Below are positions 1 to 64,000 of a stretch of DNA of 64,000 nt, piece after piece; within the stretch, counting starts at the first letter, position 1; each line of letters opens with the position of its first letter. Below the pieces are notes generated by a model. The model had not been told where the DNA came from. It saw nothing but the letters and a program-made list of their open reading frames with translations, and searched no databases. The position numbers were made by a program, and so were the translations under genes. Origin of the DNA: an uncultured Clostridia bacterium. Its GTDB lineage: Bacteria; Bacillota; Clostridia; Christensenellales; CAG-917. The stretch spans positions 74,312-138,311 of the forward strand of contig CANQNC010000001.1 in the NCBI GenBank assembly GCA_947625145.1, in the 5' to 3' direction.

Positions 1-1
1 C

Positions 2-430
2 ACGGGACAGTCGGGCTTTGCCACATCAAGGCTGACGGGGCTTACAAACGACGAATACAAACTTGTCATGGGCAAAGTGCTCGGGCAAGGCGGCTGGGGC
101 AAAAACGGCAAATGGAACGGCTGGCTTCTTCTGCCCGTTCTTTCCGTCGCGCTCAGCTTTTTGTCCACGAAGTTGCTCAGCAAAGCGCAGGGACAGCCGC
201 CCGCGGCGCCTGCGGGCGGGGGCGGAGACGCCCAAAATCAATCCATGAAGATGATGCAATGGGTCATGCCCGTGATGATGGGCGTGTTCGGATTGCTATA
301 TTCGGGCGCGTTTGCGCTGTACATGTTCACAAGCTCGCTTACGGCGATCGTGTTCCAGCTGTTGTTCAACCTTGTCGGAAGGCTGCTGGACAGATCCAAG
401 GGGAGAGCGCCGAGAGCGGCAAAAAGATAG
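2..430 (+). CDS. yidC: YidC/Oxa1-family membrane insertase, C-terminal part (5' end lies upstream of the window)
   Basis: The frame is open from base 2. Hydrophobic helices (WLLLPVLSVALSFLSTKL, MQWVMPVMMGVFGLLYSGAFALYMFTSS) are followed by a basic tail. It sits directly upstream of jag-mnmE-mnmG, the conserved Firmicute origin-region order. Confidence 0.7.
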   Translation, partial: TGQSGFATSRLTGLTNDEYKLVMGKVLGQGGWGKNGKWNGWLLLPVLSVALSFLSTKLLSKAQGQPPAAPAGGGGDAQNQSMKMMQWVMPVMMGVFGLLYSGAFALYMFTSSLTAIVFQLLFNLVGRLLDRSKGRAPRAAKR

Positions 431-466
431 GCTTTGCCGCAGTCAAAAAAGAAATTGGGAGACAAT

Positions 467-1342
467 ATGGAAAAGGAAATTCAAACGCAGGCCTCAAGCG
501 TGGACAAGGCGATCGAGCTTGCTCTCGAGCAGCTCGGCGTTGACAGGGACGCCGTGGAGGTCGAGGTCCTGAGCAAAGGAGGGCTCTTCTCGAAGGCGAA
601 GGTCAAGGTCACCGTCAAGGAGACGGCGGAAGATCAGCTCGAAAAGTTTGTCAACGGCACGCTCGAGCGCATGGGCGCCGCGTGCAGGGCGACAGTCGTC
701 AACAGGGACGGGGAACTGTACGTCAACATCGAGGGCGAGGACAGCAACGTCGCGATAGGCTACAGAGGGGAAGTTCTCGACGCGTTGCAGTGCCTGACGG
801 TCACGTTTTTGAACGACAGAAACAAGGACTACAAAAAGGTGGTCGTGGACGCGGAAAACTATCGCGAAAGGCGCAGGGTCACCCTCACCGAACTTGCCGA
901 GAGGCTCGCGCAAAAGGCGGTGCGCTTGCGCAGGAAGATCGCGCTTGAACCCATGCATCCGTTTGAAAGGCGGATCATCCACAGCGCGCTCGCAGAGGAC
1001 GTCACGGTGGAGACGCACAGCGAGGGCGAGGAACCAAACAGATATATAGTCATCACTCCCGTGGGAGTGGAGCTTAAGGATCCCCGTCCGTTGAAAAACG
1101 GCGAGCACGACAGACGAGACGGCCGCAAGGACAGCCGCGGGCGCAAGAGCTCGGGCGGCAGAAACGACAGGGGCCGCTCGAAAAACAGGAACGAAAGGCG
1201 GGACTTCGCGCGCGAACGCGAGGAAGAGGTCGAGGACGGCAACGTCTACAGAGGCATGTTCACGCAGGACGACTTCGTGAAGCCCGCGCCTCCCGCAGGG
1301 CCTCCCAAATACAAGAGTTTCGGGGGCAAAAAGAGGTTCTGA
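467..1342 (+). CDS. jag: Jag/KhpB RNA-binding protein (Jag_N, KH, R3H) with a long Arg/Gly/Asp-rich C-terminal tail
   Basis: The N-terminus MEKEIQTQASSVDKAIELALEQLGV matches Jag_N. An R3H-like segment (LEPMHPFERRIIHSAL) is present. GGGAGA lies upstream of the ATG at 467; the track start at 434 is a TTG. The position between yidC and mnmE fits. Confidence 0.85.
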   Translation: MEKEIQTQASSVDKAIELALEQLGVDRDAVEVEVLSKGGLFSKAKVKVTVKETAEDQLEKFVNGTLERMGAACRATVVNRDGELYVNIEGEDSNVAIGYRGEVLDALQCLTVTFLNDRNKDYKKVVVDAENYRERRRVTLTELAERLAQKAVRLRRKIALEPMHPFERRIIHSALAEDVTVETHSEGEEPNRYIVITPVGVELKDPRPLKNGEHDRRDGRKDSRGRKSSGGRNDRGRSKNRNERRDFAREREEEVEDGNVYRGMFTQDDFVKPAPPAGPPKYKSFGGKKRF

Positions 1343-2647
1343 ATGAACACGATTGCCGCTATATCAACACCTATAGGCGTAGGTGGCGTCGGTATTGTGC
1401 GCGTCTCGGGCGACGAGGCGTTGCGCATAGCGGGCGCCATCTTTGATTTTGCAAACAAAAGCGCGGAGTGGCAGCCCTTGCATATGCGTTTCGGCACGTT
1501 CAAGGCAAAGGACTTTTGCGACAAGGGCTACGCGGTCTATTTCCCCGCAAAGCGCGCATACACGGGCGAGGACACCGTGGAGTTTTATCTTCACGGCGGC
1601 GTACGCATAATGCAAGGCGCACTTGACGCCATCTTGGCGCAGGGCGCGAGGCTTGCAGGCAGAGGGGAGTTTACAAAGCGCGCGTTTTTGAGCGGAAGGC
1701 TGTCTCTTGCGGACGCGGAGGGCGTGATAGACATGATCAACGCCGAGAGCGCCGCGGGTCTGCGCGCCGCGTACGCGCTGATGGACGGCAGGCTGAGCCG
1801 CGAGATAAACGCCATTTCGGACAGGCTGGAAGCCTTGATCGCGGGGCTGGAAGCCTCTCTCGATTATCCCGACGAGATGGAGGACGAGGCGCTTGCTCCT
1901 CTTTCCGACGAACTCAACGGATGCTTGGCGCATATCGACAGGCTTTTGGCGTCCGCAAGCGCGGGGCGGTTTGCAAGGCAGGGGCTGAAGGTCGCTCTGA
2001 TAGGCGCGCCCAACGTGGGCAAGTCATCGCTGTTGAATTGCATGCTGGGCAGCGATCGCGCGATCGTGGCGGACAAGGCGGGCACGACGCGCGACACCGT
2101 GGAAGCCGCCATGGAGTACAATGGCGTCAAGCTTATCTTGACGGACACCGCGGGGCTCAGAGAGAGTTCGGACGAGGTGGAAGCCGAGGGCGTGGAACGC
2201 GCAAAGCGCGCGGCGGAAAGCGCGGACGTCGTGTTGCACGTTGTGGATCGTTCTTCGCCGCAGGACATGGCGGAGATTTGGGGCAAGCCCGTGTTTGAAG
2301 TGTTCAACAAGTGCGACGTCTACGGCTTTGCCATCCCTCGCATGGCGCATGCGCACGCGGTCAGCGCAAAGACGGGAGAGGGGGTCGGAGAGTTGCTTGA
2401 CGACGTGGTCTCCTTTGCGGTCGCGGACGTCGGCGACGGCGAGCTTATTGCAAACGAAAGGCACATTTCCGCACTTTATCGTGCAAAAGACGCGCTTAAA
2501 GCCGCGATTGCGTCATCAGACCGCACAATAGATTGCATTTTGATAGACCTCAGAGAGGCGTACGACGCGCTTGGAGAGATCACGGGAAGAAGCGCGAGCG
2601 AAAGCATTGTGGACAGCGTTTTCGATCGCTTTTGCGTTGGGAAGTGA
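1343..2647 (+). CDS. mnmE: tRNA modification GTPase MnmE (TrmE)
   Basis: G1 motif GAPNVGKSSLLN, DTAGLR (G3), NKCD (G4) and the C-terminal CVGK tetrapeptide typical of MnmE. Adjacent to mnmG. Confidence 0.95.
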   Translation: MNTIAAISTPIGVGGVGIVRVSGDEALRIAGAIFDFANKSAEWQPLHMRFGTFKAKDFCDKGYAVYFPAKRAYTGEDTVEFYLHGGVRIMQGALDAILAQGARLAGRGEFTKRAFLSGRLSLADAEGVIDMINAESAAGLRAAYALMDGRLSREINAISDRLEALIAGLEASLDYPDEMEDEALAPLSDELNGCLAHIDRLLASASAGRFARQGLKVALIGAPNVGKSSLLNCMLGSDRAIVADKAGTTRDTVEAAMEYNGVKLILTDTAGLRESSDEVEAEGVERAKRAAESADVVLHVVDRSSPQDMAEIWGKPVFEVFNKCDVYGFAIPRMAHAHAVSAKTGEGVGELLDDVVSFAVADVGDGELIANERHISALYRAKDALKAAIASSDRTIDCILIDLREAYDALGEITGRSASESIVDSVFDRFCVGK

Positions 2648-2649
2648 GT

Positions 2650-4473
2650 ATGAAGGATTTCGACGTCATTGTTGTGGGCGCGGGGCATGCGGGCGTTGAA
2701 GCGGCGCTTGCGGCGGCAAGGCTGAGCATGCGCACGCTGTTGCTGTGCACCGAGGAGGGCACCGTTGCAAACATGCCCTGCAATCCGTCCATAGGCGGCA
2801 CCGCAAAGGGGCACCTCGTCAGAGAGGTGGACGCTCTCGGCGGCGAGATGGGCGTTTGCGCGGACAAGGCGTTGCTTCAAATCAAGATGCTCAACGCCAC
2901 CAAGGGTCCCGCGGTCTACTCTCTGCGCGGGCAGGAGGACAAGGGGTTGTATCACAAACTCATGCTCGCGACGCTTTCGGAGCAGGAGGGGCTTGAACTC
3001 GCGTACGACGAAGTTGTGGATCTGGACGTCGAGGACGGACGGATAGAGGGCGTGCTCGCCGCCGAGCGCGGACATATATCCTGCCGCGCGGTCGTGCTTG
3101 CGACGGGCGTTTATCTTTCAAGCTCCATCATCACGGGCGAGGAAGTGAAGCGGGAGGGCCCGAGCGGATTTTTGCCCGCGCGCAAGCTCTCGGAGGCGCT
3201 TATACGTCTGGGCTTGCCCCTCCGCCGTTTCAAGACGGGGACCCCCGCAAGGATATATCGCGACAGCATAGATTTTTCAAAGACCGAACTTCAAAGCGGC
3301 AACACCTCGGACAGGTTTTCCTTCCTCTCCGAGCATGCGGTCTTCGAGGAAGAGCCGTGCTATCTCACCTACACCAACGAGCAAACGCACGAGATCATTC
3401 GACAAAACATATCGCTCAGCCCCCTTTACAACGGGACCATCGTGGGCGTGGGCCCGCGCTATTGCCCGTCCATCGAGACGAAAGTCATGCGCTTTCCGAA
3501 CAAGACGCGGCATCAGGTGTTTATCGAGCCCGAAGGGCTTCGCAGCGAGTTGATGTACATTCAGGGCATGTCGACTTCTCTTCCCGCAAGCGTGCAGGAG
3601 CTTATGTATCGCACGATCCCGGGGCTTGAGGATTGCCGCTTCGCAAAATACGGATACGCCATAGAATACGATTGTCTGGATCCGCAAAGCCTCTATCCGT
3701 CCCTTCAAAGCAAGCTCGTCGCGGGCTTGTTCAGCGCGGGGCAGTTCAACGGCAGCAGCGGCTATGAAGAGGCGGCGGCGCAGGGGATAATCGCGGGCAT
3801 AAACGCCGCGGCAAGTTGCAAGTGTAGGCCTCCCTTGATCTTGGGCAGGGACGAGGCGTACATAGGGGTGCTGATAGACGATCTTGTCACAAAAGGCACG
3901 CTCGAGCCCTATCGCATGATGACCGCCCGCGCGGAACACCGCATCATGCTCAGGCAGGACAACGCGGACATGAGGCTTACGCCGATCGGATACGAGATAG
4001 GACTTGCAAGCGAAAAGAGATATCGCCGCATGCTCGAAAAAAAAGAGGAGATCGCGCGCGTGCTCGCGCACAGGGACGACGTTGTGCGCGCGGACTGTCT
4101 GTTGCGCTCGATCGGCGAGGAGCCGAAGCCCGTCACCATAGCGCAATTGTGCCGTCGTCCGCAGGTCTCGGCGGCGGACATCAAGCCTCTTTTGCCCTTC
4201 GAGGCGGAGGACGAGGCGCTCGAGGCGGCGGTCATAGAGCTGAAATACGAGGGTTACCTCGAAAAGGAAAAGGCGGCGGTCAGGGAACAGCGGCGGTTGG
4301 AGGAAAAGCCCATCCCCGCGGACTTCGATTACGGCTCCGTCCACGCGCTACGCGCGGAGGCGATCGAAAAGCTGTCCGCGATCCGTCCCCTTTCGCTCGG
4401 ACAGGCGTCGAGGATCTCGGGAGTTTCCCCCGCGGATATTGCGGTTTTGATCGTCGCGTTGCGCGCGAATTGA
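2650..4473 (+). CDS. mnmG: tRNA uridine 5-carboxymethylaminomethyl modification enzyme MnmG (GidA)
   Basis: FAD-binding N-terminus MKDFDVIVVGAGHAGVEAA, GPRYCPSIE motif, ~607 aa. The start is taken at the ATG at 2650, 2 nt after the mnmE stop; the track start at 2533 overlaps mnmE. Confidence 0.95.
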   Translation: MKDFDVIVVGAGHAGVEAALAAARLSMRTLLLCTEEGTVANMPCNPSIGGTAKGHLVREVDALGGEMGVCADKALLQIKMLNATKGPAVYSLRGQEDKGLYHKLMLATLSEQEGLELAYDEVVDLDVEDGRIEGVLAAERGHISCRAVVLATGVYLSSSIITGEEVKREGPSGFLPARKLSEALIRLGLPLRRFKTGTPARIYRDSIDFSKTELQSGNTSDRFSFLSEHAVFEEEPCYLTYTNEQTHEIIRQNISLSPLYNGTIVGVGPRYCPSIETKVMRFPNKTRHQVFIEPEGLRSELMYIQGMSTSLPASVQELMYRTIPGLEDCRFAKYGYAIEYDCLDPQSLYPSLQSKLVAGLFSAGQFNGSSGYEEAAAQGIIAGINAAASCKCRPPLILGRDEAYIGVLIDDLVTKGTLEPYRMMTARAEHRIMLRQDNADMRLTPIGYEIGLASEKRYRRMLEKKEEIARVLAHRDDVVRADCLLRSIGEEPKPVTIAQLCRRPQVSAADIKPLLPFEAEDEALEAAVIELKYEGYLEKEKAAVREQRRLEEKPIPADFDYGSVHALRAEAIEKLSAIRPLSLGQASRISGVSPADIAVLIVALRAN

Positions 4474-4587
4474 GCTTATCAAGAGTAGAAATATGATATG
4501 AAAGTTTCGGACTTGCCCTTACGGCGGGTCCTTTTCAAGTTCAAGGTCCAAGCGGGACGGCGCAAGGGCGGAGAGATACGGGATTTC

Positions 4588-4627
4588 GAACAAAACGCGG
4601 AAAAGGCACCAAAGTGCCTTGACCGCG
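4588..4627 (-). terminator. Hairpin plus T-tract downstream of spo0A (minus strand)
   Basis: CGCGG-AAAAGGCAC-CAAA-GTGCCTT-GA-CCGCG stem-loop at 4596-4627. On the minus strand it is followed by TTTTGTTC. It lies 37 nt after the spo0A stop. Confidence 0.5.
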
Positions 4628-4663
4628 TTGGATAAAGGGGAAAAGAAATGGATAATAAGCGCG

Positions 4664-5407
4664 TTATGCCGACTCCAACAACAGCTTGTCCGCGATCAGC
4701 GCGATGAACTCGCCGTTTGTCGGCTTTTCGTTCGGCGAGTAGACTTTGATGCCGAAGATGTTGTTGATGTTTTCTATTTTGCCTCTGCTCCACGCGACCT
4801 CTATCGCGTGGCGAATGGCACGTTCCACCTTTGACGGCGAGGTCTGATAGCGTTCGGCGATCCCGGGATACAGCCGCTTTGTGATGGAGTTGATGATGTC
4901 CGGGGTCTCGATGGTCATTTTGATCGCTTCGCGCAGGAATTGATAGCCTTTTATGTGCGCGGGGATGCCCACGGAGATGAACAGATTTGCGATCTTTTCG
5001 TCAAGCGAGCGGTTGCGCTTTTGGGACGCGGGCCTTTCCGCGGGTTTGGGAGAGGAAAGTTCGTCAAACAGCTTCGGGAGCATTTCGAAGTCAAAGGGCT
5101 TTGCGAGGAAATAGCTCGCGCCGTATTGCATGGCCTTTTGCACGAAGCCGTCCGTGGCAAGCTGGGACATCATCACCACAAGCGTGCGTTTGTTTTCAAG
5201 CGCGCTCAGCACTCCGAATCCGTCAAGCTCGGGCATCACGATGTCAAGCAGCAGGAAGTCGGGCTTGAATTCGTCCACAAGTTCAAGCGCCTTCACGCCG
5301 TTTTGAGCGACGCCGACGACCTCGTATCCCTCTTTTTGCAAGAAGAACTGTTTCAGGCTGTCGGCAAGAGCGATATTATCATCTGCTATAATTAGTGTTT
5401 TTGGCAT
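4664..5407 (-). CDS. spo0A: Sporulation master regulator Spo0A
   Basis: Receiver domain (LLLDIVMPELDG) plus the Spo0A-specific DNA-binding signature SVGIPAHIKGYQFLREAI and ...SKVERAIRHAIEVAW. GGAGG lies 7 nt upstream of the ATG at 5407. Confidence 0.95.
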   Translation of the reverse strand: MPKTLIIADDNIALADSLKQFFLQKEGYEVVGVAQNGVKALELVDEFKPDFLLLDIVMPELDGFGVLSALENKRTLVVMMSQLATDGFVQKAMQYGASYFLAKPFDFEMLPKLFDELSSPKPAERPASQKRNRSLDEKIANLFISVGIPAHIKGYQFLREAIKMTIETPDIINSITKRLYPGIAERYQTSPSKVERAIRHAIEVAWSRGKIENINNIFGIKVYSPNEKPTNGEFIALIADKLLLESA

Positions 5408-5756
5408 AAATTCCTCCGTTTTATGCAAATATAATATCAAAATTTTTGAATTCCGCTAATGGGAAATTTCCACGCAATATGTGGCCTTTTGTCGCATTTT
5501 ATTCGCTTATGTCTTATTTGGATTTGTTGATACAAAACACCCCAAAATGTCTTGTTTGCGGACATTTTATATCAGTCTATGCGGATTTTCAAACATTATT
5601 TTCACAAATTTTTTCCAACACCACATATTGCCGTCTGTTTGAGATAACCATACAAAATAGGGCCCAAATGAATTTTTTTTGTAAAAAAGCAAAAAATCAG
5701 TTTACAGAATGGTATTCTATCAATATAATATATGAAAAATAAGCAAGAGGTTTTTT

Positions 5757-6212
5757 ATGGGGAAATACAAAAAATGTCCGCGTTGCGAGCTGAATTGGAT
5801 CGCAAACGATGAGGAACTGTGCGAGGTCTGCAAGGCGGAACTCGGCAAAGCAAGTTCTATCTCCCTGCTCGAAGAGGACGACGACTTGAGCATGGAGGAT
5901 AGGATCTGTCCCATCTGCAAGGTCAACTATCTCGAGCCCGACGAGGATATCTGCGCAAGCTGCAGAGCGGAGCAGGCGGCAAAGGAAAACGAAAAAGCGG
6001 AAGAGGAAAATTGGCAGGACTTTATGGACGACGCCGCGCTCGACGACGAGACCGAGGTCTCCCTCTCTCAACTTCAGGAAGAAGAGGAGGAGGAAGAAGA
6101 GGAAGAGGAGGAGATCAACGACGAGCCCGACGACTATGTGTCTATAGACGAAATTGACGACATCCCCGACGACGAGGACGACGAGGATGAGGACGAGGAC
6201 TCCGACATTTGA
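5757..6212 (+). CDS. Small double zinc-ribbon protein with a hyper-acidic C-terminal half (unknown function)
   Basis: Two CxxC-x11-CxxC units (C7/C10/C22/C25 and C51/C54/C66/C69). The C-terminal ~70 aa are almost entirely D/E, including a 14-residue Glu run. A strong terminator follows. Confidence 0.7.
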   Translation: MGKYKKCPRCELNWIANDEELCEVCKAELGKASSISLLEEDDDLSMEDRICPICKVNYLEPDEDICASCRAEQAAKENEKAEEENWQDFMDDAALDDETEVSLSQLQEEEEEEEEEEEEINDEPDDYVSIDEIDDIPDDEDDEDEDEDSDI

Positions 6213-6218
6213 CCTTTC

Positions 6219-6242
6219 GCGCCGCGCATGCGGCGCTTTTTT
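6219..6242 (+). terminator. Rho-independent terminator of the acidic zinc-ribbon gene
   Basis: GCGCCGC-GCAT-GCGGCGC followed by TTTTTT. Confidence 0.8.
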
Positions 6243-6283
6243 ATGCCGAACCGAAAATTCGCAACATGAAGAAAATTTGACGC

Positions 6284-6317
6284 AAAACCCCGTCTGCAAA
6301 GCGAACGGGGAGTTTTT
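6284..6317. terminator. Bidirectional hairpin terminator downstream of ispE
   Basis: AAAA-CCCCGT...ACGGGG-AGTTTTT. A-run and T-run flank the stem, 30 nt beyond the ispE stop. Confidence 0.6.
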
Positions 6318-6346
6318 ATTGACGATTTTTGTTTTGAAGAGCGGAA

Positions 6347-7135
6347 TTATTTTAGGATTTTGACGACGGCGACCGCGCTTCCGCTGCCCGACATGACGAC
6401 GTGCTCCTCTTTTTTTGAAAGTTTGCGCGTCAGGCGAGCTATGCGTGGGTTCAGCCTTTCGGCGGCGGGGGAGAGGTCGTTGCGGCAGAGGGCGACCGCC
6501 TCTTGGACGGACGTAGGGATATCTCCATGCGATATCGCGTTTTCCGCGTTCAGCAAGTCGTACATGGCGTAGCACGCGGCGGAATCGCAACCCCCTTTTG
6601 CGATATGCAGGTCTATGGAAAGGGGCGGACAGGGCAGCGCTTGGACGTCCTCGCCCACTCCGCGCACGCGACAACAACCGCCCGCGTACATGGCGGGGAC
6701 GTCGCTGCCGAGCGACAACAGAAAGTCGATCGGGACATCCGCGGTTTTGTCCGAGGCTTTCAAACTCTCCTCGATCGCGCGGATCGCCGCGACGACGCAT
6801 GCGGACGAGCCTCCTATCCCCGCTCCGAGGGGGACGCGCTTTGTGAGGAAAAGCGTTCCGTTCACTCCGAAGAAAGAGGAGAGCTTGTCTGCGATCGGCG
6901 TGAAAAATTCCGAAAAGCGGCGGGCGTTGAACCCGCGATAATGCGCGCGGACCTCCACTCTCAAGCCCTCGGCGGCGCTTGGCACAAACTCCGCGACATC
7001 CGAAAGAGGGGGATACGCGCAGACGATCATGTCCAAGGCGTGCAAATTCCCCCTCTTCCCCGTGATGGCGAGGGAGAGGTTGACTTTTGCCGCGCATGAG
7101 GCATGATAAACGTTTTGCTGTTTTTGAGCGTCCAT
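6347..7135 (-). CDS. ispE: 4-diphosphocytidyl-2-C-methyl-D-erythritol kinase (IspE)
   Basis: GHMP-kinase motif PLGAGIGGSSA and N-terminal AKVNLSLAITGKR. Start taken at MDAQ (7135); the upstream part of the track ORF is basic junk. Confidence 0.85.
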   Translation of the reverse strand: MDAQKQQNVYHASCAAKVNLSLAITGKRGNLHALDMIVCAYPPLSDVAEFVPSAAEGLRVEVRAHYRGFNARRFSEFFTPIADKLSSFFGVNGTLFLTKRVPLGAGIGGSSACVVAAIRAIEESLKASDKTADVPIDFLLSLGSDVPAMYAGGCCRVRGVGEDVQALPCPPLSIDLHIAKGGCDSAACYAMYDLLNAENAISHGDIPTSVQEAVALCRNDLSPAAERLNPRIARLTRKLSKKEEHVVMSGSGSAVAVVKILK

Positions 7136-7470
7136 AGCGCCATTGTAGCACCTTTCCGCGTTTTGTTCAACGATTTTGTGGGAACGACGACGATACTTTG
7201 AAAAAACGCGCGCACGCGCACGCGTATACGTATACAATAAAAAGAGAAGCTCTTGCCGAAAAACGAAACTCCGTCGCCCTGCGCATACAAGCGTGAGGAC
7301 CTCGCGGTTTGCCTTTTGCGTTTTGCATATGACAACGCCGCTTGCGAGAGGCTTCGTTTTGCGGGCGATGTGGGAGCGCTTCGGCAAACGAAAACGCAAA
7401 CGACCGATTTTTCGTATGTGCTGCCCAAACTTACACGAGCCTTTCTAAGCAAAGATTTAGAAATAATCCG

Positions 7471-7499
7471 TTGAGTATGCCGCGAATGTATGTTATACT
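7471..7499 (+). promoter_or_regulatory. Sigma-A-type promoter for the two-component operon
   Basis: TTGAGT, 17-bp spacer, TATACT, about 43 nt upstream of the ATG at 7542. Confidence 0.55.
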
Positions 7500-7541
7500 A
7501 ATCTTCAAGGCGGGGAGAAAATCGCCGCATACGAGGGAAAG

Positions 7542-8240
7542 ATGAATTTCAACATTTTGATTGCAGAGGACGACGAGGACATCGTAAATCTGATCGACCT
7601 TTATCTCAGCCGAGAGGGCTTTGAGTTGTTCAAGGCGAAGGACGGCGCGGAGGCGCTTGAGATATTCGGCGCAAACAAGATAGACCTTGCGATCGTGGAT
7701 CTGATGATGCCGCGCATCAACGGCTACGAGCTGATCGACAGAGTGCGCAACGAGAGCAACATCCCCATACTCATTCTGTCCGCGGCGCAGCTTGACAGCG
7801 ACAAGATCCTCGGGCTGAACATAGGCGCGGACGACTATATGGTCAAGCCCTTCAATCCGCTCGAGCTGATCGCGAGGATCAACGCGCTCCTCAGGCGCTA
7901 TTATCATCTCGGCAACGCAAGCGCCGCGACAGAGGAGAGCAAGCTTGTGGTGGGCGAGCTTTCCCTCGACACCCGTCAGCTTGCCCTCGAAAAGAGGGGG
8001 ATACCCATCCCCATCACGGCGACGGAGTACAAACTGCTTGTGCTGATGATGCGCTCTCCCGGCAAGGTTTTCACAAAGATGCAACTTTACGAAGAGGTCA
8101 ACGGAGACTATTACACAAGCGACGACAACACGGTCATGGTGCACATTTCCAACCTGCGCGACAAGATAGAGGACGACCCGAAAAACCCGCAATATATAAA
8201 AACAGTAAGAGGATTGGGATATAAATTCGAGAGGATTTGA
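7542..8240 (+). CDS. OmpR/PhoB-family response regulator
   Basis: Receiver (DLAIVDLMMPRINGYEL, K at DDYMVKPF) plus winged helix (TATEYKLLVLMM ... IKTVRGLGYKF). Confidence 0.9.
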   Translation: MNFNILIAEDDEDIVNLIDLYLSREGFELFKAKDGAEALEIFGANKIDLAIVDLMMPRINGYELIDRVRNESNIPILILSAAQLDSDKILGLNIGADDYMVKPFNPLELIARINALLRRYYHLGNASAATEESKLVVGELSLDTRQLALEKRGIPIPITATEYKLLVLMMRSPGKVFTKMQLYEEVNGDYYTSDDNTVMVHISNLRDKIEDDPKNPQYIKTVRGLGYKFERI

Positions 8241-10024
8241 TGCAAGAAAACGAGGATAAAACCCCCATTTACGACGAAAAAACAGTCGATTGTGAAGATA
8301 TCCCGCATGACGCCTCGCAGACGGAACCTCTTGAAGGCGCCTCGCAGACAGAGCTCGCGCAAGACGCCGAGCGGCAAGAGGAGCCTCCGCGCGGCAGGCA
8401 GGGCAGGCGGGAGAGGCGGAAGGCGGAGTCCGAACTTCCGCATATCGACAATCGAAGTTTCCTTGCGCTTCTTCTTAGGAGCTTCCTTTCCTTTACGGTC
8501 ATCACCGTCGCCGTCGTCGCGCTGATTTTTTTCATCGCGATGTGGGCGAGCAACAACGACAAGATCAACATAAACATTCAGTCCATCGCCACGTACGATC
8601 AGGAGCTGAGGAACAACACGACCTCCCCGTCCATCCCCTACGATATCATCTTGGGCGTGGGCGGCTGGATGGACATCGTGGACGAGGACGGAGAAGTGGT
8701 TTACACCACGTTGCGCTCGGACCCGCACACCTACACCGCGGGGGAGCTTGCGTGCATAACCGAATATCAGGCGGGCGCGACCGTCCGCTCCGTGCGATTT
8801 GCCACTCCCGACCGCGGCTACAACTATTTTGTTTCCATAACCTACGAGGGGGACAGAGAGGACGAGTTTTTGCTTCTCGACTCTGATTTGAACATACTTT
8901 ACGGCACAGTCGCGGCGCTTGACGGCAAGGCGTCGCTTACGCAGAGCGAATACGACTTTTTGATCTACAACCAAGCGCACGATGGGGATATTTTGGAAAA
9001 ATACCGCTTCGAGGACGGGGAAGGCAAGGTCTATTATGCGGTCTATCTCGATTGCAACAACGACGAGATCACCCCGCCGTGGCTGTTTATCGTCATAGTG
9101 CTGTTGGGCATTTTCGGCATACTTGTCGCGTCCATCATCATGTACGTGCGCTACATCAACAAGCACGTGCAGAGGCCGCTGAAAGCGCTGTCCTCGGCAA
9201 TGGAGGAGTTTGCAAACGGCGGTTACAGGCAACAGCTGAGCTACGAAGGCTCGATAGAGTTTGAACAGCTTGTGGACAGCTTCAACGAAATGGTCGTGCT
9301 CCTCAACGCATCCGAGGAGCAGAGGAAGGAGATAGAGCAGGACAGACAGCGCATGCTCGCGGGTCTTTCACACGATCTCAAAACGCCAATGACGGTCATT
9401 CTGGGCTTTTCAAAGGCGATAAAGGACGGCATGGTCAGCGAGGAGGACAAGGCGAAATATCTGTCCCTCATCATGTCCAAGGCGGAGCATATGAGCGAGC
9501 TTGTCAACGAGCTGTACGAGTACAGCGAGCTCGAGCACCCCGACTTCGCGCTCGCATGCGAGGAGACGGACATCGCCGAGTTTGTCCGCTCGTTCTACGC
9601 GGAAAGATACGACGAATTCGAGCTGAGAGGCTATGGCTTGGAGCCCAACTTGTCCGAGGACAGGCTGCAGTGCATGTTGGACAAGGCGCAATTCACGCGC
9701 GTGCTTGAAAACCTCACGGGCAACTTCTTCAAATACACTCCCGCGGGCAGCACGCTGTACGTCGGCGCGCAGGCGGAGGGGGACTTTGCCCTCGTCACGA
9801 TTGCGGACGACGGCGGCGGGATAGAACCGGACGCGCGCAAGGATATCTTCGTGCCTTTTGTGGTGGGCGAGCAATCCCGCCTCAATCAAGGGTCGGGGCT
9901 GGGGCTTGCGGTGTGCAAAAAGGTCGTGGAAGCGCACGGCGGAAGCATTGCGCTTGCAGATCCGCCTCCCGAGGGGCGCTCCACCGCTTTCGAGATCAGG
10001 ATCCCGCTTGCAAACAGACCTTGA
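8240..10024 (+). CDS. Sensor histidine kinase (2 TM, extracytoplasmic domain, HAMP, HisKA, HATPase_c)
   Basis: H-box LAGLSHDLKTPMT, N-box and G-boxes (DDGGGIE, GSGLGLAVCKKVVEAHGG). The ATG at 8240 overlaps the regulator's TGA by 1 nt; the track start at 8237 is a TTG. Confidence 0.9.
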   Translation: MQENEDKTPIYDEKTVDCEDIPHDASQTEPLEGASQTELAQDAERQEEPPRGRQGRRERRKAESELPHIDNRSFLALLLRSFLSFTVITVAVVALIFFIAMWASNNDKININIQSIATYDQELRNNTTSPSIPYDIILGVGGWMDIVDEDGEVVYTTLRSDPHTYTAGELACITEYQAGATVRSVRFATPDRGYNYFVSITYEGDREDEFLLLDSDLNILYGTVAALDGKASLTQSEYDFLIYNQAHDGDILEKYRFEDGEGKVYYAVYLDCNNDEITPPWLFIVIVLLGIFGILVASIIMYVRYINKHVQRPLKALSSAMEEFANGGYRQQLSYEGSIEFEQLVDSFNEMVVLLNASEEQRKEIEQDRQRMLAGLSHDLKTPMTVILGFSKAIKDGMVSEEDKAKYLSLIMSKAEHMSELVNELYEYSELEHPDFALACEETDIAEFVRSFYAERYDEFELRGYGLEPNLSEDRLQCMLDKAQFTRVLENLTGNFFKYTPAGSTLYVGAQAEGDFALVTIADDGGGIEPDARKDIFVPFVVGEQSRLNQGSGLGLAVCKKVVEAHGGSIALADPPPEGRSTAFEIRIPLANRP

Positions 10025-10200
10025 GTTTTCACAAAAGTCGTCCACGGACGGCTTTTGTTTTTGCAAAGACGCGCGAGTTTACGGCGGGCGGGATAAGGGC
10101 AAAATCCGCGCTTCGGCATATCATATATTGCGCGCTGTGCATAAAGACGGATATGTGAATAAAAAATATAAATTATTTTTTATAAAGTGCGCCAAAGCGG

Positions 10201-10229
10201 TTGTCGCTCGTGGTGAAAAATGTTATAAT
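10201..10229 (+). promoter_or_regulatory. Sigma-A-type promoter of the decarboxylase operon
   Basis: TTGTCG, 17-bp spacer, TATAAT, about 29 nt upstream of the ATG at 10258. Confidence 0.6.
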
Positions 10230-10257
10230 GTCAAGGAAAATTTTTTGGAGGACAAAA

Positions 10258-11667
10258 ATGAGTAAAGCTGTTAAAGATGTGGCAAAAAGAGTTTTGTTCA
10301 CAGAGACGGTTTTGAGGGACGCCAATCAGTCTTTGATCGCTACTCGTCTGCCTTACGCCGCATTCAAGGATATCCTGCCTGTCATGGACAAGGCGGGATA
10401 TTATTCGGTTGAGTGCTGGGGCGGCGCGGTCTTTGACGTCTGCCTGAGATATCTCGACGAGGATCCGTGGCAGAGGCTGCGCGATCTCAGGAAAAACCTT
10501 CCAAACACAAAACTGCAAATGCTCCTTAGGGGACAAAACCTGCTCGGCTACAAACATTATCCCGACGAGATCGTCAGAATGTTTGTGGAAAAATCCGTGG
10601 AAAACGGCATTGATATCATTCGCATATTCGACGCGCTCAACGATTTGCGCAACATAGAGGTCGCCACAAAGACGGCGATCCGTTGCGGCGCGACGGTCTC
10701 GGGCACGCTCAGCTACACTCAAAGCCCCGTGCACACTCTCGAAGCGTTTGCAAAACAGGCCAAAGAGATGGAGGATATGGGCGTTTCCACCATCTGCGTC
10801 AAGGATATGGCAGGCGTCATGACCCCCGAAGAAGCGTACGAGCTGATCGGCGCGATAAAGGCGGAGGTCAAGATCCCCGTCGTCCTGCACACGCACTGCA
10901 CAACGGGCATGGCTTACATGACCTATATGAAGGCGATCGAGGCGGGCGTGGACGTCATTGACACCGCGACGTCCTGCTTCTCGGGCGGCACTTCGCAACC
11001 CGCGACCGAAACTTTGAACTATGCGCTCAAACAAATGGGCTTCGAGACGGGGCTGGACGACGCCGTGCTCAAACAGGTCAACGACTTCTTCAAGCCCTTG
11101 CGCGACAGATATATCAAAGAGGGCTTGCTCAACCCCAAGATGATGGCGACGGACACGGACGCGCTCACCTACAAGGTGCCGGGCGGCATGCTGTCCAACC
11201 TCGTGTCCCAACTCAAAGCGCAAAACGCGATGGATCGCTTCGAGGACGTGCTTGTGGAAACGCCCAAAGTGCGCGCGGACCTCGGCTATCCGCCTCTTGT
11301 CACTCCCATGAGTCAGATGGTGGGCGTGCAGGCTACAAACAACGTGCTTGCTGGGGAGAGATACAAAAACGTGTCCAAAGAGGTCAAGGCGTATTGCCGC
11401 GGGGAATACGGCACCGCGCCCGCGCCCATCGATCCCGAAGTGCTTCAAAAAGTGCTCGGCGACGAAAAGCCCATCGAGGGCAGATACGCGGACACGCTCG
11501 AGCCCGTGTTTGAAAAGACAAAAGAGGAGCTTAAGGGCGTCGCGAGAAGCGACGAGGACGTCTTGAGCTACGTGCTCTTCCCGCAAGTTGCGGAAAAGTA
11601 TTTCGCGGCGCGCAAGGCGAAGGAAGAAAAAATCGTCAAATACACGATCGCGCCTGTGGAGGAGTAA
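10258..11667 (+). CDS. oadA: Oxaloacetate decarboxylase alpha subunit-type carboxyltransferase (HMGL-like + PYC_OADA), lacking a biotinyl domain
   Basis: LRDANQSL, HTHCTTGMA, 469 aa ending without an AMKM motif. Followed by genes for gamma-like, biotin carrier and beta subunits. Confidence 0.85.
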   Translation: MSKAVKDVAKRVLFTETVLRDANQSLIATRLPYAAFKDILPVMDKAGYYSVECWGGAVFDVCLRYLDEDPWQRLRDLRKNLPNTKLQMLLRGQNLLGYKHYPDEIVRMFVEKSVENGIDIIRIFDALNDLRNIEVATKTAIRCGATVSGTLSYTQSPVHTLEAFAKQAKEMEDMGVSTICVKDMAGVMTPEEAYELIGAIKAEVKIPVVLHTHCTTGMAYMTYMKAIEAGVDVIDTATSCFSGGTSQPATETLNYALKQMGFETGLDDAVLKQVNDFFKPLRDRYIKEGLLNPKMMATDTDALTYKVPGGMLSNLVSQLKAQNAMDRFEDVLVETPKVRADLGYPPLVTPMSQMVGVQATNNVLAGERYKNVSKEVKAYCRGEYGTAPAPIDPEVLQKVLGDEKPIEGRYADTLEPVFEKTKEELKGVARSDEDVLSYVLFPQVAEKYFAARKAKEEKIVKYTIAPVEE

Positions 11668-11670
11668 ACT

Positions 11671-12099
11671 ATGGCCGCAAATCTGATTTGCTCGATCTTG
11701 AACAAGGAAGACAACCTCAAGGTGGTGGACGCGCTGTTGCTTGCGCTGATCGGCATCGTCATCGTGTTTGTCGTGCTGATCGCGCTGATGCTGATCGTGT
11801 CCCTCGTGGGCAAGATCTTCGACGGAAGCGAAAAACTGAAAAGCAAGCATCCCGAGTGGGGGGAGAAGATATCCTCTTTCAAATCCAAGTTGATGTTTTG
11901 GAAGAAGAAAGCCCCCGAGGAGGAAGCTCGACCCACGGAAGAGGAGGAGCGCGAGCTTGCAACGGGCACTTGCGGCGAACTTACGCTTGTCAATTGCGAC
12001 GAGCGCGACGCGGCAATGATCATGGCGATCGTCGCGGACAGCTTGGATACGCCTCTCAACGAGTTGCGTTTCAAGTCCATAAAGAGAGTGGAGAAATAA
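11671..12099 (+). CDS. OadG-like small membrane subunit of a Na+-translocating decarboxylase
   Basis: One N-terminal TM helix (ALLLALIGIVIVFVVLIALMLIV), a charged linker and a C-terminal ...DERDAAMIMAIVADSL segment typical of OadG-family proteins. Operon position fits. Confidence 0.6.
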   Translation: MAANLICSILNKEDNLKVVDALLLALIGIVIVFVVLIALMLIVSLVGKIFDGSEKLKSKHPEWGEKISSFKSKLMFWKKKAPEEEARPTEEEERELATGTCGELTLVNCDERDAAMIMAIVADSLDTPLNELRFKSIKRVEK

Positions 12100-12103
12100 G
12101 GAT

Positions 12104-12496
12104 ATGTTGTACAGAGTCAGTCTAAACGGAAAAATATATGAAGTCGAAGTCGAAAAGGGCGAGGCGGTCATAAAAGCGGAATTTGACGCCGCTCAGCCCG
12201 AGGCAAACGTCGCCGCGCCTCAAGCGGCTCCCGCACCCGCCGCGCCCACCGCGGCTCAAACGGCACCCGCGCAAGCGGGGAGCGCCTCCGCGATCAACGC
12301 GCCCATGCCCGGCAACATCAACGCGGTCAAGGTCGCAAGCGGACAGGCGGTCAAAAAGGGCGACGTGCTGATCGTTTTGGAAGCCATGAAGATGGAAAAC
12401 GAGATCGTCGCTCCCAAAGACGGCAAAGTCGGACAAATCTTTGTTCAAAAAGGCGCGACCGTTGAGACGGGCGCTCCGCTGATCGAAGTCATCTGA
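12104..12496 (+). CDS. Biotin carboxyl carrier protein (free-standing biotinyl domain)
   Basis: An Ala/Pro linker is followed by the biotinylation motif LEAMKMENEI. Confidence 0.9.
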   Translation: MLYRVSLNGKIYEVEVEKGEAVIKAEFDAAQPEANVAAPQAAPAPAAPTAAQTAPAQAGSASAINAPMPGNINAVKVASGQAVKKGDVLIVLEAMKMENEIVAPKDGKVGQIFVQKGATVETGAPLIEVI

Positions 12497-12504
12497 GGTG
12501 GCAT

Positions 12505-13686
12505 ATGAACATCGGCGAAATTCTCAAAAATCTTTGGAACGGCAGCGGATTTCATCTCTTCGGCGGCGACAGCGGTTGGCAGTCGATAGTGATGATAATC
12601 GTCGCGCTGTTCTTCCTGTGGTTGGGCATCAAAAAGAAGTTTGAGCCTTTGTTGCTTGTGGGCATAGCGTTCGGCATGTTGCTGACAAACCTGCCGGGCA
12701 GCGGAATGTTCCACAGCGAGTGGTGGACGGTTGAGAACATAGATTATGTGGATATCTTGCGCCACGGCGGACTTTTGGACATACTGTACATAGGCGTCAA
12801 GACGGGCGTGTATCCCTGCCTCATCTTTATGGGCGTGGGCGCAATGACGGACTTCGGGCCCATGCTTTCCCGTCCAAGTTCGTTGATACTCGGCGCGGCG
12901 GCGCAGGGCGGAATATACCTCGTGCTCATTCTCGCGGCGGCGACGGGCATGTTTACGGGCGGCGAGGCGGCGTCCATATCCATCATCGCGGGCGCGGACG
13001 GTCCCACGGCGATCTTCCTGACAAAGACGCTGGCACCGCAATTGCTTGCGCCAATTGCGGTCGCGGCGTACAGCTATATGGCGCTCATTCCGCTGTTACA
13101 GCCCCCGTTCATGAAGCTGTTGACCACAAAGAAAGAGCGCATGGCGGTCATGACCACTTCGAGGAAGGTCAGCAAAAAAGAGAAGATCATCTTCCCCATA
13201 CTTGTCACCATCATCGTATCCTTGCTTCTGCCATCCGTGGCGCCCTTGCTCGGCAGTCTTATGTTCGGCAACCTGCTCAAGGAGTGTGGCGTGACCGAGA
13301 GGTTGTCCGACACGGCGCAGAACGCGCTGATGAACATAGTCACGCTCTTCCTCGGCATATCCGTGGGCGCGACGGCGGTGGGATCCGTTTTTCTCACCAC
13401 AAAGACGTTGCTCATCATCGTGCTGGGGCTTGCGGGCTTTGTGCTTGCGACGATATGCGGACTGCTCATCGGCAAACTGTTGTACGTCATCTCGAAGGGC
13501 AAGATCAATCCTCTCATCGGTTCGGCGGGCGTATCCGCGGTGCCTATGGCGGCGCGCGTAAGCAACACTGTAGGACTTCAATACAACAAGGGCAACTATC
13601 TGCTTATGCACGCGATGGGTCCCAATGTGGCGGGAGTCATAGGTTCCGCCGTGGCGGCGGGCTTCCTGCTCGCAGTGTTCGCCTGA
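12505..13686 (+). CDS. oadB: Na+-translocating decarboxylase beta subunit (OadB/GcdB/MmdB family)
   Basis: 393-aa polytopic membrane protein (about 9-10 hydrophobic helices) with OAD_beta-like segments (GADGPTAIF, GSAGVSAVPMAARV). Last gene of the operon. Confidence 0.85.
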   Translation: MNIGEILKNLWNGSGFHLFGGDSGWQSIVMIIVALFFLWLGIKKKFEPLLLVGIAFGMLLTNLPGSGMFHSEWWTVENIDYVDILRHGGLLDILYIGVKTGVYPCLIFMGVGAMTDFGPMLSRPSSLILGAAAQGGIYLVLILAAATGMFTGGEAASISIIAGADGPTAIFLTKTLAPQLLAPIAVAAYSYMALIPLLQPPFMKLLTTKKERMAVMTTSRKVSKKEKIIFPILVTIIVSLLLPSVAPLLGSLMFGNLLKECGVTERLSDTAQNALMNIVTLFLGISVGATAVGSVFLTTKTLLIIVLGLAGFVLATICGLLIGKLLYVISKGKINPLIGSAGVSAVPMAARVSNTVGLQYNKGNYLLMHAMGPNVAGVIGSAVAAGFLLAVFA

Positions 13687-13762
13687 TCCGCACTCTTAGG
13701 GGTGTTTGCCCTGTCCCGCTTGGGGCGGGGCGGCGCGAAGGCGCGATATAGGAGCAGCGTTT

Positions 13763-14725
13763 ATGCTGAACGACCGAAAAAACTCATTCTTCGGCAGCGC
13801 CATATTGATGGTTTGCGCCCTCATTTGGGGGTTTGCTTTCGTCCCGCAGATGAAGGCGACAAACACCATCAATTTTGTTGCGTTCAACTGCCTTAGATTT
13901 GTGCAGGCGGCAATGGTTTTGGTCGTTTTCCTTTTTGTGTACGAGCTTGTCGCAAGAAAGTGGAAGATCCCCGTCACGCGGTGGAACATGAGCGCCGTGC
14001 TCGGAGGCGTGCTTGGAGGGATATGCCTTTTCATCGCAACAGACCTTCAACAATACGGCATTGCGTACACCACTGTCGGCAAGGCGAGCTTCATCACGGC
14101 AATGTACATTGTGTTCGTGCCCCTGCTCGGATTGCTTGTGGGCAGGCGCCCGCACATGATTTGTTGGTACGCGATCTTGATCGCCTTTTCCGGCTTCTTC
14201 TTGCTGTGCGTGGACGACGACCTTTCAATCGGCATAGGGGACGCGTACATTTTGCTCTGCGCGGTGCTCCTCTCCTTGCAGATCGCGTTTGTGGACCTCT
14301 TCTGTCAGGACGCGGATCCCATCAAACTGACCCTCATCCAATTCCTCACATGCGCGGTGTTGGGCGTGCCCGCAATGGCGGTCGTGGGCTTCCCGTCCCC
14401 TGCGGAGATCTCGGAAAGCGCGCTGTCGTTGCTGTATCTCGGCGTCATGTCCGCGGGCGTGGGTTTCACCTTGCAGACCATAGGGCAAAAGCACACCGAC
14501 CCTTCCGTCGCGACCCTTATCATGAGTTTGGAAGCCATAGTCGGCATAATCTGCGGCACCATCTTCCTGCATGAGCAACCCTCTTTCAAGGAGCTTGGCG
14601 GCTGTCTGCTTGTGTTCATAGGCGTGTTCCTCGCTCAGATGACCTTCCCCAAGACGATGCTGGTTTTCCGCAAAGAGGATTTTGCGATCACGCAGTCCTC
14701 GCCGTACAGGTTTTTGAGGAAATAG
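13763..14725 (+). CDS. EamA/DMT-superfamily transporter
   Basis: About 10 TM helices in two EamA-like halves (ALIWGFAFV..., LGVMSAGVGFTLQTIGQK). AGGAG lies upstream of the ATG at 13763. Confidence 0.75.
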   Translation: MLNDRKNSFFGSAILMVCALIWGFAFVPQMKATNTINFVAFNCLRFVQAAMVLVVFLFVYELVARKWKIPVTRWNMSAVLGGVLGGICLFIATDLQQYGIAYTTVGKASFITAMYIVFVPLLGLLVGRRPHMICWYAILIAFSGFFLLCVDDDLSIGIGDAYILLCAVLLSLQIAFVDLFCQDADPIKLTLIQFLTCAVLGVPAMAVVGFPSPAEISESALSLLYLGVMSAGVGFTLQTIGQKHTDPSVATLIMSLEAIVGIICGTIFLHEQPSFKELGGCLLVFIGVFLAQMTFPKTMLVFRKEDFAITQSSPYRFLRK

Positions 14726-14754
14726 GCCTTTCGTTTGGATATTGATTTTTCCGT

Positions 14755-14780
14755 ACGTCGCGCAAGCGGCGTTTTTTTTA
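14755..14780 (+). terminator. Rho-independent terminator after the EamA gene
   Basis: ACGTCGC-GCAA-GCGGCGT followed by T8. Confidence 0.7.
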
Positions 14781-14940
14781 TCCTTAATATCGCGCGAACG
14801 TATGCGCGCGACAGAAGTTTGCGGGAAGTTATGCGTCGTCTTTTTATCGCGCGAGGGCATACGCGATCTGTCTGCCTTGGAAAGAGCGCACAGAGAGCAC
14901 ATGAAAAGAGCAAAAAAGAGCTTACATGAAACGAGCGTAC

Positions 14941-14973
14941 AAAAAAAGCGGCTCGACAAAGTTGCCGAGCCGC
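14941..14973 (-). terminator. Rho-independent terminator after the 14988-16118 gene (minus strand)
   Basis: GCGGCTCG...CGAGCCGC stem. On the minus strand it is followed by TTTTTTT. Confidence 0.75.
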
Positions 14974-14987
14974 CGTCTTGATTTATT

Positions 14988-16118
14988 TTACCACTTGTTT
15001 TCCACGTACTCGCAGAACGCGTACATGTCCTTGATCTGCAAGACCTTGCCGTCGTCAAGCGTCACGGTGCCGTTCCACAGCCCGTGCACCTGATGGGAGT
15101 GCATACGCACTATGTTGAGGACGTTGGTGTCGGTGTGATGCACGTACGTCGGGGTCATGGTCAGATCCAGCCTGCCGTCGTCCGAGATGAAGTGCCACGG
15201 CTGATCCCACTTGTCGGGCTTGGGGAACACCTCGACGTCCACCGAGCCTATCTTGTGCGCCTTGCCGTCAAAGAAGAGGCAGGTTTCGGTGGCGTTGCTT
15301 TCGTCGCCGATCCCCCACGTGATCTCGAAGCCGAAGATATGCTCCTTGCCTTCCTCGTCCAAAATGCGCGTTGCGCCGTTGCCCCAATACCAGACGTTTT
15401 TGTACGGCCAAACGCCTCTTCCCCAATCCAGCACGCAGAAGGAGTCTTTTTTGTCGAAGCGCACTTCAAGATCTCCGCACTTGAAATAGCCTTCGCAGGG
15501 CATGCAGTTTTGCTTCATGGTCATGAAGAAGCGGGTGGGCAGATACTCCCCTTTCTTTTTGAAAGGTGTGACAATGGTTATGTTCTCGTGGTTTTCAAAC
15601 AAATCCATGTCGAATTTTGCCTCCACGGTCTCTCCCTTGTATGGGCCCGTGAACTCCACGGTGCGGGAAGTCTCGCGAGTCTCCGCGCGGAAATGATATT
15701 TGCCCTTTTGATATTCGGAAACGTTGGGGTGCCCTTGATCGCAATTTTCCGCCATGACGACTTTGTTTTTGCCGCCCAGCCACAGCGCCATGCTTGTGAT
15801 GACCTTCTTTTTGTGCTCCGCGTCCTGCAAATCCACAAGCACCGCGGAGGCGTAGCCGCCGATTGATATGTTTGCCATGGAGATCTGAACCATATATCTG
15901 CCGTTTGACATCTGATAGAAGTCCCACTCCTTGCCTCTCATCTGCGGGCGCGCCTTTGTGCGGTCGTATTCAAACACGTTGTGTCTTGCCCAGCCGCCTT
16001 GTACAAGCACCTTGCCGTCGTCGTCCAGAAGGCGGGTCGGCTTGTCATATTCGATCTGTTTGCGCTTTTCGTCAAGATCCAAAAAGCTCACGTAAGTCTT
16101 TTTTGTTTGCTTTGCCAT
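14988..16118 (-). CDS. Conserved hypothetical protein, possibly DUF2804 family
   Basis: 376-aa soluble protein with a good RBS (GGAGGAAAATATG) and Trp/Tyr-rich beta-type sequence (EWDFYQ, VLDWGRGVWPYKNVWYWG). The family assignment is from memory only. Confidence 0.6.
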   Translation of the reverse strand: MAKQTKKTYVSFLDLDEKRKQIEYDKPTRLLDDDGKVLVQGGWARHNVFEYDRTKARPQMRGKEWDFYQMSNGRYMVQISMANISIGGYASAVLVDLQDAEHKKKVITSMALWLGGKNKVVMAENCDQGHPNVSEYQKGKYHFRAETRETSRTVEFTGPYKGETVEAKFDMDLFENHENITIVTPFKKKGEYLPTRFFMTMKQNCMPCEGYFKCGDLEVRFDKKDSFCVLDWGRGVWPYKNVWYWGNGATRILDEEGKEHIFGFEITWGIGDESNATETCLFFDGKAHKIGSVDVEVFPKPDKWDQPWHFISDDGRLDLTMTPTYVHHTDTNVLNIVRMHSHQVHGLWNGTVTLDDGKVLQIKDMYAFCEYVENKW

Positions 16119-16270
16119 ATTTTCCTCCGAAATTTTCGTCTCAATAAATTTTATAATAACTTTTTGAAAAATTCAATACGGCGCGCGAATTATTTTAAGG
16201 AAAGTTTACAAAAAAAGCCGCGCGCGCATATCGGCCCGCAAAAAGGTACGTAAATTTGCGGATTTTGAAA

Positions 16271-16330
16271 GATTTTTTGCAAAAACTGCATTTTTTGCAA
16301 AATTGTTTTTTGCAAATTGTGCAAAAGTGT
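16271..16330. promoter_or_regulatory. Array of four TTTTGCAAA(A) palindromic boxes upstream of glgB
   Basis: TTTTTTGCAAAA at 16273 and 16291, TTTTTTGCAAA at 16306 and TGTGCAAAAG at 16318. They lie 40-100 bp upstream of an extended -10. Confidence 0.45.
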
Positions 16331-16368
16331 AAAAAATTCAAATTGCTATATACAAATCGCCGCAGGTT

Positions 16369-16377
16369 TGTTATAAT
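16369..16377 (+). promoter_or_regulatory. Extended -10 promoter element (TGTTATAAT) for glgBCD
   Basis: TGnTATAAT about 54 nt upstream of the glgB ATG. No good -35 element. Confidence 0.5.
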
Positions 16378-16430
16378 GTTCTAAAGTATAGTTATGCGAC
16401 GGAAAGGTTCCGTTTGCGGTTTGGAGATTT

Positions 16431-18323
16431 ATGAAAAGAGTTAAGGACAGCTACGCAAGCTATTTGTTTCATGAAGGGACAAATTATCAGGCGTACAAAA
16501 TGTTCTCCCCGTTCAAGGGCGTGGAGGACGGCGAGGACGGATGGTACTTTACGGTCTGGGCGCCCGCGGCAAGCAGAGTCGCCGTGGTGGGCGAGTTCAA
16601 CGGCTGGGATCCGTCCGCAAATCCCATGGACAAGACGGATGACGGCATTTGGATGACCTTCATCCCCGGCGTGAAGCAATACGACAGCTACAAATACGCG
16701 GTGACGGACGCGGACGGCAACACAGTCCTGAAGTGCGACCCCTACGGGCTCCATTTCGAAACCGCGCCCGCAAACGCCTCAAAGCTCTACGACATTTACG
16801 GCTATCGCTGGAAGGACAGGAAGTGGATGTCCGAAAGGGAAAATTTCAACCCCTACGGCAGTCCGATCAACATTTACGAGATGCATCTGGGCAGTTGGCG
16901 CAGATACGCGGACGGCAACGTGTTCAACTACAAGGACCTTGCAAACGACCTCATCCCCTACGTCAAAAAGATGGGGTATACGCACATCGAGCTTATGCCG
17001 CTCACCGAATATCCTTTCGAGGGCAGTTGGGGCTATCAGGTGACGGGCATGTTTGCGCCCACCTCGCGCTACGGCACGCCCAAGGACTTGATGGAGTTTA
17101 TCGACCGCTGTCACAGGGCGGGGATAGGCGTGATCTTGGATTGGGTCTTGGCGCACTTCCCCCGCGACGAGCAAGGGCTGAGAAGGTTTGACGGCACTCC
17201 CCTCTACGAGTACGCGGATCCGCGCAAGGGGGAGCACAAGGAGTGGGGCACAATGGTGTACGACTTCGGCAAAAACGAGGTCAAGTCCTTCCTCATCTCG
17301 GCGGCGATGTTCTGGTTTGACATGTATCATATAGACGGCATCCGTTGCGACGCCGTGGCAAGCATGCTCTATCTCGACTACGGCCGCAAGGAGGGGGAGT
17401 GGGTCCCCAATCAATACGGCGGAAATTACAACCTCGAGGCGAAGGACTTCTTGAAGCAGATGAACACCGCCATCCTCGGCAAATATCACGGCGCAATGAC
17501 CATCGCGGAGGAGTCCACCGCGTATCCCATGATCACAAAGCCCGCCTACGACGGAGGCCTCGGCTTCAATTTCAAGTGGAACATGGGTTGGATGAACGAC
17601 AGCTTGCATTATCTCTCCCTCGACCCCTTCTTCCGCAAGGACAACCACAACAACCTCACCTTTGCGATAACTTACGCGTACAGCGAAAACTACATTTTGC
17701 CAATATCTCACGACGAGGTGGTCCACGGCAAGTGCAGCATGATCAACAAGGTCCCGGGCGATTACGATCAAAAGTTCGAGGGGCTCAAAGCGTTTTACGG
17801 ATTTATGATGGGGCACCCCGGGAAAAAACTCAACTTCATGGGCAACGAGTTTGCGCAGTTCATCGAGTGGAACTATGCGCAACAGTTGGATTGGTTCCTT
17901 TTGGACTATCCCCGTCACCGCACCTTCCAGAAGTTTATGAAGGACCTCAACGCGTTTTATCTTGAAAACAAGGCGCTTTGGCAGCTTGATTCCAGCTACG
18001 AGGGCTTCAAGTGGATCGTCGTGGACGACAACACGCAAAACGTGGTGTCCTTCATCCGCAGGGCGGCGGACGGCGAGTACGTGATCTGCGTGGTCAACTT
18101 CTCGCCCGTGGAGAGGCTGAAATACGTCATGGGCGTCCCCGAGGACGTCACCTACAAGGCGGAGCTGTTCTCCTCCCTCAAAAAGTACGGCGGAGAGGAG
18201 GAGAGGCGGCCGTCCTTCCGCGCTTCCGCAAAGCCCTCGCACGGGCAGCCGTATTCTATAAAGGTAAACATTCCCAAAAACTCGGTAATGTTTTTGAAAC
18301 CCGAATATAAGGAGGATATCTGA
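16431..18323 (+). CDS. glgB: 1,4-alpha-glucan branching enzyme GlgB
   Basis: GH13 motifs ([39 protein letters not shown]) and 630 aa. Confidence 0.95.
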
Positions 18324-19519
18324 TGGGCAAAAATTCCAAAAAAGAGTGTATCGCCATGCTTCTTGCGGGCGGACAGGGCACGCGACTCGGCGTGCTCACC
18401 TCCAATGTTGCAAAGCCCGCGGTGCCGTTTGGAGCAAAGTATCGCATCATAGATTTCCCGCTTTCAAACAGCATCAACAGCGGCATTGACACCATTGGCG
18501 TGCTTACGCAGTACAGGCCTTTCGAGCTGCATCAATACATAGGCAACGGGCAGCCGTGGGATCTGGATAGGCTTTCGGGCGGCATCTATGTTTTGCCCCC
18601 TTACATGGGCGCGAAGTCGGGGGAGTGGTACAAGGGCACCGCAAACGCGATCTTCCAAAACATAGACTTTATCGACAACTATGACCCCGATTATGTCGTG
18701 ATCTTGAGCGGAGACCATATCTACAAGATGGATTACAGCGACATGCTCGCGGAGCACAAGCGCAACAACGCGGACTGCACCATCGCCGTGCGCGACGTCC
18801 CCATCGAGGAGGCAAGCCGCTTCGGGATACTCAACCTCAAAAAGAACTCCAAGCAGATCGAGGAGTTTGAGGAAAAGCCCAAACAGCCCAAAAGCACAAA
18901 GGCGTCCATGGGCATCTACATTTTCACTTGGGCGAAGCTCAGGCAATATCTCGTGGACGACGAGGCGGACAAGGCCTCGGAAAACGACTTCGGCAAAAAC
19001 ATCATTCCGAAGATGCTCAACGACAATCAGCGCATGTTCGCATATCAGTTCGACGGCTATTGGAAGGACGTCGGCACGATTTCCTCGCTGTGGGAGGCAA
19101 ACATGGACATCCTGTTCGGCGGAGAGTTGAACCTTGACGACGACAAGTGGAAGATCTACGCGCGCAACAACGCCGAGCCGCCGCAGTTTATCGCGCCCAC
19201 GGGGAAGGTCACAAATTGCCTTATCTCGGAAGGCACGGTCATCAAGGGCACGGTCAAGGACAGCGTGATCTCGCACTCCGTCTATGTCGGGGAAAACGCG
19301 TACGTCGAGGCGTCCATCATCATGCCGGGCGCGGTCATCGAGGACGGCGCGGACATTCGCTATTCCATCGTCGGCTGGGACGCGGTCGTCGGCAAAAACG
19401 CCATGGTCGGCGAAACGCTTGACAAATGCCGTCCGGGCGAGTGGAAGATCAGCGTGATAGGCCCCGACTATCATCTGCCCGAGGACGCTGTAGTCGGCGC
19501 CAACGAAATGCTGGGCTAA
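18323..19519 (+). CDS. glgC: Glucose-1-phosphate adenylyltransferase GlgC
   Basis: [32 protein letters not shown]. The ATG overlaps the glgB TGA by 1 nt. Confidence 0.95.
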
Positions 19520-19530
19520 GGAGGGTAATT

Positions 19531-20646
19531 ATGAAAAACCATACAATGAGCGTATTGTTCACATCCGACGCGGAAAATCATCTCAACGATCTGACGATCC
19601 ACCGCACAACGGCGTCCCTCCCGTTCGGAGGCAGATACAGGCTGATAGACTTTGCTTTGAGCAACCTCGTGCACGCCAACATCACCACCATAGGCATTGT
19701 CACGCGCAACAACTACAACTCTCTCATGGACCACATTCGCATGGGCAGAGATTGGGACCTCAACAGGAAAAACAGCGGCATCACGGTGTTCCCGCCCTTC
19801 GTTTTCAACGCGGCGCACGAGGTGTACAAGGGCAAGATAGAGGCGCTGTACACTCTGCGCGGTTTCATGATGGACGCAAGCGAGGAGTACGTCGTCATCG
19901 CCAACACAAACATTGCGTTCAACCTTGACTTCGAGGCGGTGGAGGCTTTCCACATCGAAAAGGGCGCGGACATCACCGTGCTCACTTACAATACAGACGA
20001 CACCAACCCGCGCAAGATCATTATCAGCAAGGACAAAAACAACCGCATCACGGACATGCGTCATCCCGTCGCAAGCGACGCGGGCAAACAGCTTTGCAAC
20101 CTCAACATATACTTCATCAAAAAGGACCTTCTCATTTCCCTCGTGGACAACGCGTACGCGCACGGCGCCTACGATTTTGAAAAGGATATCCTTCAAAAGA
20201 AGTTGGACGAGCTGTATATCATGAACTACGAAGTCAAGGACTACGTCGCGGTGATCGACCGCATCCCCTCCTACTTCAAGCACAGCATGGAACTTCTTGA
20301 CCCCGAAGTGCGCGAGGCGCTGTTCTACAAGCACTCCACCATCCTCACCAAGGTCAAGGACAGCGTGCCCACCAAGTACAAAGAGGGCGCCAACGTCAAA
20401 AACTCCATTATCGCAGACGGCTGTGTGATAGACGGCACCGTGGAAAATTCCATTCTTTTCCGTTCCGTCAAGGTCGGCAAAGGCGCGGTCATTCGCAACT
20501 CCATCGTCATGGAGGACTCCATCATCATGGACGGCGCGTCCCTCAACTACACCATCACCGACAAGGACGTCATCATCCAATCGGGCAGGACGCTCAGCGG
20601 GTATGAGTCGTATCCTATGGTGGTGGTCAAAGGCAAAGTCATCTAA
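19531..20646 (+). CDS. glgD: Glucose-1-phosphate adenylyltransferase regulatory subunit GlgD
   Basis: GlgC paralogue lacking the GGxGxRL loop (FGGRYRLIDFALSN). GGAGGG lies upstream of the ATG at 19531. Firmicute-type glgCD pair. Confidence 0.9.
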   Translation: MKNHTMSVLFTSDAENHLNDLTIHRTTASLPFGGRYRLIDFALSNLVHANITTIGIVTRNNYNSLMDHIRMGRDWDLNRKNSGITVFPPFVFNAAHEVYKGKIEALYTLRGFMMDASEEYVVIANTNIAFNLDFEAVEAFHIEKGADITVLTYNTDDTNPRKIIISKDKNNRITDMRHPVASDAGKQLCNLNIYFIKKDLLISLVDNAYAHGAYDFEKDILQKKLDELYIMNYEVKDYVAVIDRIPSYFKHSMELLDPEVREALFYKHSTILTKVKDSVPTKYKEGANVKNSIIADGCVIDGTVENSILFRSVKVGKGAVIRNSIVMEDSIIMDGASLNYTITDKDVIIQSGRTLSGYESYPMVVVKGKVI

Positions 20647-20650
20647 GTCT

Positions 20651-20774
20651 AAACCGCACTATTTGGCGCTATGCGGCGTCAACAGTCCTATCTCTCGCCG
20701 TCATGTACTACATGTACATTAGGCGGCTCGTGCTAGGCTTGTTTCCTTGCCTAGCGTCCAAATATTGCGGTTTA
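20651..20774. repeat. Long imperfect hairpin repeat, copy 1 (after glgD)
   Basis: AAACCGCACTATTTGGCGCTATGC...CTCGCCGTCATGTAC-TACA-TGTACATTAGGCGGCTCG...GCGTCCAAATATTGCGGTTT. Same family as the copies at 37672, 50058 and 50367. Confidence 0.85.
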
Positions 20775-21170
20775 GAAGGAGCCTTATCGTATGTAAGGTT
20801 TAAGTCCAACTGTGTGGCGCTATGCTGTGTCAGCGGGGGCGACCGACGATGTGTGCACGATCTGCATTTAGGCGGTCAATCGCGCTCTGTTTCCTTGCAT
20901 AGCATCCAAATATTGCGGTTTAGAAGGAACCTTATCATGTGTAAGGTCTAAGTCCAACTGTTTGGCGCTATGCGGCGTCAACGGGCGAGGCTGACGACGT
21001 GAGCACAATCTGCATTTAGGCAGTCAATCGCGCTCTGCTTCTTTGCTTAGCATCAGATGCGGTTAAAAGCCTAACCATGTGTGGGGGCTAAGTCAAAACG
21101 TGTGGCGCAATGCGGCGTCAAAGGGCGAGGCGGCGGCGCAAGAATTTGCCGTCGGCGCGCTTGCGCAAAG
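20775..21170. repeat. About three degenerate tandem units (142-148 bp) derived from the hairpin repeat
   Basis: Anchor GAAGGA(G/A)CCTTATC at 20775 and 20923, with a diverged AAAAGCCTAACC at about 21065. Each unit carries GGCGCTATGC...GCATTTAGGC(G/A)GTCAATCGCGCTCTG...GCATC. Confidence 0.75.
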
Positions 21171-21241
21171 AAAAGACATGACCGATAAAATTCGGAGGAA
21201 TTTATTCGGCTGAATACCAAAAACTATATTTGAGGTATACT

Positions 21242-22666
21242 ATGAAAATACTGTTTGTGGCATCTGAAGCGGCGCCGTTTGTCAGGTCGGGGGGACTTGG
21301 CGACGTTGCCGGGGCGCTGCCTAAGGCGCTCAACGAGTTGGGGCATGATTGCAGAGTTATCCTGCCCTTCTACAAGGAGGAGATCAAGGCGGAGTTTCAG
21401 CACAATCTGCGCTTTGTGGCTTCCACCTATGTGGATCTGAGTTGGAGGCGCCAATATTGCGGGTTGTACGAGGCGGTTTACGACGGCGTGACCTTCTATT
21501 TTGTGGACAACGAATATTATTTCAAGCGCAACGGGCTTTACGGCCACTTTGACGACGGCGAGAGGTTCGCGTTCTTCTCAAAGGCGGTTTTGGAAGTCCT
21601 GCCGCTTGCCGATTTCTGTCCGGACGTCATTCATGCCAACGACTGGCACACCGCGCTTGTGCCCGTGTTCCTCGACGTGTTTTATCGTGAGAGGGAGGAG
21701 TACAAGCACACAAAGACAGTGTTCACCATCCACAACATAGAGTTTCAGGGCAAATACGGCGAGGGCTTGATCAGGGACATCCTCGGCCTTCCCGAATCCG
21801 CCTCGTCGCTTGTGATGATGGGGGATTGCGTGAACTATATGAAAGGCGGCATCGAGAGCGCAAACGCCGTGACCACCGTCAGCGAGACGTACGCGGGGGA
21901 GATCATGGATCCCTTCTATTCCTACGGCCTTGAGGGCATACTTTCCGCCCGCAGTTTCAAACTGCACGGCGTGATCAACGGGATCGACCAAACAGTCTAC
22001 GATCCCGCAAAAGACCCCCGCCTGTTTGAAAACTACTCCGTCAAAAACTACGCCAAGGGCAAGGCGGCAAACAAGAAGGCGCTCTCCGAGCTTATCGACC
22101 TTCCCTACATGCCGGACAGGCCGCTTGTGGCGATGGTCTCCCGCCTGACCGAGCAGAAGGGCATGGACCTCGTGGGCGCGGTCATAGACGACGTTATGCG
22201 CGCGGACACGCAGGTCGTGATCCTCGGCACGGGGGATTGGAAGTACGAAAACATGATCAAGTCGGTGGAAAGCCGCTATCCCAACAAATTCCGCGCCATC
22301 CTCGCGTTTTCGGGCGACCTTGCAAGCAAGCTGTACGGCGCAAGCGACATCTTCCTTATGCCGTCCAAGTTCGAGCCGTGCGGGCTGAGCCAGCTTATCG
22401 CCATGCGCTACGGCACAATCCCCGTCGTGAGAGAGACGGGCGGGCTGAAAGACACTGTCCCCGCGTTCAACCCCGAGACGGGCGAGGGCAAGGGCTTCAC
22501 CTTCAAGACCTACAACGCCTACGACATGCTCGACGCGATCTGGCGCGCCTACGCCTGCTATTTCGACAAGGCAAATTGGGACAAAGTTGTCAAAAACGCC
22601 ATGAAGTCGGACTTCAGCTGGAAGGTCAGCGCAAAGAAGTATGTCGAGATTTACAAGGGGCTGTAA
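21242..22666 (+). CDS. glgA: Glycogen synthase GlgA
   Basis: N-terminal KILFVASEAAPFVRSGGLGDV (KxGGL), C-terminal PSKFEPCGLSQL, 474 aa. Confidence 0.95.
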   Translation: MKILFVASEAAPFVRSGGLGDVAGALPKALNELGHDCRVILPFYKEEIKAEFQHNLRFVASTYVDLSWRRQYCGLYEAVYDGVTFYFVDNEYYFKRNGLYGHFDDGERFAFFSKAVLEVLPLADFCPDVIHANDWHTALVPVFLDVFYREREEYKHTKTVFTIHNIEFQGKYGEGLIRDILGLPESASSLVMMGDCVNYMKGGIESANAVTTVSETYAGEIMDPFYSYGLEGILSARSFKLHGVINGIDQTVYDPAKDPRLFENYSVKNYAKGKAANKKALSELIDLPYMPDRPLVAMVSRLTEQKGMDLVGAVIDDVMRADTQVVILGTGDWKYENMIKSVESRYPNKFRAILAFSGDLASKLYGASDIFLMPSKFEPCGLSQLIAMRYGTIPVVRETGGLKDTVPAFNPETGEGKGFTFKTYNAYDMLDAIWRAYACYFDKANWDKVVKNAMKSDFSWKVSAKKYVEIYKGL

Positions 22667-22702
22667 ATAAAAAATCGTAAAATAAAATACAGCGTTTTGA
22701 AT

Positions 22703-22732
22703 AAAACAGCGAGGAATTTGCCTCGCTGTTTT
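22703..22732. terminator. Bidirectional rho-independent terminator between glgA and the convergent membrane-protein gene
   Basis: AAAA-CAGCGAGG-AATTTG-CCTCGCTG-TTTT. Confidence 0.8.
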
Positions 22733-22762
22733 ATTCAAACATAAGCAAACAATGCGTTTGAA

Positions 22763-23281
22763 TTATTTGGTCACGTATGGGTTTTTGGTTCTGAGTTTGT
22801 ATTTTTTGCCGCACTTGTTGCAAACAAACGTCTCCTCGTCGACCATATTCAGCGCGGTTCCGCACTCGGGGCAGGTGAAATGCGGGCTGTCATGGTCGGC
22901 CGTGTCGCCATATGGTTGTCCACCTTTGTACAAAGATACCTCTTCCAAACGCAGATTTGAAACGTCTTTTGTTTTAAGAAGTTGTATCAGCTGTGCTTGT
23001 TGCAATCCTTCAATATCTTTCCGCTTGGCATTTTGCAATTCCGTACCATACATTATGGTCAATCCCAACGCCGTGGCAAGCATGCCGAAAGAAACAATTA
23101 TTATCGAAACCATTATCGGGGCGCCGAATGTATATTCTTGGAAGGCGGTATATTCATAAGAAGTAAAATAATAGACGGCTCCGCATGCGCCGCATGCTAC
23201 GCAGAAAGAGTATAACAGTATGGTTAAGGAAACAAATATCCAAATTATGCTTACTGCAAGTTTTGCTTTGATTTTGGTCAT
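22763..23281 (-). CDS. Membrane protein (3 TM) with a C-terminal cytoplasmic CxxC...CxxC zinc ribbon, unknown function
   Basis: Hydrophobic N-terminal half, coiled linker, then FTCPECGTALNMVDEETFVCNKCGKKY. GGAGG lies upstream of the ATG at 23281. AT-rich by eye compared with the flanks. Confidence 0.65.
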   Translation of the reverse strand: MTKIKAKLAVSIIWIFVSLTILLYSFCVACGACGAVYYFTSYEYTAFQEYTFGAPIMVSIIIVSFGMLATALGLTIMYGTELQNAKRKDIEGLQQAQLIQLLKTKDVSNLRLEEVSLYKGGQPYGDTADHDSPHFTCPECGTALNMVDEETFVCNKCGKKYKLRTKNPYVTK

Positions 23282-23381
23282 AAATACCTCCGAGTTTGTT
23301 GATATTTTAATTGTAATCGCATAATATGCGATTGTCAAGGCATAAATCACCTTATGTGCGATTATTTCATAGGGTGACGAT

Positions 23382-23594
23382 ATGGAATTGAAGGATATTC
23401 AGGCAAGACTAAGACAATCTATAAAACATAGCGGGATAATGCAAAAAGAGATAGCCAAGATCATTGGCGTATCGCCGCAAACAGTGTCAAAATATATGAA
23501 AGAGGACATTTTTCCCGCGCTTGACACGCTTGCAAAACTGTGCAAAGCGCTCGATGTGTCGGCAGACTATATTTTGGGGATAAGCGAGAGCTGA
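23382..23594 (+). CDS. XRE-family helix-turn-helix transcriptional regulator (70 aa)
   Basis: HTH_3 pattern MQKEIAKIIGVSPQTVSKYMKE...LAKLCKALDVSADYILG. Divergent from the membrane zinc-ribbon gene. Confidence 0.85.
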   Translation: MELKDIQARLRQSIKHSGIMQKEIAKIIGVSPQTVSKYMKEDIFPALDTLAKLCKALDVSADYILGISES

Positions 23595-23666
23595 AAGAGT
23601 TTTTGAAGATCCAACGCGCGCAAATTTAAGTTTTTGCGAAAATTTTTTTGATTTGAAAACAATTAT

Positions 23667-23708
23667 GCCGTCTTTCGATATTGCTACGCATATCAAGACG
23701 GCTTTTTT
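23667..23708 (+). terminator. Rho-independent terminator after the XRE gene
   Basis: GCCGTCTT...AAGACGGC followed by TTTTTT. Confidence 0.7.
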
Positions 23709-23757
23709 GCGGGGGACGGAGAGGGGACTTTCATAGCAAATTAAATTCGCGTAGGTG

Positions 23758-23786
23758 TTGACAAGACTATGTGAAATTTGTAAAAT
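23758..23786 (+). promoter_or_regulatory. Sigma-A-type promoter of glgP
   Basis: TTGACA, 17-bp spacer, TAAAAT. Confidence 0.65.
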
Positions 23787-23797
23787 ATTATGCGACG

Positions 23798-23821
23798 ATA
23801 TAATATATGCATATATTATAT
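23798..23821. promoter_or_regulatory. Perfect 24-bp palindrome (operator-like) just downstream of the glgP -10
   Basis: ATATAATATATG|CATATATTATAT; both halves were checked base by base. Confidence 0.5.
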
Positions 23822-23879
23822 TGGAAATAATCCATATATCTTTCGGCTCGGGGGGATCCGCGGGATAAAGGCAGGAGAA

Positions 23880-26315
23880 ATGAAATATTCAGTGACAACC
23901 GAAGAGTTTGCGGCTCAGCTTACTTCCACTTTGGCAAGATACTTCGGCGTGAAACCCGAGGACGCAAGCAAGACGCAGATCTACCGCGCGACCTGCATGT
24001 GCGTGAGAGACATCCTCACCCAAACCAGAGTCAATTTCAAAAAGCAAGTCAGAGAGAAAAACGCCAAGCAGATATACTACATGTCCATGGAGTTTTTGCT
24101 TGGAAGGTCCCTCAAAAACCATCTTTTCAACATGGGCATCACCGAAGAGGTGCGCAAGGCGGTGGAGAGCTTCGGCGTAAGCCTTGACGAGATCTACGCG
24201 TTCGAGCCGGACGCGGGGCTGGGCAACGGCGGCTTGGGCAGGCTTGCGGCGGCGTATATGGACGCGCTGACGTCAAGAGGCTATGCGGCAAGCGGATTTT
24301 CCATCCTCTACGACTACGGCCTGTTCAAGCAGATCATCGTGGACGGCTGGCAGCTCGAGCAACCCGACGATTGGCTCAAAATGGGGGACGTTTGGCTCGC
24401 CCCGCGCATGGAAGAGGTGTATCAAGTCAAGTTCGGCGGCGTCGTGGACCAAAATTGGCAGGACGGCAAGCTGACGGTCAATCAGCGGGACTGCACTGTG
24501 GTCAACGCCGTGCCCTATGACATGAACATAAGCGGCTACGACACGCCCACCGTCAACCGCATCCGCTTTTGGCATTCCGAAGCGCCGCAGGATTTCGACA
24601 TCCACATGTTCAGCAGGGGAGAGTACGTCAAGGCGTCCGCCGCAAAGGCGATGGCGGAGTCCATCAACAAAGTGCTTTATCCCGCAGACGATCATATCGA
24701 GGGCAAATCCTTAAGGCTCAAACAGCAATATTTCTTTGTGTCGGCGTCCGTGCAGAGCATTCTTCGCCGCCATCTCAAAACCAATCCCACATTGGACAAC
24801 CTCGCGGATTGCGTCGCCATCCACATCAACGACACGCATCCCACCCTTTGCATACCCGAACTCATGCGTTTGCTTTTGGACGAGTACGGCTATGGCTGGG
24901 ACGAGGCGTGGAAGATCACGACCAACACCATATCCTACACAAACCACACCGTCATGGCAGAAGCGCTTGAAAAATGGCCGCAGGACCTGTTCCAAAGCCT
25001 GTTGCCGCGCATCTATCAGATCGTGCACGAGATCAATCAACGCTTCTGCGCGGAACTTTGGAAGTTTTATCCCAACAGTTGGGACGTCGTGTCCCGCAAC
25101 GCCATTCTGTCAAACGGGCAGGTCAAGATGGCAAATCTTTGCCTCGCCACCTCACACACGGTCAACGGCGTGAGCGCGTTGCACAGCGACATACTCAAAT
25201 ACGACGTTTTTGCGGATTATTATCACATGCATCCCGAAAAATTCACCAACGTCACAAACGGCATCACTCATCGCCGTTGGGTATGTCAGGCAAACCCCGG
25301 GCTTGCCTCTCTCATCACCGAGCTCATCGGCGACGGCTGGATCAAGGACGCGGACAAACTTCAGGATCTGTTGCGCTTTATGGGGGACAGGCAGGTGCTT
25401 GACAGGCTTGCCGAGATCAAACTTGCAAACAAGCAACAGCTTGCCAAATTCATCGCCGAGCAGAACCACATTCAAGTGGACCCGCACAGCATTTTCGACG
25501 TACAGGTCAAGCGTTTGCACGAGTACAAGCGTCAGCTTCTGAACGCGTTGCATATCCTCGATCTGTATTACAGATTGAAGGAAAACCCCAACCTTGACAT
25601 ACAGCCTCGCACCTTCATCTTCGGCGCGAAGGCGGCAAGCGCGTATTATATGGCAAAACAGATCATCCGCTTGATCTGCACGCTTGCGGATGTCATCAAC
25701 AACGACCCCGACATCAACGGCAAGATCAAGGTCGTGTTTTTGGAAAACTACCGTGTGACCCTCGCGGAAATGATCATGCCCGCGGCAGAAGTGTCCGAGC
25801 AGATCTCCCTCGCGGGCAAAGAGGCGAGCGGCACGGGCAACATGAAGTTTATGATCAACGGCGCATTGACCATAGGCACGCTTGACGGCGCGAATGTGGA
25901 GATACATCAAGAGGTCGGGGACGAGAATATCTTCCTCTTCGGGCTCCTCGCGGATGAGGTGTCCAAAATGTGGAAGGAGGGCTACGACCCCTCGCATTAT
26001 TATCAGACAAATCCGCGCATCAAACGCCTGATCGACGCGCTCAGACAGGGCGGCAGAAACGGCGGGATCACCTTCGGCGAGATCGCGGATTCGCTGACGA
26101 TCGGCAGAGGCGGACAGCCCGACAGCTATATGGTGCTTGCGGACTTCGACAGCTATTGCGCCGCGCAGGAGAGAGTGGACGCCACCTACAGAGACCCCTA
26201 CACTTGGAACAGAATGTCCCTCGTCAACATTGCAAAGGCGGGCTTCTTCGCCGCGGACAGAGCGGTCGAGGAGTACGCTCAGCGCATCTGGGGGCTTGAA
26301 CCCATCAACAAATAA
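23880..26315 (+). CDS. glgP: Glycogen/maltodextrin phosphorylase GlgP
   Basis: PLP-site motif EASGTGNMKFMINGALTIGTLDGANVE, 811 aa. AGGAGA lies upstream of the ATG at 23880. Confidence 0.95.
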   Translation: MKYSVTTEEFAAQLTSTLARYFGVKPEDASKTQIYRATCMCVRDILTQTRVNFKKQVREKNAKQIYYMSMEFLLGRSLKNHLFNMGITEEVRKAVESFGVSLDEIYAFEPDAGLGNGGLGRLAAAYMDALTSRGYAASGFSILYDYGLFKQIIVDGWQLEQPDDWLKMGDVWLAPRMEEVYQVKFGGVVDQNWQDGKLTVNQRDCTVVNAVPYDMNISGYDTPTVNRIRFWHSEAPQDFDIHMFSRGEYVKASAAKAMAESINKVLYPADDHIEGKSLRLKQQYFFVSASVQSILRRHLKTNPTLDNLADCVAIHINDTHPTLCIPELMRLLLDEYGYGWDEAWKITTNTISYTNHTVMAEALEKWPQDLFQSLLPRIYQIVHEINQRFCAELWKFYPNSWDVVSRNAILSNGQVKMANLCLATSHTVNGVSALHSDILKYDVFADYYHMHPEKFTNVTNGITHRRWVCQANPGLASLITELIGDGWIKDADKLQDLLRFMGDRQVLDRLAEIKLANKQQLAKFIAEQNHIQVDPHSIFDVQVKRLHEYKRQLLNALHILDLYYRLKENPNLDIQPRTFIFGAKAASAYYMAKQIIRLICTLADVINNDPDINGKIKVVFLENYRVTLAEMIMPAAEVSEQISLAGKEASGTGNMKFMINGALTIGTLDGANVEIHQEVGDENIFLFGLLADEVSKMWKEGYDPSHYYQTNPRIKRLIDALRQGGRNGGITFGEIADSLTIGRGGQPDSYMVLADFDSYCAAQERVDATYRDPYTWNRMSLVNIAKAGFFAADRAVEEYAQRIWGLEPINK

Positions 26316-26351
26316 GACAGTATTCCGCCGCTTATGCGGCGGATTTGAATT

Positions 26352-28241
26352 ATGCCGATCTTTCATCCGTTCACATCCAAACGCCCCTACGGAGCTTCCG
26401 TCGCCGGCGAACCCACGTATGTGCGCTTTTGCGCGCCCGACGAGGTGCGCCGCGTTTTTATTGTTTTGCGGCAAGAGTTTTGCGTGGACGGCGAAGCGGG
26501 GGAGCCTTTGAGGCTTGAACTTGACCCATTGGACAGTGGGGAATTTGCGCTGTCCTTCACGCTGCCTAGCGCGGGCATATGGAAATATCGCTTTGAGGGA
26601 GAGCTTGAAAACGGGGACTTGGCGTTTTACGGCAGAGGCACGGACGGATATGCGATCAGAGGAGATTGGTTGCCCGAATGGCAGTTGACGGTGCAAAAAT
26701 GTGCGCGTAAAGTGCCGAATTGGGCAAAACAAGGCGTCATATATCAAATCTTCGCGGACAGGTTTTGCAGGACGGGCGAAACGCCGTTTGACAAAGAAGG
26801 ACGTCTGCACGTCTATTGGAACGATCGTCCCGACATCGCCGAACCCGACAAGGAATATCGCGCGGACGACTTCTTCGGCGGCAACGCGATGGGGATAATC
26901 TCGCGGCTTGACTATCTATGCTCCTTGGGGGTGAGTTGCATATATCTTTCCCCCGTTTTCGAGTCCTCCTCAAATCACCGCTACGACGTCGCGGACTATT
27001 TGAAGATAGACAGCCTGTTCGGAAGCGAGGAGGAGTTCCGCTTGCTGATACAAGAGGCAAACCGTCGCGGCATAAACATTATGCTTGACGGCGTGTTCAA
27101 CCACACGGGCGCGGACAGCGTTTATTTCAACAAATACGGAAACTATCCGTCCTTGGGCGCGTATCAATCCAAGCAGTCCCCGTATTTCGATTGGTATTAT
27201 TTTTCCGATTATCCCGTCGGCTATCATTGCTGGTGGGGGAGCACGGTCGTCCCCACGGTCAACAAGAGCGCGCAAGGTTTTCGCGAGCTCATCCTCGGAG
27301 AGGGCGGCGTGATAGACAAGTGGTCGTCCATGGGGGTCAAGGGCTGGCGATTGGACGTCGTGGACGAGCTTCCCTCGGACTTCACGACCGCGCTTTGCAG
27401 GCGGATACGCGACTTCGGCGAGGACATGTTTGTCGTGGGCGAGGTCTGGGAGGACGCCACAGTCAAGATCGCCTACGGGCAGTGGCGCCCGTATTTTATG
27501 GGCGAACAGCTGGATTCGGTGATGAATTATCCCTTCAAGGACGCAATTTTGGCGTACGCGCGCGGCGGGGATGCGGCGGCGTTTGCGGAGGCGGTCACGC
27601 TTGTTGCGGAGCACTATCCCTTTGACAATCTCTGCGCGCTGATGAACCTTGTCGGCAGTCACGACACGGTGCGCGCGATCACCGCGCTGAGCGGGGCGTC
27701 TCCCGCGACCAAGCGCGAGAGGGCGGAGTTCAAACTGTCCGACGAGCAATACGCGACGGCGCGCAAGCGGCTTATGCTGGCGTCCACGTTGCAATATCTC
27801 CTCCCCGGGGTGCCGTGTCTTTATTACGGCGACGAGGCGGGGATGCAGGGCTTCGAGGATCCCCTCAATCGCGGGACGTATCCGTGGGGAAGCGAGGACG
27901 AGACGCTGATCGCCCACTACGCGCGGCTTGGGGAGATACGCGGGAGATACGCGGACGTTTTGCAGGGGAAGTTGCTGTTTGCAAAGCATGCCTCTCTGCT
28001 CATTTTCGCGAGGGCGAGCGAAAAGGGCGTCCTCATCATCATTGCCAATTCCGCGGACAGGGATGTGCGCGTGGAGACAGAGGAATTTTTGCCGTCCTTG
28101 CTTAAAGAATGCTCCGAGCTTTTGGACAGGAAAGTCTGCGCGGAGGGGTTGAAAGACGTCTTTTCGGGCAAGACGGTGACGAAGCGTTTTACCGTGCCCG
28201 AAGTCGGCGCGCGCGTTTTTCTCGTTATCCCGCGCGGTTGA
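26352..28241 (+). CDS. GH13 alpha-amylase-family enzyme (neopullulanase/cyclomaltodextrinase-like)
   Basis: Four GH13 regions: DGVFNHTG, GWRLDVVDE, VVGEVWED, LVGSHDTVR. There is an N-terminal beta-domain and no signal peptide. Confidence 0.85.
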   Translation: MPIFHPFTSKRPYGASVAGEPTYVRFCAPDEVRRVFIVLRQEFCVDGEAGEPLRLELDPLDSGEFALSFTLPSAGIWKYRFEGELENGDLAFYGRGTDGYAIRGDWLPEWQLTVQKCARKVPNWAKQGVIYQIFADRFCRTGETPFDKEGRLHVYWNDRPDIAEPDKEYRADDFFGGNAMGIISRLDYLCSLGVSCIYLSPVFESSSNHRYDVADYLKIDSLFGSEEEFRLLIQEANRRGINIMLDGVFNHTGADSVYFNKYGNYPSLGAYQSKQSPYFDWYYFSDYPVGYHCWWGSTVVPTVNKSAQGFRELILGEGGVIDKWSSMGVKGWRLDVVDELPSDFTTALCRRIRDFGEDMFVVGEVWEDATVKIAYGQWRPYFMGEQLDSVMNYPFKDAILAYARGGDAAAFAEAVTLVAEHYPFDNLCALMNLVGSHDTVRAITALSGASPATKRERAEFKLSDEQYATARKRLMLASTLQYLLPGVPCLYYGDEAGMQGFEDPLNRGTYPWGSEDETLIAHYARLGEIRGRYADVLQGKLLFAKHASLLIFARASEKGVLIIIANSADRDVRVETEEFLPSLLKECSELLDRKVCAEGLKDVFSGKTVTKRFTVPEVGARVFLVIPRG

Positions 28242-28359
28242 ACGCCTATTTTAATTCGCATTTAACAATTTTCGGCTAAGATTGACCATAATAAATGCGG
28301 GACGGCAAGGCAAACGCCGAATTTGCGGCAAATCAAGCCGAGCTGTTGCATTTTTTGCG

Positions 28360-28388
28360 TTGACTTTTTTATGTTTAATTTCTATAAT
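28360..28388 (+). promoter_or_regulatory. Sigma-A-type promoter of ftsH
   Basis: TTGACT, 17-bp spacer, TATAAT. Confidence 0.65.
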
Positions 28389-28428
28389 AAATTGACATAA
28401 GTTATAGACGGCGCATTAAGGAGGACAG

Positions 28429-30588
28429 ATGAAAGCATCAACGAAGCGAACGATTTTGATCGTCGCCATAATTTTGTTGGTCGTGGCGGCGATAGTGCTT
28501 GCATATACGCTTACCCAACCGAAGGAAATAGACTATTCCGGCGTCGGTGTGGACCAAAACGGAGAACCCATTGCCACTTTGGAAAGCTGGCTCAAAAACG
28601 GAGAAGTGGAATATCTTTCGGTTTCCGGCACTTACAGCGTGGACATAGTCAAGAAGGGAGACAAAAAAGGATATTTTGCAAACATACCCTCTAGGGCGAA
28701 TTTCGAACAGGACAAGGCGAGATGGGCGCAGGATATGCGTGACCTCGCGGAAGCGCTGCGAGCGGAGGACCCCGACAACGAGAACATAGCGGTCTATGAA
28801 CAGAGGGCGGATCTGATCGCGGGCATGCGAGTGGCGTACAACGACCCCTCGAAGGGCTCGCTCATCAGCAGTTTGCTTGTGCCGCTTATCCTGTACGCGG
28901 TTTTGTTTGTGGTGTTCATCATCATCTTGCGCAAGTCCGCGGGCGTCAACAATCAGGCCATGAACTTCGGCAAGACCACCGCAAATCAGGTGCGCGACAT
29001 CAAGGTGCGTTTCAGCGACGTCGCGGGCGCGGAGGAGGAGAAAGAGGAGCTTCAAGAGATAGTGGACTTCCTCAAATATCCAAAAAAATATATGGATATC
29101 GGGGCGAGGATACCTCGCGGCGTGTTGCTCGTCGGCCCTCCCGGCACGGGTAAGACCTTGTTTGCAAAGGCGGTCGCGGGCGAGGCTAAGGTGCCATTCT
29201 TCTCCATCAGCGGCTCGGACTTTGTGGAAATGTTCGTGGGCGTGGGCGCGTCGAGGGTGAGAGACCTGTTCGACCAAGCCAAAAAGAACATGCCCTGCAT
29301 CATCTTCATAGACGAGATAGACGCCGTAGGTCGTCAAAGAGGTGCGGGCCTCGGCGGAGGCAACGACGAGCGCGAGCAGACCCTCAATCAGTTGCTCGTG
29401 CAGATGGACGGCTTCGAGGCGTCAAGTTCCATCATCGTCATGGCGGCGACAAACCGTTCGGACATTCTCGACCCCGCGCTGATGCGTCCCGGCAGGTTTG
29501 ACAGGCAAATCTATGTCAACATACCCGACGTCAAAGGCAGAGAGGAGATATTCAAGGTCCACTCCCGCAACAAACCCCTTGCGGCGGAAGTCAATTTCAA
29601 GAGCCTCGCAAGGCTGACCGCGGGTTTCACAGGCGCGGATATCGAGAATATCTTGAACGAAGCGGCGATCCTCGCGGCGCGCGAGGGGCGGAAGCTGATT
29701 TCCATGAAGGACATCAGCGAGGCCATCAACAAGGTCATGGCGGGTCCCGCGAAAAAGAGCCGTCTTGTCACGGAGTCGGACAAGCGCATCACCGCGTATC
29801 ACGAAAGCGGCCACGCGATCGTGGCAAAGCTGATGAAGCACTGCGACAGCGTGCACGAGATCAGCATCATTCCGCGCGGCATGGCGGCGGGCTACACCAT
29901 CACTCTCCCCGAAAACGACGACAACCACATGACAAAGGGGAAGTTGCTTGACAACATCGCAATGTTGCTTGCGGGGCGCGCGGCGGAAGAACTTGTCATC
30001 AAGGACATTTCCACGGGCGCGTCCAACGACTTGCAACGCGCAAGCAAGTTGGCGCGTAAGATGGTCACCGAGTGGGGTATGTCCGAGGAGATCGGCAACA
30101 TGTATCTCGGCGCAAGCGAGGAAGTTTTCCTCGGCAGGGACTATCAGACACAGCTGAATTACAGCGACGAAGTGGCGGCAAAAATAGACGCCGAGATCAA
30201 GAAGATCCTCGACGCGCAATATCAGGTCGCCCTCAACATTCTCAAGGAAAACAGGGGCATCATGGACGCCATGGTCCGCTTGCTGTTTGAAAAGGAGACC
30301 ATCTACGAGGACGAGATTGACGCGCTGTTCGGCGAGACAAGCGACAACGACGACGGATTGTTCTCGTCAAAGGTCATGAGGGCTCCCGCAAGCGAGACTC
30401 CCGCGGAAAAAGAGGAGGAAAAGCCCAAGCGCAAGCGCAAGGAAAAGGAAGAGGACAAAGACGCGTCCGAGACGGAAGCCCTTCCCGAGCCCGAAGCGGA
30501 GGCGCATGAAGCGAAGGAAGCCCCGTCCGAAGCTCCCGTCTCCGACGAAAAGGACGAAGGAAGCGCTGACGGCGGAGAAGAGGAATAG
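28429..30588 (+). CDS. ftsH: ATP-dependent zinc metalloprotease FtsH (with a long K/E-rich C-terminal tail)
   Basis: Two TM helices, Walker [13 protein letters not shown] segment, zinc site HESGHA. Confidence 0.95.
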
Positions 30589-30597
30589 CAGGCAACA

Positions 30598-30627
30598 GGC
30601 AGGCAAAACGAACAAGTTTTGCCTGCC
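30598..30627 (+). terminator. Strong hairpin after ftsH (no U-tract)
   Basis: GGCAGGCAAAAC-GAACAA-GTTTTGCCTGCC, 12-bp perfect stem. It may act as an attenuator or RNA-stabilising element rather than a full terminator. Confidence 0.45.
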
Positions 30628-30644
30628 GAGCATTAAATGACAGT

Positions 30645-31334
30645 ATGGGATCGTCAATATCAAAAGCGAAAAAACTCGACCTCGAAAAGATCTTGGAATG
30701 CGACCCCGCCGCGATATCGAAGAGGCAGGTGAAGCGTACATATTCGGGATACAAGGCGCTGTGCGCCTATCGCCGCGCCCACAACCTTTGGCTGAAAGGG
30801 CACAAACGGCTCGCGCTCGAGATAAGTTTTCGGGCAAAGATCAAGACGGGCATAGAGATCCATCCCGCCGCGACAATAGGCACTCGCGTGTTTATCGACC
30901 ACGGCGTGGGGCTTGTGATAGGCGAGACGGCGGAGATAGGCAACGACGTCGTGCTCTATCAGGGCGTGACCCTCGGCGGCACGGGGAAAGAGACGGGCAA
31001 GAGGCATCCGACCCTCGAGGACGGCGTTATGGTCTCGGCGGGCGCAAGCGTGCTCGGGCCCGTGCGCGTGGGCAGAAACAGCAAGATTGGCGCGGGCAGC
31101 GTGGTGCTGAAAGACGTTCCGCCCGATTCCACGGTGGTCGGCGTCCCGGGCAGAGTGGTCAAGCAGGACGGCAAGCGAGTGGAGGCGTTCGATCAAGGCT
31201 TCCTTCCCGACCCCATCATGGACGAGCTCAGGCGGCTGAACGCAAGGGTGTACGAGCTTGAAAAGGCCGCGGGCATACGCGCGTGCAGATATTCGCTTAC
31301 CGTGGACAACGACAACGGCGCGGAGGAGAACTGA
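30645..31334 (+). CDS. cysE: Serine O-acetyltransferase CysE
   Basis: Hexapeptide-repeat core IHPAATIGTRVFIDHGVGLVIGETAEIGNDVVLYQGVTLGG...KRHPTLEDGV. Confidence 0.9.
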   Translation: MGSSISKAKKLDLEKILECDPAAISKRQVKRTYSGYKALCAYRRAHNLWLKGHKRLALEISFRAKIKTGIEIHPAATIGTRVFIDHGVGLVIGETAEIGNDVVLYQGVTLGGTGKETGKRHPTLEDGVMVSAGASVLGPVRVGRNSKIGAGSVVLKDVPPDSTVVGVPGRVVKQDGKRVEAFDQGFLPDPIMDELRRLNARVYELEKAAGIRACRYSLTVDNDNGAEEN

Positions 31335-31359
31335 AACATCTCGGTGCGGACTTAGGATT

Positions 31360-32751
31360 ATGAAAATTTACAACACGCTTACAAGAAGGAAGGAGGACTT
31401 CGTTCCTCTCGACGGAAAAAACGTCAAAATGTACGCTTGCGGGATCACCGTGTCCGGCGAAGCGCACATAGGGCATGCGTATCAGGCGCTCATTTACGAC
31501 ATCATCCGCAAATATCTTGAAAAGTGCGGGTTTGAAGTGACTTACGCGCGCAACTACACGGACGTTGACGACAAGATCATTGCCAAATCCCGCGAGGTCG
31601 GAGTGCCCGCGTTGCAATACGCCGCCCAAATGATAGAAAAGATAGACGCGCTGATGCGGCGTTTCGAGGTGGGCGAGCCTACGATCTGGCTGAAAGCCAC
31701 CGAAACCATGGGGGAGATCATTGATTTCATCTCCAAGCTCATCGACAAGGGGCACGCGTACCCGACCGAGCGCGGGGACGTGTACTTCGCGGTGGACAGC
31801 TTCCCCGGCTACGGCAAGCTGAGCGGCAGACGGACGGAGGACGCGTACGAGAGCGTGCGCATAGAAAACGAGGAAAACAAGAAGAACCCTCTCGATTTCG
31901 CACTGTGGAAATCCGCAAAAGAGGGGGAGATCTTCTGGCATTCTCCATGGGGAGACGGCAGGCCGGGTTGGCATATCGAGTGCTCTGCCATGAACCTCAA
32001 AGCGTTCGGGGAGCAGATAGACATCCACGGCGGCGGCAGGGACCTCATCTTCCCGCATCACGAAAACGAGATCGCGCAGACGGAGGCGCTGACGGGCAAG
32101 CAATTTGCAAAGTATTGGATACACAACGGGCTCATAAAGGTCAACGGCCAAAAGATGAGCAAATCCCTCGGCAACAGCTTGCTTCTTGCCGACCTTCTTG
32201 ACGCGTATTCCTCCGACGCGATCAAATATGCGCTGTTGCAAACCAACTATCGCGGGGACATCAACATCACGGACGACCTCTTTTCGGAGGCGGACAGGCA
32301 TATGTACGGCTTTTACAAGACCCTCGCCGAGGCGGACGAGGCATTCCCCTTGTCCGAGGGTGGAAACGCGCAGATTGACGCCGAGTTCGACCGCGCCATG
32401 GATGACGACTTCAACACGGCAAAGGCGCTTTCGGATCTGTTCGGTCACTTCAAGCGCGTCCGCGCCAAGCTCGCGGCAAAGGACCCGACCGCCGCGGACG
32501 ACGTTGCGCAGATCCGCAAGACGTATGGGCTTTTGGGCTTGTTCGGCAAGGATCCCGCAAAGTATGTCGCGGAGTATGAGGCGAGGCACAGATCCGACGT
32601 TCCCGCCGAGGTCATGCAACTTGTGGAAAAGCGCGCGCAAGCAAAGCGCGAGCGCGACTTCGCCGCCGCGGACGCCATACGCGCGCAGATCGCAAGCCTA
32701 GGCTATCAGGTCAAGGACACAAAGGACGGCAGCGTGGTGGAAAAGCTGTAA
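31360..32751 (+). CDS. cysS: Cysteine--tRNA ligase CysS
   Basis: HIGHA and KMSKS motifs. Start taken at MKIYNTLTR (31360). Confidence 0.95.
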   Translation: MKIYNTLTRRKEDFVPLDGKNVKMYACGITVSGEAHIGHAYQALIYDIIRKYLEKCGFEVTYARNYTDVDDKIIAKSREVGVPALQYAAQMIEKIDALMRRFEVGEPTIWLKATETMGEIIDFISKLIDKGHAYPTERGDVYFAVDSFPGYGKLSGRRTEDAYESVRIENEENKKNPLDFALWKSAKEGEIFWHSPWGDGRPGWHIECSAMNLKAFGEQIDIHGGGRDLIFPHHENEIAQTEALTGKQFAKYWIHNGLIKVNGQKMSKSLGNSLLLADLLDAYSSDAIKYALLQTNYRGDINITDDLFSEADRHMYGFYKTLAEADEAFPLSEGGNAQIDAEFDRAMDDDFNTAKALSDLFGHFKRVRAKLAAKDPTAADDVAQIRKTYGLLGLFGKDPAKYVAEYEARHRSDVPAEVMQLVEKRAQAKRERDFAAADAIRAQIASLGYQVKDTKDGSVVEKL

Positions 32752-32779
32752 GTACGCGCTCAAAAGAAAACTTTCATTT

Positions 32780-32806
32780 GCCTCTCGGACATCCGAGGGG
32801 CTTTTC
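32780..32806 (+). terminator. Rho-independent terminator after cysS
   Basis: GCCTCTCGG-ACAT-CCGAGGGGC followed by TTTT. Confidence 0.65.
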
Positions 32807-32885
32807 AAAAGCCGAAGAAAAGGCGCGGCGCATAATTTTTTTGTCAGGGCGCATACTACGCTTAGCACAAAAAGGAGGTGCGATC

Positions 32886-33122
32886 ATGGACGATAAAAAT
32901 ATCGTGAGAAAACTTGCTCAGTTGACCAATATGAACGTTATGGTGCTGTTTGTTCTCATCGCGTTTCTTGCCCTGTCGATCGGTCTTGCGTTTTATTTCC
33001 TCGTACCCGGCAGCGTGGGTTACGGCGTAGGCATCACAATGTTCATTGTCGCGGCATTGCTTTTTGTCATCGGTGAAGTCAACTACTTCTCAAAGATGAA
33101 GAGAATCGAACTTCAAAACTGA
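32886..33122 (+). CDS. Small two-TM membrane protein (78 aa), unknown function
   Basis: GGAGGTG lies 6 nt upstream of the ATG at 32886. Two hydrophobic helices. A terminator follows. Confidence 0.55.
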   Translation: MDDKNIVRKLAQLTNMNVMVLFVLIAFLALSIGLAFYFLVPGSVGYGVGITMFIVAALLFVIGEVNYFSKMKRIELQN

Positions 33123-33135
33123 GTTCGCCGATATA

Positions 33136-33165
33136 AAAGAGCGACCGAGCGGTCGCTCTTTTATA
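33136..33165 (+). terminator. Rho-independent terminator
   Basis: AGAGCGACC-GAGC-GGTCGCTCT followed by TTT. Confidence 0.75.
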
Positions 33166-33198
33166 TTTGATTTGTTTGCGCCGCAAAGCCTATTAGCG

Positions 33199-33227
33199 TT
33201 GACAAATGCGCGCGCGCGTGGTATCAT
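33199..33227 (+). promoter_or_regulatory. Sigma-A-type promoter of purB-purA-guaA
   Basis: TTGACA, 17-bp spacer, TATCAT, about 115 nt upstream of purB. Confidence 0.6.
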
Positions 33228-33342
33228 TGTATACGCCGCAACCGTGTTGCGCGATGGATTTTGAAAGACATACGAGTGCTTCGAGGAGGCTGATGCGCGT
33301 TTGCTTTTGAGAGGCACTTTTCAATCTTTTTCGGAGGACTCT

Positions 33343-34770
33343 ATGGACGTCTACACCTCGCCGCTTTGCGAAAGATACGCAAGCGCAAAGATGAAGCACA
33401 TATTTTCGTCTGACTTCAAGTTCAGCACTTGGCGCAAACTTTGGATAGCGCTCGCCGAGGCGGAGCAAGAGCTCGGCATAGACATTTCCGACGAACAGTT
33501 GGACGAGATGAGACGGCATATCTACGACATAGATTACGATTTTGCCCGCGAAAAGGAAAAGGAGTTCCGCCACGACGTCATGGCGCACGTGCACACTTTC
33601 GGCAAGGCTTGCCCGCTTGCAAAGCCCATCATACATCTGGGCGCGACAAGCTGTTTTGTCGGAGACAACACGGACGTCATTCAGATGAAAGAGGCGCTTT
33701 TGCTCATCAGAGGGGAGCTTGTGGGGTGCATAAGCGCGGTCAGGGATTTTGCGTATGCAAATCGCGCGCTCGCCACTCTCGCCTACACGCATTTTCAGGC
33801 GGCGCAACCCACCACCGTGGGCAAACGCGCTTGCCTTTGGTTACAGGACCTAGTCTTTGATCTGGAGACGCTTGATTTCGAGCTGTCTCGGCTGAAACTT
33901 TTGGGCTGCAAAGGTACGACGGGCACCGCCGCAAGTTTTTTGGAGCTGTTTGAAGGCGATCACGACAAGGTGAAAAAGCTGGACGAGATGATAGGCAGGA
34001 AGATGGGCTTCGACGTCGTGCACGTCAGCGGGCAGACCTATTCGCGCAAAGTGGATTTCAACATACTCGCCGTGTTGTCGGGCGTCGCGCAGAGCGCCGC
34101 GAAGTTTTCAAACGACATCAGGCTGCTTTCCCATCTCAAAGAGGTGGAGGAGCCTTTTGAGTCGGGGCAGATCGGCTCGTCGGCAATGGCGTACAAGCGC
34201 AATCCCATGCGCAGCGAGCGCATAGCCTCGCTTGCAAGATACGTGATGACGGACGCGCTCAATCCCGCGATCACGGCGTCCGCGCAGTGGTTCGAGCGCA
34301 CGCTGGACGACTCCGCCAACCGCCGCATATCCATTCCCGAGGCTTTCCTCGCGACGGACGCCATACTCGCGCTTTACTCAAACGTCATACGCGGGCTGAA
34401 GCTGTATCCCAAGATCATCGAGCGCAACCTCATGCGGGAGCTTCCCTTTATGGCGACGGAAAACATACTCATGTATTGCGTGACGCACAAGGGCGGGGAC
34501 AGGCAGGAACTTCACGAGGCGATACGCGCTCATTCCGTCGCCGCCGCCGCGGTGGTCAAAGAGCAGGGCGGCGAAAACGACCTTCTCGAGCGCATCCTGA
34601 ACGACCCCGCGTTCAAGCTGACAAAGGAGGAGCTTCTCTCCCTCACGGACGCAAACGCGTTTACGGGCAGGGCGCAACAGCAGGTGGAGGAGTATATCGC
34701 GGAAGTCGTGGATCCGCTTCTCGAAAAAAATCGCGAGAGCGCGGTCGCGACAGAACAAATCAAAGTCTGA
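33343..34770 (+). CDS. purB: Adenylosuccinate lyase PurB
   Basis: Fumarate-lyase signature GSSAMAYKRNP and N-terminal YTSPLCERYAS. Confidence 0.95.
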   Translation: MDVYTSPLCERYASAKMKHIFSSDFKFSTWRKLWIALAEAEQELGIDISDEQLDEMRRHIYDIDYDFAREKEKEFRHDVMAHVHTFGKACPLAKPIIHLGATSCFVGDNTDVIQMKEALLLIRGELVGCISAVRDFAYANRALATLAYTHFQAAQPTTVGKRACLWLQDLVFDLETLDFELSRLKLLGCKGTTGTAASFLELFEGDHDKVKKLDEMIGRKMGFDVVHVSGQTYSRKVDFNILAVLSGVAQSAAKFSNDIRLLSHLKEVEEPFESGQIGSSAMAYKRNPMRSERIASLARYVMTDALNPAITASAQWFERTLDDSANRRISIPEAFLATDAILALYSNVIRGLKLYPKIIERNLMRELPFMATENILMYCVTHKGGDRQELHEAIRAHSVAAAAVVKEQGGENDLLERILNDPAFKLTKEELLSLTDANAFTGRAQQQVEEYIAEVVDPLLEKNRESAVATEQIKV

Positions 34771-34818
34771 GGACAAAATCAAAAATCTGAACGCAGCAAT
34801 GCTGTACGAGGTGGACAA

Positions 34819-36090
34819 ATGCTTACATCAATAGTCGGGATCAACTGGGGCGACGAGGGCAAAGGCAGGATGGTGGACCTGCTCGCTCGGTCTCAGGACA
34901 TCATAGTGCGCTATCAAGGCGGAAACAACGCGGGGCACACCGTCATCAACAACAAAGGCAAATTTGTGTTGAATCTTCTTCCGTCCGCGATCTTGCGCGA
35001 GGACAAAGTCAACGTCATGGGCAACGGCATGGTCGTGGACATCGAGCATCTGTGCAAGGAGATCGCGAGGCTTCGCGCCTCGGGGATAGACATCACGCCC
35101 GAACGCCTGCTCATCAGCGACAAAGCGGTCGTTTGTTGTCCTTTCAACGTCGCGCAGGATTGCTTGGAGGAGGACAGATTGGCGGACAAGAAGTTCGGCT
35201 CCACGCGAAGAGGCATCGCACCCATCTACGCGGACAAATACATGAAAAAGGCGATACGCATGGGCGACCTCCTTCATCCCGAATATCTGCGCTCCCGCCT
35301 CGAGGGGATTGTGGAGTGGAAAAACCTCACCATAGAGCGCGCGTACGGCGCAAAAGGCTATTCCGTGGACGAGATGATGGAGTGGTTCAAAACCTACGGC
35401 GATCCGCTCAAGGACTTCATCTGCGACGTTGGCGTTTACCTCGATCGCGCGCTTGACGAGGGCAAGAGGGTCATGCTCGAGGCGCAACTCGGCGCCTTGC
35501 GCGACATAGATTTCGGCATCTATCCCTTTACGACGTCCTCGTCCACAATCACCGCGTACGGACCCATAGGCGCGGGTATCCCCAACAGAAAGGTGGACCA
35601 TGCGATCGGCGTCATGAAGGCGTATTCCACGTGCGTCGGCGAGGGCCCGTTTACCGCGGAAATGTTCGGCGAAGAGGCGGAAAACCTGCGCAGAGCGGGC
35701 GGAGAATACGGCGCCGCGACGGGACGTCCGCGCAGAGTGGGCGGCTTTGACGTCGTTGCTTCCCGCTATGGTTGCAGAGTGCAGGCGGCGGACGAGATCG
35801 CGCTTACGAAGTTGGACATCCTCGACGGAATGGACAAGATCCCCGTGTGCGTCAGCTATGACGTGGACGGCGAGACGATCACCGACTTCCCGAGCGGCGA
35901 GGCGCTCAACAAGGCAAAGCCAAACGTCATATATCTCGAGGGCTGGAAATGCTCTACGGCTGATTGCCGCACCTACGACTCCCTTCCCGCGCAGGCTCGC
36001 AAATATGTGGAGTTTATAGAGCAAAAAGTCGGTTGCAACATCAAGTACATATCCGTGGGCGCGGACAGGGACGCCATCATCGTCAGGTGA
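34819..36090 (+). CDS. purA: Adenylosuccinate synthetase PurA
   Basis: GDEGKGR P-loop, GGNNAGHT, GTTGRGIAP-like STRRGIAP. Confidence 0.95.
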   Translation: MLTSIVGINWGDEGKGRMVDLLARSQDIIVRYQGGNNAGHTVINNKGKFVLNLLPSAILREDKVNVMGNGMVVDIEHLCKEIARLRASGIDITPERLLISDKAVVCCPFNVAQDCLEEDRLADKKFGSTRRGIAPIYADKYMKKAIRMGDLLHPEYLRSRLEGIVEWKNLTIERAYGAKGYSVDEMMEWFKTYGDPLKDFICDVGVYLDRALDEGKRVMLEAQLGALRDIDFGIYPFTTSSSTITAYGPIGAGIPNRKVDHAIGVMKAYSTCVGEGPFTAEMFGEEAENLRRAGGEYGAATGRPRRVGGFDVVASRYGCRVQAADEIALTKLDILDGMDKIPVCVSYDVDGETITDFPSGEALNKAKPNVIYLEGWKCSTADCRTYDSLPAQARKYVEFIEQKVGCNIKYISVGADRDAIIVR

Positions 36091-36137
36091 CGGACGCGCG
36101 GACCCGCGGCGGCTCAATCGAGGATAAAGAGGCGATT

Positions 36138-37673
36138 ATGAACACTCAACCAAATCAAACCGTAGTTGTGCTCGACTTCGGCGGGCAGTACAAGGAGCTC
36201 ATCGCAAGGCGGGTCAGGGAGTGCGGCGTGCATTCGCAGATCCTGTCAGGCAACACTCCTCTCGAAACGCTCAGAGAGATAGCTCCCATAGGCGTAATCT
36301 TGACGGGCGGACCGCACAGCGTCTATGACGAAACTTCTCCTCACACCGTCAAGGAGCTGTTCGAGCTTGGGATCCCCGTCCTCGGCATTTGCTACGGCAT
36401 GCAACTTATGGCGTACACTCTCGGCGGCGTGGTGAGATCCTGCGCGGTCAGCGAGTTCGGCGCCATTCCCTGTCGCTACGACGATCCCGATTGCAAGATC
36501 TTCAAGGGGCTTGACCCGAACGCCGTCACGCTTATGAGTCACAACGACTATGTTGACGTCCTTCCAAAAGGGTTCAGGCGCGTCGCCCACACCGCGGATT
36601 GCCCTACGGCAGCCATGTGCGACGAGGATAGACGCCTCTATGCCGTGCAATTTCATCCCGAGGTGGAGCGCACTCAGCAGGGCACGCAACTGCTTCGCAA
36701 CTTCCTTTACAACGTGTGCGGGGCAAAGGGCGATTACAACATAAACGACGTCATTCAAAGGCAGATCGGCCTCATACGCGAGCAGGTCGGCACGCACAAC
36801 GTCGTGCTTGGTCTCAGCGGAGGCGTGGACAGTTCGGTCTGCGCGGCGATTTTGGAACGCGCCATACCAAATCAACTCACCTGCATTTTCGTCGATCACG
36901 GCATGATGCGCAAAAACGAGGGGGACGAGATAGAGCGCGCGTTTGCGGGCAAATCTCTCAACTTCATTCGCGTTGACGCGAAAGAACGTTTCCTCTCCAA
37001 ACTCAAAGGCGTCACCGAGCCCGAAAAAAAGCGCAAGATCATAGGCGAGGAGTTCGTCCGCGTCTTTGAAGAGGAAAGCGGCAAGTTTGCGGGCTCTTTC
37101 CTGGCGCAGGGCACGATTTATCCCGACGTCGTGGAAAGCGGCTTGACCACGGGCGCGGTCATAAAATCCCACCACAACGTGGGCGGATTGCCAAAGGACA
37201 CCAAATTCATAGGGCTTGTCGAGCCTCTTCGCTATCTCTTCAAAGACGAGGTACGCGCGCTTGGCAGGCGTCTCGGACTTGACGAGGCGCTCGTGGCCCG
37301 TCAGCCCTTCCCCGGCCCCGGGCTTGCCGTCCGTTGCATCGGCGAGATCACTGTCGAGCGGTTGGACATCCTCCGCGACGCGGACTATATCTTCCGCGAG
37401 GAGCTCGCCAAGGCGGACTTGCACTACGACCAATTCTTCGCCGTGCTCACCGACATGCGCACGGTCGGCGTCATGGGCGACGGCAGGACCTACAACTATG
37501 TCCTCGCCCTTCGCGCCGTCATCACCTCCGACTTCATGACTTGCGAGTACGCGCATATTCCCTACTCCGTCCTCGACGTCGTATCTTCACGCATCGTCAA
37601 CGAGGTGAAGGGGGTTTCGAGGGTGGTGTATGATGTGACGGGGAAGCCGCCTGCCACCATCGAATGGGAGTAA
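36138..37673 (+). CDS. guaA: GMP synthase (glutamine-hydrolysing) GuaA
   Basis: GATase (GICYGMQ), PP-loop GLSGGVDSS, C-terminal PPATIEWE. Start at MNTQPNQTVVVLDFGGQY. Confidence 0.95.
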   Translation: MNTQPNQTVVVLDFGGQYKELIARRVRECGVHSQILSGNTPLETLREIAPIGVILTGGPHSVYDETSPHTVKELFELGIPVLGICYGMQLMAYTLGGVVRSCAVSEFGAIPCRYDDPDCKIFKGLDPNAVTLMSHNDYVDVLPKGFRRVAHTADCPTAAMCDEDRRLYAVQFHPEVERTQQGTQLLRNFLYNVCGAKGDYNINDVIQRQIGLIREQVGTHNVVLGLSGGVDSSVCAAILERAIPNQLTCIFVDHGMMRKNEGDEIERAFAGKSLNFIRVDAKERFLSKLKGVTEPEKKRKIIGEEFVRVFEEESGKFAGSFLAQGTIYPDVVESGLTTGAVIKSHHNVGGLPKDTKFIGLVEPLRYLFKDEVRALGRRLGLDEALVARQPFPGPGLAVRCIGEITVERLDILRDADYIFREELAKADLHYDQFFAVLTDMRTVGVMGDGRTYNYVLALRAVITSDFMTCEYAHIPYSVLDVVSSRIVNEVKGVSRVVYDVTGKPPATIEWE

Positions 37674-37796
37674 AACCGCGCTATTTGGCGCTATGCGTTG
37701 TCAACAGCCCTCTCCCTCGCCGTCGTGTACTTCATGTACACTAGGCGCCTCGGGAGAGGGTTGTTTCCTAGCCTAGCATCCAAATATCGCGGTTTT
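37672..37796. repeat. Long imperfect hairpin repeat, copy 2 (starts inside the guaA TAA stop)
   Basis: AAAACCGCGCTATTTGG...CAGCCCTCTCCCTCGCCGTCGTGTAC-TTCA-TGTACACTAGGCGCCTCGGGAGAGGGTTG...CCAAATATCGCGGTTTT, followed by a T-rich tract. Confidence 0.9.
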
Positions 37797-37940
37797 ACTT
37801 TATTTATTTTTTGTCTGTTAGGGCGAAATACTGCGTCAAAGCCCTATTTATAATATGAGAGCTTGTACGAGTGCTTACTCGGGGTCCCCATCAAAACGCG
37901 TAGCGTTTTCATTGGATGGATATAAATATCACCGTTTTAC
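37797..37940. repeat. Second repeat module (B) followed by a remnant duplicate of the hairpin 3' arm
   Basis: GGGCGAAATACTGCGTCAAAGCCC...CCCCATCAAAACGCGTAGCGTTTTCATTGG matches 50183-50328. It ends with AAATATCACCGTTTTAC, compared with AAATATCGCGGTTTTAC at 37782-37798. Confidence 0.75.
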
Positions 37941-38361
37941 CTTTCATTATCTTTTGATAGGGTCACCACGTATCCTCTCGCCGCACTGTTTGACGTTGTG
38001 TTTTGTCAACTGTTCTGTTTTACTGTTGCTTGATAAGTGCGCGTGGCGGTGTTTTTTGTGTTGAGCGTTTTTCCGAAAGTGATTTTTCCATTGATCGCAT
38101 GACGAGAGAGGAGGGATTTGTGACAAAAAGCGGGAGAAATGGGCTTCTAAAGCGGTGGAAAGAAAAGAGGCGATTAGAATGTCGATTTACGGTTTTTGGC
38201 GGGGTTTCGGAAGAAATTAAATGCACGAATTTGTTCACGTTTCAACATTTTGCAGGCGCAAAATCAACAAATTTGCACAAAAACTTTTTGAGGGAGCGCA
38301 AGATTTGTAATGAAATTTTTGAGTTTTTCAAAAAATTTTCAAAAAAACTTACAAAAAGTGC

Positions 38362-38390
38362 TTGACGAACATAAAATATAGTGATAATAT
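38362..38390 (+). promoter_or_regulatory. Orphan sigma-A-type promoter in a ~900-bp non-coding stretch
   Basis: TTGACG, 17-bp spacer, TAATAT, preceded by an A/T-rich UP-like region. No plausible ORF lies downstream on this strand. Confidence 0.45.
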
Positions 38391-38515
38391 GTGATTGTCA
38401 AAAAGGACAGCGGTTCTTGAGACGCAAAACAGCTCATAATTTTCCCCCTTATTATAGCGAGCGGCTTTGGGTGTATCACCCGAGGCCGCTTGCATTTTAT
38501 GCCGGTTTTCCGTGC

Positions 38516-38540
38516 AAAAAAGCGCCGCTTCTTGCGGCGC
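38516..38540 (-). terminator. Rho-independent terminator of the tandem-HTH regulator gene (minus strand)
   Basis: GCGCCGC-AAGAA-GCGGCGC followed by TTTTTT on the minus strand, 38 nt after the stop. Confidence 0.8.
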
Positions 38541-38577
38541 GATCTTCAATGGCGTAATGCTCAATGCGTTTTGGCGT

Positions 38578-39012
38578 TCAACGACCCAAGACGAAATCCA
38601 CCGAGCAATCCAGCGCGTCCGCGATACGGACAACGCTTTCGAGCGTGGGAGAAGTTTTGTTTTGCATCCAATATCTCATTGCGGATTCCGCGATCCCCGT
38701 GAGCTGTTGCAGGCGATATCTTGAAATGTGGAAATATTCCAAAAGTTCGGGCAGGCGCTCGCAAAACGGAGGGCAGGGCAGGAAAGAGCGTTGGCATTCC
38801 GCGTCCTCCAATCCGAGCAGACAGTCCACCGAACATTCGAAAAAGTCCGCGATGCGCACCGCGATATCCACGGACGGCAGGCATCTGCCGCAGATATAGT
38901 GGCTGAGCGTGGATTTGTGCAAGCCGACCGCCTTTGCAAGCTGTTCGTAAGTCACGCCTCTGTCGGCGACCAGATCCTTGAGCGCCGTTGCAAACATGTT
39001 TGTGTTTTTCAT
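38578..39012 (-). CDS. XRE-family regulator with two tandem HTH domains
   Basis: Two HTH_3-like units (YEQLAKAVGLHKSTLSHYICG...IADFFECSVDCLLG and RYRLQQLTGIAESAMRYWMQN...IADALDCSVDFVLG). Confidence 0.85.
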   Translation of the reverse strand: MKNTNMFATALKDLVADRGVTYEQLAKAVGLHKSTLSHYICGRCLPSVDIAVRIADFFECSVDCLLGLEDAECQRSFLPCPPFCERLPELLEYFHISRYRLQQLTGIAESAMRYWMQNKTSPTLESVVRIADALDCSVDFVLGR

Positions 39013-39062
39013 ATGAAGCGTCCCCCCTTACAAAATTATCAGCTAAAACCTAAACATATCTC

Positions 39063-39091
39063 TTGCATGTTTATAATTTAGCGGGTATAAT
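39063..39091 (+). promoter_or_regulatory. Sigma-A-type promoter of the 52-aa ORF
   Basis: TTGCAT, 17-bp spacer, TATAAT. Confidence 0.6.
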
Positions 39092-39115
39092 AATAAAAAA
39101 ACGGAGGATTTGACC

Positions 39116-39274
39116 ATGGAAGAGTTGCTTGTGAAGCTCGGCGAGCTTGTTTCGACCGAAATCGACGAGGTTGAGGACATAAAATATCTTGACCCCGAGA
39201 TGGGATATATGTTTTATATCAACATGAAGGACGGGCGCAAGATCTTGCTGAGCCTTGTGGATTCCGCGCTTTGA
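39116..39274 (+). CDS. Small acidic protein (52 aa), absent from the ORF track, unknown function
   Basis: ACGGAGGA lies 7 nt upstream of the ATG at 39116. Translation: MEELLVKLGELVSTEIDEVEDIKYLDPEMGYMFYINMKDGRKILLSLVDSAL. Divergent from the tandem-HTH gene, with its own promoter. Confidence 0.5.
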   Translation: MEELLVKLGELVSTEIDEVEDIKYLDPEMGYMFYINMKDGRKILLSLVDSAL

Positions 39275-39652
39275 TTCGCGTTTCGGCGTTGCCGTACGCT
39301 TTCGCCGCTTTTAGGTTGCCGCAAGGGCGAAAACCTTCCGCATTTGCGATACAAGCGATCGTACAAATTTGTTTGCATATATCTTTTCGCTTGATTAAAT
39401 ATCCATATCCGTATTTATCGCGCGTATGACGCGCGCTTGTGGACAAGACCTCATTCCGCTGTACAGACAGATTGCGGTTTTCGCGCATGAGGAGCGTTGT
39501 TGTTCCATTTGTCAAACAGACACATAACTTACATTTAGCGCGTATGAAGCGCGCGATATCGTTTTTTCCGTCAAAAACAAACCCAAAACATTTTGCGCGT
39601 ATTAGGCGGGGAGGGGCGTCGGATTTACGGAATATCCGAATGCGGGACAGAT

Positions 39653-39889
39653 TCAGTCCTCGGGCTTCAAAAACAGGACGCCGCGCGTGTGGACGTCCGC
39701 ATAGGAGAAGGTTTTTGTTTCGCCGCTGTCCAATCTGACGGTGAACACGGCGGGGAAAACCGCCGCGACCTCTCCGCGGAAGATCGCGCTTTTGCCACGT
39801 CCGCTGTTGACTTTGATGAGGACTGGGATCCCCAAGAGTTTTTTTACGCGCTCTTTTGCGCCGTTCAGGTTTTGGCCGATTTCTCTCAT
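39653..39889 (-). CDS. veg: Veg (biofilm/sporulation-associated small DNA-binding protein, DUF1021)
   Basis: 78 aa. ...LGIPVLIKVNSGRGKSAIFRGEVAAVFPAVFTVRLDSGETKTFSYADV... parallels B. subtilis Veg along its whole length. Confidence 0.85.
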   Translation of the reverse strand: MREIGQNLNGAKERVKKLLGIPVLIKVNSGRGKSAIFRGEVAAVFPAVFTVRLDSGETKTFSYADVHTRGVLFLKPED

Positions 39890-39996
39890 GACGGGATTAT
39901 GTCCAAAGCGAGGCGATCTTAATCGTCCGCGCTTGCAAAACGGGCATGCATATTTGGCGGGGACATGCCATATACTTTGGCGATATGGAGGAGCGT

Positions 39997-41487
39997 ATGT
40001 TTGATTTTGACAAGTTGAGCGCAAGCAAATTTTATACTGCGCCGCCCGCGCAGAGAGTGGTGGAATTTTCCCCTCCGGGCATTGACGTCGACAACATTTT
40101 GAAGGTGCTGTCTCTCGCCGTGGACGCAAGATGCGTGTCCGTGGACGCCATGGACGGCTTTGCGCAGGTGAGTGGCAGGACAAATTTCCGCCTCACCTAT
40201 CTGGACAAAGAGGGCGTGGCGAGAGGCGTGGACTACAACGCTGATTTCTCTATCAAAGCGGAGGGCGATTTTTCGGCGGCAGACAGCGTAAGCGCGACGA
40301 TAAAGGTCGTGGAGACGGACGTGGAAGTCGCGGGCGCGCTAAAGCTGTCCGCGGTGCTTGAGGTGGAGGCGTGCGCCGTCCGCCGCGAGGAGTTCGAAGC
40401 GCTTGTCCGCGCGGACGATTGCTATAAGACGGAAAAGGAAATGTACATTCCGTCTTTCATTGCGGCAAAGACGACGTCCGCGCCGTTTGAAGAGGAGCAA
40501 GAGGTTGGAGGCGAGGTGTCCTCGGTGCTTGGGCTGAACACGGTTTGCGTTGTCAAAAAGGCGGTCGCCACGGACGGCGGAGTGAACGCGTCGATAGGCG
40601 TTTTCGCGACGGTGACCTACGTCGAGGGCGGCGAGATCAAACAGCGCGACTTTGCGGTGGAGCTTGAAGAGGAGCTGAACGTGGACGGCGCGGAAGCGTC
40701 CGACACAGTGGACATACAGGCTTCCGTCAAAAACGCCAAGATCGTGCTTCAAGGCGTGACGGACGACAATGTGATAAAGATAGAAGGAGAGGTCGCGCTG
40801 AAAGTTCAGGTGTTCAGATGCGCGAAAGTGGGCGTGATAGAGGACCTGTTCACCCTCCGCAACGAGGTGGAGATCACTCGCGCCACCGCGCCTTACGTGT
40901 GCTTTGACGGCTGCGGCTATTTTTCCAAACGTATCGAGGGCGTGGCTATGCTCGGCGACAACCGCGCCGCGGCGCTTGACATCAACGCTCTGCCGTATGC
41001 GCGCTGCTATACGTCAAAGGCGTACGTGGACGACGGCGGCAAACTTGTCGTGGAGGGCGTTGTCAACACGGATATCATCTATTCGGACGAAAACGGCTAC
41101 AACTCCGTGCGCACCGAGATCCCCTTCTCCCTCGAGAAAGAAAGCGAAAAGCCCTTCTCGCAGATCGTCAAGGTGAAGTGCGGAGTTGAAAAGATATCCG
41201 CTTCCGTCAAAAGAGAGCGCGAGCTCGAGCTGGACATAAGGCTGGGGATAGAGGCGTGCGGATTCAGCCCCGTCACCCTCAGCTATATCAGCGCGGTGGA
41301 GGTGGGCGAGGAAAAGCCGCAAAACACATCGGGCGTATCCCTCTATATCGCAAAGGGCGAGGACACCCTTCTCGACCTGTGCAAGGCGCTCACCGCCATG
41401 CCCGAGGACATCCTCGCGCAAAATCCCGCGCTCACGTTCCCGCTTGAAGCGGGCGTAAGAGTGGTGTATTTCCGCGCCGCTTCCTAG
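39997..41487 (+). CDS. SipL-like sporulation protein (repeated DUF3794/SPOCS-type beta domains with a C-terminal LysM-like domain)
   Basis: 496 aa. Repeated V..V.v.G-type beta segments. The C-terminal SLYIAKGEDTLLDLCKALTAMPEDILAQNPALTFPLEAGVRVVYF fits the LysM pattern. GGAGG lies upstream of the ATG at 39997. The neighbourhood with veg fits. Confidence 0.55.
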   Translation: MFDFDKLSASKFYTAPPAQRVVEFSPPGIDVDNILKVLSLAVDARCVSVDAMDGFAQVSGRTNFRLTYLDKEGVARGVDYNADFSIKAEGDFSAADSVSATIKVVETDVEVAGALKLSAVLEVEACAVRREEFEALVRADDCYKTEKEMYIPSFIAAKTTSAPFEEEQEVGGEVSSVLGLNTVCVVKKAVATDGGVNASIGVFATVTYVEGGEIKQRDFAVELEEELNVDGAEASDTVDIQASVKNAKIVLQGVTDDNVIKIEGEVALKVQVFRCAKVGVIEDLFTLRNEVEITRATAPYVCFDGCGYFSKRIEGVAMLGDNRAAALDINALPYARCYTSKAYVDDGGKLVVEGVVNTDIIYSDENGYNSVRTEIPFSLEKESEKPFSQIVKVKCGVEKISASVKRERELELDIRLGIEACGFSPVTLSYISAVEVGEEKPQNTSGVSLYIAKGEDTLLDLCKALTAMPEDILAQNPALTFPLEAGVRVVYFRAAS

Positions 41488-41714
41488 CGCTATTGCCCGC
41501 GGCGGTCCGCCGCGGGCTTTCATCAAATCGCAAAAATCGCCGTACTCTGCGCATAAAGCGCGTTTTGGCGCCGAAAACGGCGTTTTACGGCGAATTTTTG
41601 CTGGTTTTTTGCGAGCGCGGGCAAAATGGAATTGACATAAAAATCAATTGGTATTATTATACAAATATACAAATCTACCTTATCAGGCGCGCTCGCGCAC
41701 GACGGAGAGCACAT

Positions 41715-43880
41715 ATGGACGACAGGCTTCTGGAGCCGGTGAAGGGGTATAACGAATATTACAGAACGCAATTCAGCGACAATGCGACCGCGTATTTCAA
41801 CGAGCTTGTTGAGAAGTCGGGCATAGAAGTCGAGCAAAACAGGAACACAGTCAAAAAGTACAAAGCGGAGCTTGCCACGGTGGAAAAGCTCACCCGCAAA
41901 GTCAATTCGCAAAAGGCGTTGAAGGGCTTTTTGATCTTCCTTGCGGTCGCGGGCTTCCTCGCGTTTGTGATAGGCATTGCCGCTTTGGTTTACGGCTATT
42001 ATCTCGCGGGCGGGATATTGCTCGGCGTCGGGCTTGCGCTTGGCGTGTCCATGACTGTGGTGATCTGCGTATGCGTCAATCCGCGCATCAAGGACTCCGA
42101 GGCGGAAAGAGCCAAGCATCAACAAAAAGCGGACGAGCTTTTGAAGGAAGCGTGGCGGCAAATGGCGCCTCTCAACGCACTTTACGACAGCGATATCACA
42201 AGGCGGCTTATCGAAAAGACTGTGCCGCTGTTGAAGATAGACCGCAATTTCGGCATGCGCCGCTACGACTATTTGAGCGGCAAATACGGCTTTGGCGAAA
42301 ACAGGGCGAACAACCGCTCCACGATCGGCATACTGACGGGCGAGATACTCGGCAATCCCTTTGTCGTGGACAGGGAGATCGTCCGCGTGATCGGGACGTG
42401 TACGTATACGGGCAGTTTGGTCATACATTGGACGACGACATCTGTGGACAGCGACGGAAACGTCTACACGCAGCATCACACCCAAACGCTGACCGCGACA
42501 GTGACCAAACCCAAGCCCTATTATCATCAAGAGACCCGCTTGATCTACGGCAACGAGGCGGCAAGTCAACTTCACTTCACGCACGAGCCATCTCATGCCG
42601 AGCGCAAATCCGAGGACGCGCTTGAAAAGCATGTGAAAAAGGGGACGAAAAAACTGCGCCGCTTGCAGGAAGAGAAACTCAAAAAAGGCGAAAACTTCAC
42701 CGAGATGGGCAACAACGAATTCGACGTCCTCTTCGGCGCGTTGGACAGGGACAACGAGGTGGAATTCAGATTGCTCTTCACCCCTCTTGCGCAAAAGAAT
42801 ATGCTTGCCCTCATGAAGGACAAGGAAAACTACGGCGACGATTTCAGAATGATCAAGAGCGGCTGTTTGAACTTCATTTCGTCCGAACACTCCGCGCGTT
42901 GGGATATGGACACAAACTATAGGCGCTATATCAAATACGACGTGGACGAGGCGAGGGCGACCTTTGTCGGCTTCAACGCCGCGTACTTCAGGTCCCTGTA
43001 TTTCGACTTCGCGCCCCTGCTGTCCATTCCGCTGTATCAACAACACAAACCCGCCGAGTACATTTACAAGCACGACTATGAGAGGAACTATACGTCCTAT
43101 GAGGCGGAATACGCCGCAAACGCGGTGGGCGAGGCGGCGTTCAAGCATCATCTTTCCGCAACGCAAGCGATCCTCAAAACCTCGCTCGTTTCAAAGGACG
43201 GCGCGTCCGATCACGTCGCCGTCACCGCACATTCGTACAGGATAGAGCCCAGAGTGGACTTCGTCCCCGTGCTGGGCGGAGACGGAGATATCCACAGCGT
43301 GCCCGTGCCGTGGGACGAATATATCCCCATTTCAAACGTGCGTACAGTCAAGATCAAGGAACTCGACGTGGACGACAGAGAGCTTGAAAGGCGCATGGCG
43401 GCGGGGACTCTTGCCGCGGTGATCGCCGCGTACGGCACTCGCGCGTATGCGCACGGCTTGCTGTGCTGTTTGGTCGGGGCGGACGACACGTCCTTCGACT
43501 CCAAGATCACAGACGCTTTCAACCCGCCAAAGACGGCGCCTATGCCTACGGGAGGCGGAACGGGCAAAGGGACCCCCGCAAAGACGGAGGGGAAGGCGGA
43601 ACCCGCCGCGCACGAGGAGGTGCAAGAAGGCGAGGCTCAAGCCGAGGACAAGGGCGCCGCGGAAACTCCAAACGCGGAGAGCGCGGATAGGGAAACTCCT
43701 GTCGCGGAGCAAGCGCATGAAGCGGAGCCTCAACAAGAGGACGCAAGCGAGGGAAGCCAAGCCACGCAAAACGCGCCCGAAGAGGCTCAGCCAGACGAGG
43801 CGGCGCAAAGCGTAGACGATGTCGTCTTGCAAGAGACAGACGAAACGCCTCTCGAGCCCGTAGACCCTGAGGGGGAATAA
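41715..43880 (+). CDS. Large membrane protein of unknown function (N-terminal coiled coil, 2-3 TM, ~480-aa globular region, acidic low-complexity tail)
   Basis: TM block FLIFLAVAGFLAFVIGIAALVYGYYLAGGILLGVGLALGVSMTVVICVCV. Start at MDDRLLEP (41715). Lies 53 nt upstream of lemA. Confidence 0.7.
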   Translation: MDDRLLEPVKGYNEYYRTQFSDNATAYFNELVEKSGIEVEQNRNTVKKYKAELATVEKLTRKVNSQKALKGFLIFLAVAGFLAFVIGIAALVYGYYLAGGILLGVGLALGVSMTVVICVCVNPRIKDSEAERAKHQQKADELLKEAWRQMAPLNALYDSDITRRLIEKTVPLLKIDRNFGMRRYDYLSGKYGFGENRANNRSTIGILTGEILGNPFVVDREIVRVIGTCTYTGSLVIHWTTTSVDSDGNVYTQHHTQTLTATVTKPKPYYHQETRLIYGNEAASQLHFTHEPSHAERKSEDALEKHVKKGTKKLRRLQEEKLKKGENFTEMGNNEFDVLFGALDRDNEVEFRLLFTPLAQKNMLALMKDKENYGDDFRMIKSGCLNFISSEHSARWDMDTNYRRYIKYDVDEARATFVGFNAAYFRSLYFDFAPLLSIPLYQQHKPAEYIYKHDYERNYTSYEAEYAANAVGEAAFKHHLSATQAILKTSLVSKDGASDHVAVTAHSYRIEPRVDFVPVLGGDGDIHSVPVPWDEYIPISNVRTVKIKELDVDDRELERRMAAGTLAAVIAAYGTRAYAHGLLCCLVGADDTSFDSKITDAFNPPKTAPMPTGGGTGKGTPAKTEGKAEPAAHEEVQEGEAQAEDKGAAETPNAESADRETPVAEQAHEAEPQQEDASEGSQATQNAPEEAQPDEAAQSVDDVVLQETDETPLEPVDPEGE

Positions 43881-43933
43881 GACCGAAATATCGCCGAAAG
43901 GCGAGAAATAGAAATCCATTGGAGGTATAAATT

Positions 43934-44605
43934 ATGGCAAACGAATTGGATGAACTGCATGGCCCTGTTATGGACGAGGGCAACGACACAAAGGTCATCG
44001 CAAAAAGGCTGGAGGTCAAAATCGGCGTAGGGTCGAAGATATTCGACGTGATGTGGTGGTTCCTGCCTCCCATCATCGGCGGGATCGTATGGTCCGTGAT
44101 GAAGGTCAAGGCGAAAAACTATTTCCAACAGCTTCAGCAAAAACTGCAACACGACGCGTCGCAGATCGACAACATCCTCGAGCAGAGAGTGCAGATCTTG
44201 AAAAACTGCGCTAAGCTCGTGGAAAAGGCTGTAGAGCTTGACAAGGAGACCTTCACAAAGATCGCGGCTCTTCGTTCGGGCGGAAACGCGGACGACGACG
44301 AGGCGAGGATAGAGTGCGAGGAAGGGTTGGAAAAACTCGGACGCGCGATCAACATCGCCTTTGAAAACTATCCCGAACTCAGAGCGCATCAGGAGATCGA
44401 GGACGCCATGCAACAAAACTCCTATCTGCAAAGGGAGATCACGGCGGCAAGAGAGGTCTACAACGACACCGTAAACACGTGGAACAGAGAGATATTCCAT
44501 TGGCCCACAAAGCAGATCGTCGCGGCAAAGGCGGGATACACCACACGTATTCCCTTCATTGCGGACAGAGAGACCAAGGAAGCGGCAAGGGGAGACTTCT
44601 TCTAA
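43934..44605 (+). CDS. lemA: LemA-family protein
   Basis: One TM helix, then the LemA helical domain (NYPELRAHQEIEDAMQQNSYLQREITAAREVYNDTVNTWNREIFHWPTKQIVA). Confidence 0.85.
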   Translation: MANELDELHGPVMDEGNDTKVIAKRLEVKIGVGSKIFDVMWWFLPPIIGGIVWSVMKVKAKNYFQQLQQKLQHDASQIDNILEQRVQILKNCAKLVEKAVELDKETFTKIAALRSGGNADDDEARIECEEGLEKLGRAINIAFENYPELRAHQEIEDAMQQNSYLQREITAAREVYNDTVNTWNREIFHWPTKQIVAAKAGYTTRIPFIADRETKEAARGDFF

Positions 44606-44641
44606 GCCGCGCAAAGGCAAGGACATTGCCGCAAAGCAAGC

Positions 44642-44669
44642 AAAAAGGATACGGCGACGTATCCTTTTT
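44642..44669. terminator. Bidirectional rho-independent terminator between lemA and copZ
   Basis: AAAAA-GGATACG-GCGA-CGTATCC-TTTTT. Confidence 0.8.
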
Positions 44670-44755
44670 CATGTCCCGCTCGCCTGCTCTTTTCGGTTGT
44701 AGGTCGAGAGCAAAGCGCAAGCGGGGCGGGAGAGTGCGTACGGGGAAGGCTTGCT

Positions 44756-45019
44756 TCAGGCTTTCTTTTTGAAACGTCCGAACAGGCCCTTCTTTTCGTA
44801 TGGTTCTTCGCTGAACGAGGAGACGGCGTAGCCGTCCGCCTCTATCGCGCCTTTCAGCAGCGCCGCGTCCACACTGTCGTCGCAGACCACAACGGTCTCG
44901 CCGTCCGCGTGGGAGGAGGAAACGCTCTTGACGTTTGCCGCCTTGCGCACCGCGTCGTTGACATGCGCTTCGCACATGCCGCACATCATGCCGTCCACTT
45001 TGAAAACGATTTGTTTCAT
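44756..45019 (-). CDS. copZ: Copper chaperone CopZ-like HMA-domain protein
   Basis: GMMCGMCEAHV metal-binding motif, 87 aa, directly downstream of copA. Confidence 0.85.
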   Translation of the reverse strand: MKQIVFKVDGMMCGMCEAHVNDAVRKAANVKSVSSSHADGETVVVCDDSVDAALLKGAIEADGYAVSSFSEEPYEKKGLFGRFKKKA

Positions 45020-45035
45020 ATTTCACCTCAAAAAA

Positions 45036-47315
45036 TTATTTTTTCTTTCCTTGCGAAACCTTGAACAGGTTTATTGTCAGCGCGCCCAGCACCACGGACA
45101 CGCTTGAAACGCTCATTGCCAGCGCGCCTATCATAGGGTTGATCTTGATCGCGGGGTCGATGTACGAAAACGCGCCCGTCGCGATCACGACGCAAATGCA
45201 GTTGTAGAAAAACGCCCAAAACAGGCAGAGCTTGATGGTGTTCAGCACGCGCTTGCTCAGCGCGATCACGTTTGCTACGTCCGTCAAACTCTTGCGCAAC
45301 AGCACGATATCTCCCGTCTCCAAGGCGATGTCGCTGCCCCCTCCGATTGCAATGCCTATGTCGGCGGCGGCAAGTGCGGGAGCGTCGTTCACTCCGTCCC
45401 CTACCATCGCAACAAGGGCTTTATCCCCCGTTTTCAGCTCGTTTATCACGCGTTGTTTGTCGGTTGGCAACACTTCGGCGATCACTTCGTCCACGCCGAC
45501 TTCGCTTGCGATAGCCTCCGCCGTGGCGCGATTGTCTCCCGTCAGCATGACCACCTTGACGCCCTTCGCTTTAAGCATGGCGACAGCCTCGGCGGAATCC
45601 TTTTTCACCTCGTCCTTGACCGCGAGCACGCCCGCCGCGATTCCGTCCTTGACGATCAGCAGGGGAGTTTTGCCCTCCGCCGCGAAGCCGTCCATAAGGG
45701 GCGCCGCCTCTTTGACGTCCACTCCCCGTTGCTCCGCCGCGCGCAGATTGCCTATAAAAAAGCGATTGCCGTCGATCTCTCCCTCTATGCCGCTTCCCGC
45801 GCTCGAAGCATAGCCCACGACCTCTTTTTGTTTCGCGCCGTTCTGTTCGCCGTACTCGGCGACGGCAAGCGCAAGAGGATGTTCGGACAGCTTTTCCAAA
45901 GAGTACGCGGCGTCGAGGACGTCTCCGTCCGTCAGCTGTTTGAAGTCCACGACCTTAGGCTTGCCTTCGGTGATAGTGCCCGTCTTGTCCAGCACGACTG
46001 TTTTTATCAGATGCGCCTTTTCCAAGATCTCCGCATTTTTTATCAGCAATCCGTTTTGCGCGCCTTTCCCCGTGCCCACCATGATGGCGACGGGCGTTGC
46101 CAACCCAAGCGCGCAGGGGCAGGCGATGACGATCACCGTGATCGCAAAGTTGAGGGATTGCTCGAAGCCCGCGCCCGCAAGCATGTTCGCGGCAAACGTG
46201 ATCAGCGCGATCGCGAGGATGATGGGCACAAACACGCCGGATATCTTGTCCGCGAGCTTTGAGATGGGCGCCTTTGAATTGCTCGCCTCGTCCACAAGTT
46301 TTATTATGTTGGCATAGGACGTGTCCTCTCCCACCTTGCTTGCCCTCAAGGTCAGATATCCCGCCGTGAGGACAGTGGAGGAATAAACCTCGTCCCCCTC
46401 CGACTTGTACACGGGCATGGATTCCCCCGTTATGTTGGACTGATCGAGGGAGCCTCCGCCCGAAAGCACCACTCCGTCCACGGGCACAAGCCCGCCCGCT
46501 TTGACGATCACGACGTCTCCGACTTGCACGTCCTGCGCGGGGATCTCCAGCTCCTCTTCCTCCCTCAGCACGATCGCGGTCTTTGGAGCGAGGTCCATCA
46601 GTTTTTCGATGGCGGCGGTGGTCTTGCGCTTGGACAGCCCCTCGAGATATTTGCCGAGGCTGACGAGCGTCAGGATCATTCCCGCGGATTCGAAATAAAG
46701 ATTTTCATGATACGTCATCAAAACTCCGCGCCAATGCTCCGCGTCCACGCCCGCCGAGATCTCGGCTTGCGCATACGACAGCATAAACAGCGAAAACACG
46801 CCGTAGAGCACGGAAAAACTCGCGCCTATGGCGATAAGGGAGTCCATGTTCGGCTTCCCGCGGAACAGTTTGGAAAATCCCGACGTGAAATATTTGCCGT
46901 ACATGACGAGTATGGGGGAGACGAGCGCGAGTTGTATAAGCGCAAACCCCACGGGATTTGCCTCGTGATCGAAAACGCGCGGGGCGGGGAATCCCCACAT
47001 CATGTTGCCCATGGAAAAGTACATCAGCACGAGCAACAGCCCGACGCTTACAAGCAGCTTTGCAAGAGGCGCTTTGTTTGAGCTTTCCTCTTTTCGGGCG
47101 GGGCGTTCGTCTATGGCGCGCGCCTTGTATCCCGCCTTTTTCACCGCCTTTTCAATGTCCGCCACGCCGAGCGGAGCGTCGAACTCCACATCCATACTGT
47201 TTGTCAGCAGGTTGACGGAAACCGATCTTACGCCGTCCAGCGTCTCGACCGCCTTTTGAACATGCGCCTGACAGGAAGCGCACATCATGCCCTCAACCGC
47301 AAAACGTTTTTTCAT
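45036..47315 (-). CDS. copA: Copper-translocating P1B-type ATPase CopA
   Basis: One N-terminal HMA domain (GMMCASC), CPC in TM6, DKTGT, GDGVNDAP. The ATG overlaps the csoR TGA (ATGA). Confidence 0.95.
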   Translation of the reverse strand: MKKRFAVEGMMCASCQAHVQKAVETLDGVRSVSVNLLTNSMDVEFDAPLGVADIEKAVKKAGYKARAIDERPARKEESSNKAPLAKLLVSVGLLLVLMYFSMGNMMWGFPAPRVFDHEANPVGFALIQLALVSPILVMYGKYFTSGFSKLFRGKPNMDSLIAIGASFSVLYGVFSLFMLSYAQAEISAGVDAEHWRGVLMTYHENLYFESAGMILTLVSLGKYLEGLSKRKTTAAIEKLMDLAPKTAIVLREEEELEIPAQDVQVGDVVIVKAGGLVPVDGVVLSGGGSLDQSNITGESMPVYKSEGDEVYSSTVLTAGYLTLRASKVGEDTSYANIIKLVDEASNSKAPISKLADKISGVFVPIILAIALITFAANMLAGAGFEQSLNFAITVIVIACPCALGLATPVAIMVGTGKGAQNGLLIKNAEILEKAHLIKTVVLDKTGTITEGKPKVVDFKQLTDGDVLDAAYSLEKLSEHPLALAVAEYGEQNGAKQKEVVGYASSAGSGIEGEIDGNRFFIGNLRAAEQRGVDVKEAAPLMDGFAAEGKTPLLIVKDGIAAGVLAVKDEVKKDSAEAVAMLKAKGVKVVMLTGDNRATAEAIASEVGVDEVIAEVLPTDKQRVINELKTGDKALVAMVGDGVNDAPALAAADIGIAIGGGSDIALETGDIVLLRKSLTDVANVIALSKRVLNTIKLCLFWAFFYNCICVVIATGAFSYIDPAIKINPMIGALAMSVSSVSVVLGALTINLFKVSQGKKK

Positions 47316-47659
47316 CACTGAAACCTCTTTATCAATTCCATCAGCTCGTCCAGCACCGAGAGATTGTCCTGCTTTATGTTTTGTGTCACGCAGCTGCGAA
47401 GATGCCCTTCGAGTATCAAATTCGCCACACTCTTTATGGAGTTTGCCGCCGCGCTCAACTGAATGAGCACTTCGCCGCAATATCTGTCTTGATCCACCAT
47501 TCGCTTGATGCCGTTGAGTTGACCTATGATCTTGTTCAGCCTCGCGTCTATCGCGCGCTTTTCCTCTTCAGCGCGCGGGGATAAGCGAAGACGGCAATCG
47601 TCGCAGCTTCCTTCGCCGCAACATCCTAACGCATTGTTGTTTCCTAAACCTTCGTTCAT
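47315..47659 (-). CDS. csoR: CsoR-family copper-sensing repressor with a Cys-rich N-terminal extension
   Basis: DUF156 core (IDARLNKIIGQLNGIKRMV...YCGEVLIQLSAA...HLRSC). GGAGGAG lies upstream of the ATG at 47659. Confidence 0.85.
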   Translation of the reverse strand: MNEGLGNNNALGCCGEGSCDDCRLRLSPRAEEEKRAIDARLNKIIGQLNGIKRMVDQDRYCGEVLIQLSAAANSIKSVANLILEGHLRSCVTQNIKQDNLSVLDELMELIKRFQ

Positions 47660-47908
47660 AAAACTCCTCCTTATTATTGTCCTCTTCGCATTTATTATAC
47701 CCCCATGGCGTATATTGTCAAGTGTCTGAAAAAAATTAGAAAACAAAAATTTTCAAAAATTATAAATATGCATTTTTTGCGGGAAGCAAACGCCTTTGAA
47801 TTGAATTGTTGCGAATAATTATGTGCATAATTTTGGATATTTATGAATAAAACATACATTTTTGTTTATAAAACGCAAATTTTGTTTCAAAATTATACAT
47901 TCAATCGA

Positions 47909-47938
47909 TTGACAACGGTTTTCGGACGGTGCTATACT
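47909..47938 (+). promoter_or_regulatory. Sigma-A-type promoter of the glutamine synthetase gene
   Basis: TTGACA, 18-bp spacer, TATACT. Confidence 0.55.
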
Positions 47939-47971
47939 CCTCGCATTGAAAATTGTTTTCGGAGGTGTATT

Positions 47972-50059
47972 ATGACGTCTGTCAACTCGATTTTCGGCTC
48001 GATGGTGTTCGGCGACGATGTTATGAAGGAGAGGCTCCCCAAAGAGACCTACGTTGCTCTGCAACAGACCATCAAAAGCGGCGCCGCTCTCGACATTTCC
48101 ATTGCAAACGTGGTCGCAAGCGCGATGAAGGAATGGGCGATCGGCAAGGGCGCTACGCATTATACGCATTGGTTCCAGCCCATGACGGGCATCACCGCGG
48201 AAAAACACGACAGCTTCATCGCTCCCGCGGAGGGCGGCAAGGCTATCATGGAGTTTTCGGGCAAGACCCTTGTCAAGGGCGAACCCGACGCAAGCTCCTT
48301 CCCAAGCGGCGGGCTCAGGGCGACCTTCGAGGCGAGAGGTTACACGGCGTGGGATCCCACGTCCTACGCCTTTGTCAAGGACGGATGCCTCTATATCCCC
48401 ACCGCGTTTTGCTCGTACGGCGGGCAGGCGCTCGACAAAAAGACGCCTCTTTTGAGGTCCATGGAAGCGATCAATCGGCAGGCGCTCAGAGTGCTCAGGC
48501 TGTTCGGCAACACCGAAGCGCAAGCTGTCCGCACCACAGTCGGCCCCGAGCAGGAATATTTCCTCATAGACAAGGCGATGTACGACAGGCGCAGGGACCT
48601 CATCTACACGGGCAGGACGCTGTTCGGCGCGCGCGCTCCCAAGGGGCAGGAGATGGAGGACCATTATTTCGGCGCGATCAAGCCCCGCGTCAAGGCGTTC
48701 ATGCAGGAGCTTGACGAGGAGCTTTGGAAGGTCGGCGTTCTCGCCAAAACCGAGCACAATGAAGTCGCGCCCGCTCAGCACGAGCTTGCGCCCATCTTCA
48801 CGACGACCAATATCGCGTGCGATCACAATCAGCTGACAATGGAGCTGTTGAAAAACGTCGCCGCGCGCCACGGAATGGTATGCTTGCTTCACGAAAAACC
48901 CTTCGACGGCGTAAACGGCAGCGGCAAGCACAACAATTGGTCCATATCCACGGATACGGGCGTAAATCTGTTGGAGCCGGGGGATACCCCCGCGGACAAC
49001 GCGCAATTTTTGCTGTTTTTGACAGCGGTCATAAAGGCGGTCGACGAATATCAGGATCTGCTCAGGATCTCCGTCGCTTCCGCGGGCAACGATCACCGCT
49101 TGGGCGCAAACGAGGCGCCTCCCGCGATAGTGTCCATGTTTTTGGGGGACGAGCTTGACGGCGTGCTGACCGCCATAGAAAAAGGCGCCGCCTACGACGG
49201 CACAAAGCGCGGAAGCCTCGCGATCGGGGCGGACGTACTGCCCAAGCTGCCGAAGGACTCAACCGACCGAAACCGCACTTCACCGTTTGCTTTTACGGGC
49301 AACAAGTTCGAGTTCCGCATGTTGGGCTCCTCGGAATCCATCGCCTGCGCAAACATCATGCTCAACACCGCGGTCGCGGAAGCGCTGAGTTGTTTCGCGG
49401 ACGAGCTTGAGGGCGCAAAGGATTTCTCCGTCGCGCTCAACAAGCTGATAAGGCGCGAGATAAGCGCTCATCGCCGCATCATCTTCAACGGCAACGGCTA
49501 CAACGACGAGTGGGTCGCGGAGGCAGAGCGCAGAGGTCTTTTGAACCTCCGCACGACTCCCGACTGCCTCACGCACTATATGGATCCAAAAAACGTGCGT
49601 CTGTTCGAAAAGCACGGCGTGTTCACCGAGCAGGAGATGGCGGCGCGCCATGACATTATCCTCGAAAATTACTCAAAGACTCTCCTCATAGAGGCGCGCA
49701 CCATGGTGGATATGGCGACAAGGGACTATCTGCCCGCCGTCACCGCGTATGCGGGCAAACTCGCCGCCGACGTCAACGCGATCATGGCGCTCGGCGTCAA
49801 TGTCGAGGACAAAAAGGCGCTCATCGCCCGCTTGTGCGAGCTGTCCTCTTTGGCGTACGCCGACCTCGACGTCCTCTCCGCCGCGATCTCCCGCGTCGAA
49901 GCGATCTCCGACGTCACCGAGCGCGCCTTCATCGCCAAGGACGCCCTCCTTCCCGCCATGCAAACTCTCCGCTCTCACATCGACTCGCTCGAGGTCATCA
50001 CCTCACGTGAGGCGTGGGGGGTGCCGGGGTATGGGGATATGCTTTTCTCCGTCCGTTAA
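47972..50059 (+). CDS. glnA: Glutamine synthetase, type III
   Basis: 695 aa, the GSIII size class. [13 protein letters not shown] and N-terminal [17 protein letters not shown] are typical of GlnN-type enzymes. Confidence 0.85.
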
Positions 50060-50182
50060 AACCGCCTGTACGGGCGAATAGCTGCGTCAAGGGGGTTTGC
50101 CCTCGCCGTCATGTGCTAAGTGTACATTAGGCGCCTCGGGCAAACCCCCTTTCCTTGCTCTTCATCCCGTACAGGCGGTTTT
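50058..50182. repeat. Long imperfect hairpin repeat, copy 3 (starts inside the glnA TAA stop)
   Basis: AAAACCGCCTGTACGGG...AAGGGGGTTTGCCCTCGCCGTCATGTGC-TAAG-TGTACATTAGGCGCCTCGGGCAAACCCCCTT...CCCGTACAGGCGGTTTT. The arms differ from copy 2 but remain complementary. Confidence 0.9.
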
Positions 50183-50362
50183 AACTTATATATTTTTGTG
50201 GTTTCGGGCGAAATACTGCATCAAAGCTCACGTTTTAATATGATAGCTTGTGCGAGAGTTTCCCCGGGGCCCCCATCAAAACATGCAATGTTTTCATGGG
50301 GTGGGATTAGGCAGTTCTCCAAATGGGCTTTTCCTTGTCTTTCATCCCGTACAGACGGTTTT
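50183..50362. repeat. Module B copy followed by a direct duplicate of the copy-3 3' arm
   Basis: GGGCGAAATACTGCATCAAAGC...CCCCATCAAAACATGCAATGTTTTCATGGGG, then TTTCCTTGTCTTTCATCCCGTACAGACGGTTTT. Compare TTTCCTTGCTCTTCATCCCGTACAGGCGGTTTT at about 50150-50182. Confidence 0.8.
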
Positions 50363-50366
50363 ACGT

Positions 50367-50491
50367 AAAACGGCACTATTTGGCGCTATGCGTCGTCAAC
50401 AGCCATCTCCCTCGCCGTCGTGTACTTCATGTACACTAGGCGGTTCGGGAGAGGGCTGTTTCCTAGCCTAGCATCCAAATATCGCGGTTTT
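50367..50491. repeat. Long imperfect hairpin repeat, copy 4
   Basis: AAAACGGCACTATTTGGCGCTATGCGTCGTCAACAGCCATCTCCCTCGCCGTCGTGTACTTCATGTACACTAGGCGGTTCGGGAGAGGGCTG...CCAAATATCGCGGTTTT. Nearly identical to copy 2. Confidence 0.9.
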
Positions 50492-50692
50492 AATTTATAT
50501 ATTTTTATGGTTTCGGATAGGGCTTTCCCTTGCGCTAAAGATGGACGATTTATTAGAATAATATAAAAACCATCTCCTATGCCGCCTCACAGTTGTTGAC
50601 TTTTTCGTGTGAAGTAGTAAAATTTGAGGGGATAATGTTCATGGATCGGGTCGATCGATGAACTAAATTATTGTCGAGCGAGGGGTTTTGGC

Positions 50693-53464
50693 ATGAAAAA
50701 GAATTTTTTGAAGGTGTTTATCGTCACATTGTTTGTCGTCGTGCTTGCGGCGGCGCTTGTCGCTTGCAACGGCGGGGACAACGCGTCCGACAAAAAACCG
50801 TCGGGCGGAGGAAATCACGAAGAAGAACCGACTTCAAATGTGTTGACGGACGCGCAAATGGAGGACATGTTCGATTTGACGCTTGACGAAAAAGGATACG
50901 CGATCGGCAGATACATGGGATCCGTTGCCGACCTCGCTCTCCCTTCCACGTACAAAAACAAGCCGATCTACGCCATTGGGCAAGGAACGTTTAAGGATTG
51001 CGCGGTCTTGACGTCGATCGCGATTCCCGACAGCGTGCAAATCATAGGCGTAAAGGCGTTTTCGGGTTGTACGGGATTGAGGGAGATTATCGTCCCCGGC
51101 AGCGTGACAGACATTGGGGCGTACGCGTTCTTCGGGTGCGTCGGGTTGCGTACGGTGACGCTGTGCGAGGGCGTCAAAACCATAGCGCAGGACGCATTTT
51201 CCAACTGCTATGGATTGATGGAGATAGTTGTCCCCGAAAGCGTGAAAACAATAAGTTTCTCGTCGTTTGGAAACACCTACAAACTTGTGCATATACGCAA
51301 TCTGAGCGGCGCGGAGATATCGTCTCCCGCAACGGACGGCGAAGTTTTGACCTCGGCAAGCGCGGAGTTCAAAAACAAACTTGAAAAAGACGAGCACGGC
51401 ATTTGGACATACACCGTGGGCGAAAAGGTGTATGCCATTGATTATGAGGGGAAAGACGCAAATATTGATTTTTCATTGAACGACAAGATCAACACAATCT
51501 ATCCGAATGCATTTTATGAGCGTACGGATATAGAGTCCGTCGTCATTCCCGGCAATGTGAAAAACATATATGAGTATGCATTCGGGGGCTGTACGGGCTT
51601 GAGGACGGCGACGATAGGCGACGGAGTCTACTTTGTGGGAATGAATTTGTTTTCTCATTGCGTCAACTTGACTCAAATATACATCCCCGACAGCGTGCAA
51701 TTGATAAGCAACAACTCGTTCGAATATTGCAACAAACTTGTGCACATACGCAATCTGAGCGGTGTTGAAATATCTTCTCCCGCGGCGATAGGCGGTGAGG
51801 TCGTGACATCTGCGGACGAAGAGTTTCAAAACAAGCTCGAAAAGGACGAAAACGGCGTTTTGACATACACGGTCGGAAGTACGGTGTATGCGATCGGCAG
51901 TGATGGAACAAGCTCGAACATTTCATTGAACGGAAAGGTCAACGCAATTTATCCTTATGCCTTTTATAGGCACAACGAGTTGAAGGAGATCACGATACCC
52001 GAGGGTGTGCGATCCATAGGCAATTGTGCCTTCGATGGTTGCAACGAATTGCAAACCGTCAATTGGAACGCGGCGGATTGTGCAAGCTCGTACGCCTTCT
52101 TTGACAATTGCCCGCGACTTATGACCGTGAACATAGGCAACGGCGTGCAAAATATCCCCGCATACACATTCGAGGGTTGCGAGGAGTTGCGGACCGTGAC
52201 GATCGCCGTCGGTGTGAACAGCATAGGCGACAACGCTTTCAGCGGATGCCGAAATTTGACGGAGATAACCATTCCCGCAAGCGTGCAAAGCGTAGGAGAG
52301 GCGTTTGTCAACTGCCCCAAACTTGTGCACATACGCAATCTGAGCGGCGTTGAAATATCGTCTCCCGCAACGGACGGCGAAGTCTTGACCTCGGCGAACG
52401 CGGAGTTCCAAAACAAAATCGAAAAGGACGCGAACGGCATTTGGACATACGCCGTGGGCGACAAGGTTTACGTTTTCGGTTATGAAGGGACAAATTCGAC
52501 ATTGACTCTCGGCAGTGAGATCAACGCTATTTATCCGTATGCGTTCTACGAGTGCGCGGGTTTGAAGAAGATAGATTTTTCTGACGGCATCACAATCATT
52601 GGCGCGCACGCATTCGAGGGTTGCGCGGGCTTGAGAGAGATCGCCGTCCCCGTCCACGTGGAAACCATCGGGGACAGCGCGTTCAGAGATTGCACGCGTT
52701 TGAAGAAGGTCAACTGGAACGCGACGAATTGCATGACGGCGGGCAGCGAACACTATTTCATTTTTGAAAGGTGCGCGCAGCTTGAAACCGTCAATTTCGG
52801 TGCAAGCGTACAGATCATTCCCTCATATGCGTTCGAGGAGCGCTTGGGATTGAAAGAGATACTTATTCCCGACAGCGTAAAAACCATAGAAGGGTATGCG
52901 TTTGTCGATTGCGCAAACTTGCAGACGGTGACTATAGGCAAGGGCGTTGAAAGCATAGGAGAGGGAGCGTTTTACAATTGCTCAAGTTTGAGCGCGATAA
53001 CGATCCCCGAAAAAGTGACCGCCATTGCAGACAAGACGTTCTATTATTGCAAAAAGTTGACGGAAATAACCATTCCCGACAATGTGAAAACCATAGGAAA
53101 GGAAGCGTTTGCATATGCGGCTTTGCGGACAGTGACGATAGAGGACGGTGTGGAAAGCATAGGCGAGAGCGCGTTCTTGTATTGCACGGGGTTGAGGGAG
53201 ATCATCATTCCCGCAAGCGTGCAAACCATAGGCGGCGCGGCATTCAATTTTTGCACAGCAATGCAGATGGTGTATTATGGAGGCACAAGCGAGGATTGGG
53301 ACGAGATCTCGATAGGAAGTCCCGACGGATATTTGATCGGCGTAGAGCGCAGTTATTTCCGCGCGCAGGATCCGTATCAAAACGACACGGCGGCGGACGG
53401 CGAAGCATATTGGCATTGGGACGAGGACCATTCCGCGCCCGAAATGTGGGTCAAGCAGGATTGA
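50693..53464 (+). CDS. Surface lipoprotein with BspA-type leucine-rich repeats
   Basis: Signal peptide plus lipobox (LAAALVAC). More than 25 repeats of the pattern I.IP.SV..IG..AF..C..L. Confidence 0.85.
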   Translation: MKKNFLKVFIVTLFVVVLAAALVACNGGDNASDKKPSGGGNHEEEPTSNVLTDAQMEDMFDLTLDEKGYAIGRYMGSVADLALPSTYKNKPIYAIGQGTFKDCAVLTSIAIPDSVQIIGVKAFSGCTGLREIIVPGSVTDIGAYAFFGCVGLRTVTLCEGVKTIAQDAFSNCYGLMEIVVPESVKTISFSSFGNTYKLVHIRNLSGAEISSPATDGEVLTSASAEFKNKLEKDEHGIWTYTVGEKVYAIDYEGKDANIDFSLNDKINTIYPNAFYERTDIESVVIPGNVKNIYEYAFGGCTGLRTATIGDGVYFVGMNLFSHCVNLTQIYIPDSVQLISNNSFEYCNKLVHIRNLSGVEISSPAAIGGEVVTSADEEFQNKLEKDENGVLTYTVGSTVYAIGSDGTSSNISLNGKVNAIYPYAFYRHNELKEITIPEGVRSIGNCAFDGCNELQTVNWNAADCASSYAFFDNCPRLMTVNIGNGVQNIPAYTFEGCEELRTVTIAVGVNSIGDNAFSGCRNLTEITIPASVQSVGEAFVNCPKLVHIRNLSGVEISSPATDGEVLTSANAEFQNKIEKDANGIWTYAVGDKVYVFGYEGTNSTLTLGSEINAIYPYAFYECAGLKKIDFSDGITIIGAHAFEGCAGLREIAVPVHVETIGDSAFRDCTRLKKVNWNATNCMTAGSEHYFIFERCAQLETVNFGASVQIIPSYAFEERLGLKEILIPDSVKTIEGYAFVDCANLQTVTIGKGVESIGEGAFYNCSSLSAITIPEKVTAIADKTFYYCKKLTEITIPDNVKTIGKEAFAYAALRTVTIEDGVESIGESAFLYCTGLREIIIPASVQTIGGAAFNFCTAMQMVYYGGTSEDWDEISIGSPDGYLIGVERSYFRAQDPYQNDTAADGEAYWHWDEDHSAPEMWVKQD
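51281..52475 (+). repeat. Three intragenic super-repeats within the LRR gene
   Basis: About 155-bp near-identical blocks start at 51281, 51734 and 52319 (AAACTTGTGCA(T/C)ATACGCAATCTGAGCGG...). They encode KLVHIRNLSG.EISSPA..GEV.TSA..EF.NK.EKD..G..TY.VG..VY. Confidence 0.85.
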
Positions 53465-53531
53465 GAGACAAATCAAATGAAATTCGCAAAAGAGTAAGCA
53501 GACAAAGAAAAACTTAGACGTTTTCAGCAAA

Positions 53532-53557
53532 GGGAGAGCGGGAGGCTCTCCCTTTTG
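53532..53557 (+). terminator. Rho-independent terminator of the LRR lipoprotein gene
   Basis: GGGAGAGC-GGGAG-GCTCTCCC followed by TTTT. Confidence 0.8.
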
Positions 53558-53795
53558 CATAGAGGCGGAGGAGACTGAAATGGATTTTGTTGCCGACGTT
53601 GGGTTTTCAGTGTCCCGATTGGGTGGTTTGAGGTTTTTAGGACAAGTCCGCATGTGGCGCGTGAGAAACGCGAATTTTTTGGGCGTGCGCGGCGGTAAAA
53701 AGACAAAATGGCGCGGTGAGGCGTATCCGAGACAACAGAATATGGCAAATTGTTTTGATTTTGCGAGTTCACACAGAAAAAATTGATCGTATCCC

Positions 53796-53824
53796 TTGCA
53801 ATTTGGCGATGCAGGTGATATTAT
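53796..53824 (+). promoter_or_regulatory. Sigma-A-type promoter of the vWA/PP2C/kinase operon
   Basis: TTGCAA, 17-bp spacer, TATTAT, about 120 nt upstream of the ATG at 53944. Confidence 0.55.
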
Positions 53825-53943
53825 GATTATAGTTTTTTTTCGCAAATGAGGACCTTATCAAAAAAAACCCCGTTTGCGACATATATGGCCAAAGCGCCTG
53901 CAAGACGGCGCGCAAATATTGACAAAAAACGGAGGTAAAATTT

Positions 53944-54663
53944 ATGGCATTTCTTCAAGGAATGGGCTACAAACTTGACATTGTGTTTGTGATCGACTCC
54001 ACGGGAAGCATGGGCCCCATCATCAACGAGGTCAAGAGCAACGCGCTTACGCTCGGCGACAGACTCAAAGAAGGACTTGAGGCGGAAAGCAAGATGGTTT
54101 CCGAAATGAGAGTCAAGGTCGTTGACTTTGCGGACTACGCAAGCGAGGGCGACGAGGCGATCCGTCAAACCGAGTTCTTCTCTCTGCCCGATCAAAAGGC
54201 GCAGTTTGAGGCGGCGGTCAACGGCATCAACATCGACATGCGCGGCGGCGACATCCCCGAAAACGGACTTGAAGCGCTCTATTCTGCAATGTGCGCGGAT
54301 TGGGTGAAGATCAGACCGGGCGAGAAGGGCCGTCACATCATCATCGTCATGTCGGACGCGGTTCCTCTTCATCTGCATGAGAGAGACGGGAGCATCGGCT
54401 ATCCCAGCGAGGACATCCCCGCAGACGTCGCGGCGCTCGAGAGCATCTGGAGCGAGAAAGACGCGCAGGCGGCGAGCACCGAGCTCAACCCCAACGCAAA
54501 GCGCCTTATCCTCTTTGTGCCCGAAGGCAGAGACGCGGCGGGCCACACATGGGACACGCTTGCAACATGGGAAAACACGGTTCTCAACCCCATCAACCCC
54601 GCGGCGGGTCTTGGCGAAATAGATCTCGACGATATCATCAAAGAGGTTGTCAGGAGCTTCTGA
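53944..54663 (+). CDS. Small cytoplasmic von Willebrand factor A (vWA) domain protein, TerY-like
   Basis: MIDAS start LDIVFVIDSTGSMGP (DxTxS), later GGDIPENG and IIIVMSDAVP. 239 aa, no signal peptide. GGAGG RBS. Confidence 0.8.
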   Translation: MAFLQGMGYKLDIVFVIDSTGSMGPIINEVKSNALTLGDRLKEGLEAESKMVSEMRVKVVDFADYASEGDEAIRQTEFFSLPDQKAQFEAAVNGINIDMRGGDIPENGLEALYSAMCADWVKIRPGEKGRHIIIVMSDAVPLHLHERDGSIGYPSEDIPADVAALESIWSEKDAQAASTELNPNAKRLILFVPEGRDAAGHTWDTLATWENTVLNPINPAAGLGEIDLDDIIKEVVRSF

Positions 54664-54732
54664 TCGTTTGATGTCGTGCGGAAAGGCAGGCATGCCTTTC
54701 CGCACATTTTTTTAATACAGGAGGACAAATAT

Positions 54733-57045
54733 ATGCCCGTAAAAGAGCGAGAACTTGTAAGTCATCGCCCAAACGTCGCCTTCTTGGGGAAGCGCGACGG
54801 CGTGGGGAACAGCTTCCTCGATCTGTCCAAGGACAGATTGGTTGTTTTTTCCGAGAGGTCAGGCAACCTTTATAAGTACGGCGGAGACGCGTATCCCGTC
54901 GTGTGGGAGGAAGAGAAAAACGGCATAAAATACGGGCTGATCCTAGCCGCGGACGGCGTGGGACAGGGCGGATTTGTTCATCCGTCTCTCAAGCGCAGGC
55001 TCTGCGAGCTGATAAGCCGCGAATACGGCGATATGAAAAACGACGTCGAACTCTCGGACGAGGACAACAAGTTGATGCTCGCCGTTTTTTTGAAGGTCAT
55101 GTTCGACATCGAGCCCTTCTCCGCTGCGGAGAATGACGCGCATGACGCGCAGAGCAAAGAGGTGTTTGAATACGCGCTCCGTTGCTTCGCCGACGTGCCC
55201 GTGGGCGGATATTACGGCGGAAGAAAGCCGCTGAACAGCGCGGACGAGGACCAACAGGTCGTCACGCCTTTTTACAACAGAGACAGTCAGTCCCTTGCGT
55301 CGCGAATTGCTTGCGTTTGGATATATCAGCAATTCAGGACGTGGGCGCTTGACAAACATTTGACAAAATGGACGACAAAAGATGTCAACGAACTCAGAGA
55401 GTCCATCACCGACAGCATGTATCGGGATGACGAATCCTCTTTGAGCGGCAGGGTAAGACAGCTGTTCTCCTACGACGACGCGCCGAAGGAGGACAACCGC
55501 AACATATATTATCTGCCCGCCACGGTGGCAGCTTGGTTTTATATCGACGACGGCAAAAAGATATCCGCCGTCGCGCTCAACTGCGGGGACGCGAGATGCT
55601 ATAAGGTGGACCTCGCGGACGGCGTGAAGCAAATTTCTGACGACGACGTTGTGGACGGCGACAAGATGAGCGCGTTTGTGCACTTCGGCGTCACAAGAAG
55701 AAGCGCCGCAAACGGCTATGAGGGCTACTTCGATGGCACTTTCCGCGCCGCGATCGTCGAGCTTCAAGCTCCATGCGCGCTGTTTGCGTGCTCGGACGGC
55801 GTTTACGACACCTGCCCGCAGGAGTGGCTTGGGGAGCAGGAACGTCCGCTCGGATTTGAAAACGGAGATTGCAGCGATATCCTCTTTGAAAACAGAATGC
55901 TGAAGGCGTTCAAACGCGCCTACAGCCTTGACGACCTCGCAAGAGAGATCGTGTTCTCCTTCTACGGCCAAAACAGTCCGCACGGCTTGAAAAAGCAATT
56001 CTGCTTGGAATGGCAGGAAGCTGGCGCGGGCGAAAAGGTCAAAAAGGACGACAGCGGAACGTTTGCGGCAAAGCTGTTTTCCACGGACGGCGACCCCTTG
56101 CAACTTATGGAGAAGTTGCGCGAGGGGAAGGACGCCACCACGCTTGAAGTTTTGACGACGGTCGCGTATGAGAAAAACATTGCGTTTGTAAATCCGCACC
56201 TTCAAAGCTCGGAGGAGCAGAGCGCGGAAGAGTTTATGGAATTTGCAAGAGACGTCATCACAAACGGCGATTTTGTCGCGCTTCTGTCCGCAAGGATCCC
56301 GAAAGAGACTTTGATCGCAAAGCGCGGCGAGGGCATCGCGAGCTTTTGGGGCATAAACCTGCAAAAGGCAAATCTTGCGATCCCGTTCGGTCGCGTGCTG
56401 AAAGCGAACGCGGTCGGCATAATCAACTATTTGCTCGAACTGCATGAAAACGGAGAGGACGATCCCGAGATCGCCGCTGTCCTTGCAAAGTACAAGGTCG
56501 CGGAAAAGAAGGAGGAGTCTCAGCCCAAAATCAACTACGCCGTCGAGCGCGAACGCCTCAAATTCGAAACCATTCAGAAAGCTTTTTACGGCGATCTGCT
56601 GTTGAGGAAGGACAGATCCGACGTGATCGTGGACAGCGGCAGGCACGTAAGCGGGCTTGTGACCGAGATCGAGAATATCGAAAAGGGCTTGGCGGAACAG
56701 CAAGCGGCGGAAAGGGAAGCCCGTCTTGCCGCGGAACGCGCCGCAGACGAAGCCAAAAAAGAGGCGGAACGCGCGGCGGAAGCGGCAAGAAAAGCCGAGG
56801 AAGAGGCAAGACTTGCGGCAGAGCGCGCAGAGGAAGCAAGACGCGCGGCGGAAGGCGGCGCGCCCGCGTTCGAGTTCGAAGAGGAAGATCCCGAAAACGA
56901 AATGTCCGATTCATCCTTCCCCAAAAAGACGGGGCGCCCGAGTTGCGTCGGGGAGCGCAAGGCTCCGACCGAAGGTTCCGAGGGCGCAAGCGCGTTTACG
57001 ACTGTGACCGCAACGTCCACCGTCAAGGACGAAAACGAGGACTAA
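54733..57045 (+). CDS. PP2C-like Ser/Thr phosphatase with large inserts and an Ala/Glu/Arg-rich coiled-coil C-terminal region
   Basis: PP2C motif series: LILAADGVGQGG (DGxGG-like), ALNCGDARCY (GDSR-like), LFACSDGVYD (SDG), KKDDSGTFAA (DN.T-like). AGGAGGA lies upstream of the ATG at 54733. Confidence 0.7.
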   Translation: MPVKERELVSHRPNVAFLGKRDGVGNSFLDLSKDRLVVFSERSGNLYKYGGDAYPVVWEEEKNGIKYGLILAADGVGQGGFVHPSLKRRLCELISREYGDMKNDVELSDEDNKLMLAVFLKVMFDIEPFSAAENDAHDAQSKEVFEYALRCFADVPVGGYYGGRKPLNSADEDQQVVTPFYNRDSQSLASRIACVWIYQQFRTWALDKHLTKWTTKDVNELRESITDSMYRDDESSLSGRVRQLFSYDDAPKEDNRNIYYLPATVAAWFYIDDGKKISAVALNCGDARCYKVDLADGVKQISDDDVVDGDKMSAFVHFGVTRRSAANGYEGYFDGTFRAAIVELQAPCALFACSDGVYDTCPQEWLGEQERPLGFENGDCSDILFENRMLKAFKRAYSLDDLAREIVFSFYGQNSPHGLKKQFCLEWQEAGAGEKVKKDDSGTFAAKLFSTDGDPLQLMEKLREGKDATTLEVLTTVAYEKNIAFVNPHLQSSEEQSAEEFMEFARDVITNGDFVALLSARIPKETLIAKRGEGIASFWGINLQKANLAIPFGRVLKANAVGIINYLLELHENGEDDPEIAAVLAKYKVAEKKEESQPKINYAVERERLKFETIQKAFYGDLLLRKDRSDVIVDSGRHVSGLVTEIENIEKGLAEQQAAEREARLAAERAADEAKKEAERAAEAARKAEEEARLAAERAEEARRAAEGGAPAFEFEEEDPENEMSDSSFPKKTGRPSCVGERKAPTEGSEGASAFTTVTATSTVKDENED

Positions 57046-57089
57046 CAAACCAAATCCACAATTCATAAAACCAAAACGAGGAGATAAAA

Positions 57090-58925
57090 ATGCGTATTAG
57101 TGACTTTGTTCTGTCAGAGCCGTTGACAAGAGGGTCGAGACAAGCCGAAATGGCGAAGTGTACCTACAGAGGCAAGGTGTATCAACTGAAGATCCACAGC
57201 GCTGAGCCGAAGTGGTACAACGTTGACGACGCCATCAGAAGAAAAACGCAGGAGTTACGCAGCGCCGCGGAGGACAACAAAGAGAGGCTCCAAAGCGAGC
57301 TTGACAGCTTGAAGGCAAAAAGGGACGATTGGAACGAAAGAGACAAGATCTCGGATCAATATCTTTTGCTCAGACAAAACATCATCCGCCTTGTCAAGGG
57401 CACTCACAACTCCCATCTCGTGCCTCCCGAAGAGGCGTGGACGGAACCCATCGAGTCAAAGGGGAATGCGGTGTTTATGGTCGAGGCGACGCCTTGGCTT
57501 GAAAGCGCGGTCTGGTTTGACGAGGCAAAGCCCATTTGTTTCCACAGGGACATCCCGCAGGAAGAGCAATACGACATCATCGCTTCGCTTGCGGACGCGC
57601 TTGCGGATCTGCATGCGGCGGGCATTTTGCACTGCGACTTGAAGATTGACAACACGCTCATCACAAAGGATCCCGACGGCAAGAAGAAGGCGACCATAAT
57701 CGACTACGACGCCGCGATCATTTTGAGCGAGCTTCAATCGCGCAGATATCCTTTGAGCATGTGGAAAAACGAGATCGGCGGCACGTATTTCGCGCCCGAG
57801 TTCAAAAAACTTTTCGACATCGTGGACGCGGCGGATTCGCGCGAGTTCGACGCCTTCGATTTCAGCACGATCACGCCCAAAGCGGACGTGTATTCCCTTG
57901 CCTTTACGATCTACGAATATCTTTATGGCATGCTGTCGCCTTCAAACATCATGCCCTTCAAAACGGACGACGGCGAGATCTTGGAAGGCGTCGCGAGAAA
58001 CGACTATCCCGCCGCGGTGGAATACGGCTTCAAGCCCAATTTCCCGAGCGACCCCGCCGAGATGAGCGACCTCATCTACGGCGCGCTCAGATGGATGCTT
58101 GACAACGAGCCTGCCAATCGTCCCACCGCCGCGCAGGTGCGCGACGTGTTCAAGACGAGGGACATCAGGATGATCCCCGCGCAATATTGCAGGATAGACC
58201 TGACCACTCCTTGGGACGCGGACAAGATAGAATTTGTCCCCTCCGCGGAGTATATGGTGTCCAAAAACCCCTTGCGCGAGGGCGTGTATACCGTGCGCAG
58301 GAAGAGACCGGACGGCTCGCTCGGGCCCACCCTTTCAAGACGTGCGGCGGATCTTGTTCGCGACGGACTTGCGAGGTCCTTGGAGGCTCCCGCACCCGCG
58401 CCCGTCGAGGTGCGCGCTTTCTGGGAGAGCGACGGCATGACGGGGGATATGCCTGCATGCGTGAGGCGCAAAGACGGCATGGAAGGCAAATATGTGCTGT
58501 CCGTCTTGGGCGGGCTTTCCACGGTTTGCACGCTTGCCGAGCTTAAGCAAAAGGGCGTCGTTTGTTCGGACGCCGAACTTCTCACTCCGTGGCCCTCGGA
58601 CGCGATCCACTTCATCACAAGCAAGAGAGTGGAGCGCGACCTCACGCGCGGACCCAAACACTATGTTGTCAAAACTTTCCCCGCTCAGAGGCTGACCTCG
58701 GACGAGATGGTCGCCAAAAACTACGCGACAAAGGCGATTGCGTTCCAGATGTGGGCGGCGGACGAAGCGCTGTATGCTCCCAATCCCGAAGCCAATATGT
58801 CGGGAGTGACGAGCATCACAAGGGATTCGCTCAAAGGAAAGGGATATCGCGTTATGACCGCGGACGGCGCGTTGAAGCTGTCCATAGACGAAATGCTCGC
58901 AAAAGGCTATGTCAAAAGAAAGTAA
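57090..58925 (+). CDS. Hanks-type Ser/Thr protein kinase with four C-terminal ~55-aa repeats of an unassigned module
   Basis: Catalytic loop HCDLKIDN, DYD in place of DFG, GGTYFAPE, DVYSLAFTIYEYLYG, RPTAAQV. Repeats span aa 368-609. Confidence 0.8.
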   Translation: MRISDFVLSEPLTRGSRQAEMAKCTYRGKVYQLKIHSAEPKWYNVDDAIRRKTQELRSAAEDNKERLQSELDSLKAKRDDWNERDKISDQYLLLRQNIIRLVKGTHNSHLVPPEEAWTEPIESKGNAVFMVEATPWLESAVWFDEAKPICFHRDIPQEEQYDIIASLADALADLHAAGILHCDLKIDNTLITKDPDGKKKATIIDYDAAIILSELQSRRYPLSMWKNEIGGTYFAPEFKKLFDIVDAADSREFDAFDFSTITPKADVYSLAFTIYEYLYGMLSPSNIMPFKTDDGEILEGVARNDYPAAVEYGFKPNFPSDPAEMSDLIYGALRWMLDNEPANRPTAAQVRDVFKTRDIRMIPAQYCRIDLTTPWDADKIEFVPSAEYMVSKNPLREGVYTVRRKRPDGSLGPTLSRRAADLVRDGLARSLEAPAPAPVEVRAFWESDGMTGDMPACVRRKDGMEGKYVLSVLGGLSTVCTLAELKQKGVVCSDAELLTPWPSDAIHFITSKRVERDLTRGPKHYVVKTFPAQRLTSDEMVAKNYATKAIAFQMWAADEALYAPNPEANMSGVTSITRDSLKGKGYRVMTADGALKLSIDEMLAKGYVKRK

Positions 58926-58998
58926 TTGACAAAGCCGATGTGGCACAATCATTGCAGGTATGTTCGCGCTTTCTAACATATGCTGTATGGGGTGCGTT

Positions 58999-61017
58999 AT
59001 GGCGGAAGAAAGGATCTATCAACCTTGGGATGAGGACCGCATCAAGCCCGTTGAGGGCAGCAACTACAAATTTTGGCGCGGGTCCGAACCGGGGAAATAC
59101 TTTTATAGCATAGGCTCCATTTACGGCGGGGAAACGACCGCCGCGACCCTTGTCGATCGGTTTCACGCCGCGGTGCGCCTCGACGGCTCCTCCGCCGCGC
59201 CGAAAGCGGAAACGGCAAGAGCCGAGGATACGAGAGTGGGGTCTATGCTTGACAGATTCCGCGCCTCTAGGCGTACGGGACCTTCCGCCGAGAGCGAGGA
59301 ACCAAGCGCGGACAGCGCGGCGCCCGCAAGGGAAGAGTCGATTGAAATCGTGAGCAACGCAGACGACAAAATCGAGGAAGAGGAAGCCTTGCCCGAGGAC
59401 TCTGCTGAAGAGGAATACGAGGGACAGGCTCCCGAAACCGCCGAATACGCGGACTTGCAGGCCGCGCCCGCTGAGGACGGCGAGCATATCTGTGAGCCTT
59501 GGCCAAGCGACGGCATCGTCTTTGTCAAGGGAGATTGGAAAATTTGGCGCGCCGCGTACGAGGGCATGTATTTCTATGCGGTGGGCGGCACGCCGGGCAG
59601 AGACGCCGTGGACGCCGTGTCCCTCATGGAGTGGAACATGGCGACGTTGCCCACATATATCGCGCTGACGCCGTGGATAAGCGGGCTTGTCTTCAAGGAT
59701 GGGGATTGGCAGATCATGCGGGACGTCTTTGCGGGCGGCGCAAACAAAAACAGAAAATATTATATCCAAACCGCAAGCGGCGTGGAAAAAGTCAATATGT
59801 ACGAGCTTTTGGCGCGGGATATGGCGACTTGCGACGCTTCGGTGGAGAAAGAGATAGAGTCCGCCGCGCTGTCTGCGATCAAGGGCGATGATCAATATCG
59901 TCCGTGGCCTTCGGACAAGATCGTGTTTGCGGAAAGAGCGGGAGTGACGATCAGGCGCGCAAGCGCGGAGGGCGTGTACGTCCTCAAAAACGGCAGTTTC
60001 AGCAGAAGCGTAAATGCCGCGCGTTTGAGGGAAGAGAGGTTGGCTATCTCCGCCCGCGACGCAGGCATAGCAAGGCTGAGGTCCTCGCAGAGCCTCACGT
60101 GGCAAAGGCTTCAAAGCGACTTCGCCGACTTCTGGAAGCACGAGGATCCGCAATCCGTGGACAGTTTCAGGGAGATCGCCGCGATTTGGCAGGAGCTTCG
60201 CACAAAAAACTCTCCCGTTCGGCAGAGGATCAAGGGCAAATATCTTGAAACGTGCGCGGTGATCGCGGAGGCAATGCGGAAAATCGCGGATTGTCGCGAG
60301 GCGTTCGGCGCAATGTTCGCGCGGCTCAGAGAGATGGACGCGCAGGCAAGCAGGATCATCACCTTTGCGGACGGCATGCGCATAGACAACTTCGCGGAAA
60401 AAAAGACGCAACTCGAGGAGCAGTGCGAAGCGCTGGCTCCCTTGCTCGGCGGCTTTGAGGAGAGCTTGAACGCAGAGCTCATGCCCAAGATCAACGACGT
60501 CAACGCGCAGGCGGCTGTGCTCAGAGGGATAGATATGTGCGCGCTTTGCCCGCTTGAAAAGCTCCCGTCCGACTTCCAAAAGGAGATAGAGGGCGAGGTG
60601 AAAGAGGCTCTGGGGACGGGCTCCCTGTCGCAAGCGATCGCAAACGTCTCGGCGGAGCTGGCGCGAGTCTCTTTGGGCGGAGACAGCGACTTTGCCAAGA
60701 GCAGGAATAAGCTCTCGAATGGCGTGGACAAGTTGCGCGGCGTCATAAAGGACGCGAGGGCGCGCGCGGACGCGCTCGGGGAAAGAGCGGCAAGGCTGGA
60801 CAGCTACAAAGGAGATATCGACGGCGCGATAGGCAAAGCCCCCGGGTGGCTGACTCCGCGCCCGCGCAAGGGAGACGGGATCGCCTTCCTGACCGCGGTC
60901 AAAATCAAGGCGGCAAGCAACTTCGACGGCTATTTGCTCCCATTGAAGGGAGGCAAGCGCGTGCCCGTTTCCGCCGCGGACCTTGTGTATCTGGGGCTTG
61001 CGAAGTACGTGGCGTAA
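58999..61017 (+). CDS. Uncharacterised 672-aa protein: four N-terminal and one C-terminal copy of the same module, an acidic linker and a central ~260-aa helical region
   Basis: Good coding texture, co-directional, 73 nt after the kinase stop. PW-x-SD motifs at ORF-track aa 22, 180, 238 and 315 (GW at 629). The start could also be 58987 or 58960. Confidence 0.7.
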   Translation: MAEERIYQPWDEDRIKPVEGSNYKFWRGSEPGKYFYSIGSIYGGETTAATLVDRFHAAVRLDGSSAAPKAETARAEDTRVGSMLDRFRASRRTGPSAESEEPSADSAAPAREESIEIVSNADDKIEEEEALPEDSAEEEYEGQAPETAEYADLQAAPAEDGEHICEPWPSDGIVFVKGDWKIWRAAYEGMYFYAVGGTPGRDAVDAVSLMEWNMATLPTYIALTPWISGLVFKDGDWQIMRDVFAGGANKNRKYYIQTASGVEKVNMYELLARDMATCDASVEKEIESAALSAIKGDDQYRPWPSDKIVFAERAGVTIRRASAEGVYVLKNGSFSRSVNAARLREERLAISARDAGIARLRSSQSLTWQRLQSDFADFWKHEDPQSVDSFREIAAIWQELRTKNSPVRQRIKGKYLETCAVIAEAMRKIADCREAFGAMFARLREMDAQASRIITFADGMRIDNFAEKKTQLEEQCEALAPLLGGFEESLNAELMPKINDVNAQAAVLRGIDMCALCPLEKLPSDFQKEIEGEVKEALGTGSLSQAIANVSAELARVSLGGDSDFAKSRNKLSNGVDKLRGVIKDARARADALGERAARLDSYKGDIDGAIGKAPGWLTPRPRKGDGIAFLTAVKIKAASNFDGYLLPLKGGKRVPVSAADLVYLGLAKYVA

Positions 61018-61102
61018 GCCAAGCGCAAATCAATAGAAATCAGGCGTAGACCAAGCAAAACAAGGATTAAACCAAACATAAACAATCCGAAGGAGAAAAA
61101 CA

Positions 61103-62392
61103 ATGTCAACAGTCGAAAACAATGACGACATCATGGGCTCGGGCAGTGAAGTCCTTGAAGAGATGAAGGATCCGTCCGCCGCGGCAAAGCGCTTTGCGGA
61201 CAGCTGGAACGGCGGGATCGCAAAAAAAGGCAAGGTCGAAGAAGAGGTCGCCGAGTTTATCGAGCACTACAAGGCCTCGGTTTTCGGCGCGGGAGAGGGA
61301 GTGGATTATCTCTTCAAATTCTCCGCGGCGGTCATCACGTTGCCGCTTGCCTCTTTCGGTCAAGCCAAGATAGACGAGATCGTCTCCCCCGAGGGCATGG
61401 GCTTGGACAGCGTAAAACAACGGCTGACTTCCATACGGAAAAACTTGCACAAGGAGATCAAAGAGGCCAGCGAAGCCGTTTACGAGTGTTCGGATCCCAA
61501 CAGATATGTTGAGATCATCGGCAAAGCGAAGTTCCTTGCAAGCGCGTACGAGGCACTGAGCAGACTTTGCGACACTGTCGGCGGCAACGCGAAGCATGCG
61601 GAGCAGACTTTGGACAAATATCTTGCCGTCAAGCGCGTGGACGACTTCTTCGGGGCACAACTTGAAAAATACGGCTCCTATCCTCTTTTCAACAACTTTG
61701 TGCAGTCCGAGGAATACAAGACGTACACGCTGAGGAACAAGGGTCAGGACAGAAGGAAGCGCTCTCTTGCCATGATCCGGGCGGATCTTGCGAGGTGCTA
61801 CGGCGCGCATATGACAGAGGAGATCGCCCCTTTGTGCAAGGAATCTTCTCTTCCTTCGGCAAGGGATATCCAAAGGATAGACGAGGACCTGAAGGACAGG
61901 CGCGTCTTGGACAAGCTGATCGCCGAGCTCGGCGAATACAAAGCCGATCTTGACAGGGCTTTGCAGGCGCTCAGGAAGGACGTTGTTGAGGAGCAAAAGC
62001 AGAGGAATGTCCAAACCATCGGCGTATATTTCGATTGCGTCAAGCCCGCGGCGCCCAAGAAGGATCATCCCGACAACAGCAAAAGGGATCAGAGGCTCGT
62101 GCATTGGAACGCGGAGAGGAACGGGTATTTCGTAGGCAAAACGTTCGATTTTGAAAACTATGCGACCTTGACTGTGGAAAGGTTGGACAGCTACGTGCGG
62201 GAAGTCGCTTCCCCACAGGCAACCGAAGTGGCCGTCACTCTCGCCGCTTTGAAGAAGGCGGGGTACGTGGCTTCGGACGCGGAAGCCGTGGTGATCGTGG
62301 GCGAGTGCGCTTGGACAAAAGAGCTTAGGGTGTCCGCGCCCGACGACAAGGTGTACTTCTCACAGGCGGCAGCCGAGACTGTGCTTCGTTGA
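61103..62392 (+). CDS. Uncharacterised 429-aa mostly helical protein ending in one (possibly two) copies of the shared module
   Basis: AAGGAGA RBS. C-terminal LVHWNAERNGYFVGKTF...VTLAALKKAGYV. Confidence 0.7.
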   Translation: MSTVENNDDIMGSGSEVLEEMKDPSAAAKRFADSWNGGIAKKGKVEEEVAEFIEHYKASVFGAGEGVDYLFKFSAAVITLPLASFGQAKIDEIVSPEGMGLDSVKQRLTSIRKNLHKEIKEASEAVYECSDPNRYVEIIGKAKFLASAYEALSRLCDTVGGNAKHAEQTLDKYLAVKRVDDFFGAQLEKYGSYPLFNNFVQSEEYKTYTLRNKGQDRRKRSLAMIRADLARCYGAHMTEEIAPLCKESSLPSARDIQRIDEDLKDRRVLDKLIAELGEYKADLDRALQALRKDVVEEQKQRNVQTIGVYFDCVKPAAPKKDHPDNSKRDQRLVHWNAERNGYFVGKTFDFENYATLTVERLDSYVREVASPQATEVAVTLAALKKAGYVASDAEAVVIVGECAWTKELRVSAPDDKVYFSQAAAETVLR

Positions 62393-62426
62393 CGAATGAA
62401 AATTGCGGTTTTAGCGGAGGAATGAT

Positions 62427-63293
62427 ATGAAGATCACAACCGTCATTGGATCATGTTCGACAAAACGCCGCCCCATGGGCATACAGTTTGTGGAGCGCGG
62501 CGGCGATTACGTTGCGGGCGGCTCATTTACGGTCACGTCCGAGGCGTCCGTGGGGGAGAGCGAGGAGCTGAACGGTGCCTTCAAGTTGTCTCAATCCTTC
62601 AGATGCAAATATTGCGGAAACAGATATGTCTATCAGTGCAGTAGGTGCGGCAAGTTCGTGTGCTATGACGGGCTTGAAAAGCACGGCGCGGTATGCCCGT
62701 CCTGCGGCAACGTCGCAAACGTCCCCGCGACAAAGACGGATCGCATCGTGCGCAGCGGCGGAGGCGGCAAAAAGCAGATTTTGATCGCCATGGACGTCTC
62801 CGAAAGCATGAACGAAAGCAGCGGTCGCACCACGCGTATGGAGGAGACCAAAAAGGCGGCGATAGACGAGTTTATCAACAAATTTGCGGGCAATCCCATG
62901 GCGCTCGTCGTGTTTTCCACGGGCACGAGGGTCGTGCTTCCGTTCTCGGAAAATTCGGACGCCGTGCGCAGAGCGGTGGCAAGCGTGCGCGCTGAGGGCG
63001 GCACGACAAGCCCGTTTGCCGAGATATGCGAAAAATTCCCCGATTTCATTCACGGCACGGGGGAGAGGATAATCGTCGTGTTTACGGACGGCGCGTGGAG
63101 CGGCAAGGAAGAGGGACATATCGCAAGAGCGCAGAACATCCGCGACGCGGGCGTGAAGATTTTGGCGATAGGTTGCGCGGGAGCGAGAGCACAATTTTTG
63201 CGCTCCATTGCAAGCCCCGGCTTCGACATTTCGGCAAACGACGGCAGCATAGGCACGGCGTTTGCGGAAGCGGCGGAAAAGGTCAGCCAATAA
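62427..63293 (+). CDS. Zinc-ribbon-fused vWA domain protein
   Basis: N-terminal CKYC...CSRC...C...CPSC cluster, then a vWA domain with a classical MIDAS motif (ILIAMDVSESM = DxSxS, GGTTSP, VVFTDGA). GGAGG RBS. Confidence 0.8.
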   Translation: MKITTVIGSCSTKRRPMGIQFVERGGDYVAGGSFTVTSEASVGESEELNGAFKLSQSFRCKYCGNRYVYQCSRCGKFVCYDGLEKHGAVCPSCGNVANVPATKTDRIVRSGGGGKKQILIAMDVSESMNESSGRTTRMEETKKAAIDEFINKFAGNPMALVVFSTGTRVVLPFSENSDAVRRAVASVRAEGGTTSPFAEICEKFPDFIHGTGERIIVVFTDGAWSGKEEGHIARAQNIRDAGVKILAIGCAGARAQFLRSIASPGFDISANDGSIGTAFAEAAEKVSQ

Positions 63294-63335
63294 GAAGTCG
63301 AAAACAAGTAGAAAACAAGAAGTCAAAAATAAAAA

Positions 63336-63360
63336 GGCGGGAGAGTATCCCGCCTTTTTT
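63336..63360 (+). terminator. Rho-independent terminator closing the six-gene operon
   Basis: GGCGGGA-GAGTA-TCCCGCC followed by TTTTTT. Confidence 0.85.
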
Positions 63361-63528
63361 GCAGGCTTGAGTTTTGTTTCGCTTGCTTTGCCTTGCGAAG
63401 AAGCCGTTTTGTGTGGCAAAGGACATATTGCCGAAAACGTATGTTAAACATGCAAAACGACGACATAAAACCGCGTTTCGGTCATGTCTACGGATTTAAG
63501 ACGGAAAATCAAAATCCTTGCGACGGGG

Positions 63529-63557
63529 TTGAAAAGGCAGATCGTTTGGTGTATAAT
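63529..63557 (+). promoter_or_regulatory. Sigma-A-type promoter abutting the HAD hydrolase start codon
   Basis: TTGAAA, 17-bp spacer, TATAAT. The in-frame ATG at 63564 lies 7 nt after the -10 element. Confidence 0.55.
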
Positions 63558-63563
63558 ATGGGT

Positions 63564-64000
63564 ATGCTGAAACTTGTGCTTGTTGACATCGACAACACTT
63601 TGCTCGACTTTGACAAATGCTCGGAGGATTCCATGAAGAGGGCCTGCGAGGATTTCGGTATACCCTTTGAGCGGAGCATGTTTGAAGTGTTCAAGCGCAC
63701 AAACGACCGCTTGTGGTTGCAGATCGAACAGCGCACGCTCACCAAAGAGAGGCTGTTCGAGATAAGGTGGAACCTGATTTTCCACGAGCTTGGCGTGCGC
63801 GGCGTGGACGGCGTGGAGTTTGAAAAGCAATTCCACGTCTATCTCAACGTCAGCCATATCCCCGTGGACGGCGCGCTTTCCGCCCTCGAGTATCTCGCCT
63901 CGCGTTATCGCGTTTGCGCCGCAAGCAACGCGGTCACCTCTCAACAGCCCCTGAGGTTGGAAAAGGCGGGCATGCTGAAATATATCGAGCGGCTGTTTTT
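63564..64000 (+). CDS. HAD-superfamily hydrolase (YjjG-like nucleotidase type), 3' end beyond the window
   Basis: Motif I LVLVDIDNTLLDF. The frame is open to the window end. An alternative in-frame ATG at 63558 directly abuts the -10. Confidence 0.7.
   Translation, partial: MLKLVLVDIDNTLLDFDKCSEDSMKRACEDFGIPFERSMFEVFKRTNDRLWLQIEQRTLTKERLFEIRWNLIFHELGVRGVDGVEFEKQFHVYLNVSHIPVDGALSALEYLASRYRVCAASNAVTSQQPLRLEKAGMLKYIERLF

Follow-up and report, generated by a model that had tools for sequence, protein, structure and literature searches.

The window, the 64-kb stretch of DNA that was analysed, belongs to a poorly studied group of gut Clostridia known from metagenomes only. It contains four full copies of a long hairpin repeat, and the neighbours of the copies are housekeeping genes in conserved synteny. 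The genes and repeat units discussed here are the following (positions are those of the window).

19531..20646, + strand, glgD-like gene, upstream of the copy at 20648
20648..20776, + strand, full copy inside the glgC-glgD-glgA cluster, without a U-rich tail (z -7.6)
20786..21131, + strand, two degenerate tandem units (period 148) and a left-part remnant (39-43 and 19-21 bits)
36138..37673, + strand, guaA (GMP synthase)
37670..37798, + strand, full copy with outer stem type A and apex type 1 (-68.8 kcal/mol, z -10.3; 140 bits)
37799..37811, + strand, T-rich tail (ACTTTATTTATTT...) of the 37670 copy; the repeat family reaches 37811
37808..37945, + strand, copy of a second repeat family directly 3' of the 37670 hairpin, 79% identical to 50193-50304
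47843..50059, + strand, type III glutamine synthetase (GSIII) gene, start not refined
50056..50184, + strand, full copy with outer stem type B (-77.7 kcal/mol, z -11.6)
50190..50364, + strand, chimeric copy (33 bits)
50365..50493, + strand, full copy, the second of a tandem pair (z -8.4)

The repeat family in the window

The original prediction placed full copies at 20651-20774, 37672-37796, 50058-50182 and 50367-50491, and all four are present there. A repeat search of the window groups them into one family of 142 nt, in which identity to the 37670 copy is 64-94%. The window holds further relatives beyond these four, namely the degenerate units and remnant at 20786-21131 and the chimera at 50190-50364. 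The degenerate units keep the family loop motifs and the right arm, but their apex has diverged and they fold poorly (z +0.6). The chimeric copy retains the left loop motif of the family and a type B right arm, and its core is replaced or interrupted by the second repeat family (a GGGGYCCCC hairpin). The density of full copies is four per 64 kb in the window and four per 21.5 kb in one of the related metagenomic loci (L023; related loci are designated here by L numbers).

Two of the copies do start inside a stop codon, as had been noticed before: the first bases of the 37670 copy are the TAA of guaA, and the 50056 copy begins in the TAA of GSIII. The 20648 copy begins 4-5 nt after the TAA of glgD and lies between glgD and glgA. 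At guaA, the inverted-repeat arms (37669-37688 and 37780-37799) enclose the TAA together with the last two bases of the final codon. At GSIII, the final codon in the window is CGT followed by TAA, while two element-free relatives have CAC or CAT followed by TGA. An inverted-repeat search found perfect 20-bp and 14-bp helices in the 50056 copy. The 50365 copy, which is not beside a stop codon, matches the 37670 copy at 94% identity, and three of its pairs are broken without compensation. T-rich sequence had been proposed to follow all of the copies, but the copy at 20651 lacks it (GCGGTTTAGAAGGAGCC). Behind guaA, the T-rich tail at 37799..37811 is part of the repeated unit and is common to the copies at 50056 and 50365.

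Fold, covariation and conserved positions

Each of the four window copies forms one long imperfect hairpin, as predicted, with folding energies of -56.5 to -77.7 kcal/mol and z-scores of -7.5 to -11.6; none of 200 shuffles folds as well. Folding the opposite strand, or folding with DNA energy parameters, leads to the same outcome. The element consists of four nested helices with about 46 pairs in approximately 125-130 nt, and its G+C content is 46-55%. The outer stem is closed by AAAAC.../...GTTTT and leads into a short middle stem in which a T.C mismatch recurs. Next comes an asymmetric internal loop, with GTCAA and TTTCCTTG on its two sides. The inner stem beyond this loop measures 12-14 bp and is hypervariable, and it carries an apical hairpin of the form GTC-NN-GTAC-loop-GTAC.

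We aligned 14 distinct copies, comprising the four window copies and ten from related metagenomic contigs. All full copies fold far better than shuffles, and their dot-bracket layouts are nearly identical despite little shared sequence. In the alignment, 94.1% of the pair cells are paired, compared with 34-46% when the partners are slid and 69% in shuffles. Changes on both sides occur in 38 of the 46 pairs, and none of 500 shuffles reaches the observed values. A smaller set of ten copies gives the same outcome. The arm covariation is therefore real and strong, and the arm pairs quoted in the original prediction are correct. The arms indeed differ between copies and stay complementary, but stepwise compensatory substitution is not the sole source of this pattern: whole interior modules are exchanged between copies, so that both arms move together, which contributes part of it. 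The copies have their asymmetric loops, a 2-nt bulge and mismatches in common, for which reason we rejected a snap-back origin with the second arm templated by the first.

The proposed sequence conservation of the apex holds among the window copies and within one subfamily, but not family-wide, since at least three apex types exist elsewhere. The near-invariant positions of the family are GTC-NN-GTAC...GTAC and the unpaired internal-loop and bulge motifs (C after GG, GTCAA, TTT.CT.G and TCATC), and the positions of mismatches, bulges and loop bases are themselves conserved between copies. The best conserved stem is the outermost one, AAAAC(C)GC/GC(G)GTTTT. On the transcribed strand, G.U pairs outnumber A.C pairs 12 to 4, an excess that is not significant (p = 0.08). 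Termination does not require the near-invariant unpaired nucleotides or the GTAC apex; both point to recognition by some protein.

That the element could not be assigned to a named family agrees with our searches, as Rfam 15 gave no match at gathering thresholds over the whole window. By E-value, only sub-threshold miRNA-precursor models, which are generic hairpins, overlap the window copies, and at the four copies in L023 there is no Rfam match at all. Searches of plasmid and phage collections (blastn, distant mode) and of viral contigs (three pattern scans) were likewise negative. The exact apex pattern occurs in 3 of 185,579 representative genomes, once in each, and at one locus in a metagenome collection. 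The carriers are a clade of uncultured spore-forming gut Clostridia, and the family seems to be old and of low copy number, in contrast to the high-copy REP families. With respect to enzymes, Pfam detected no Y1_Tnp or other transposase, integrase or recombinase domain among 39 window proteins, including the main predicted genes, and the called genes of the related loci contain no transposase, integrase or recombinase domain.

Gene ends and turnover among relatives

At eight of ten independent loci, the element starts 0-5 nt from, or overlaps, the stop codon of a co-oriented upstream gene. These upstream genes are guaA, GSIII, glgD, a 313-aa gene, a rubredoxin-domain gene, a ferredoxin gene, rpsR and a 229-aa gene. 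One of the eight copies is on the minus strand and fills the 136-nt spacer of a convergent gene pair. It lies 4 kb from plus-strand copies, so that orientation is separated from the direction of replication. The L002 copy lies in a repeat-rich spacer, with no co-oriented gene ahead of it. At guaA, the last sense codon is within the helix and covaries with the far end, as GAG...CTC in L023 and GAA...TTC in L004. A coding or read-through role was rejected: the frame after guaA stays open for about 55 codons, but in the GSIII copy a stop comes after 19, and stems this variable could not encode a conserved peptide. A promoter within the element was also rejected, as a minus-strand TTGAC has no -10 partner and the region 37500-38100 contains no promoter-like sites.

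The occupancy of gene ends differs among relatives. Behind guaA, the element is present in the window, L004, L016, L020 and L023; L024 and L025 have it in decayed form, and L005, L010, L013, L014 and L026 lack it. The GSIII end is filled in the window only, among the relatives compared. In these filled/empty comparisons, no pair is close enough to fix the exact ends of the element; the GuaA closest to that of the window is 86% identical. The carriers at the guaA site are not monophyletic on a neighbour-joining tree of GuaA. L004 and L023 share 95% identity in GuaA and 44 of 45 positions in the downstream flank, but identity between their guaA hairpins is only about 62%, and the L004 guaA copy is nearer to an L023 copy at another locus than to the L023 guaA copy. 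Plain vertical inheritance of the guaA copy was rejected on these grounds, namely the non-monophyletic carriers and the different copies that close genomes have at this site. Between L001 and L005, the outer part of the element is common (92%) and the interior is not (60%). We also found tandem, half, nested and core-deleted derivatives. Three assemblies all break inside the element, and the family, if the reading favoured below is right, would explain the recurring contig breaks at gene ends in assemblies of these Clostridia.

After guaA, the hairpin is roughly complementary in distribution to ordinary terminators. Where guaA carries the hairpin, no ordinary terminator lies within 300 nt in the window or in L016, and L004 and L023 have weak small hairpins only, 160-210 nt downstream. 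An ordinary terminator is present at the hairpin-less guaA ends of L010, L014 and L026, as well as at those of L024 and L025, where only a left-arm remnant is left. As for the other hairpin-less guaA ends, L013 has a weak hairpin only and L005 has none. The element itself has terminator-like ends, with a G+C-rich basal helix (CCGCG/CGCGG), an A-run before it and, after most copies, 3-6 U. The U-runs are weak in several copies (L002 and the guaA copies of L004 and L023). A simple terminator scan makes no call on the element because the loop is far too long. Thus, the terminator role suggested in the original prediction is plausible from the A-run, the G+C-rich stem and the U-run, together with the distribution after guaA, although the T-rich tail is not found in every copy.

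Function, mobility and relation to known repeats

The family is real and unnamed, and looks like one more family of the already known terminator-like interspersed repeats. We lean towards reading it as a lineage-specific repeat of this kind, which serves as an mRNA terminator or 3'-end hairpin and is renewed by recombination or by some mobility mechanism. The element would take the place of an intrinsic terminator right behind the stop codon and would be transcribed as the 3' end of the upstream mRNA. The hairpin with its U-run could then end transcription, from both sides where it lies between convergent genes, and/or cap the 3' end of the mRNA against exonucleases. At the DNA level, the copies may exchange by gene conversion or same-site re-insertion with swapping of modules, which would provide for both upkeep and spread, with an occasional gain at a new gene end. 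The data above show the family itself, with its fold, covariation, position, orientation, turnover and rough complementarity to ordinary terminators; the terminating or stabilising function and the manner of spread are what we infer. Several points count against this reading. With multiple helices and about 50 bp, the hairpin far exceeds a typical terminator in size, the U-runs of several copies are weak, the L002 copy has no co-oriented gene ahead of it, and the conserved unpaired nucleotides and the GTAC apex are superfluous for termination. In addition, the ribosome in Escherichia coli represses a terminator that is placed a few bases past a stop codon, so that abutment on the stop codon is not obviously good for a plain terminator (PMC4824070). 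If the favoured reading is true, the family is a well-defined, covariation-backed addition to a small set of terminator-like interspersed repeats. Its covariance model is usable for annotating gene 3' ends in these genomes, and its copies provide a natural hairpin series for studying the replacement of a terminator at a fixed site. The consistent start at stop codons is the one feature that could lead further, as it makes an interaction between the terminating ribosome and a terminator hairpin testable.

Both options of the original prediction, a REP/MITE-like element or a structured RNA, are still apt. The element may be a purely selfish, non-autonomous mobile element (MITE or REPIN-like) moved by a transposase encoded elsewhere, for example an HUH/Y1 enzyme that reads a folded single strand or a TA-targeting enzyme of the IS630 type. 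The hairpin and the loop nucleotides would then be kept for the enzyme, and gene ends would be the places where insertion is tolerated. We consider this unlikely, even though the filled and empty sites among relatives (GSIII in the window only, guaA in non-monophyletic lineages), the replacement at a fixed site and the module chimeras are of the kind expected from it, as are the tandem, nested and half copies in repeat-rich spacers shared with the second repeat family and the contig breaks within the element. Moreover, DNA sites that are recognised by their structure are known to combine conserved unpaired bases with covarying stems. A T...A flank, present at most copies, is compatible with TA duplication, but it is inseparable from an extension of the palindrome by one pair, and the 3' tail is itself repeated in three window copies. 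Tolerance of insertion does not account for the starts at 0-5 nt from stop codons at eight of ten loci, nor for copies that strictly follow the direction of their upstream gene on either strand of a single contig. The lack of a transposase domain among the 39 window proteins and the called genes of related loci, the seemingly low copy number, and the age and divergence of the copies within one genome, at 64-86% identity in the window, also argue against a purely selfish element. A recombination site that is read as folded DNA, such as an integron attC or a Xer/dif-like site, is highly improbable. The element shares with attC sites an imperfectly palindromic form, a similar size, a place right after a stop codon, conserved extrahelical bases and a structure conserved more than the sequence, and it has AAC...GTT near its ends. 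The core sites of attC are RYYYAAC (R'') and GTTRRRY (R'), and these do not match the ends of the element, which are GTAAAAC and GTTTTAC, or GTTTAGA. Furthermore, the apex is the most conserved part here and the variable part in attC, the neighbours are syntenic housekeeping genes rather than cassettes, and no integrase or recombinase domain was found among the scanned window proteins or related loci. Core sites and gene context together led us to reject the integron attC reading.

Another explanation, to which we give as little weight as to the selfish one, is that the element is primarily a dedicated cis-acting structured RNA of the 3'-UTR with a specific protein partner, its repeat-like spread being secondary. 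It might act as a translation-gated terminator, in which a ribosome at the stop codon would cover 12-15 nt at the start of the 5' arm and obstruct the basal helix, making read-through dependent on how closely translation trails transcription. Alternatively, it might be a processing site for RNase III or another enzyme that sets the amount of the upstream protein or mRNA. The strict abutment on stop codons with co-orientation, the last guaA sense codon that covaries with the far end of the helix in L023 and L004, and the conserved mismatch, bulge and loop bases fit such an RNA, as does the glgD-glgA copy without a U-tail; ribosomes are also known to repress terminators near stop codons (PMC4824070). 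The G.U to A.C ratio of 12 to 4 on the transcribed strand (p = 0.08) points in the same direction, but the excess is not significant and both strands fold equally well. The upstream genes (guaA, GSIII, glgD, rpsR, ferredoxin and others) have no common function, several relatives manage without the element at the same gene, and copies that are degenerate or chimeric have been retained. Reportedly, transcription is not coupled to translation in Bacillus, which also counts against this explanation. A bolder version, and a less probable one still, is that the element is more than a repeat co-opted for termination and represents a distinct class of structured 3'-end RNA, with the 5' arm under the terminating ribosome and the loops and GUAC apex bound by a specific protein, so that termination, processing or ribosome release is translation-gated at the ends of housekeeping genes. 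The copying of the whole module, including the stop codon, between gene ends would then make it a portable cassette of a stop codon plus a gated terminator.

On the favoured reading of a terminator-like interspersed repeat, the closest in kind would be the pneumococcal SPRITE, and also the REP or Correia elements. SPRITE is present in about 30 copies in Streptococcus pneumoniae, has AAAA/TTTT ends and a long duplex with a U-rich tract, and lies near gene 3' ends; no transposase partner, target duplication or matching IS is known for it (PMC3049150). Our family resembles it as a low-copy interspersed Firmicute repeat with AAAA...TTTT ends and a duplex of unusual length that runs into a U-rich tract, which is found near gene 3' ends and between convergent genes, clusters and nests with other repeat families, and is suspected of co-option as a terminator (PMC3049150). 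The SPRITE-type features found here are the ends, the long duplex, the U-run of 3-6 after most copies and the position at a stop codon at eight of ten loci. SPRITE, however, is AT-rich with 28% G+C and has an 18-bp duplex with a tail (PMC3049150), compared with 46-55% G+C and four helices here. The conserved internal-loop motifs, the apical hairpin and the start in or within 5 nt of a stop codon also set our family apart. Given these differences in base composition and architecture, homology to SPRITE is unlikely, and the two were compared by description only.

The REP, BIME and REPIN sequences are likewise extragenic palindromes behind genes that are co-transcribed, keep their hairpin by compensatory change and may be recognised by proteins as folded single strands (PMC5581495). 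REPs are 20-40 nt long with a conserved 5' tetranucleotide, occur as single units or inverted doublets, number in the hundreds, and lie around one RAYT gene (PMC5581495). Here, one continuous hairpin of about 125-130 nt is found in apparently low copy, with AAAAC/GTTTT ends instead of a GTAG-type head, and no Y1 transposase was seen in the 64-kb window or the related loci. The Correia/NEMIS elements of Neisseria and the ERIC elements of enterobacteria are similar in size (100-160 bp) and form long mRNA hairpins, often at gene 3' ends, which undergo RNase III processing or alter mRNA stability and can terminate transcription; Correia elements sit in TA (PMC10969869, PMC2229807). The terminal repeats of these elements are defined and 26 bp long, the TA duplication is clear, and copies number in the hundreds and lie in either orientation (PMC10969869, PMC2229807), whereas in our family the TA is inseparable from the palindrome, the copies are oriented like the gene upstream of them and the interior stems are hypervariable. 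Terminal inverted repeats of the MITE type are present only trivially, because the whole element is palindromic, and the DNA analysed contains no parent IS element whose ends match. Ordinary intrinsic terminators share the A-run, G+C-rich stem and U-run behind a stop codon, bidirectional action and the upkeep of pairing by compensatory change, but they have stems of 5-14 bp and small loops and are not homologous between genes (PMC5381666). The copies described here are paralogous, five times longer and equipped with conserved unpaired motifs. Two copies also contain ACCGCACT, a look-alike of the Haemophilus uptake signal, which we take as a coincidence.

The hairpin repeat family and its fold

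We found one 142-nt repeat family in the window, comprising four copies with 64-94% identity to the copy starting at 37670. The full copies and their relatives are as follows.

20648-20776, plus strand: full copy starting 4-5 nt past the glgD TAA
37670-37798, plus strand: full copy starting inside the guaA TAA stop codon
50056-50184, plus strand: full copy starting inside the TAA stop codon of the type III glutamine synthetase (GSIII) gene
50365-50493, plus strand: full copy, second of a tandem pair, not at a stop codon
20786-21131, glgD-glgA spacer: two degenerate tandem units and a remnant, with a period of 148
50190-50364: chimeric copy, from repeat comparison and the covariance model

The original prediction had placed four copies of a single family at these sites, starting inside the TAA of guaA and GSIII and about 5 nt past the glgD stop, and this is borne out; its count is right for full copies, to which the tandem units, the remnant and the chimera are to be added. 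The upstream gene identities were confirmed by Pfam. As also predicted, every copy folds into a single long imperfect hairpin in single-strand folding (-56.5 to -77.7 kcal/mol, z -7.5 to -11.6); 0/200 shuffles fold as well as the real copies, and the outcome is the same on the reverse strand and with DNA parameters.

Exact matches to the apex pattern were found in three rabbit-gut 'uncultured Clostridia' MAG contigs and one metagenome contig. A covariance model built from these copies, and later rebuilt, was run on related contigs (designated L) fetched via GuaA homologues, the best of which is 86% identical to the GuaA of the window. It detected additional full copies in L004 (two), L005, L016-L019 and L023 (four) and copies truncated at contig ends in L020-L022, with no matches in L009-L015 and L024-L026. 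In total, 10 independent loci hold 14 distinct full copies. No match was obtained in Rfam, plasmids, phages or viral contigs, in agreement with the earlier statement that the repeats could not be assigned to a named family; no relative is detectable in Rfam, and no name for the family was found. The family is real, its status as a structured repeat is well supported, and it is unnamed.

All copies, even those with little shared sequence, have a common architecture.

Outer stem: ~17 bp including a single mismatch or bulge; closing sequence AAAAC(C)GC/GC(G)GTTTT
Unpaired C: between the outer and middle stems
Middle stem: ~7 bp, in which a T.C mismatch recurs
Asymmetric internal loop: 5' side ..GTC, 3' side T.CT.
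Inner stem: 12-14 bp, with a flanking A-run and T-run
Apical part: four pairs, then unpaired GTC, then a stem of six pairs on GTAC...GTAC
2-nt bulge: within the 3'-side TCATC

Standard pairs make up 94.1% of pair cells in the 14 copies, compared with 34-46% when partners are slid by 1-3 columns and 69% in column shuffles. Both sides have changed in 38 of the 46 pairs, and the observed values are reached by 0/500 shuffles; fitting the alignment to the model biases it towards the structure, but independent single-sequence folds nevertheless agree. Near-invariant letters are mostly the unpaired ones and those of the GTAC stem. The apex as a whole, which had been described as conserved in sequence, varies: eight copies have one type (CGCCGTCATGTAC...GTACATTAGGCG), four have another (GGTCACGTAC...GTACGCTCA), L016 has a third, and the guaA copy of L023 is intermediate. 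An excess of G.T over A.C pairs on the strand shown (12 vs 4, p = 0.08) gives a weak hint as to which strand folds. An unrelated imperfect palindrome of ~140 nt (39416-39558; 22-nt arms, 77% complementary) lies in non-coding sequence preceding the SipL-domain gene.

Stop codons and orientation

We then investigated the positions of the copies. At 8 of the 10 independent loci, the hairpin starts 0-5 nt from, or overlaps, the stop codon of a same-strand upstream gene.

guaA: window, L004, L016, L020, L023
GSIII and glgD: window
313-aa gene: L001, L003, L005
Rubredoxin-domain gene: its last five codons lie within the 5' arm
Small ferredoxin, rpsR and 229-aa genes

Such positions make up roughly 1-2% of intergenic positions by our own estimate, so this share is far beyond chance. 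The exceptions are the 50365 copy and an L002 copy in a 1.4-kb repeat-rich spacer. All window copies are on the plus strand, and the window alone cannot separate gene orientation from replication direction. The copy behind the 229-aa gene shares the minus strand with that gene. It occupies the entire 136-nt spacer between two convergent genes, with plus-strand copies just 4 kb away; orientation thus tracks the upstream gene, not replication direction. The window opens with jag-mnmE-mnmG (1-4473 and 4664-5440 region), genes that usually adjoin the replication origin; the region is therefore probably origin-proximal, with the plus strand leading. It also encodes Spo0A and a SipL-domain protein, indicating a spore-forming Firmicute.

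The stop codon is TAA at seven of the eight stop-adjacent loci, compared with about 45% of the window's other genes. All guaA genes ending with a hairpin or left-arm remnant have TAA (window 37671-37673), while four of the five ends without any trace have TGA (L005, L010, L013, L014) and one has TAA (L026). GSIII likewise has TAA with the element (window 50057-50059) and TGA in two element-less relatives; its last residue is Arg (CGT) in the window and His in those relatives. The element appears to supply, or to fix, its own stop codon.

Replacement in place and repeat dynamics

The carriers of a guaA copy are not monophyletic in a neighbour-joining tree of GuaA. In L004 and L023, GuaA is 95% identical and the downstream flank matches at 44/45 positions, but the guaA hairpins are only about 62% identical. 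The guaA hairpin of L004 resembles the one behind the L023 229-aa gene (78% outer, 71% inner) more than it resembles the guaA hairpin of L023 (64% outer, 51% inner). Behind the same gene in L001 and L005, outer parts are 92% and interiors 60% identical, and the apex types differ. These comparisons indicate that copies are replaced or converted in place and that interior modules move as a unit. Both arms then stay complementary automatically. The predicted complementarity of differing arms is genuine, and this movement accounts for some of the covariation between copies. What is unusual about the family is its abutment on stop codons and its replacement in place. In the young 37670/50365 pair (94% identical), the copy that does not adjoin a gene has three uncompensated disruptions, which fits relaxed constraint on it.

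Repeat dynamics are also visible in tandem arrays, half copies and nesting with a second repeat family. Reduced derivatives indicate that modules are separable and can be lost or recombined independently.

L005 2408-2465: core-deleted mini-hairpin (outer stem only)
L002 about 5016-5070: left arm and inner stem closed by a tetraloop, apex gone
L001 5790-5850: isolated right half with an inner-stem arm that matches the L005 copy

In one species, three independent assemblies stop within the conserved apex, 71 nt beyond the guaA stop (L020 11537-11607, L021 9547-9617, L022 5274-5344); L020 also has a short left-arm duplication. The repeat evidently disrupts short-read assemblies.

The second repeat family lies immediately beside, or nested in, hairpin copies (window 37808-37945, 50193-50364; L002 4893-5012, 5150-5290, 5700-5800; L005 2465-2690, 11820-12260) and is abundant in rabbit-gut MAG contigs; both orientations occur. 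Its motif is TTGT(A/C)YGAG(N)G followed by a small hairpin, GGGG(T/C)CCCC-A.CAAAA...TTTTG.GGGG. A BspA-type leucine-rich-repeat protein (50693-53464; 923 aa, 7 LRR_5 stretches) has internal DNA repeats with a 69-nt period and longer duplications of 450-580 nt. Each tandem unit in the glgD-glgA spacer (20774-20800, 20921-20950, 21060-21095) contains a Shine-Dalgarno-like AGAAGGAG, followed after 9 nt by an ATG-TAA start-stop mini-ORF or an ORF of 4-5 codons; the arrangement could be fortuitous or could signal re-initiation upstream of glgA.

Possible termination and alternative explanations

The hairpin is roughly complementary in distribution to short terminators, which were called by a scan, and by eye where it missed A/T-extended stems. 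No ordinary terminator occurs within 300 nt after guaA in the window or L016, both with a full hairpin, and L004 and L023, which also carry one, have only weak small hairpins 160-210 nt downstream. Without the element, L010, L014 and L026 have a short G+C-rich terminator 6-40 nt past TGA or TAA, L013 has only a weak hairpin and L005 has none. L024 and L025 have a left-arm remnant at the guaA TAA and then an ordinary terminator. The hairpin base (A-run, CCGCG stem, U-run) resembles the window's short terminators (for example, 22696-22739 and 33131-33166). T-rich sequence had been predicted after all copies; the glgD copy (at 20651 in that prediction), the only one inside an operon-like cluster (glgD-glgA), lacks such a tail. 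A terminator or 3'-end role is thus supported indirectly.

On balance, we favour a terminator-like interspersed repeat, with some reserve. We infer that the element would form the 3' end of the upstream transcript, its hairpin and U-run ending transcription and/or protecting that end, and that copy exchange, with occasional gain, would renew and spread it at the DNA level. Termination alone leaves the conserved unpaired bases and the GTAC apex unexplained, which is the main ground for keeping other explanations. One is a purely selfish MITE or REPIN-like element, which we consider rather unlikely. A dedicated protein-recognised 3'-UTR RNA, such as a ribosome-gated terminator, has a similarly small chance of being correct. 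In E. coli, ribosomes reportedly stall at REP hairpins lying no more than about 15 nt from a stop codon. In the same species, the ribosome represses a terminator placed a few bases past a stop codon (PMC4824070); by analogy, a hairpin with its 5' arm under the terminating ribosome could be translation-regulated. A folded-DNA recombination site is highly improbable.

The closest described analogue of the favoured terminator-like repeat is SPRITE of S. pneumoniae, with about 30 copies, AAAA/TTTT ends and an over-long duplex with a U-rich tract; it is found near the 3' ends of genes and between convergent ones, clusters with other repeats, and has no duplication or IS partner (PMC3049150). REP/REPIN, Correia and ERIC share the idea of a co-transcribed hairpin, but are set apart by their size, copy number, ends and rules of orientation. 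Compensatory evolution is documented for ordinary terminators (PMC5381666). The present family adds an unnamed instance to an already described sort of terminator-like interspersed repeat. Identity with attC was rejected, as core sites and gene context do not match.

Downstream of the guaA hairpin in L004 (3215-3310, minus strand) and L023 (11672-11800), we also found short repeats that terminate in CAAACATCATTT and each contain a small hairpin. There are two units in L004 and four in L023, and the sequence flanking them is nearly identical between the two.

What the first reader, a model, noticed from the sequence alone, without database searches (positions are those of the whole stretch)
53796..63360. 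Six-gene vWA / PP2C / Ser-Thr kinase operon: a TerY-P-type triad extended by two unassigned large proteins and a second, zinc-ribbon-fused vWA protein
Six co-directional genes (53944-63293) are separated by only 34-85 nt. They are framed by one promoter-like element (53796-53824) and one strong terminator (63336-63360). Genes 1-3 are a small vWA protein (MIDAS DSTGS), a PP2C-like phosphatase (AADGVGQGG, CGDARCY, CSDGVYD) and a Hanks-type kinase (HCDLKIDN, DYD, YFAPE). As I recall, this trio is the TerY-phosphorylation (TerY-P) triad defined by comparative genomics (Anantharaman, Iyer and Aravind 2012). It was later listed among anti-phage systems (Gao et al. 2020, and PADLOC). Here the triad is followed by a 672-aa protein, a 429-aa protein and a second vWA protein with an N-terminal multi-Cys zinc ribbon. 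I cannot match either large protein to any family. None of the six has a signal peptide or TM helix, so the assembly is predicted to be cytoplasmic. The tight operon structure and a repeat module shared by genes 3, 4 and 5 argue that the extra genes belong to the system. That would make it a larger phospho-regulated vWA system than the described three-gene version.
Basis: partly seen in the sequence, partly recalled or inferred. Interest (0 to 1): 0.85.

Follow-up and report, generated by a model that had tools for sequence, protein, structure and literature searches.

The report
Extended vWA–phosphatase–kinase system in gut Clostridia
Six neighbouring genes form a rare, conserved signalling system: a metal-binding adhesion-type protein, a phosphatase and a kinase, joined by two proteins built from a previously uncatalogued small domain and by a zinc-finger protein; it is a new variant of a poorly understood stress or anti-phage module, and its function is untested.

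Summary
The six genes are real. Their order is conserved in eight distinct loci from uncultured gut Clostridia and Christensenellaceae: vWA, PP2C-like, Hanks kinase, gene 4, gene 5, then one or more TerY-C zinc-ribbon proteins.

- A strong terminator-like hairpin lies between gene 1 and gene 2. A hairpin sits at that position in 8 of 8 loci, with a T-run in 7. The cluster is therefore not simply one promoter and one terminator.
- The repeat is a roughly 60-residue beta-rich module. Gene 4 has five copies and the kinase two strong plus two weak. It was not detected in gene 5, which has its own conserved C-terminal domain.
- The gene 6 "zinc ribbon" is the Pfam TerY-C domain. In relatives it is fused to vWA, to TerD, to an unknown domain, or stands alone.

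Gene 4 has only 38 representatives among 1.84 billion proteins. Its confident AlphaFold model has no meaningful structural match.

No PADLOC model matched the vWA, phosphatase, gene 4, gene 5 or gene 6 proteins. The kinase lacks the C-terminal zinc ribbon or OB fold of described TerY-P triads.

Verdict: a new variant of the TerY-P/Ter kind. Function (defence or stress signalling) is inferred, not shown.

The parts
53796..53824 (+). Sigma-70-like promoter candidate (TTGCAA, 17 nt, TATTAT, with upstream TG), about 115 nt before gene 1
   Evidence: It matches 9 of 12 positions. Such sites are not enriched over shuffles, so the evidence is weak.
53944..54663 (+). Gene 1: small single-domain vWA protein (239 aa) with MIDAS motif DSTGS at residues 18-22. 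It is the most conserved protein of the system.
   Evidence: Pfam VWA_4 and VWA are above their cut-offs. Median identity is 57% across 8 loci.
54676..54713 (+). Intrinsic-terminator-like hairpin (13-bp stem, 8 G-C pairs, 4-nt loop) followed by TTTTTTT, in the gene 1-gene 2 gap. The gene 2 ribosome-binding site follows about 10 nt later.
   Evidence: -25.8 kcal/mol, z -5.0. An equivalent hairpin is present in 8 of 8 loci, with a T-run in 7 of 8; the sequences differ.
54733..57045 (+). Gene 2: PP2C-like phosphatase (770 aa). The catalytic region is about residues 1-480, with motifs GGDAY, DGVGQGG, GDAR, SDGV and DDS. It is followed by a helical region, an Ala/Glu/Arg-rich helix and a disordered tail.
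   Evidence: The motifs are conserved in the family alignment. PP2C_2 (PF13672) hits 2 of 4 homologues, best E = 1-2e-4 and below the gathering score. Gene 2 itself has no direct Pfam or PDB hit.
57090..58925 (+). Gene 3: Hanks-type Ser/Thr kinase (611 aa). The kinase fold covers residues 1 to about 360 (K34, HCDLKIDN, DYD, APE) and includes a long helical insert. Four C-terminal beta-rich modules follow: residues 364-444 and 490-563 are strong matches, 435-490 and 565-611 are weak.
   Evidence: Pfam Pkinase E = 1e-13. The AlphaFold model matches protein-kinase folds, with target-normalised TM about 0.55. Module HMM E = 3e-13 and 3e-12.
58999..61017 (+). Gene 4 (672 aa). It has five copies of the roughly 60-residue module (residues 1-74, 159-220, 216-292, 292-366 and 612-672). 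An acidic low-complexity linker spans about residues 75-158. A bundle of four long helices spans about residues 406-607.
   Evidence: Module HMM E = 1e-13 to 1e-20. The AlphaFold model of residues 160-672 has mean pLDDT 88.5. It has no match with E <= 1e-3 in PDB and none with a meaningful TM-score in either PDB or BFVD. The family has 38 representatives among 1.84 billion proteins. The start at 58999 is preferred over 58960 because homologues begin a few residues before the PW motif.
61103..62392 (+). Gene 5 (429 aa). The N-terminal part diverges rapidly. A conserved C-terminal domain of about 85 residues spans residues 345-426 (DNA 62135-62380).
   Evidence: A profile of the C-terminal domain built from the seven other loci hits gene 5 at E = 8e-11. 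The rest cannot be aligned by BLAST. There are no family hits.
62427..63293 (+). Gene 6 (288 aa). An N-terminal TerY-C-type zinc-binding module covers about residues 1-110, with CxxC at 60, 71 and 90. A vWA domain follows at about residues 116-270, with MIDAS motif DVSES at 123.
   Evidence: Pfam TerY_C scores 29.6 bits (cut-off 28.4), VWA_2 E = 1e-14. The N-terminal module is conserved in all related loci, with variable C-terminal partners.
63331..63359 (.). Bidirectional terminator-like hairpin (A-run, G+C-rich stem, T-run) that closes the cluster
   Evidence: -24.7 kcal/mol, z -4.1.

Best explanation
**What it is.** This is a conserved multi-gene, cytoplasmic phospho-switch system of the Ter/TerY-P kind, found in uncultured gut Clostridia and Christensenellaceae.

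**Shown**
- The invariant core is one or more small vWA proteins, a terminator-like hairpin, a PP2C-like phosphatase, a Hanks kinase, gene 4, a gene 5-type protein, and one or more TerY-C zinc-module proteins.
- The kinase and gene 4 both carry a system-specific beta-rich module of about 60 residues.
- The TerY-C proteins have a variable C-terminal domain: vWA, TerD, an unknown domain, or none.

**Inferred mechanism**
- The kinase and the PP2C-like enzyme act as an opposing pair and set the phosphorylation state of the other components.
- The kinase is brought to gene 4 because both carry a four- or five-module 'head'. They either bind the same partner or bind each other.
- The vWA MIDAS sites bind an acidic loop. 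The invariant Asp of the PWxxD motif in each module is a candidate ligand. This would assemble a larger complex.
- The hairpin after gene 1 makes the vWA transcript more abundant than the downstream genes, or makes their expression conditional on read-through.
- The TerY-C proteins are sensor or output subunits.

**Likely role**
- Anti-phage or conflict function, about 0.45.
- Ter-type stress signalling unrelated to phage, about 0.3.
- Something else, about 0.25.
For: - **Synteny.** The order is the same in eight distinct loci: the window, L002/L005/L012, L003, L006/L008, L009, L010, L011 and L013.
- **Specificity.** The family profiles give no hits in 1.48 Mb of control Clostridia DNA.
- **Enzyme motifs.** Catalytic motifs of the kinase and of the PP2C-like protein are conserved across the families. 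The kinase model has a protein-kinase fold. PP2C_2 hits two gene 2 homologues.
- **Module.** It is shared by gene 3 and gene 4. Two relatives are kinases with three and seven copies. It was found only in these proteins among 1.84 billion representatives.
- **Ter link.** Gene 6 has a TerY-C domain. TerD-domain proteins lie at the same position in five of eight loci; TerY-C is detected on them in four and only weakly in L013.
- **Internal hairpin.** It is present in 8 of 8 loci although the sequences differ.
- **Conflict-like features.** Conservation falls along the operon: vWA 57%, PP2C 44%, kinase 41%, gene 4 30%, and gene 5 alignable over only about 18% of its length. L011 has four vWA and five TerY-C paralogues. 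Distribution is patchy: pattern scans of 185,579 species genomes found seven loci on seven contigs, five of them new full loci, and none came from the five genomes closest to the window by PurA.
- **Precedent.** The described TerY-P triad was reported to protect against T7-like phages (PMC7699616, PMC11090510).
Against: - No recognisable effector (nuclease, pore-former, NADase or protease) is encoded in the window cluster.
- No PADLOC model matches the vWA, phosphatase, gene 4, gene 5 or gene 6 proteins.
- The flanks are housekeeping genes rather than a defence island or mobile element, and G+C content matches the surroundings.
- PP2C-family pattern scans found no copy in IMG/VR viral contigs or JGI metagenome contigs.
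- Gene 2 itself has no direct PP2C hit.
- The MIDAS-module interaction, the phosphorylation targets and the terminator function are inferences with no direct data.
- The fold of the module could not be searched on its own, because the helical bundle dominated the structure search.
Confidence: 0.6

Rival explanations
1. A Ter-type abiotic stress-response module. It would sense a metal, Ca2+ or a small nucleoside-like ligand through the MIDAS, TerY-C and, in relatives, TerD domains. It would then signal by phosphorylation and have no role against phage.
For: TerY-C is present in gene 6. TerD proteins occur at the same position in five of eight loci. RyR-domain, YbjN and AAA+/M41 protease genes lie next to the system in L002/L005 and L003. 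The chromosomal context is stable and housekeeping. A copper P-type ATPase lies 6.5 kb upstream in the window. The published view treats Ter systems as stress-response machinery (PMC4978471, PMC11090510).
Against: The window lacks TerD and shows no TerB, TerC or TerZ membrane components among the genes scanned. The rapid divergence of genes 4 and 5, the paralogue expansion and the patchy distribution fit biological conflict better than a fixed abiotic ligand.
Confidence: 0.3
2. Two functionally separate units that only happen to be adjacent. Gene 1 would be a stand-alone vWA gene with its own terminator, and genes 2-6 an independent operon.
For: A strong terminator-like hairpin with a T-run follows gene 1. 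A promoter-like site at 54611-54638 lies inside the 3' end of gene 1.
Against: The vWA gene immediately precedes the PP2C-like gene in 8 of 8 loci from different species. It is also the most conserved member. The hairpin itself is conserved in position, which suggests regulated coupling rather than chance adjacency. There is no room for a promoter between the T-run and the gene 2 ribosome-binding site.
Confidence: 0.1
3. An ordinary three-gene TerY-P triad followed by unrelated neighbouring genes.
For: The described triad has three genes (PMC7699616). Genes 4 and 5 have no annotated family.
Against: Gene 4 follows the kinase in 8 of 8 loci. A gene 5-type protein and a TerY-C (or TerD-type) protein follow it in each locus. 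Gene 4 shares a domain with the kinase.
Confidence: 0.03
4. A developmental (sporulation or cell-envelope) signalling pair of the PrkC/PrpC type, with accessory proteins.
For: A kinase with C-terminal tandem small domains next to a PP2C-type phosphatase recalls PrkC/PrpC. The hosts are spore-formers: SpoVAD lies next to L003 and SipL lies in the window.
Against: There is no transmembrane segment and no PASTA domain hit. The module begins with beta strands and ends with a helix. The system is absent from the nearest relatives, which is unlike a core developmental regulator.
Confidence: 0.05

Closest known systems
TerY-P (TerY-phosphorylation) triad: vWA + PP2C + Ser/Thr kinase (Anantharaman, Iyer and Aravind 2012; Gao et al. 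2020; as summarised in PMC11090510, PMC7699616 and PMC4978471)
   Same: It has the same three enzyme and domain types next to each other, vWA proteins with MIDAS motifs, and a TerY-C zinc module in the system. Both are predicted to act as a phosphorylation switch.
   Different: - The kinase carries four copies of a new beta-rich module instead of a C-terminal zinc ribbon or OB fold.
- TerY-C sits on separate proteins, N-terminal to vWA, TerD or other domains.
- Two further conserved proteins (genes 4 and 5) are obligatory.
- A terminator-like hairpin follows the vWA gene.
- No linked helicase, nuclease, McrBC-type or WXG/FtsK module was found.
- No PADLOC model matches the vWA or phosphatase.
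Extensions of Type III-A CoCoNuT operons that are flanked by two TerY-like vWA genes (PMC11090510)
   Same: Extra genes are bracketed by two vWA genes in a TerY-P context. Coiled-coil-rich partners are present. In some relatives an AAA+ ATPase of the CDC48/FtsH kind is adjacent (L002, L003).
   Different: There is no McrBC-like GTPase, no helicase and no HEPN nuclease. The inserted genes are the phosphatase, the kinase, gene 4 and gene 5 themselves.
Classical ter operon proteins TerY (vWA) and TerD
   Same: The domain vocabulary is shared: vWA, TerY-C, and TerD in five of eight related loci.
   Different: No TerB, TerC, TerZ or biosynthetic ter genes were seen. TerD is fused behind a TerY-C module. 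The window copy has no TerD at all.
PrkC/PknB-type kinases with tandem PASTA domains, paired with a PP2C phosphatase (PrpC/Stp)
   Same: A Hanks kinase with tandem small C-terminal domains sits next to a PP2C-type phosphatase in Firmicutes.
   Different: It is cytoplasmic, with no membrane segment. The repeated module is not PASTA. It is an accessory system with patchy distribution.

Membership tests
TerY-P triad | vWA (TerY-like) protein with a MIDAS metal site | tested here: met
   Gene 1 hits VWA_4 and VWA above their cut-offs and has DSTGS. Gene 6 hits VWA_2 at E = 1e-14 and has DVSES.
TerY-P triad | Adjacent PP2C-family phosphatase | tested here: inconclusive
   Gene 2 has no Pfam, NCBIfam or PDB sequence hit. 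Two of four homologues hit PP2C_2 at E about 1e-4, scoring 22.1 bits against a cut-off of 24. Five PP2C-type motifs are conserved in the correct order. It is probably a divergent PP2C, but no structure-based confirmation was possible.
TerY-P triad | Adjacent Hanks-type Ser/Thr kinase | tested here: met
   Pkinase E = 1e-13. The model matches protein-kinase folds. The catalytic residues are invariant in the family alignment.
TerY-P triad | Kinase fused at its C-terminus to a zinc ribbon (TerY-C), or to an OB fold in the tested defence versions (PMC11090510) | tested here: not met
   The kinase C-terminus consists of four beta-rich modules and has no Cys cluster. TerY-C is on gene 6 instead.
TerY-P triad | Recognition by models of a defence-system library (PADLOC-DB 2.0) | tested here: not met
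   Genes 1, 2, 4, 5 and 6 and their homologues gave no hit better than E = 0.01. The kinase hits only models named for other systems among the 25 of 29 families shown. I could not check which TerY-P models that library holds.
TerY-P triad | Linkage to DNA-processing or restriction modules, or to WXG/FtsK secretion genes (PMC4978471, PMC11090510) | tested here: not met
   The scanned flanks of the eight loci are housekeeping or unrelated genes.
TerY-P triad | Protection against phage | not testable with these tools
   This needs expression and phage challenge.
Ter stress-response gene set | TerY-C metal-binding domain | tested here: met
   Gene 6 residues 53-105 score 29.6 bits against a cut-off of 28.4. 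The module is conserved in the related loci.
Ter stress-response gene set | TerD-domain protein in the cluster | tested here: not met
   None is present in the window cluster. It is present in five of eight related loci: L002/L005, L009, L010, L011 and L013.
vWA-MoxR ternary conflict systems (PMC7159879) | MoxR-type AAA+ ATPase paired with the vWA protein | tested here: not met
   There is no AAA+ domain in the six window proteins. Two relatives have a double-AAA+/M41 protease nearby, which is not MoxR.
PrkC/PknB PASTA kinases | Membrane-spanning kinase with extracellular PASTA repeats | tested here: not met
   There is no PASTA hit. The only NCBIfam match to that family lies in the kinase domain. 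There is no hydrophobic segment.

The most novel reading that the evidence does not exclude
This would be a previously unrecognised anti-phage or conflict system of gut Clostridia. A kinase/PP2C switch would control assembly of MIDAS-containing vWA proteins onto a new beta-rich module, which is carried both by the kinase and by a rapidly evolving stalk-shaped sensor (gene 4). Interchangeable TerY-C-fused proteins (vWA, TerD, unknown) would act as outputs. A conserved attenuator after the first vWA gene would set stoichiometry or make expression conditional. That would be a defence architecture with no classical effector domain.
Probability: 0.3. Interest if true: 0.75.

Novelty: new variant of a known kind. 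Interest (0 to 1): 0.6.

Why it matters
How TerY-P triads work is not established in the papers I could read. PMC11090510 calls their role a hypothesised metal-sensing phosphorylation switch.

This variant separates parts that are fused in the described triads, because TerY-C sits on its own proteins. It also adds obligatory partners that share a domain with the kinase. That gives concrete candidates for what the kinase docks to and what the vWA MIDAS sites bind.

It also defines two uncatalogued domains: the roughly 60-residue module, and the gene 5 C-terminal domain. A conserved internal terminator is a regulatory feature that can be tested directly.

The system is rare and confined to uncultured gut anaerobes. 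This limits its generality and makes experiments harder.

Tried and rejected
- **Word-indexed homologue searches.** Searches with gene 4, alone and as a three-sequence alignment, returned only the query. Low-complexity words probably filled the candidate list. The exhaustive search then found the family.
- **Looking up the gene 4 product by exact sequence.** Nothing was on record.
- **Scan of GTDB species genomes with gene 4 alone.** No relatives were found.
- **PDB sequence and profile searches with genes 2 and 4.** They gave only coiled-coil noise.
- **Structure prediction of the gene 2 catalytic region.** The PP2C fold therefore could not be tested by structure.
- **Foldseek with the gene 4 model.** Against PDB and BFVD it returned only long helical bundles such as ClyA, SMC/Rad50 coiled coils and designed bundles, all with low TM-scores. 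I do not read these as homology. Gene 4 has no hydrophobic hairpin that would suggest a pore-former. The module could not be searched alone.
- **Rfam scan of 53000-64000.** Nothing relevant was found.
- **Viral and JGI metagenome scans with the PP2C-family patterns.** No relatives were found.
- **Glutamine synthetase III as a synteny anchor.** It found no close relatives (at most 68% identity), so I could not test whether the cluster is an insertion. Those loci served as a negative control instead.
- **Anantharaman et al. 2012 (PMC4104200).** The paper is not held. Its content is cited only through later papers and my own recollection.

Full report
**1. The observation**

Six co-directional ORFs are present: gene 1 at 53944-54663 (239 aa), gene 2 at 54733-57045 (770 aa), gene 3 at 57090-58925 (611 aa), gene 4 at 58999-61017 (672 aa), gene 5 at 61103-62392 (429 aa) and gene 6 at 62427-63293 (288 aa).
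- The ORF list starts gene 2 at a GTG at 54676. The likely start is the ATG at 54733, 8 nt after AGGAGG.
- The gaps are 69, 44, 73, 85 and 34 nt (gene 2 start corrected).
- None of the six proteins has a transmembrane-like segment.
- The promoter-like site at 53796-53824 and the terminal hairpin at 63331-63359 are found. Promoter-like sites are not enriched over shuffles in this region, so the promoter call is weak.

It is a 13-bp stem with 8 G-C pairs followed by TTTTTTT, at 54676-54713 (-25.8 kcal/mol, z = -5.0).

**2. Domain content**

- **Gene 1** is a bare vWA domain with MIDAS motif DSTGS.
- **Gene 3** has a Pkinase hit at E = 1e-13.
  - Its AlphaFold model (mean pLDDT 65) aligns to protein-kinase structures over about 370 columns.
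  - K34, H181, D183, K185, N188, D207, P236, E237, D266 and R344 are invariant among its homologues.
- **Gene 6** has VWA_2 (E = 1e-14) preceded by the Pfam TerY-C metal-binding domain, scoring 29.6 bits against a cut-off of 28.4. The 'zinc ribbon' therefore has a name, and that name ties the locus to the Ter domain set.
- **Gene 2** has no hit in Pfam, NCBIfam, PADLOC or PDB sequences, even as a four-sequence profile.
  - Two of its four homologues do hit PP2C_2, at E = 1-2e-4 and just below the gathering score.
  - The family conserves GGDAY, DGVGxG, GD(A/S)R, SDG(V/I)Y and DDS in the PP2C order.
  - I treat it as a divergent PP2C. This is probable, not proven.
- **Genes 4 and 5** match nothing in Pfam, NCBIfam, PADLOC or PHROGs.

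**3. Related loci**

The kinase has full-length homologues at 38-46% identity. Their contigs, together with scans of GTDB species genomes using kinase and PP2C-family patterns, gave eight distinct loci: the window, L002 (= L005/L012), L003, L006 (= L008), L009, L010, L011 and L013.

I built profiles from each gene family and ran them over all ORFs of these loci. Every locus shows the same order:
1. One to four small vWA genes.
2. The PP2C-like gene.
3. The kinase.
4. A gene 4 homologue.
5. A gene at the gene 5 position.
6. One to five proteins at the gene 6 position. Seven loci have TerY-C N-terminal module proteins there. L009 has a TerD protein in which that module was not detected.

The same profiles gave no hit in 1.48 Mb of unrelated Clostridia DNA. 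Genes 4-6 therefore belong to the system.

The hosts are MAGs labelled Clostridia, Firmicutes or Christensenellaceae, from rabbit and other metagenomes; L014, a weak PP2C-only hit, is from goat rumen. The window itself comes from an uncultured Clostridia lineage. Its PurA is at most 83% identical to human-gut MAGs and 81% to a Christensenella MAG. None of those closest genomes appeared among the loci found by the pattern scans. Those scans can miss divergent copies.

**4. The repeat module**

An HMM iterated over the family finds five copies in gene 4: residues 1-74, 159-220, 216-292, 292-366 and 612-672, at E = 1e-13 to 1e-20. In the kinase it finds two strong copies (364-444 and 490-563, E about 1e-12) and two weak ones. 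It finds none in gene 5 (E = 7.8).

The usual gene 4 layout is three N-terminal modules, a helical region and one C-terminal module. The window protein and one relative carry an extra N-terminal module followed by a linker, which in the window is acidic.

The consensus is about 60 residues, with the pattern PWxxDxIxF ... GxY ... (L/V)xxxG(L/Y)A. P, W and D of the PWxxD motif are invariant in the first module, and the Asp also in the third.

**5. Gene 4: rarity and structure**

An exhaustive HMMER search of 1.84 billion representative proteins with gene 4 residues 160-672 found 38 proteins at E <= 1e-3. About 24 are full-length relatives, roughly 25-30% identical to one another. Two of the 38 are kinases, with three and seven module copies.

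The AlphaFold model built on 19 sequences is confident, with mean pLDDT 88.5.
- Each module is a small sheet of four strands followed by a short helix.
- The middle of the protein is four long helices.
- With an even number of long helices, the N-terminal and C-terminal modules should lie at the same end of a stalk. This last point is inference.

Foldseek against PDB and BFVD gave no match with a meaningful TM-score. The top hits were generic long helical bundles. The module could not be searched alone.

**6. Gene 5**

Proteins at this position are too divergent for BLAST outside their C-terminus. A profile of the C-terminal domain, built only from the seven other loci, hits window gene 5 residues 345-426 at E = 8e-11. 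In two loci (L003 and L013) the protein consists of little more than this domain. Its only resemblance to the kinase is an 18-residue stretch (E = 0.07), which I do not count as shared ancestry.

**7. The TerY-C proteins**

The N-terminal module of about 110 residues has conserved GSCSxK and GSFT motifs followed by the Cys cluster. Its C-terminal partner varies:

| C-terminal partner | Loci |
|---|---|
| vWA | window, L003, L011 (two copies) |
| TerD | L002/L005, L010, L011; TerD also at this position in L009 and L013, where the N-terminal module is undetected (L009) or weak (L013) |
| Unknown domain of about 270 residues | L002/L005, L011 |
| None | L006, L010, L011 |

. L011 has four vWA paralogues upstream and five TerY-C proteins downstream.

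**8. The internal hairpin**

All eight loci have a G+C-rich hairpin in the gap between the last small vWA gene and the PP2C-like gene. Seven of the eight also have a T-run. The sequences are unrelated to each other.

In the window there is no room for a promoter between the T-run and the gene 2 ribosome-binding site. Genes 2-6 must therefore be read either by read-through or from a promoter inside gene 1. A weak candidate for such a promoter lies at 54611-54638.

I infer partial termination or attenuation. This would give more vWA transcript than downstream transcript, or would make downstream expression conditional.

**9. Evolutionary pattern and context**

Median pairwise identity falls along the operon: vWA 57%, PP2C region 44%, kinase 41%, gene 4 30%. 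Gene 5 is alignable over only about 18% of its length.

The flanks differ between loci and are housekeeping genes:
- In the window: purine biosynthesis genes, glutamine synthetase III, a BspA-type LRR protein and a copper ATPase.
- In the other loci: polA and sbcC.

G+C content in the cluster matches the neighbourhood. PP2C-family pattern scans found no relative in IMG/VR or JGI metagenome contigs. A large protein with ClpB-like and FtsH-like AAA+ domains and an M41 peptidase lies next to the system in L002/L005 and L003, but not within the window.

**10. Comparison with known systems**

Later papers summarise the TerY-P triad as a vWA protein, a PP2C and a Ser/Thr kinase. In the described triads the kinase is fused C-terminally to a zinc ribbon; in the versions shown to protect against T7-like phages it is fused to an OB fold. 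The triad is often embedded in restriction-type or secretion-type clusters (PMC11090510, PMC7699616, PMC4978471).

This locus shares the three domain types and TerY-C. It fails the kinase-fusion feature, the PADLOC match and the linkage to DNA-processing modules. It works like a TerY-P system but is not a demonstrated member. I file it as a new variant of that kind. I found no description of this architecture in the searchable literature, but the founding 2012 paper could not be read.

**11. Mechanism**

*Shown:* conserved gene order, conserved catalytic motifs, the module shared by the kinase and gene 4, variable TerY-C fusions, and the conserved internal hairpin.

*Inferred:*
- The kinase and the PP2C-like enzyme oppose each other.
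- The kinase is recruited to gene 4, or competes with it, through the matching module heads.
- The MIDAS sites bind an acidic loop, possibly the invariant Asp of the module. vWA MIDAS sites are known to bind extended peptides (PMC7159879).
- The TerY-C proteins act as sensor or output subunits.
- The hairpin sets stoichiometry.

The rapid divergence of genes 4 and 5, the paralogue expansion and the patchy distribution lean towards a conflict or defence role (about 0.45). A purely abiotic Ter-type stress role is less likely (about 0.3). No effector is evident and nothing has been tested experimentally.

Noticed in passing
L002 12213-15620; L005 16754-20161; L003 2-3967: A very large protein (1135 aa, and at least 1321 aa in L003) lies next to the system in two of the eight loci. 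It has a ClpB-type AAA_2 domain, an FtsH-type AAA domain and a Peptidase_M41 domain. It sits downstream in L002/L005 and upstream in L003. The only such hit in the window is the ordinary 719-aa FtsH at 28429-30588.
   Followed up: partly
L011 6319-9912 and 16984-21246: One rabbit-gut Clostridia MAG has four tandem paralogues of the small vWA gene before the phosphatase. After gene 5 it has five consecutive TerY-C-module proteins: one alone, two with vWA, one with an unknown domain and one with TerD. The numbers of vWA and TerY-C genes seem to rise together across loci.
   Followed up: partly
L008 16937-17943 and 7406-8611 (same contig as L006): A barnase-type ribonuclease (PF00545) with an adjacent barstar-like gene lies directly downstream of the Christensenellaceae copy of the system. 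An RtcB RNA ligase and an SPFH protein lie upstream. The link to the system is unknown.
   Followed up: no
L002 2201-2530 and 15669-16145 (also L005): A 109-aa RyR-domain protein lies immediately upstream of the vWA gene. A YbjN-family protein follows the AAA+/M41 protease. Both are seen in this one lineage only.
   Followed up: no
L004 2066-3562: In one ENA contig the kinase is called as a 377-aa product followed by a separate ORF that matches the kinase C-terminal part. It also has CVD where the other kinases have D(Y/F)D. This may be a split or decaying copy, or an assembly error.
   Followed up: no
L001 (ENA ERZ27249481, 1767-bp contig): A second metagenome assembly encodes a protein identical to window gene 5, flanked by the end of gene 4 and the start of gene 6. 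The same or a very close strain therefore occurs in another sample.
   Followed up: partly
window 50693-53464: The gene just upstream encodes a 923-aa BspA-type leucine-rich-repeat protein with a lipoprotein-like N-terminus. It contains three long, nearly identical internal segments (HIRNLSG.EISSPA...). It is separated from gene 1 by a 480-nt gap with several small hairpins.
   Followed up: no
window 54611-54638: A promoter-like site (TTGGCG, 16 nt, TATCAT) lies inside the 3' end of gene 1, upstream of the internal hairpin. Transcripts starting there would carry the hairpin in their 5' leader, which would fit an attenuator.
   Followed up: no
L002 10082-11215; L011 19149-20279: Two proteins have a TerY-C module followed by a conserved domain of about 270 residues with no Pfam or PADLOC match. 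It occupies the position taken by vWA or TerD in their paralogues.
   Followed up: no

Follow-up and report, generated by a model that had tools for sequence, protein, structure and literature searches.

A small module of about 50 residues recurs nine times in two neighboring proteins encoded in a 64,000-nucleotide stretch of DNA (the window) from an uncultured Clostridia bacterium. Four copies form the C-terminus of a Ser/Thr protein kinase (K), and five lie in the downstream protein B, four of them N-terminal and one C-terminal. The module is a so far unnamed, lineage-restricted globular domain, confined almost only to these kinases and their operon partners. It is proposed here to be an adaptor through which the kinase is coupled, as to a scaffold or substrate, to whichever other operon proteins bear the module, and a probability of roughly 45% is given to this reading. 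The operon is a variant of the TerY-P triad, and the kinase/B gene cluster is a putative stress- or defence-type cluster. The positions of the genes and the module copies are listed in Table 1.

Table 1. Genes, module copies, and other features of the operon in the window (bits: score with the window-independent profile).
Feature	Position	Strand	Basis
vWA protein vWA1, 239 aa, operon gene 1, TerY-like triad member	53944..54663	+	Pfam VWA_4, VWA
Divergent PP2C-like protein, 789-aa ORF, Ala/Glu/Arg-rich helical tail	54676..57045	+	homology, motifs
Ser/Thr protein kinase K, 611 aa	57090..58925	+	Pfam Pkinase
Module copy K1, aa 373-429	58206..58376	+	32.4 bits
Module copy K2, aa 444-489	58419..58556	+	18.2 bits
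Module copy K3, aa 499-547	58584..58730	+	25.8 bits
Module copy K4, aa ~563-609, degenerate, PW motif lost	58776..58916	+	7.2 bits
Protein B, 685-aa ORF	58960..61017	+	homology, AlphaFold2 model
Module copy B1, aa 21-66, extra R1-type duplicate	59020..59157	+	30.7 bits
Acidic low-complexity linker of B, aa 80-175	59197..59484	+	net charge -20; pLDDT <50
Module copy B2, aa 179-229, R1 type, best-conserved	59494..59646	+	55.9 bits
Module copy B3, aa 237-290, R2 type with insert	59668..59829	+	25.7 bits
Module copy B4, aa 315-362, R3 type	59902..60045	+	51.7 bits
Long-helix bundle/coiled-coil region of B, ~aa 403-617	60166..60810	+	DSSP on model
Module copy B5, aa 635-682, C-terminal type	60862..61005	+	34.5 bits
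Protein C, 429 aa, orphan in the operon's variable slot	61103..62392	+	without module match
Second vWA protein vWA2, 288 aa, last operon gene	62427..63293	+	Pfam VWA_2, TerY_C
Terminator-like hairpin, 12-pair stem, T-runs on either side; operon end	63331..63359	.	stem pairing

The similarity between the repeats of K and B is far above the level of shuffled sequences. An HMM of B copies 1-4 scored 36.7 bits against the kinase C-terminus, where the best of 1000 shuffles reached 7.3, and the reciprocal test with the kinase copies against B gave 23.4 bits with a shuffle maximum of 7.8. When single copies were tested, none of 1000 shuffles reached the scores of B5 (40.7 bits), K2 (24.6 bits), or K4 (13.0 bits). 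A window-independent profile was built from 148 module instances from other organisms, with the window proteins left out, and was run against the six-frame translation of the whole window; it recovered exactly the nine copies of Table 1. The degenerate K4 aligns with clear fourth copies in related kinases, and the duplication that gave B1 is also found in L008_B. The consensus is PW-x-x-D-x-I-x-F ... [IV]-x-R ... G-x-Y ... L-x-x-x-G-x-A, in which P, W, D, I, R/K, G, Y, L, and A are invariant or nearly invariant. At the DNA level, recurrence is limited to the short stretch encoding PW-x-x-D-x-I, and thus the repeats are old and diverged. Copies at different positions differ from one another, and across species each positional type (K1-K4 in the kinase alignment; R1, R2, R3, and C-type in B) is conserved.

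The initial annotation had described a ~55-aa module in at least 10 copies across three consecutive proteins, all of them terminating with it. The repeat in K and B, which accounts for nine copies, is confirmed by the cross-HMM scores, and the boundaries proposed for these copies lie within a few residues of the profile boundaries. The tenth copy, placed in protein C at aa 332-388 (62096..62266, plus strand), is not upheld: it scored -1.7 bits, a value equalled by 296 of 1000 shuffles, hhalign gave a probability of 0.5%, and that elsewhere in the protein, and the six-frame profile scan of the window did not recover it. K and B do end with the module, while C continues for ~40 residues after the claimed copy.

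The module is predicted to be an independently folding domain. The AlphaFold2 model of B aa 175-234, which contains copy B2, has a pLDDT of 95.3 and shows five short strands with a helix of one and a half turns ahead of the last strand. DSSP on the predicted structures of B2, B4, and B5 gave the SH3 order beta1-beta2-beta3-(tight turn)-beta4-(short helix)-beta5. The full-length model of B, based on a 33-sequence alignment, has a pLDDT of 79.8, with values of at least 85 from aa 175 on, and it places the modules at the protein termini, with linkers between them and the remainder.

The description of the module as unassigned was borne out by searches for named families. Among 139 module instances compared with Pfam, there was no consistent match and no family was hit by more than one instance; the full-length proteins matched nothing in Pfam or NCBIfam in the repeat regions, and a sequence-profile search of the PDB with the module returned nothing significant. 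The best Foldseek matches of the pLDDT-95 model had e-values of 0.97 (PDB) and 0.39 (BFVD) with TM up to 0.47. The weak neighbors were enriched in SH3-like small barrels (SH3, integrase C-terminal, and Tudor/Agenet domains), of which the best SH3 matches had e-values of 1.6-3.8 and TM of ~0.33-0.34 in a search that has little power with a 60-aa query. A lead to the PWWP domain of DNMT3B (6r3e) was rejected as a partial match of 9 bits per stretch; its e-value of 0.0025 arose because the deposited chain holds the sequence twice.

A word-indexed search of 5.8 billion proteins returned only the self-match for protein B and for protein C, and nothing for the module alignment. This search is too insensitive for a short domain, and an exhaustive HMMER search was therefore required. 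Queried with a profile made from the 8 window copies that are clear, 1.84 billion representative proteins yielded 57 matches at E <= 0.001, of which ~50 are genuine. Seven (P0024, P0028, P0032, P0048, P0052, P0055, and P0057) were rejected; they matched the beta-hairpin part of the first profile only and scored at most 5.8 bits or not at all with the refined profile. P0024, P0028, and P0032, among five long matches, are PPC-domain repeat proteins, and P0052 has other, unrelated Pfam matches. Nearly all genuine carriers belong to one of two types: Ser/Thr kinases, in which 2-7 copies lie C-terminally, and B-type proteins, with three N-terminal copies, a helical/coiled-coil middle, and one C-terminal copy. 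The host range is so far narrow: Christensenellaceae and other uncultured Firmicutes.

Among the gene products of the operon, vWA1 matches both of its Pfam families above the cut-offs, and the first genes of the L001, L008, and L009 loci encode proteins with 46-61% identity to it. The vWA2 protein matches VWA_2 (1.3e-14) and TerY_C (8.1e-07), both over the cut-offs, has a TerY_C-type zinc ribbon as its N-terminus, and shares 42-48% identity with vWA genes of L008 and L009. The PP2C-like ORF probably has its true start at the ATG at 54733. Its product had no match in Pfam or NCBIfam, and PADLOC matched neither it nor the vWA proteins of the operon. Its identity to the gene in second position at L001, L003, L008, and L009 is 29-39%; the PP2C-like acidic motifs DG-x-G-x-G, GD-x-x-x-Y, SDG-x-x-D, and DDS-x-T do not vary among 8 homologues, and the top PDB match of the family profile is the PP2C phosphatase Stp1, with the GDSR motif aligned at a weak e-value of 0.16. 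Past the terminator-like hairpin, the next plus-strand gene looks by eye like an unrelated HAD-type hydrolase.

In kinase K (Pfam Pkinase, E = 1.2e-13), the kinase domain at ~aa 152-352 precedes the module array at aa 373-609. K34, H181-x-D183-L-K185-x-x-N188, D205-x-D207, and a PE motif are invariant among 6 relatives, a set that covers catalytic-loop, DFG-like, and APE-like residues. Protein B has no Pfam or NCBIfam match; its identity to the B-type proteins encoded at L001, L008, and L009 is 27-34%, and its homologues begin at M14 (58999). The N-terminal copies with the acidic linker are followed by a helical bundle and the terminal copy. DSSP on the AlphaFold2 model assigns helices to aa 403-414, 419-471, 475-522, 537-551, 556-570, and 577-617, and Foldseek with this region returned generic helical bundles only (E >= 0.011). 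Matches of B to LmuB (PADLOC E = 0.013; Foldseek Lamassu LmuB) were rejected as generic coiled-coil similarity. Protein C shows no similarity to the same-position proteins of other loci. None of K, B, and C has a TM segment or a strongly hydrophobic N-terminus (the 19-residue Kyte-Doolittle maximum of K is 1.31), and thus any interaction would be cytoplasmic.

The same operon type was found at all 8 distinct loci with adequate flanks, in the order vWA, divergent PP2C-like protein, kinase, and partners, often with TerD or TerY-like vWA genes next. It is so far known only from Christensenellaceae-like Clostridia. At 8/8 loci, the module is present in the kinase plus one or more further genes of its operon: in the kinase and B (the window, L001, L008, and L013), in the kinase, B, and a third gene (L009 and L019), in two adjacent kinases (L003), or in the kinase and a 410-aa protein (L020). 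The other domains of the partner vary between loci while the module is retained. The suggestion of the initial annotation that the module serves putative docking, substrate recruitment, or common-ligand binding fits all eight loci, with the correction that the kinase here has one module-bearing neighbor, not two.

In the adaptor reading, the C-terminal array of the kinase would bind the arrays at both ends of the coiled-coil protein B, B would thereby be placed beside the catalytic domain as scaffold and/or substrate, and the PP2C-like enzyme would reverse the phosphorylation. Mutual binding of the copies, and a role of B as scaffold or substrate, are inferred at slightly less than even odds. 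Conserved copies that differ by position are more readily explained by defined partners than by avidity for a uniform polymer. The charges of the arrays differ between the two protein types: all 14 arrays classed as kinase-borne are net positive (two of these, P0049 and P0056, are not kinases), 25 of 36 B-type N-terminal arrays are net negative, and the charge per copy differs between kinase and B type with a Mann-Whitney p of 2e-8. In the window, the K array has a net charge of +6 and a pI of 9.1; against the trend, the B copies sum to +8. Since protein C and both vWA proteins are without the module, it cannot alone assemble the system. A bolder and somewhat unlikely reading takes the module as a novel adaptor of small beta-barrel fold whose position-specific K and B copies interlock into a defined hetero-complex, a bacterial "signalosome" made from a single repeated domain. 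If they do so, B would be the direct partner or substrate that has long been sought for a TerY-P-type kinase, and a third protein or a second kinase would likewise be a partner or substrate in some genomes.

The lengths of the arrays count against the adaptor reading: an adaptor domain that pairs one-to-one is usually present as a single copy per protein, and 2-7 tandem copies are more characteristic of multivalent binding to a ligand. Co-occurrence in one operon would be equally expected if all these proteins bind one common ligand. In the main rival reading, which we hold tentatively and consider somewhat unlikely, the modules would not bind one another but each the same cytoplasmic ligand, recruiting the kinase and its partners onto it side by side. 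The candidate ligand would most plausibly be nucleic acid or another anionic polymer, and the array would take the role proposed for the C-terminal zinc ribbon or OB fold of other TerY-P kinases, suggested oligonucleotide binders at the same position of the kinase (PMC11090510). The positive kinase arrays agree with this, as do the strand order and weak Foldseek neighbors, which point to small barrels, frequent binders of nucleic acids. However, the best-conserved copy, the B-type R1, is acidic (-4 to -7 in 4/5 other loci; -1 and -3 for the two R1-type copies of the window), the median module is approximately neutral, and the conserved residues are mostly hydrophobic core with one Asp and one Arg, without a basic patch motif. 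There is also no sequence or structure match to known nucleic-acid-binding families.

It is improbable that the copies are phospho-acceptor or autoregulatory modules, targets of the kinase in cis and on its partners which the PP2C-like enzyme resets, so that the shared module would mark substrates and not docking sites. The restriction of the module to the kinase and proteins encoded beside the kinase-phosphatase pair is consistent with this, and the residue before PW is most often Thr (36 of 118 PW copies; Ser in 6 more); yet no Ser/Thr position is conserved in most copies, and a folded ~50-aa barrel in up to 7 copies would be an unusual substrate design. If the module were a diverged form of a small-barrel repeat that already has a name (bacterial SH3b, Tudor, KOW, or a cell-wall-binding repeat, for example), and so nothing new, this would explain the SH3-like strand order, the several SH3 or SH3-like Foldseek neighbors, and the partial match to the DNMT3B PWWP. 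The Pfam and Foldseek results and the inflated PWWP e-value given above make this quite unlikely, and a cell-wall role is unlikely since there is no signal peptide or TM segment. Chance similarity or a low-complexity artefact, with no real repeat behind it, describes the noise-level copy claimed in protein C and the several long PPC-repeat proteins that spuriously matched the first small profile, but for K and B it is refuted by the cross-HMM, independent-profile, and single-copy shuffle tests; with the confident structural model in addition, its probability is negligible.

Stress-response and anti-phage loci widely contain TerY-P triads. A module common to the kinase and a specific neighbor gives a concrete candidate partner for a TerY-P-type kinase. 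Domain catalogues would also gain a new ~50-aa family with a confident model and no detectable relatives.

In the summaries given by PMC4978471 and PMC11090510, the TerY-P triad (Anantharaman, Iyer & Aravind 2012) is placed in Ter stress-response/defence loci. The operon resembles it in its adjacent genes for a vWA protein, a PP2C-like protein, and a Ser/Thr kinase of eukaryote type, in the second vWA protein with a TerY_C zinc ribbon, and in the TerD genes downstream in four relatives (L001, L008, L009, and L013). It differs in the module-bearing coiled-coil protein B inserted downstream of the kinase and in a phosphatase-like protein too diverged for Pfam detection. The CoCoNuT-associated and Gao-2020 TerY-P forms have the C-terminal zinc ribbon or OB fold on the kinase (PMC11090510), whereas the last 245 aa of K are four module copies without a zinc-ribbon or OB match.

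The tandem small domains C-terminal to a eukaryote-type kinase, with position-differentiated copies, are also reminiscent of PknB-type kinases with PASTA domains. PASTA arrays are extracellular, lie past a TM helix, and bind muropeptides, whereas K has no TM helix and its module is also on neighboring proteins; Pfam finds no PASTA domain in K, and NCBIfam PknB_PASTA_kin matches the kinase core only (aa 152-195). In size (~50 aa) and strand order the module is like SH3-like small beta-barrels (SH3, Tudor/PWWP, KOW, and the integrase C-terminal domain), but it has no significant structural or profile match to them, and none of the named families tested has its motifs PW-x-x-D-x-I-x-F and G-x-Y.

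One small domain on the termini of varied proteins of the same operon is a signature from which co-assembly is inferred, and PB1, SAM, and death-fold domains tie eukaryotic kinases to scaffolds. Kaur and colleagues are said to have described, in eLife in 2020, effector-associated domains as adaptors common to neighboring genes of conflict and signalling operons. The module differs from such adaptors, which are usually one per protein and helical (death-like) or ubiquitin-like (PB1), in forming arrays of 2-7 beta-rich copies. Like them, it occupies the ends of proteins that share an operon but otherwise vary, with two or more carriers at 8/8 loci, and the acidic-versus-basic split between the module partners recalls the type I/II pairing of PB1.

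A module of about 50 residues is repeated in the Ser/Thr kinase K and in its coiled-coil neighbour, protein B. An HMM built from copies 1–4 of B scored 36.7 bits against the kinase C-terminus (maximum of 1000 shuffles, 7.3), and the reciprocal test with the K copies against B gave 23.4 bits (shuffle maximum, 7.8); the repeat is real in both proteins. A stricter test was performed with a profile from 148 instances of other organisms, window proteins excluded, against all six reading frames of the 64-kb window. Exactly nine copies were recovered, five in B (B1–B5: 30.7, 55.9, 25.7, 51.7, and 34.5 bits) and four in K (K1–K4: 32.4, 18.2, 25.8, and 7.2 bits), and the scan of the window gave no further match above 7.3 bits (domain E 0.38). 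K4, the weakest of the nine, scored 13.0 bits as a separate segment, which was reached by none of 1000 shuffles, and it aligns with clear fourth copies of related kinases. Recurrence at the DNA level is limited to the codons for PW-x-x-D-x-I, and thus the copies are old.

The initial annotation had assigned the repeat to three consecutive proteins, which is partly confirmed: it holds for K and B but is not supported for the third, protein C. The claimed copy (aa 332–388) scored −1.7 bits, equalled by 296 of 1000 shuffles, hhalign gave it a probability of 0.5% with the alignment at another position, and about 40 residues come after it, so that protein C does not end in the module. No relatives of protein C were found through a word-indexed search of a 5.8-billion-protein collection, and proteins of the same operon position in other loci show no similarity to it. 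Three-protein sharing is seen elsewhere: the third gene of L009 and L019, two related loci of other genomes, carries three copies, and in L009 these share 58% identity with the C-terminus of the kinase from the same locus.

Six genes, all on the + strand, form a single operon (window 53944–63293). Pfam assignments were restricted to the vWA domains, the kinase domain, and TerY_C of vWA2, with none for the repeat regions, and an NCBIfam scan of the operon proteins added nothing. The hairpin directly 3' of the vWA1 stop codon overlaps the opening codons of the 789-aa ORF as listed, so that this gene probably starts at the ATG at 54733; the hairpin may dampen read-through beyond vWA1 into the other genes of the operon. 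The listed ORF of B begins at an ATG 13 codons 5' of the Met where homologues start (58960–58998). This residue, M14, is nearly invariant in the B-type alignment, and the true start is probably 58999. Residues ~660–735 of the 789-aa protein (56650–56880) form an Ala/Glu/Arg/Lys-rich tail, probably a coiled coil, which gives spurious matches to TolA, LptE, and keratin. The gene after the operon-end hairpin resembles, by eye, an unrelated HAD-type hydrolase. The genes upstream of the operon suggest a spore-forming member of Clostridia.

Features of the operon and its upstream region (window coordinates)
Feature	Position	Strand	Description
SipL-like protein	39946-41487		sporulation protein
Glutamine synthetase	47843-50059		type III
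923-aa protein	50693-53464		BspA-type leucine-rich repeats (LRR_5, E = 8e-177), directly before operon
vWA1	53944-54663	+	Pfam vWA domain
Hairpin	54676-54705		strong, terminator-like, 13 pairs (8 G-C), then T-run
789-aa protein	54676-57045	+	no Pfam assignment
Ser/Thr kinase K	57090-58925	+	Pfam kinase domain, E = 1.2e-13
Protein B	58960-61017	+	no Pfam assignment
Protein C	61103-62392	+	no Pfam assignment
vWA2	62427-63293	+	Pfam vWA domain, N-terminal TerY_C zinc ribbon
Hairpin	63331-63359		terminator-like, operon end

The consensus of 157 instances begins with P (81%) W (89%) x x D (85%) x I (87%) x F (69%) and continues, after a gap, with [IV] x [RK] (90%) ... G (85%) x Y (99%) ... L (95%) x x x G (69%) x A (92%). 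The AlphaFold2 model of B aa 175–234, obtained with a 139-sequence alignment (pLDDT 95.3), includes a short turn at PW-x-x-D, strands, a helix of six residues, and a short final strand. In the full-length model of B, B4 and B5 have the order beta1-beta2-beta3-beta4-helix-beta5, the same as SH3-like small barrels. A Pfam scan of 139 instances revealed no family matched by more than one instance, and the PDB sequence-profile search yielded nothing beyond a partial 9-bit match with a PWWP domain. Foldseek returned nothing significant for the module model (best E 0.97 in PDB and 0.39 in BFVD; TM ≤ 0.47); its weak neighbours include several SH3, integrase C-terminal, and Tudor/Agenet domains. Thus, the module is unassigned, as the initial annotation had stated. 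An SH3-like fold is plausible from the models, not established.

An 8-copy profile gave 57 matches among 1.84 billion representative proteins. Seven of the 57 were spurious, and three of the five long ones were PPC-domain repeat proteins. The remaining matches show two main architectures. Kinases carry two to seven C-terminal copies. B-type proteins have three differentiated copies at the N-terminus (R1, R2, and R3), a helical central part, and usually a single copy at the C-terminus; in roughly one third of them, none was detected there. B of the window, and likewise that of locus L008, carries one more R1 copy along with an acidic linker. In the window, this linker, strongly acidic and disordered (59197–59484; B aa 80–175; net charge −20, pLDDT below 50), lies between the extra first copy and the canonical three. 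Two further architectures begin with an unassigned N-terminal domain, followed by two copies in P0056, and by acidic repeats and three copies in P0049. The acidic repeats of P0049 are recurring EEVETP-type units. The genome matches came from MAGs whose labels read Christensenellaceae or uncultured Firmicutes.

In each of the eight distinct loci, the module is carried by the kinase and by one or more further genes of the operon. This pairing rule, the position-specific conservation of the copies, the terminal placement of modules on linkers, the cytoplasmic location, and the charge split between kinase-borne and B N-terminal arrays argue for an adaptor role, with a probability of about 0.45. 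The arrays would tie the kinase to B, which would be a scaffold and/or substrate of the kinase. All 14 proteins with arrays classed as kinase-borne (two of which are not kinases) have a net positive charge in these arrays; among 36 N-terminal arrays of B-type proteins, 25 carry a net negative charge. This split has exceptions, and in the window itself the charges of the B copies add up to +8. The main alternative, that all arrays bind one common ligand such as nucleic acid, would fit their multivalency and the analogy of their position to that of the OB fold and zinc ribbon, and is somewhat less likely. Less likely than either are the modules as phospho-acceptors, which is improbable, and as members of a named small-barrel family, for which the chance is similarly slim. 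The docking, recruitment, or common-ligand role originally suggested is partly supported.

Every locus with enough flank shares a core of three genes, for a vWA protein (~240 aa), a relative of the 789-aa protein, and the kinase; the first two are swapped in L003. Module-bearing partners are usually downstream of the core, except in L020, where the partner is upstream. L003 (5442–10323) lacks the B-type protein and has two adjacent paralogous kinases instead, one with seven copies and one with at least three; a hydrophobic tail anchor forms the end of the second kinase. TerD and TerY-like vWA genes are downstream in L001, L008, and L009, TerD is downstream in L013, and in L020 a TerY_C-like gene is present together with a vWA gene. 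A second domain recurs among neighbouring genes of such operons, namely the N-terminal zinc-ribbon region of TerY_C type in vWA2 (aa 1–116, ~115 aa; 62427–62775). Four proteins in a row start with such a region in L008 (8751–12700): a vWA protein, a 379-aa protein, TerD, and a further vWA protein. Their regions share 37–49% identity and are 40–45% identical to that of vWA2.

Homologues of the 789-aa protein share the invariant motifs DG-x-G-x-G, GD-x-x-x-Y, SDG-x-x-D, and DDS-x-T, and the best PDB match of the family profile was the PP2C phosphatase Stp1, aligned at the GDSR motif with an E of only 0.16. The vWA protein, the putative PP2C-like 789-aa protein, and the kinase match the TerY-P triad of Ter stress/defence loci (PMC4978471, PMC11090510). 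The C-terminus of the TerY-P kinase is a zinc ribbon or an OB fold (PMC4978471, PMC11090510), whereas the module array occupies that position here. The module is a new domain family inside a new variant of the TerY-P triad.
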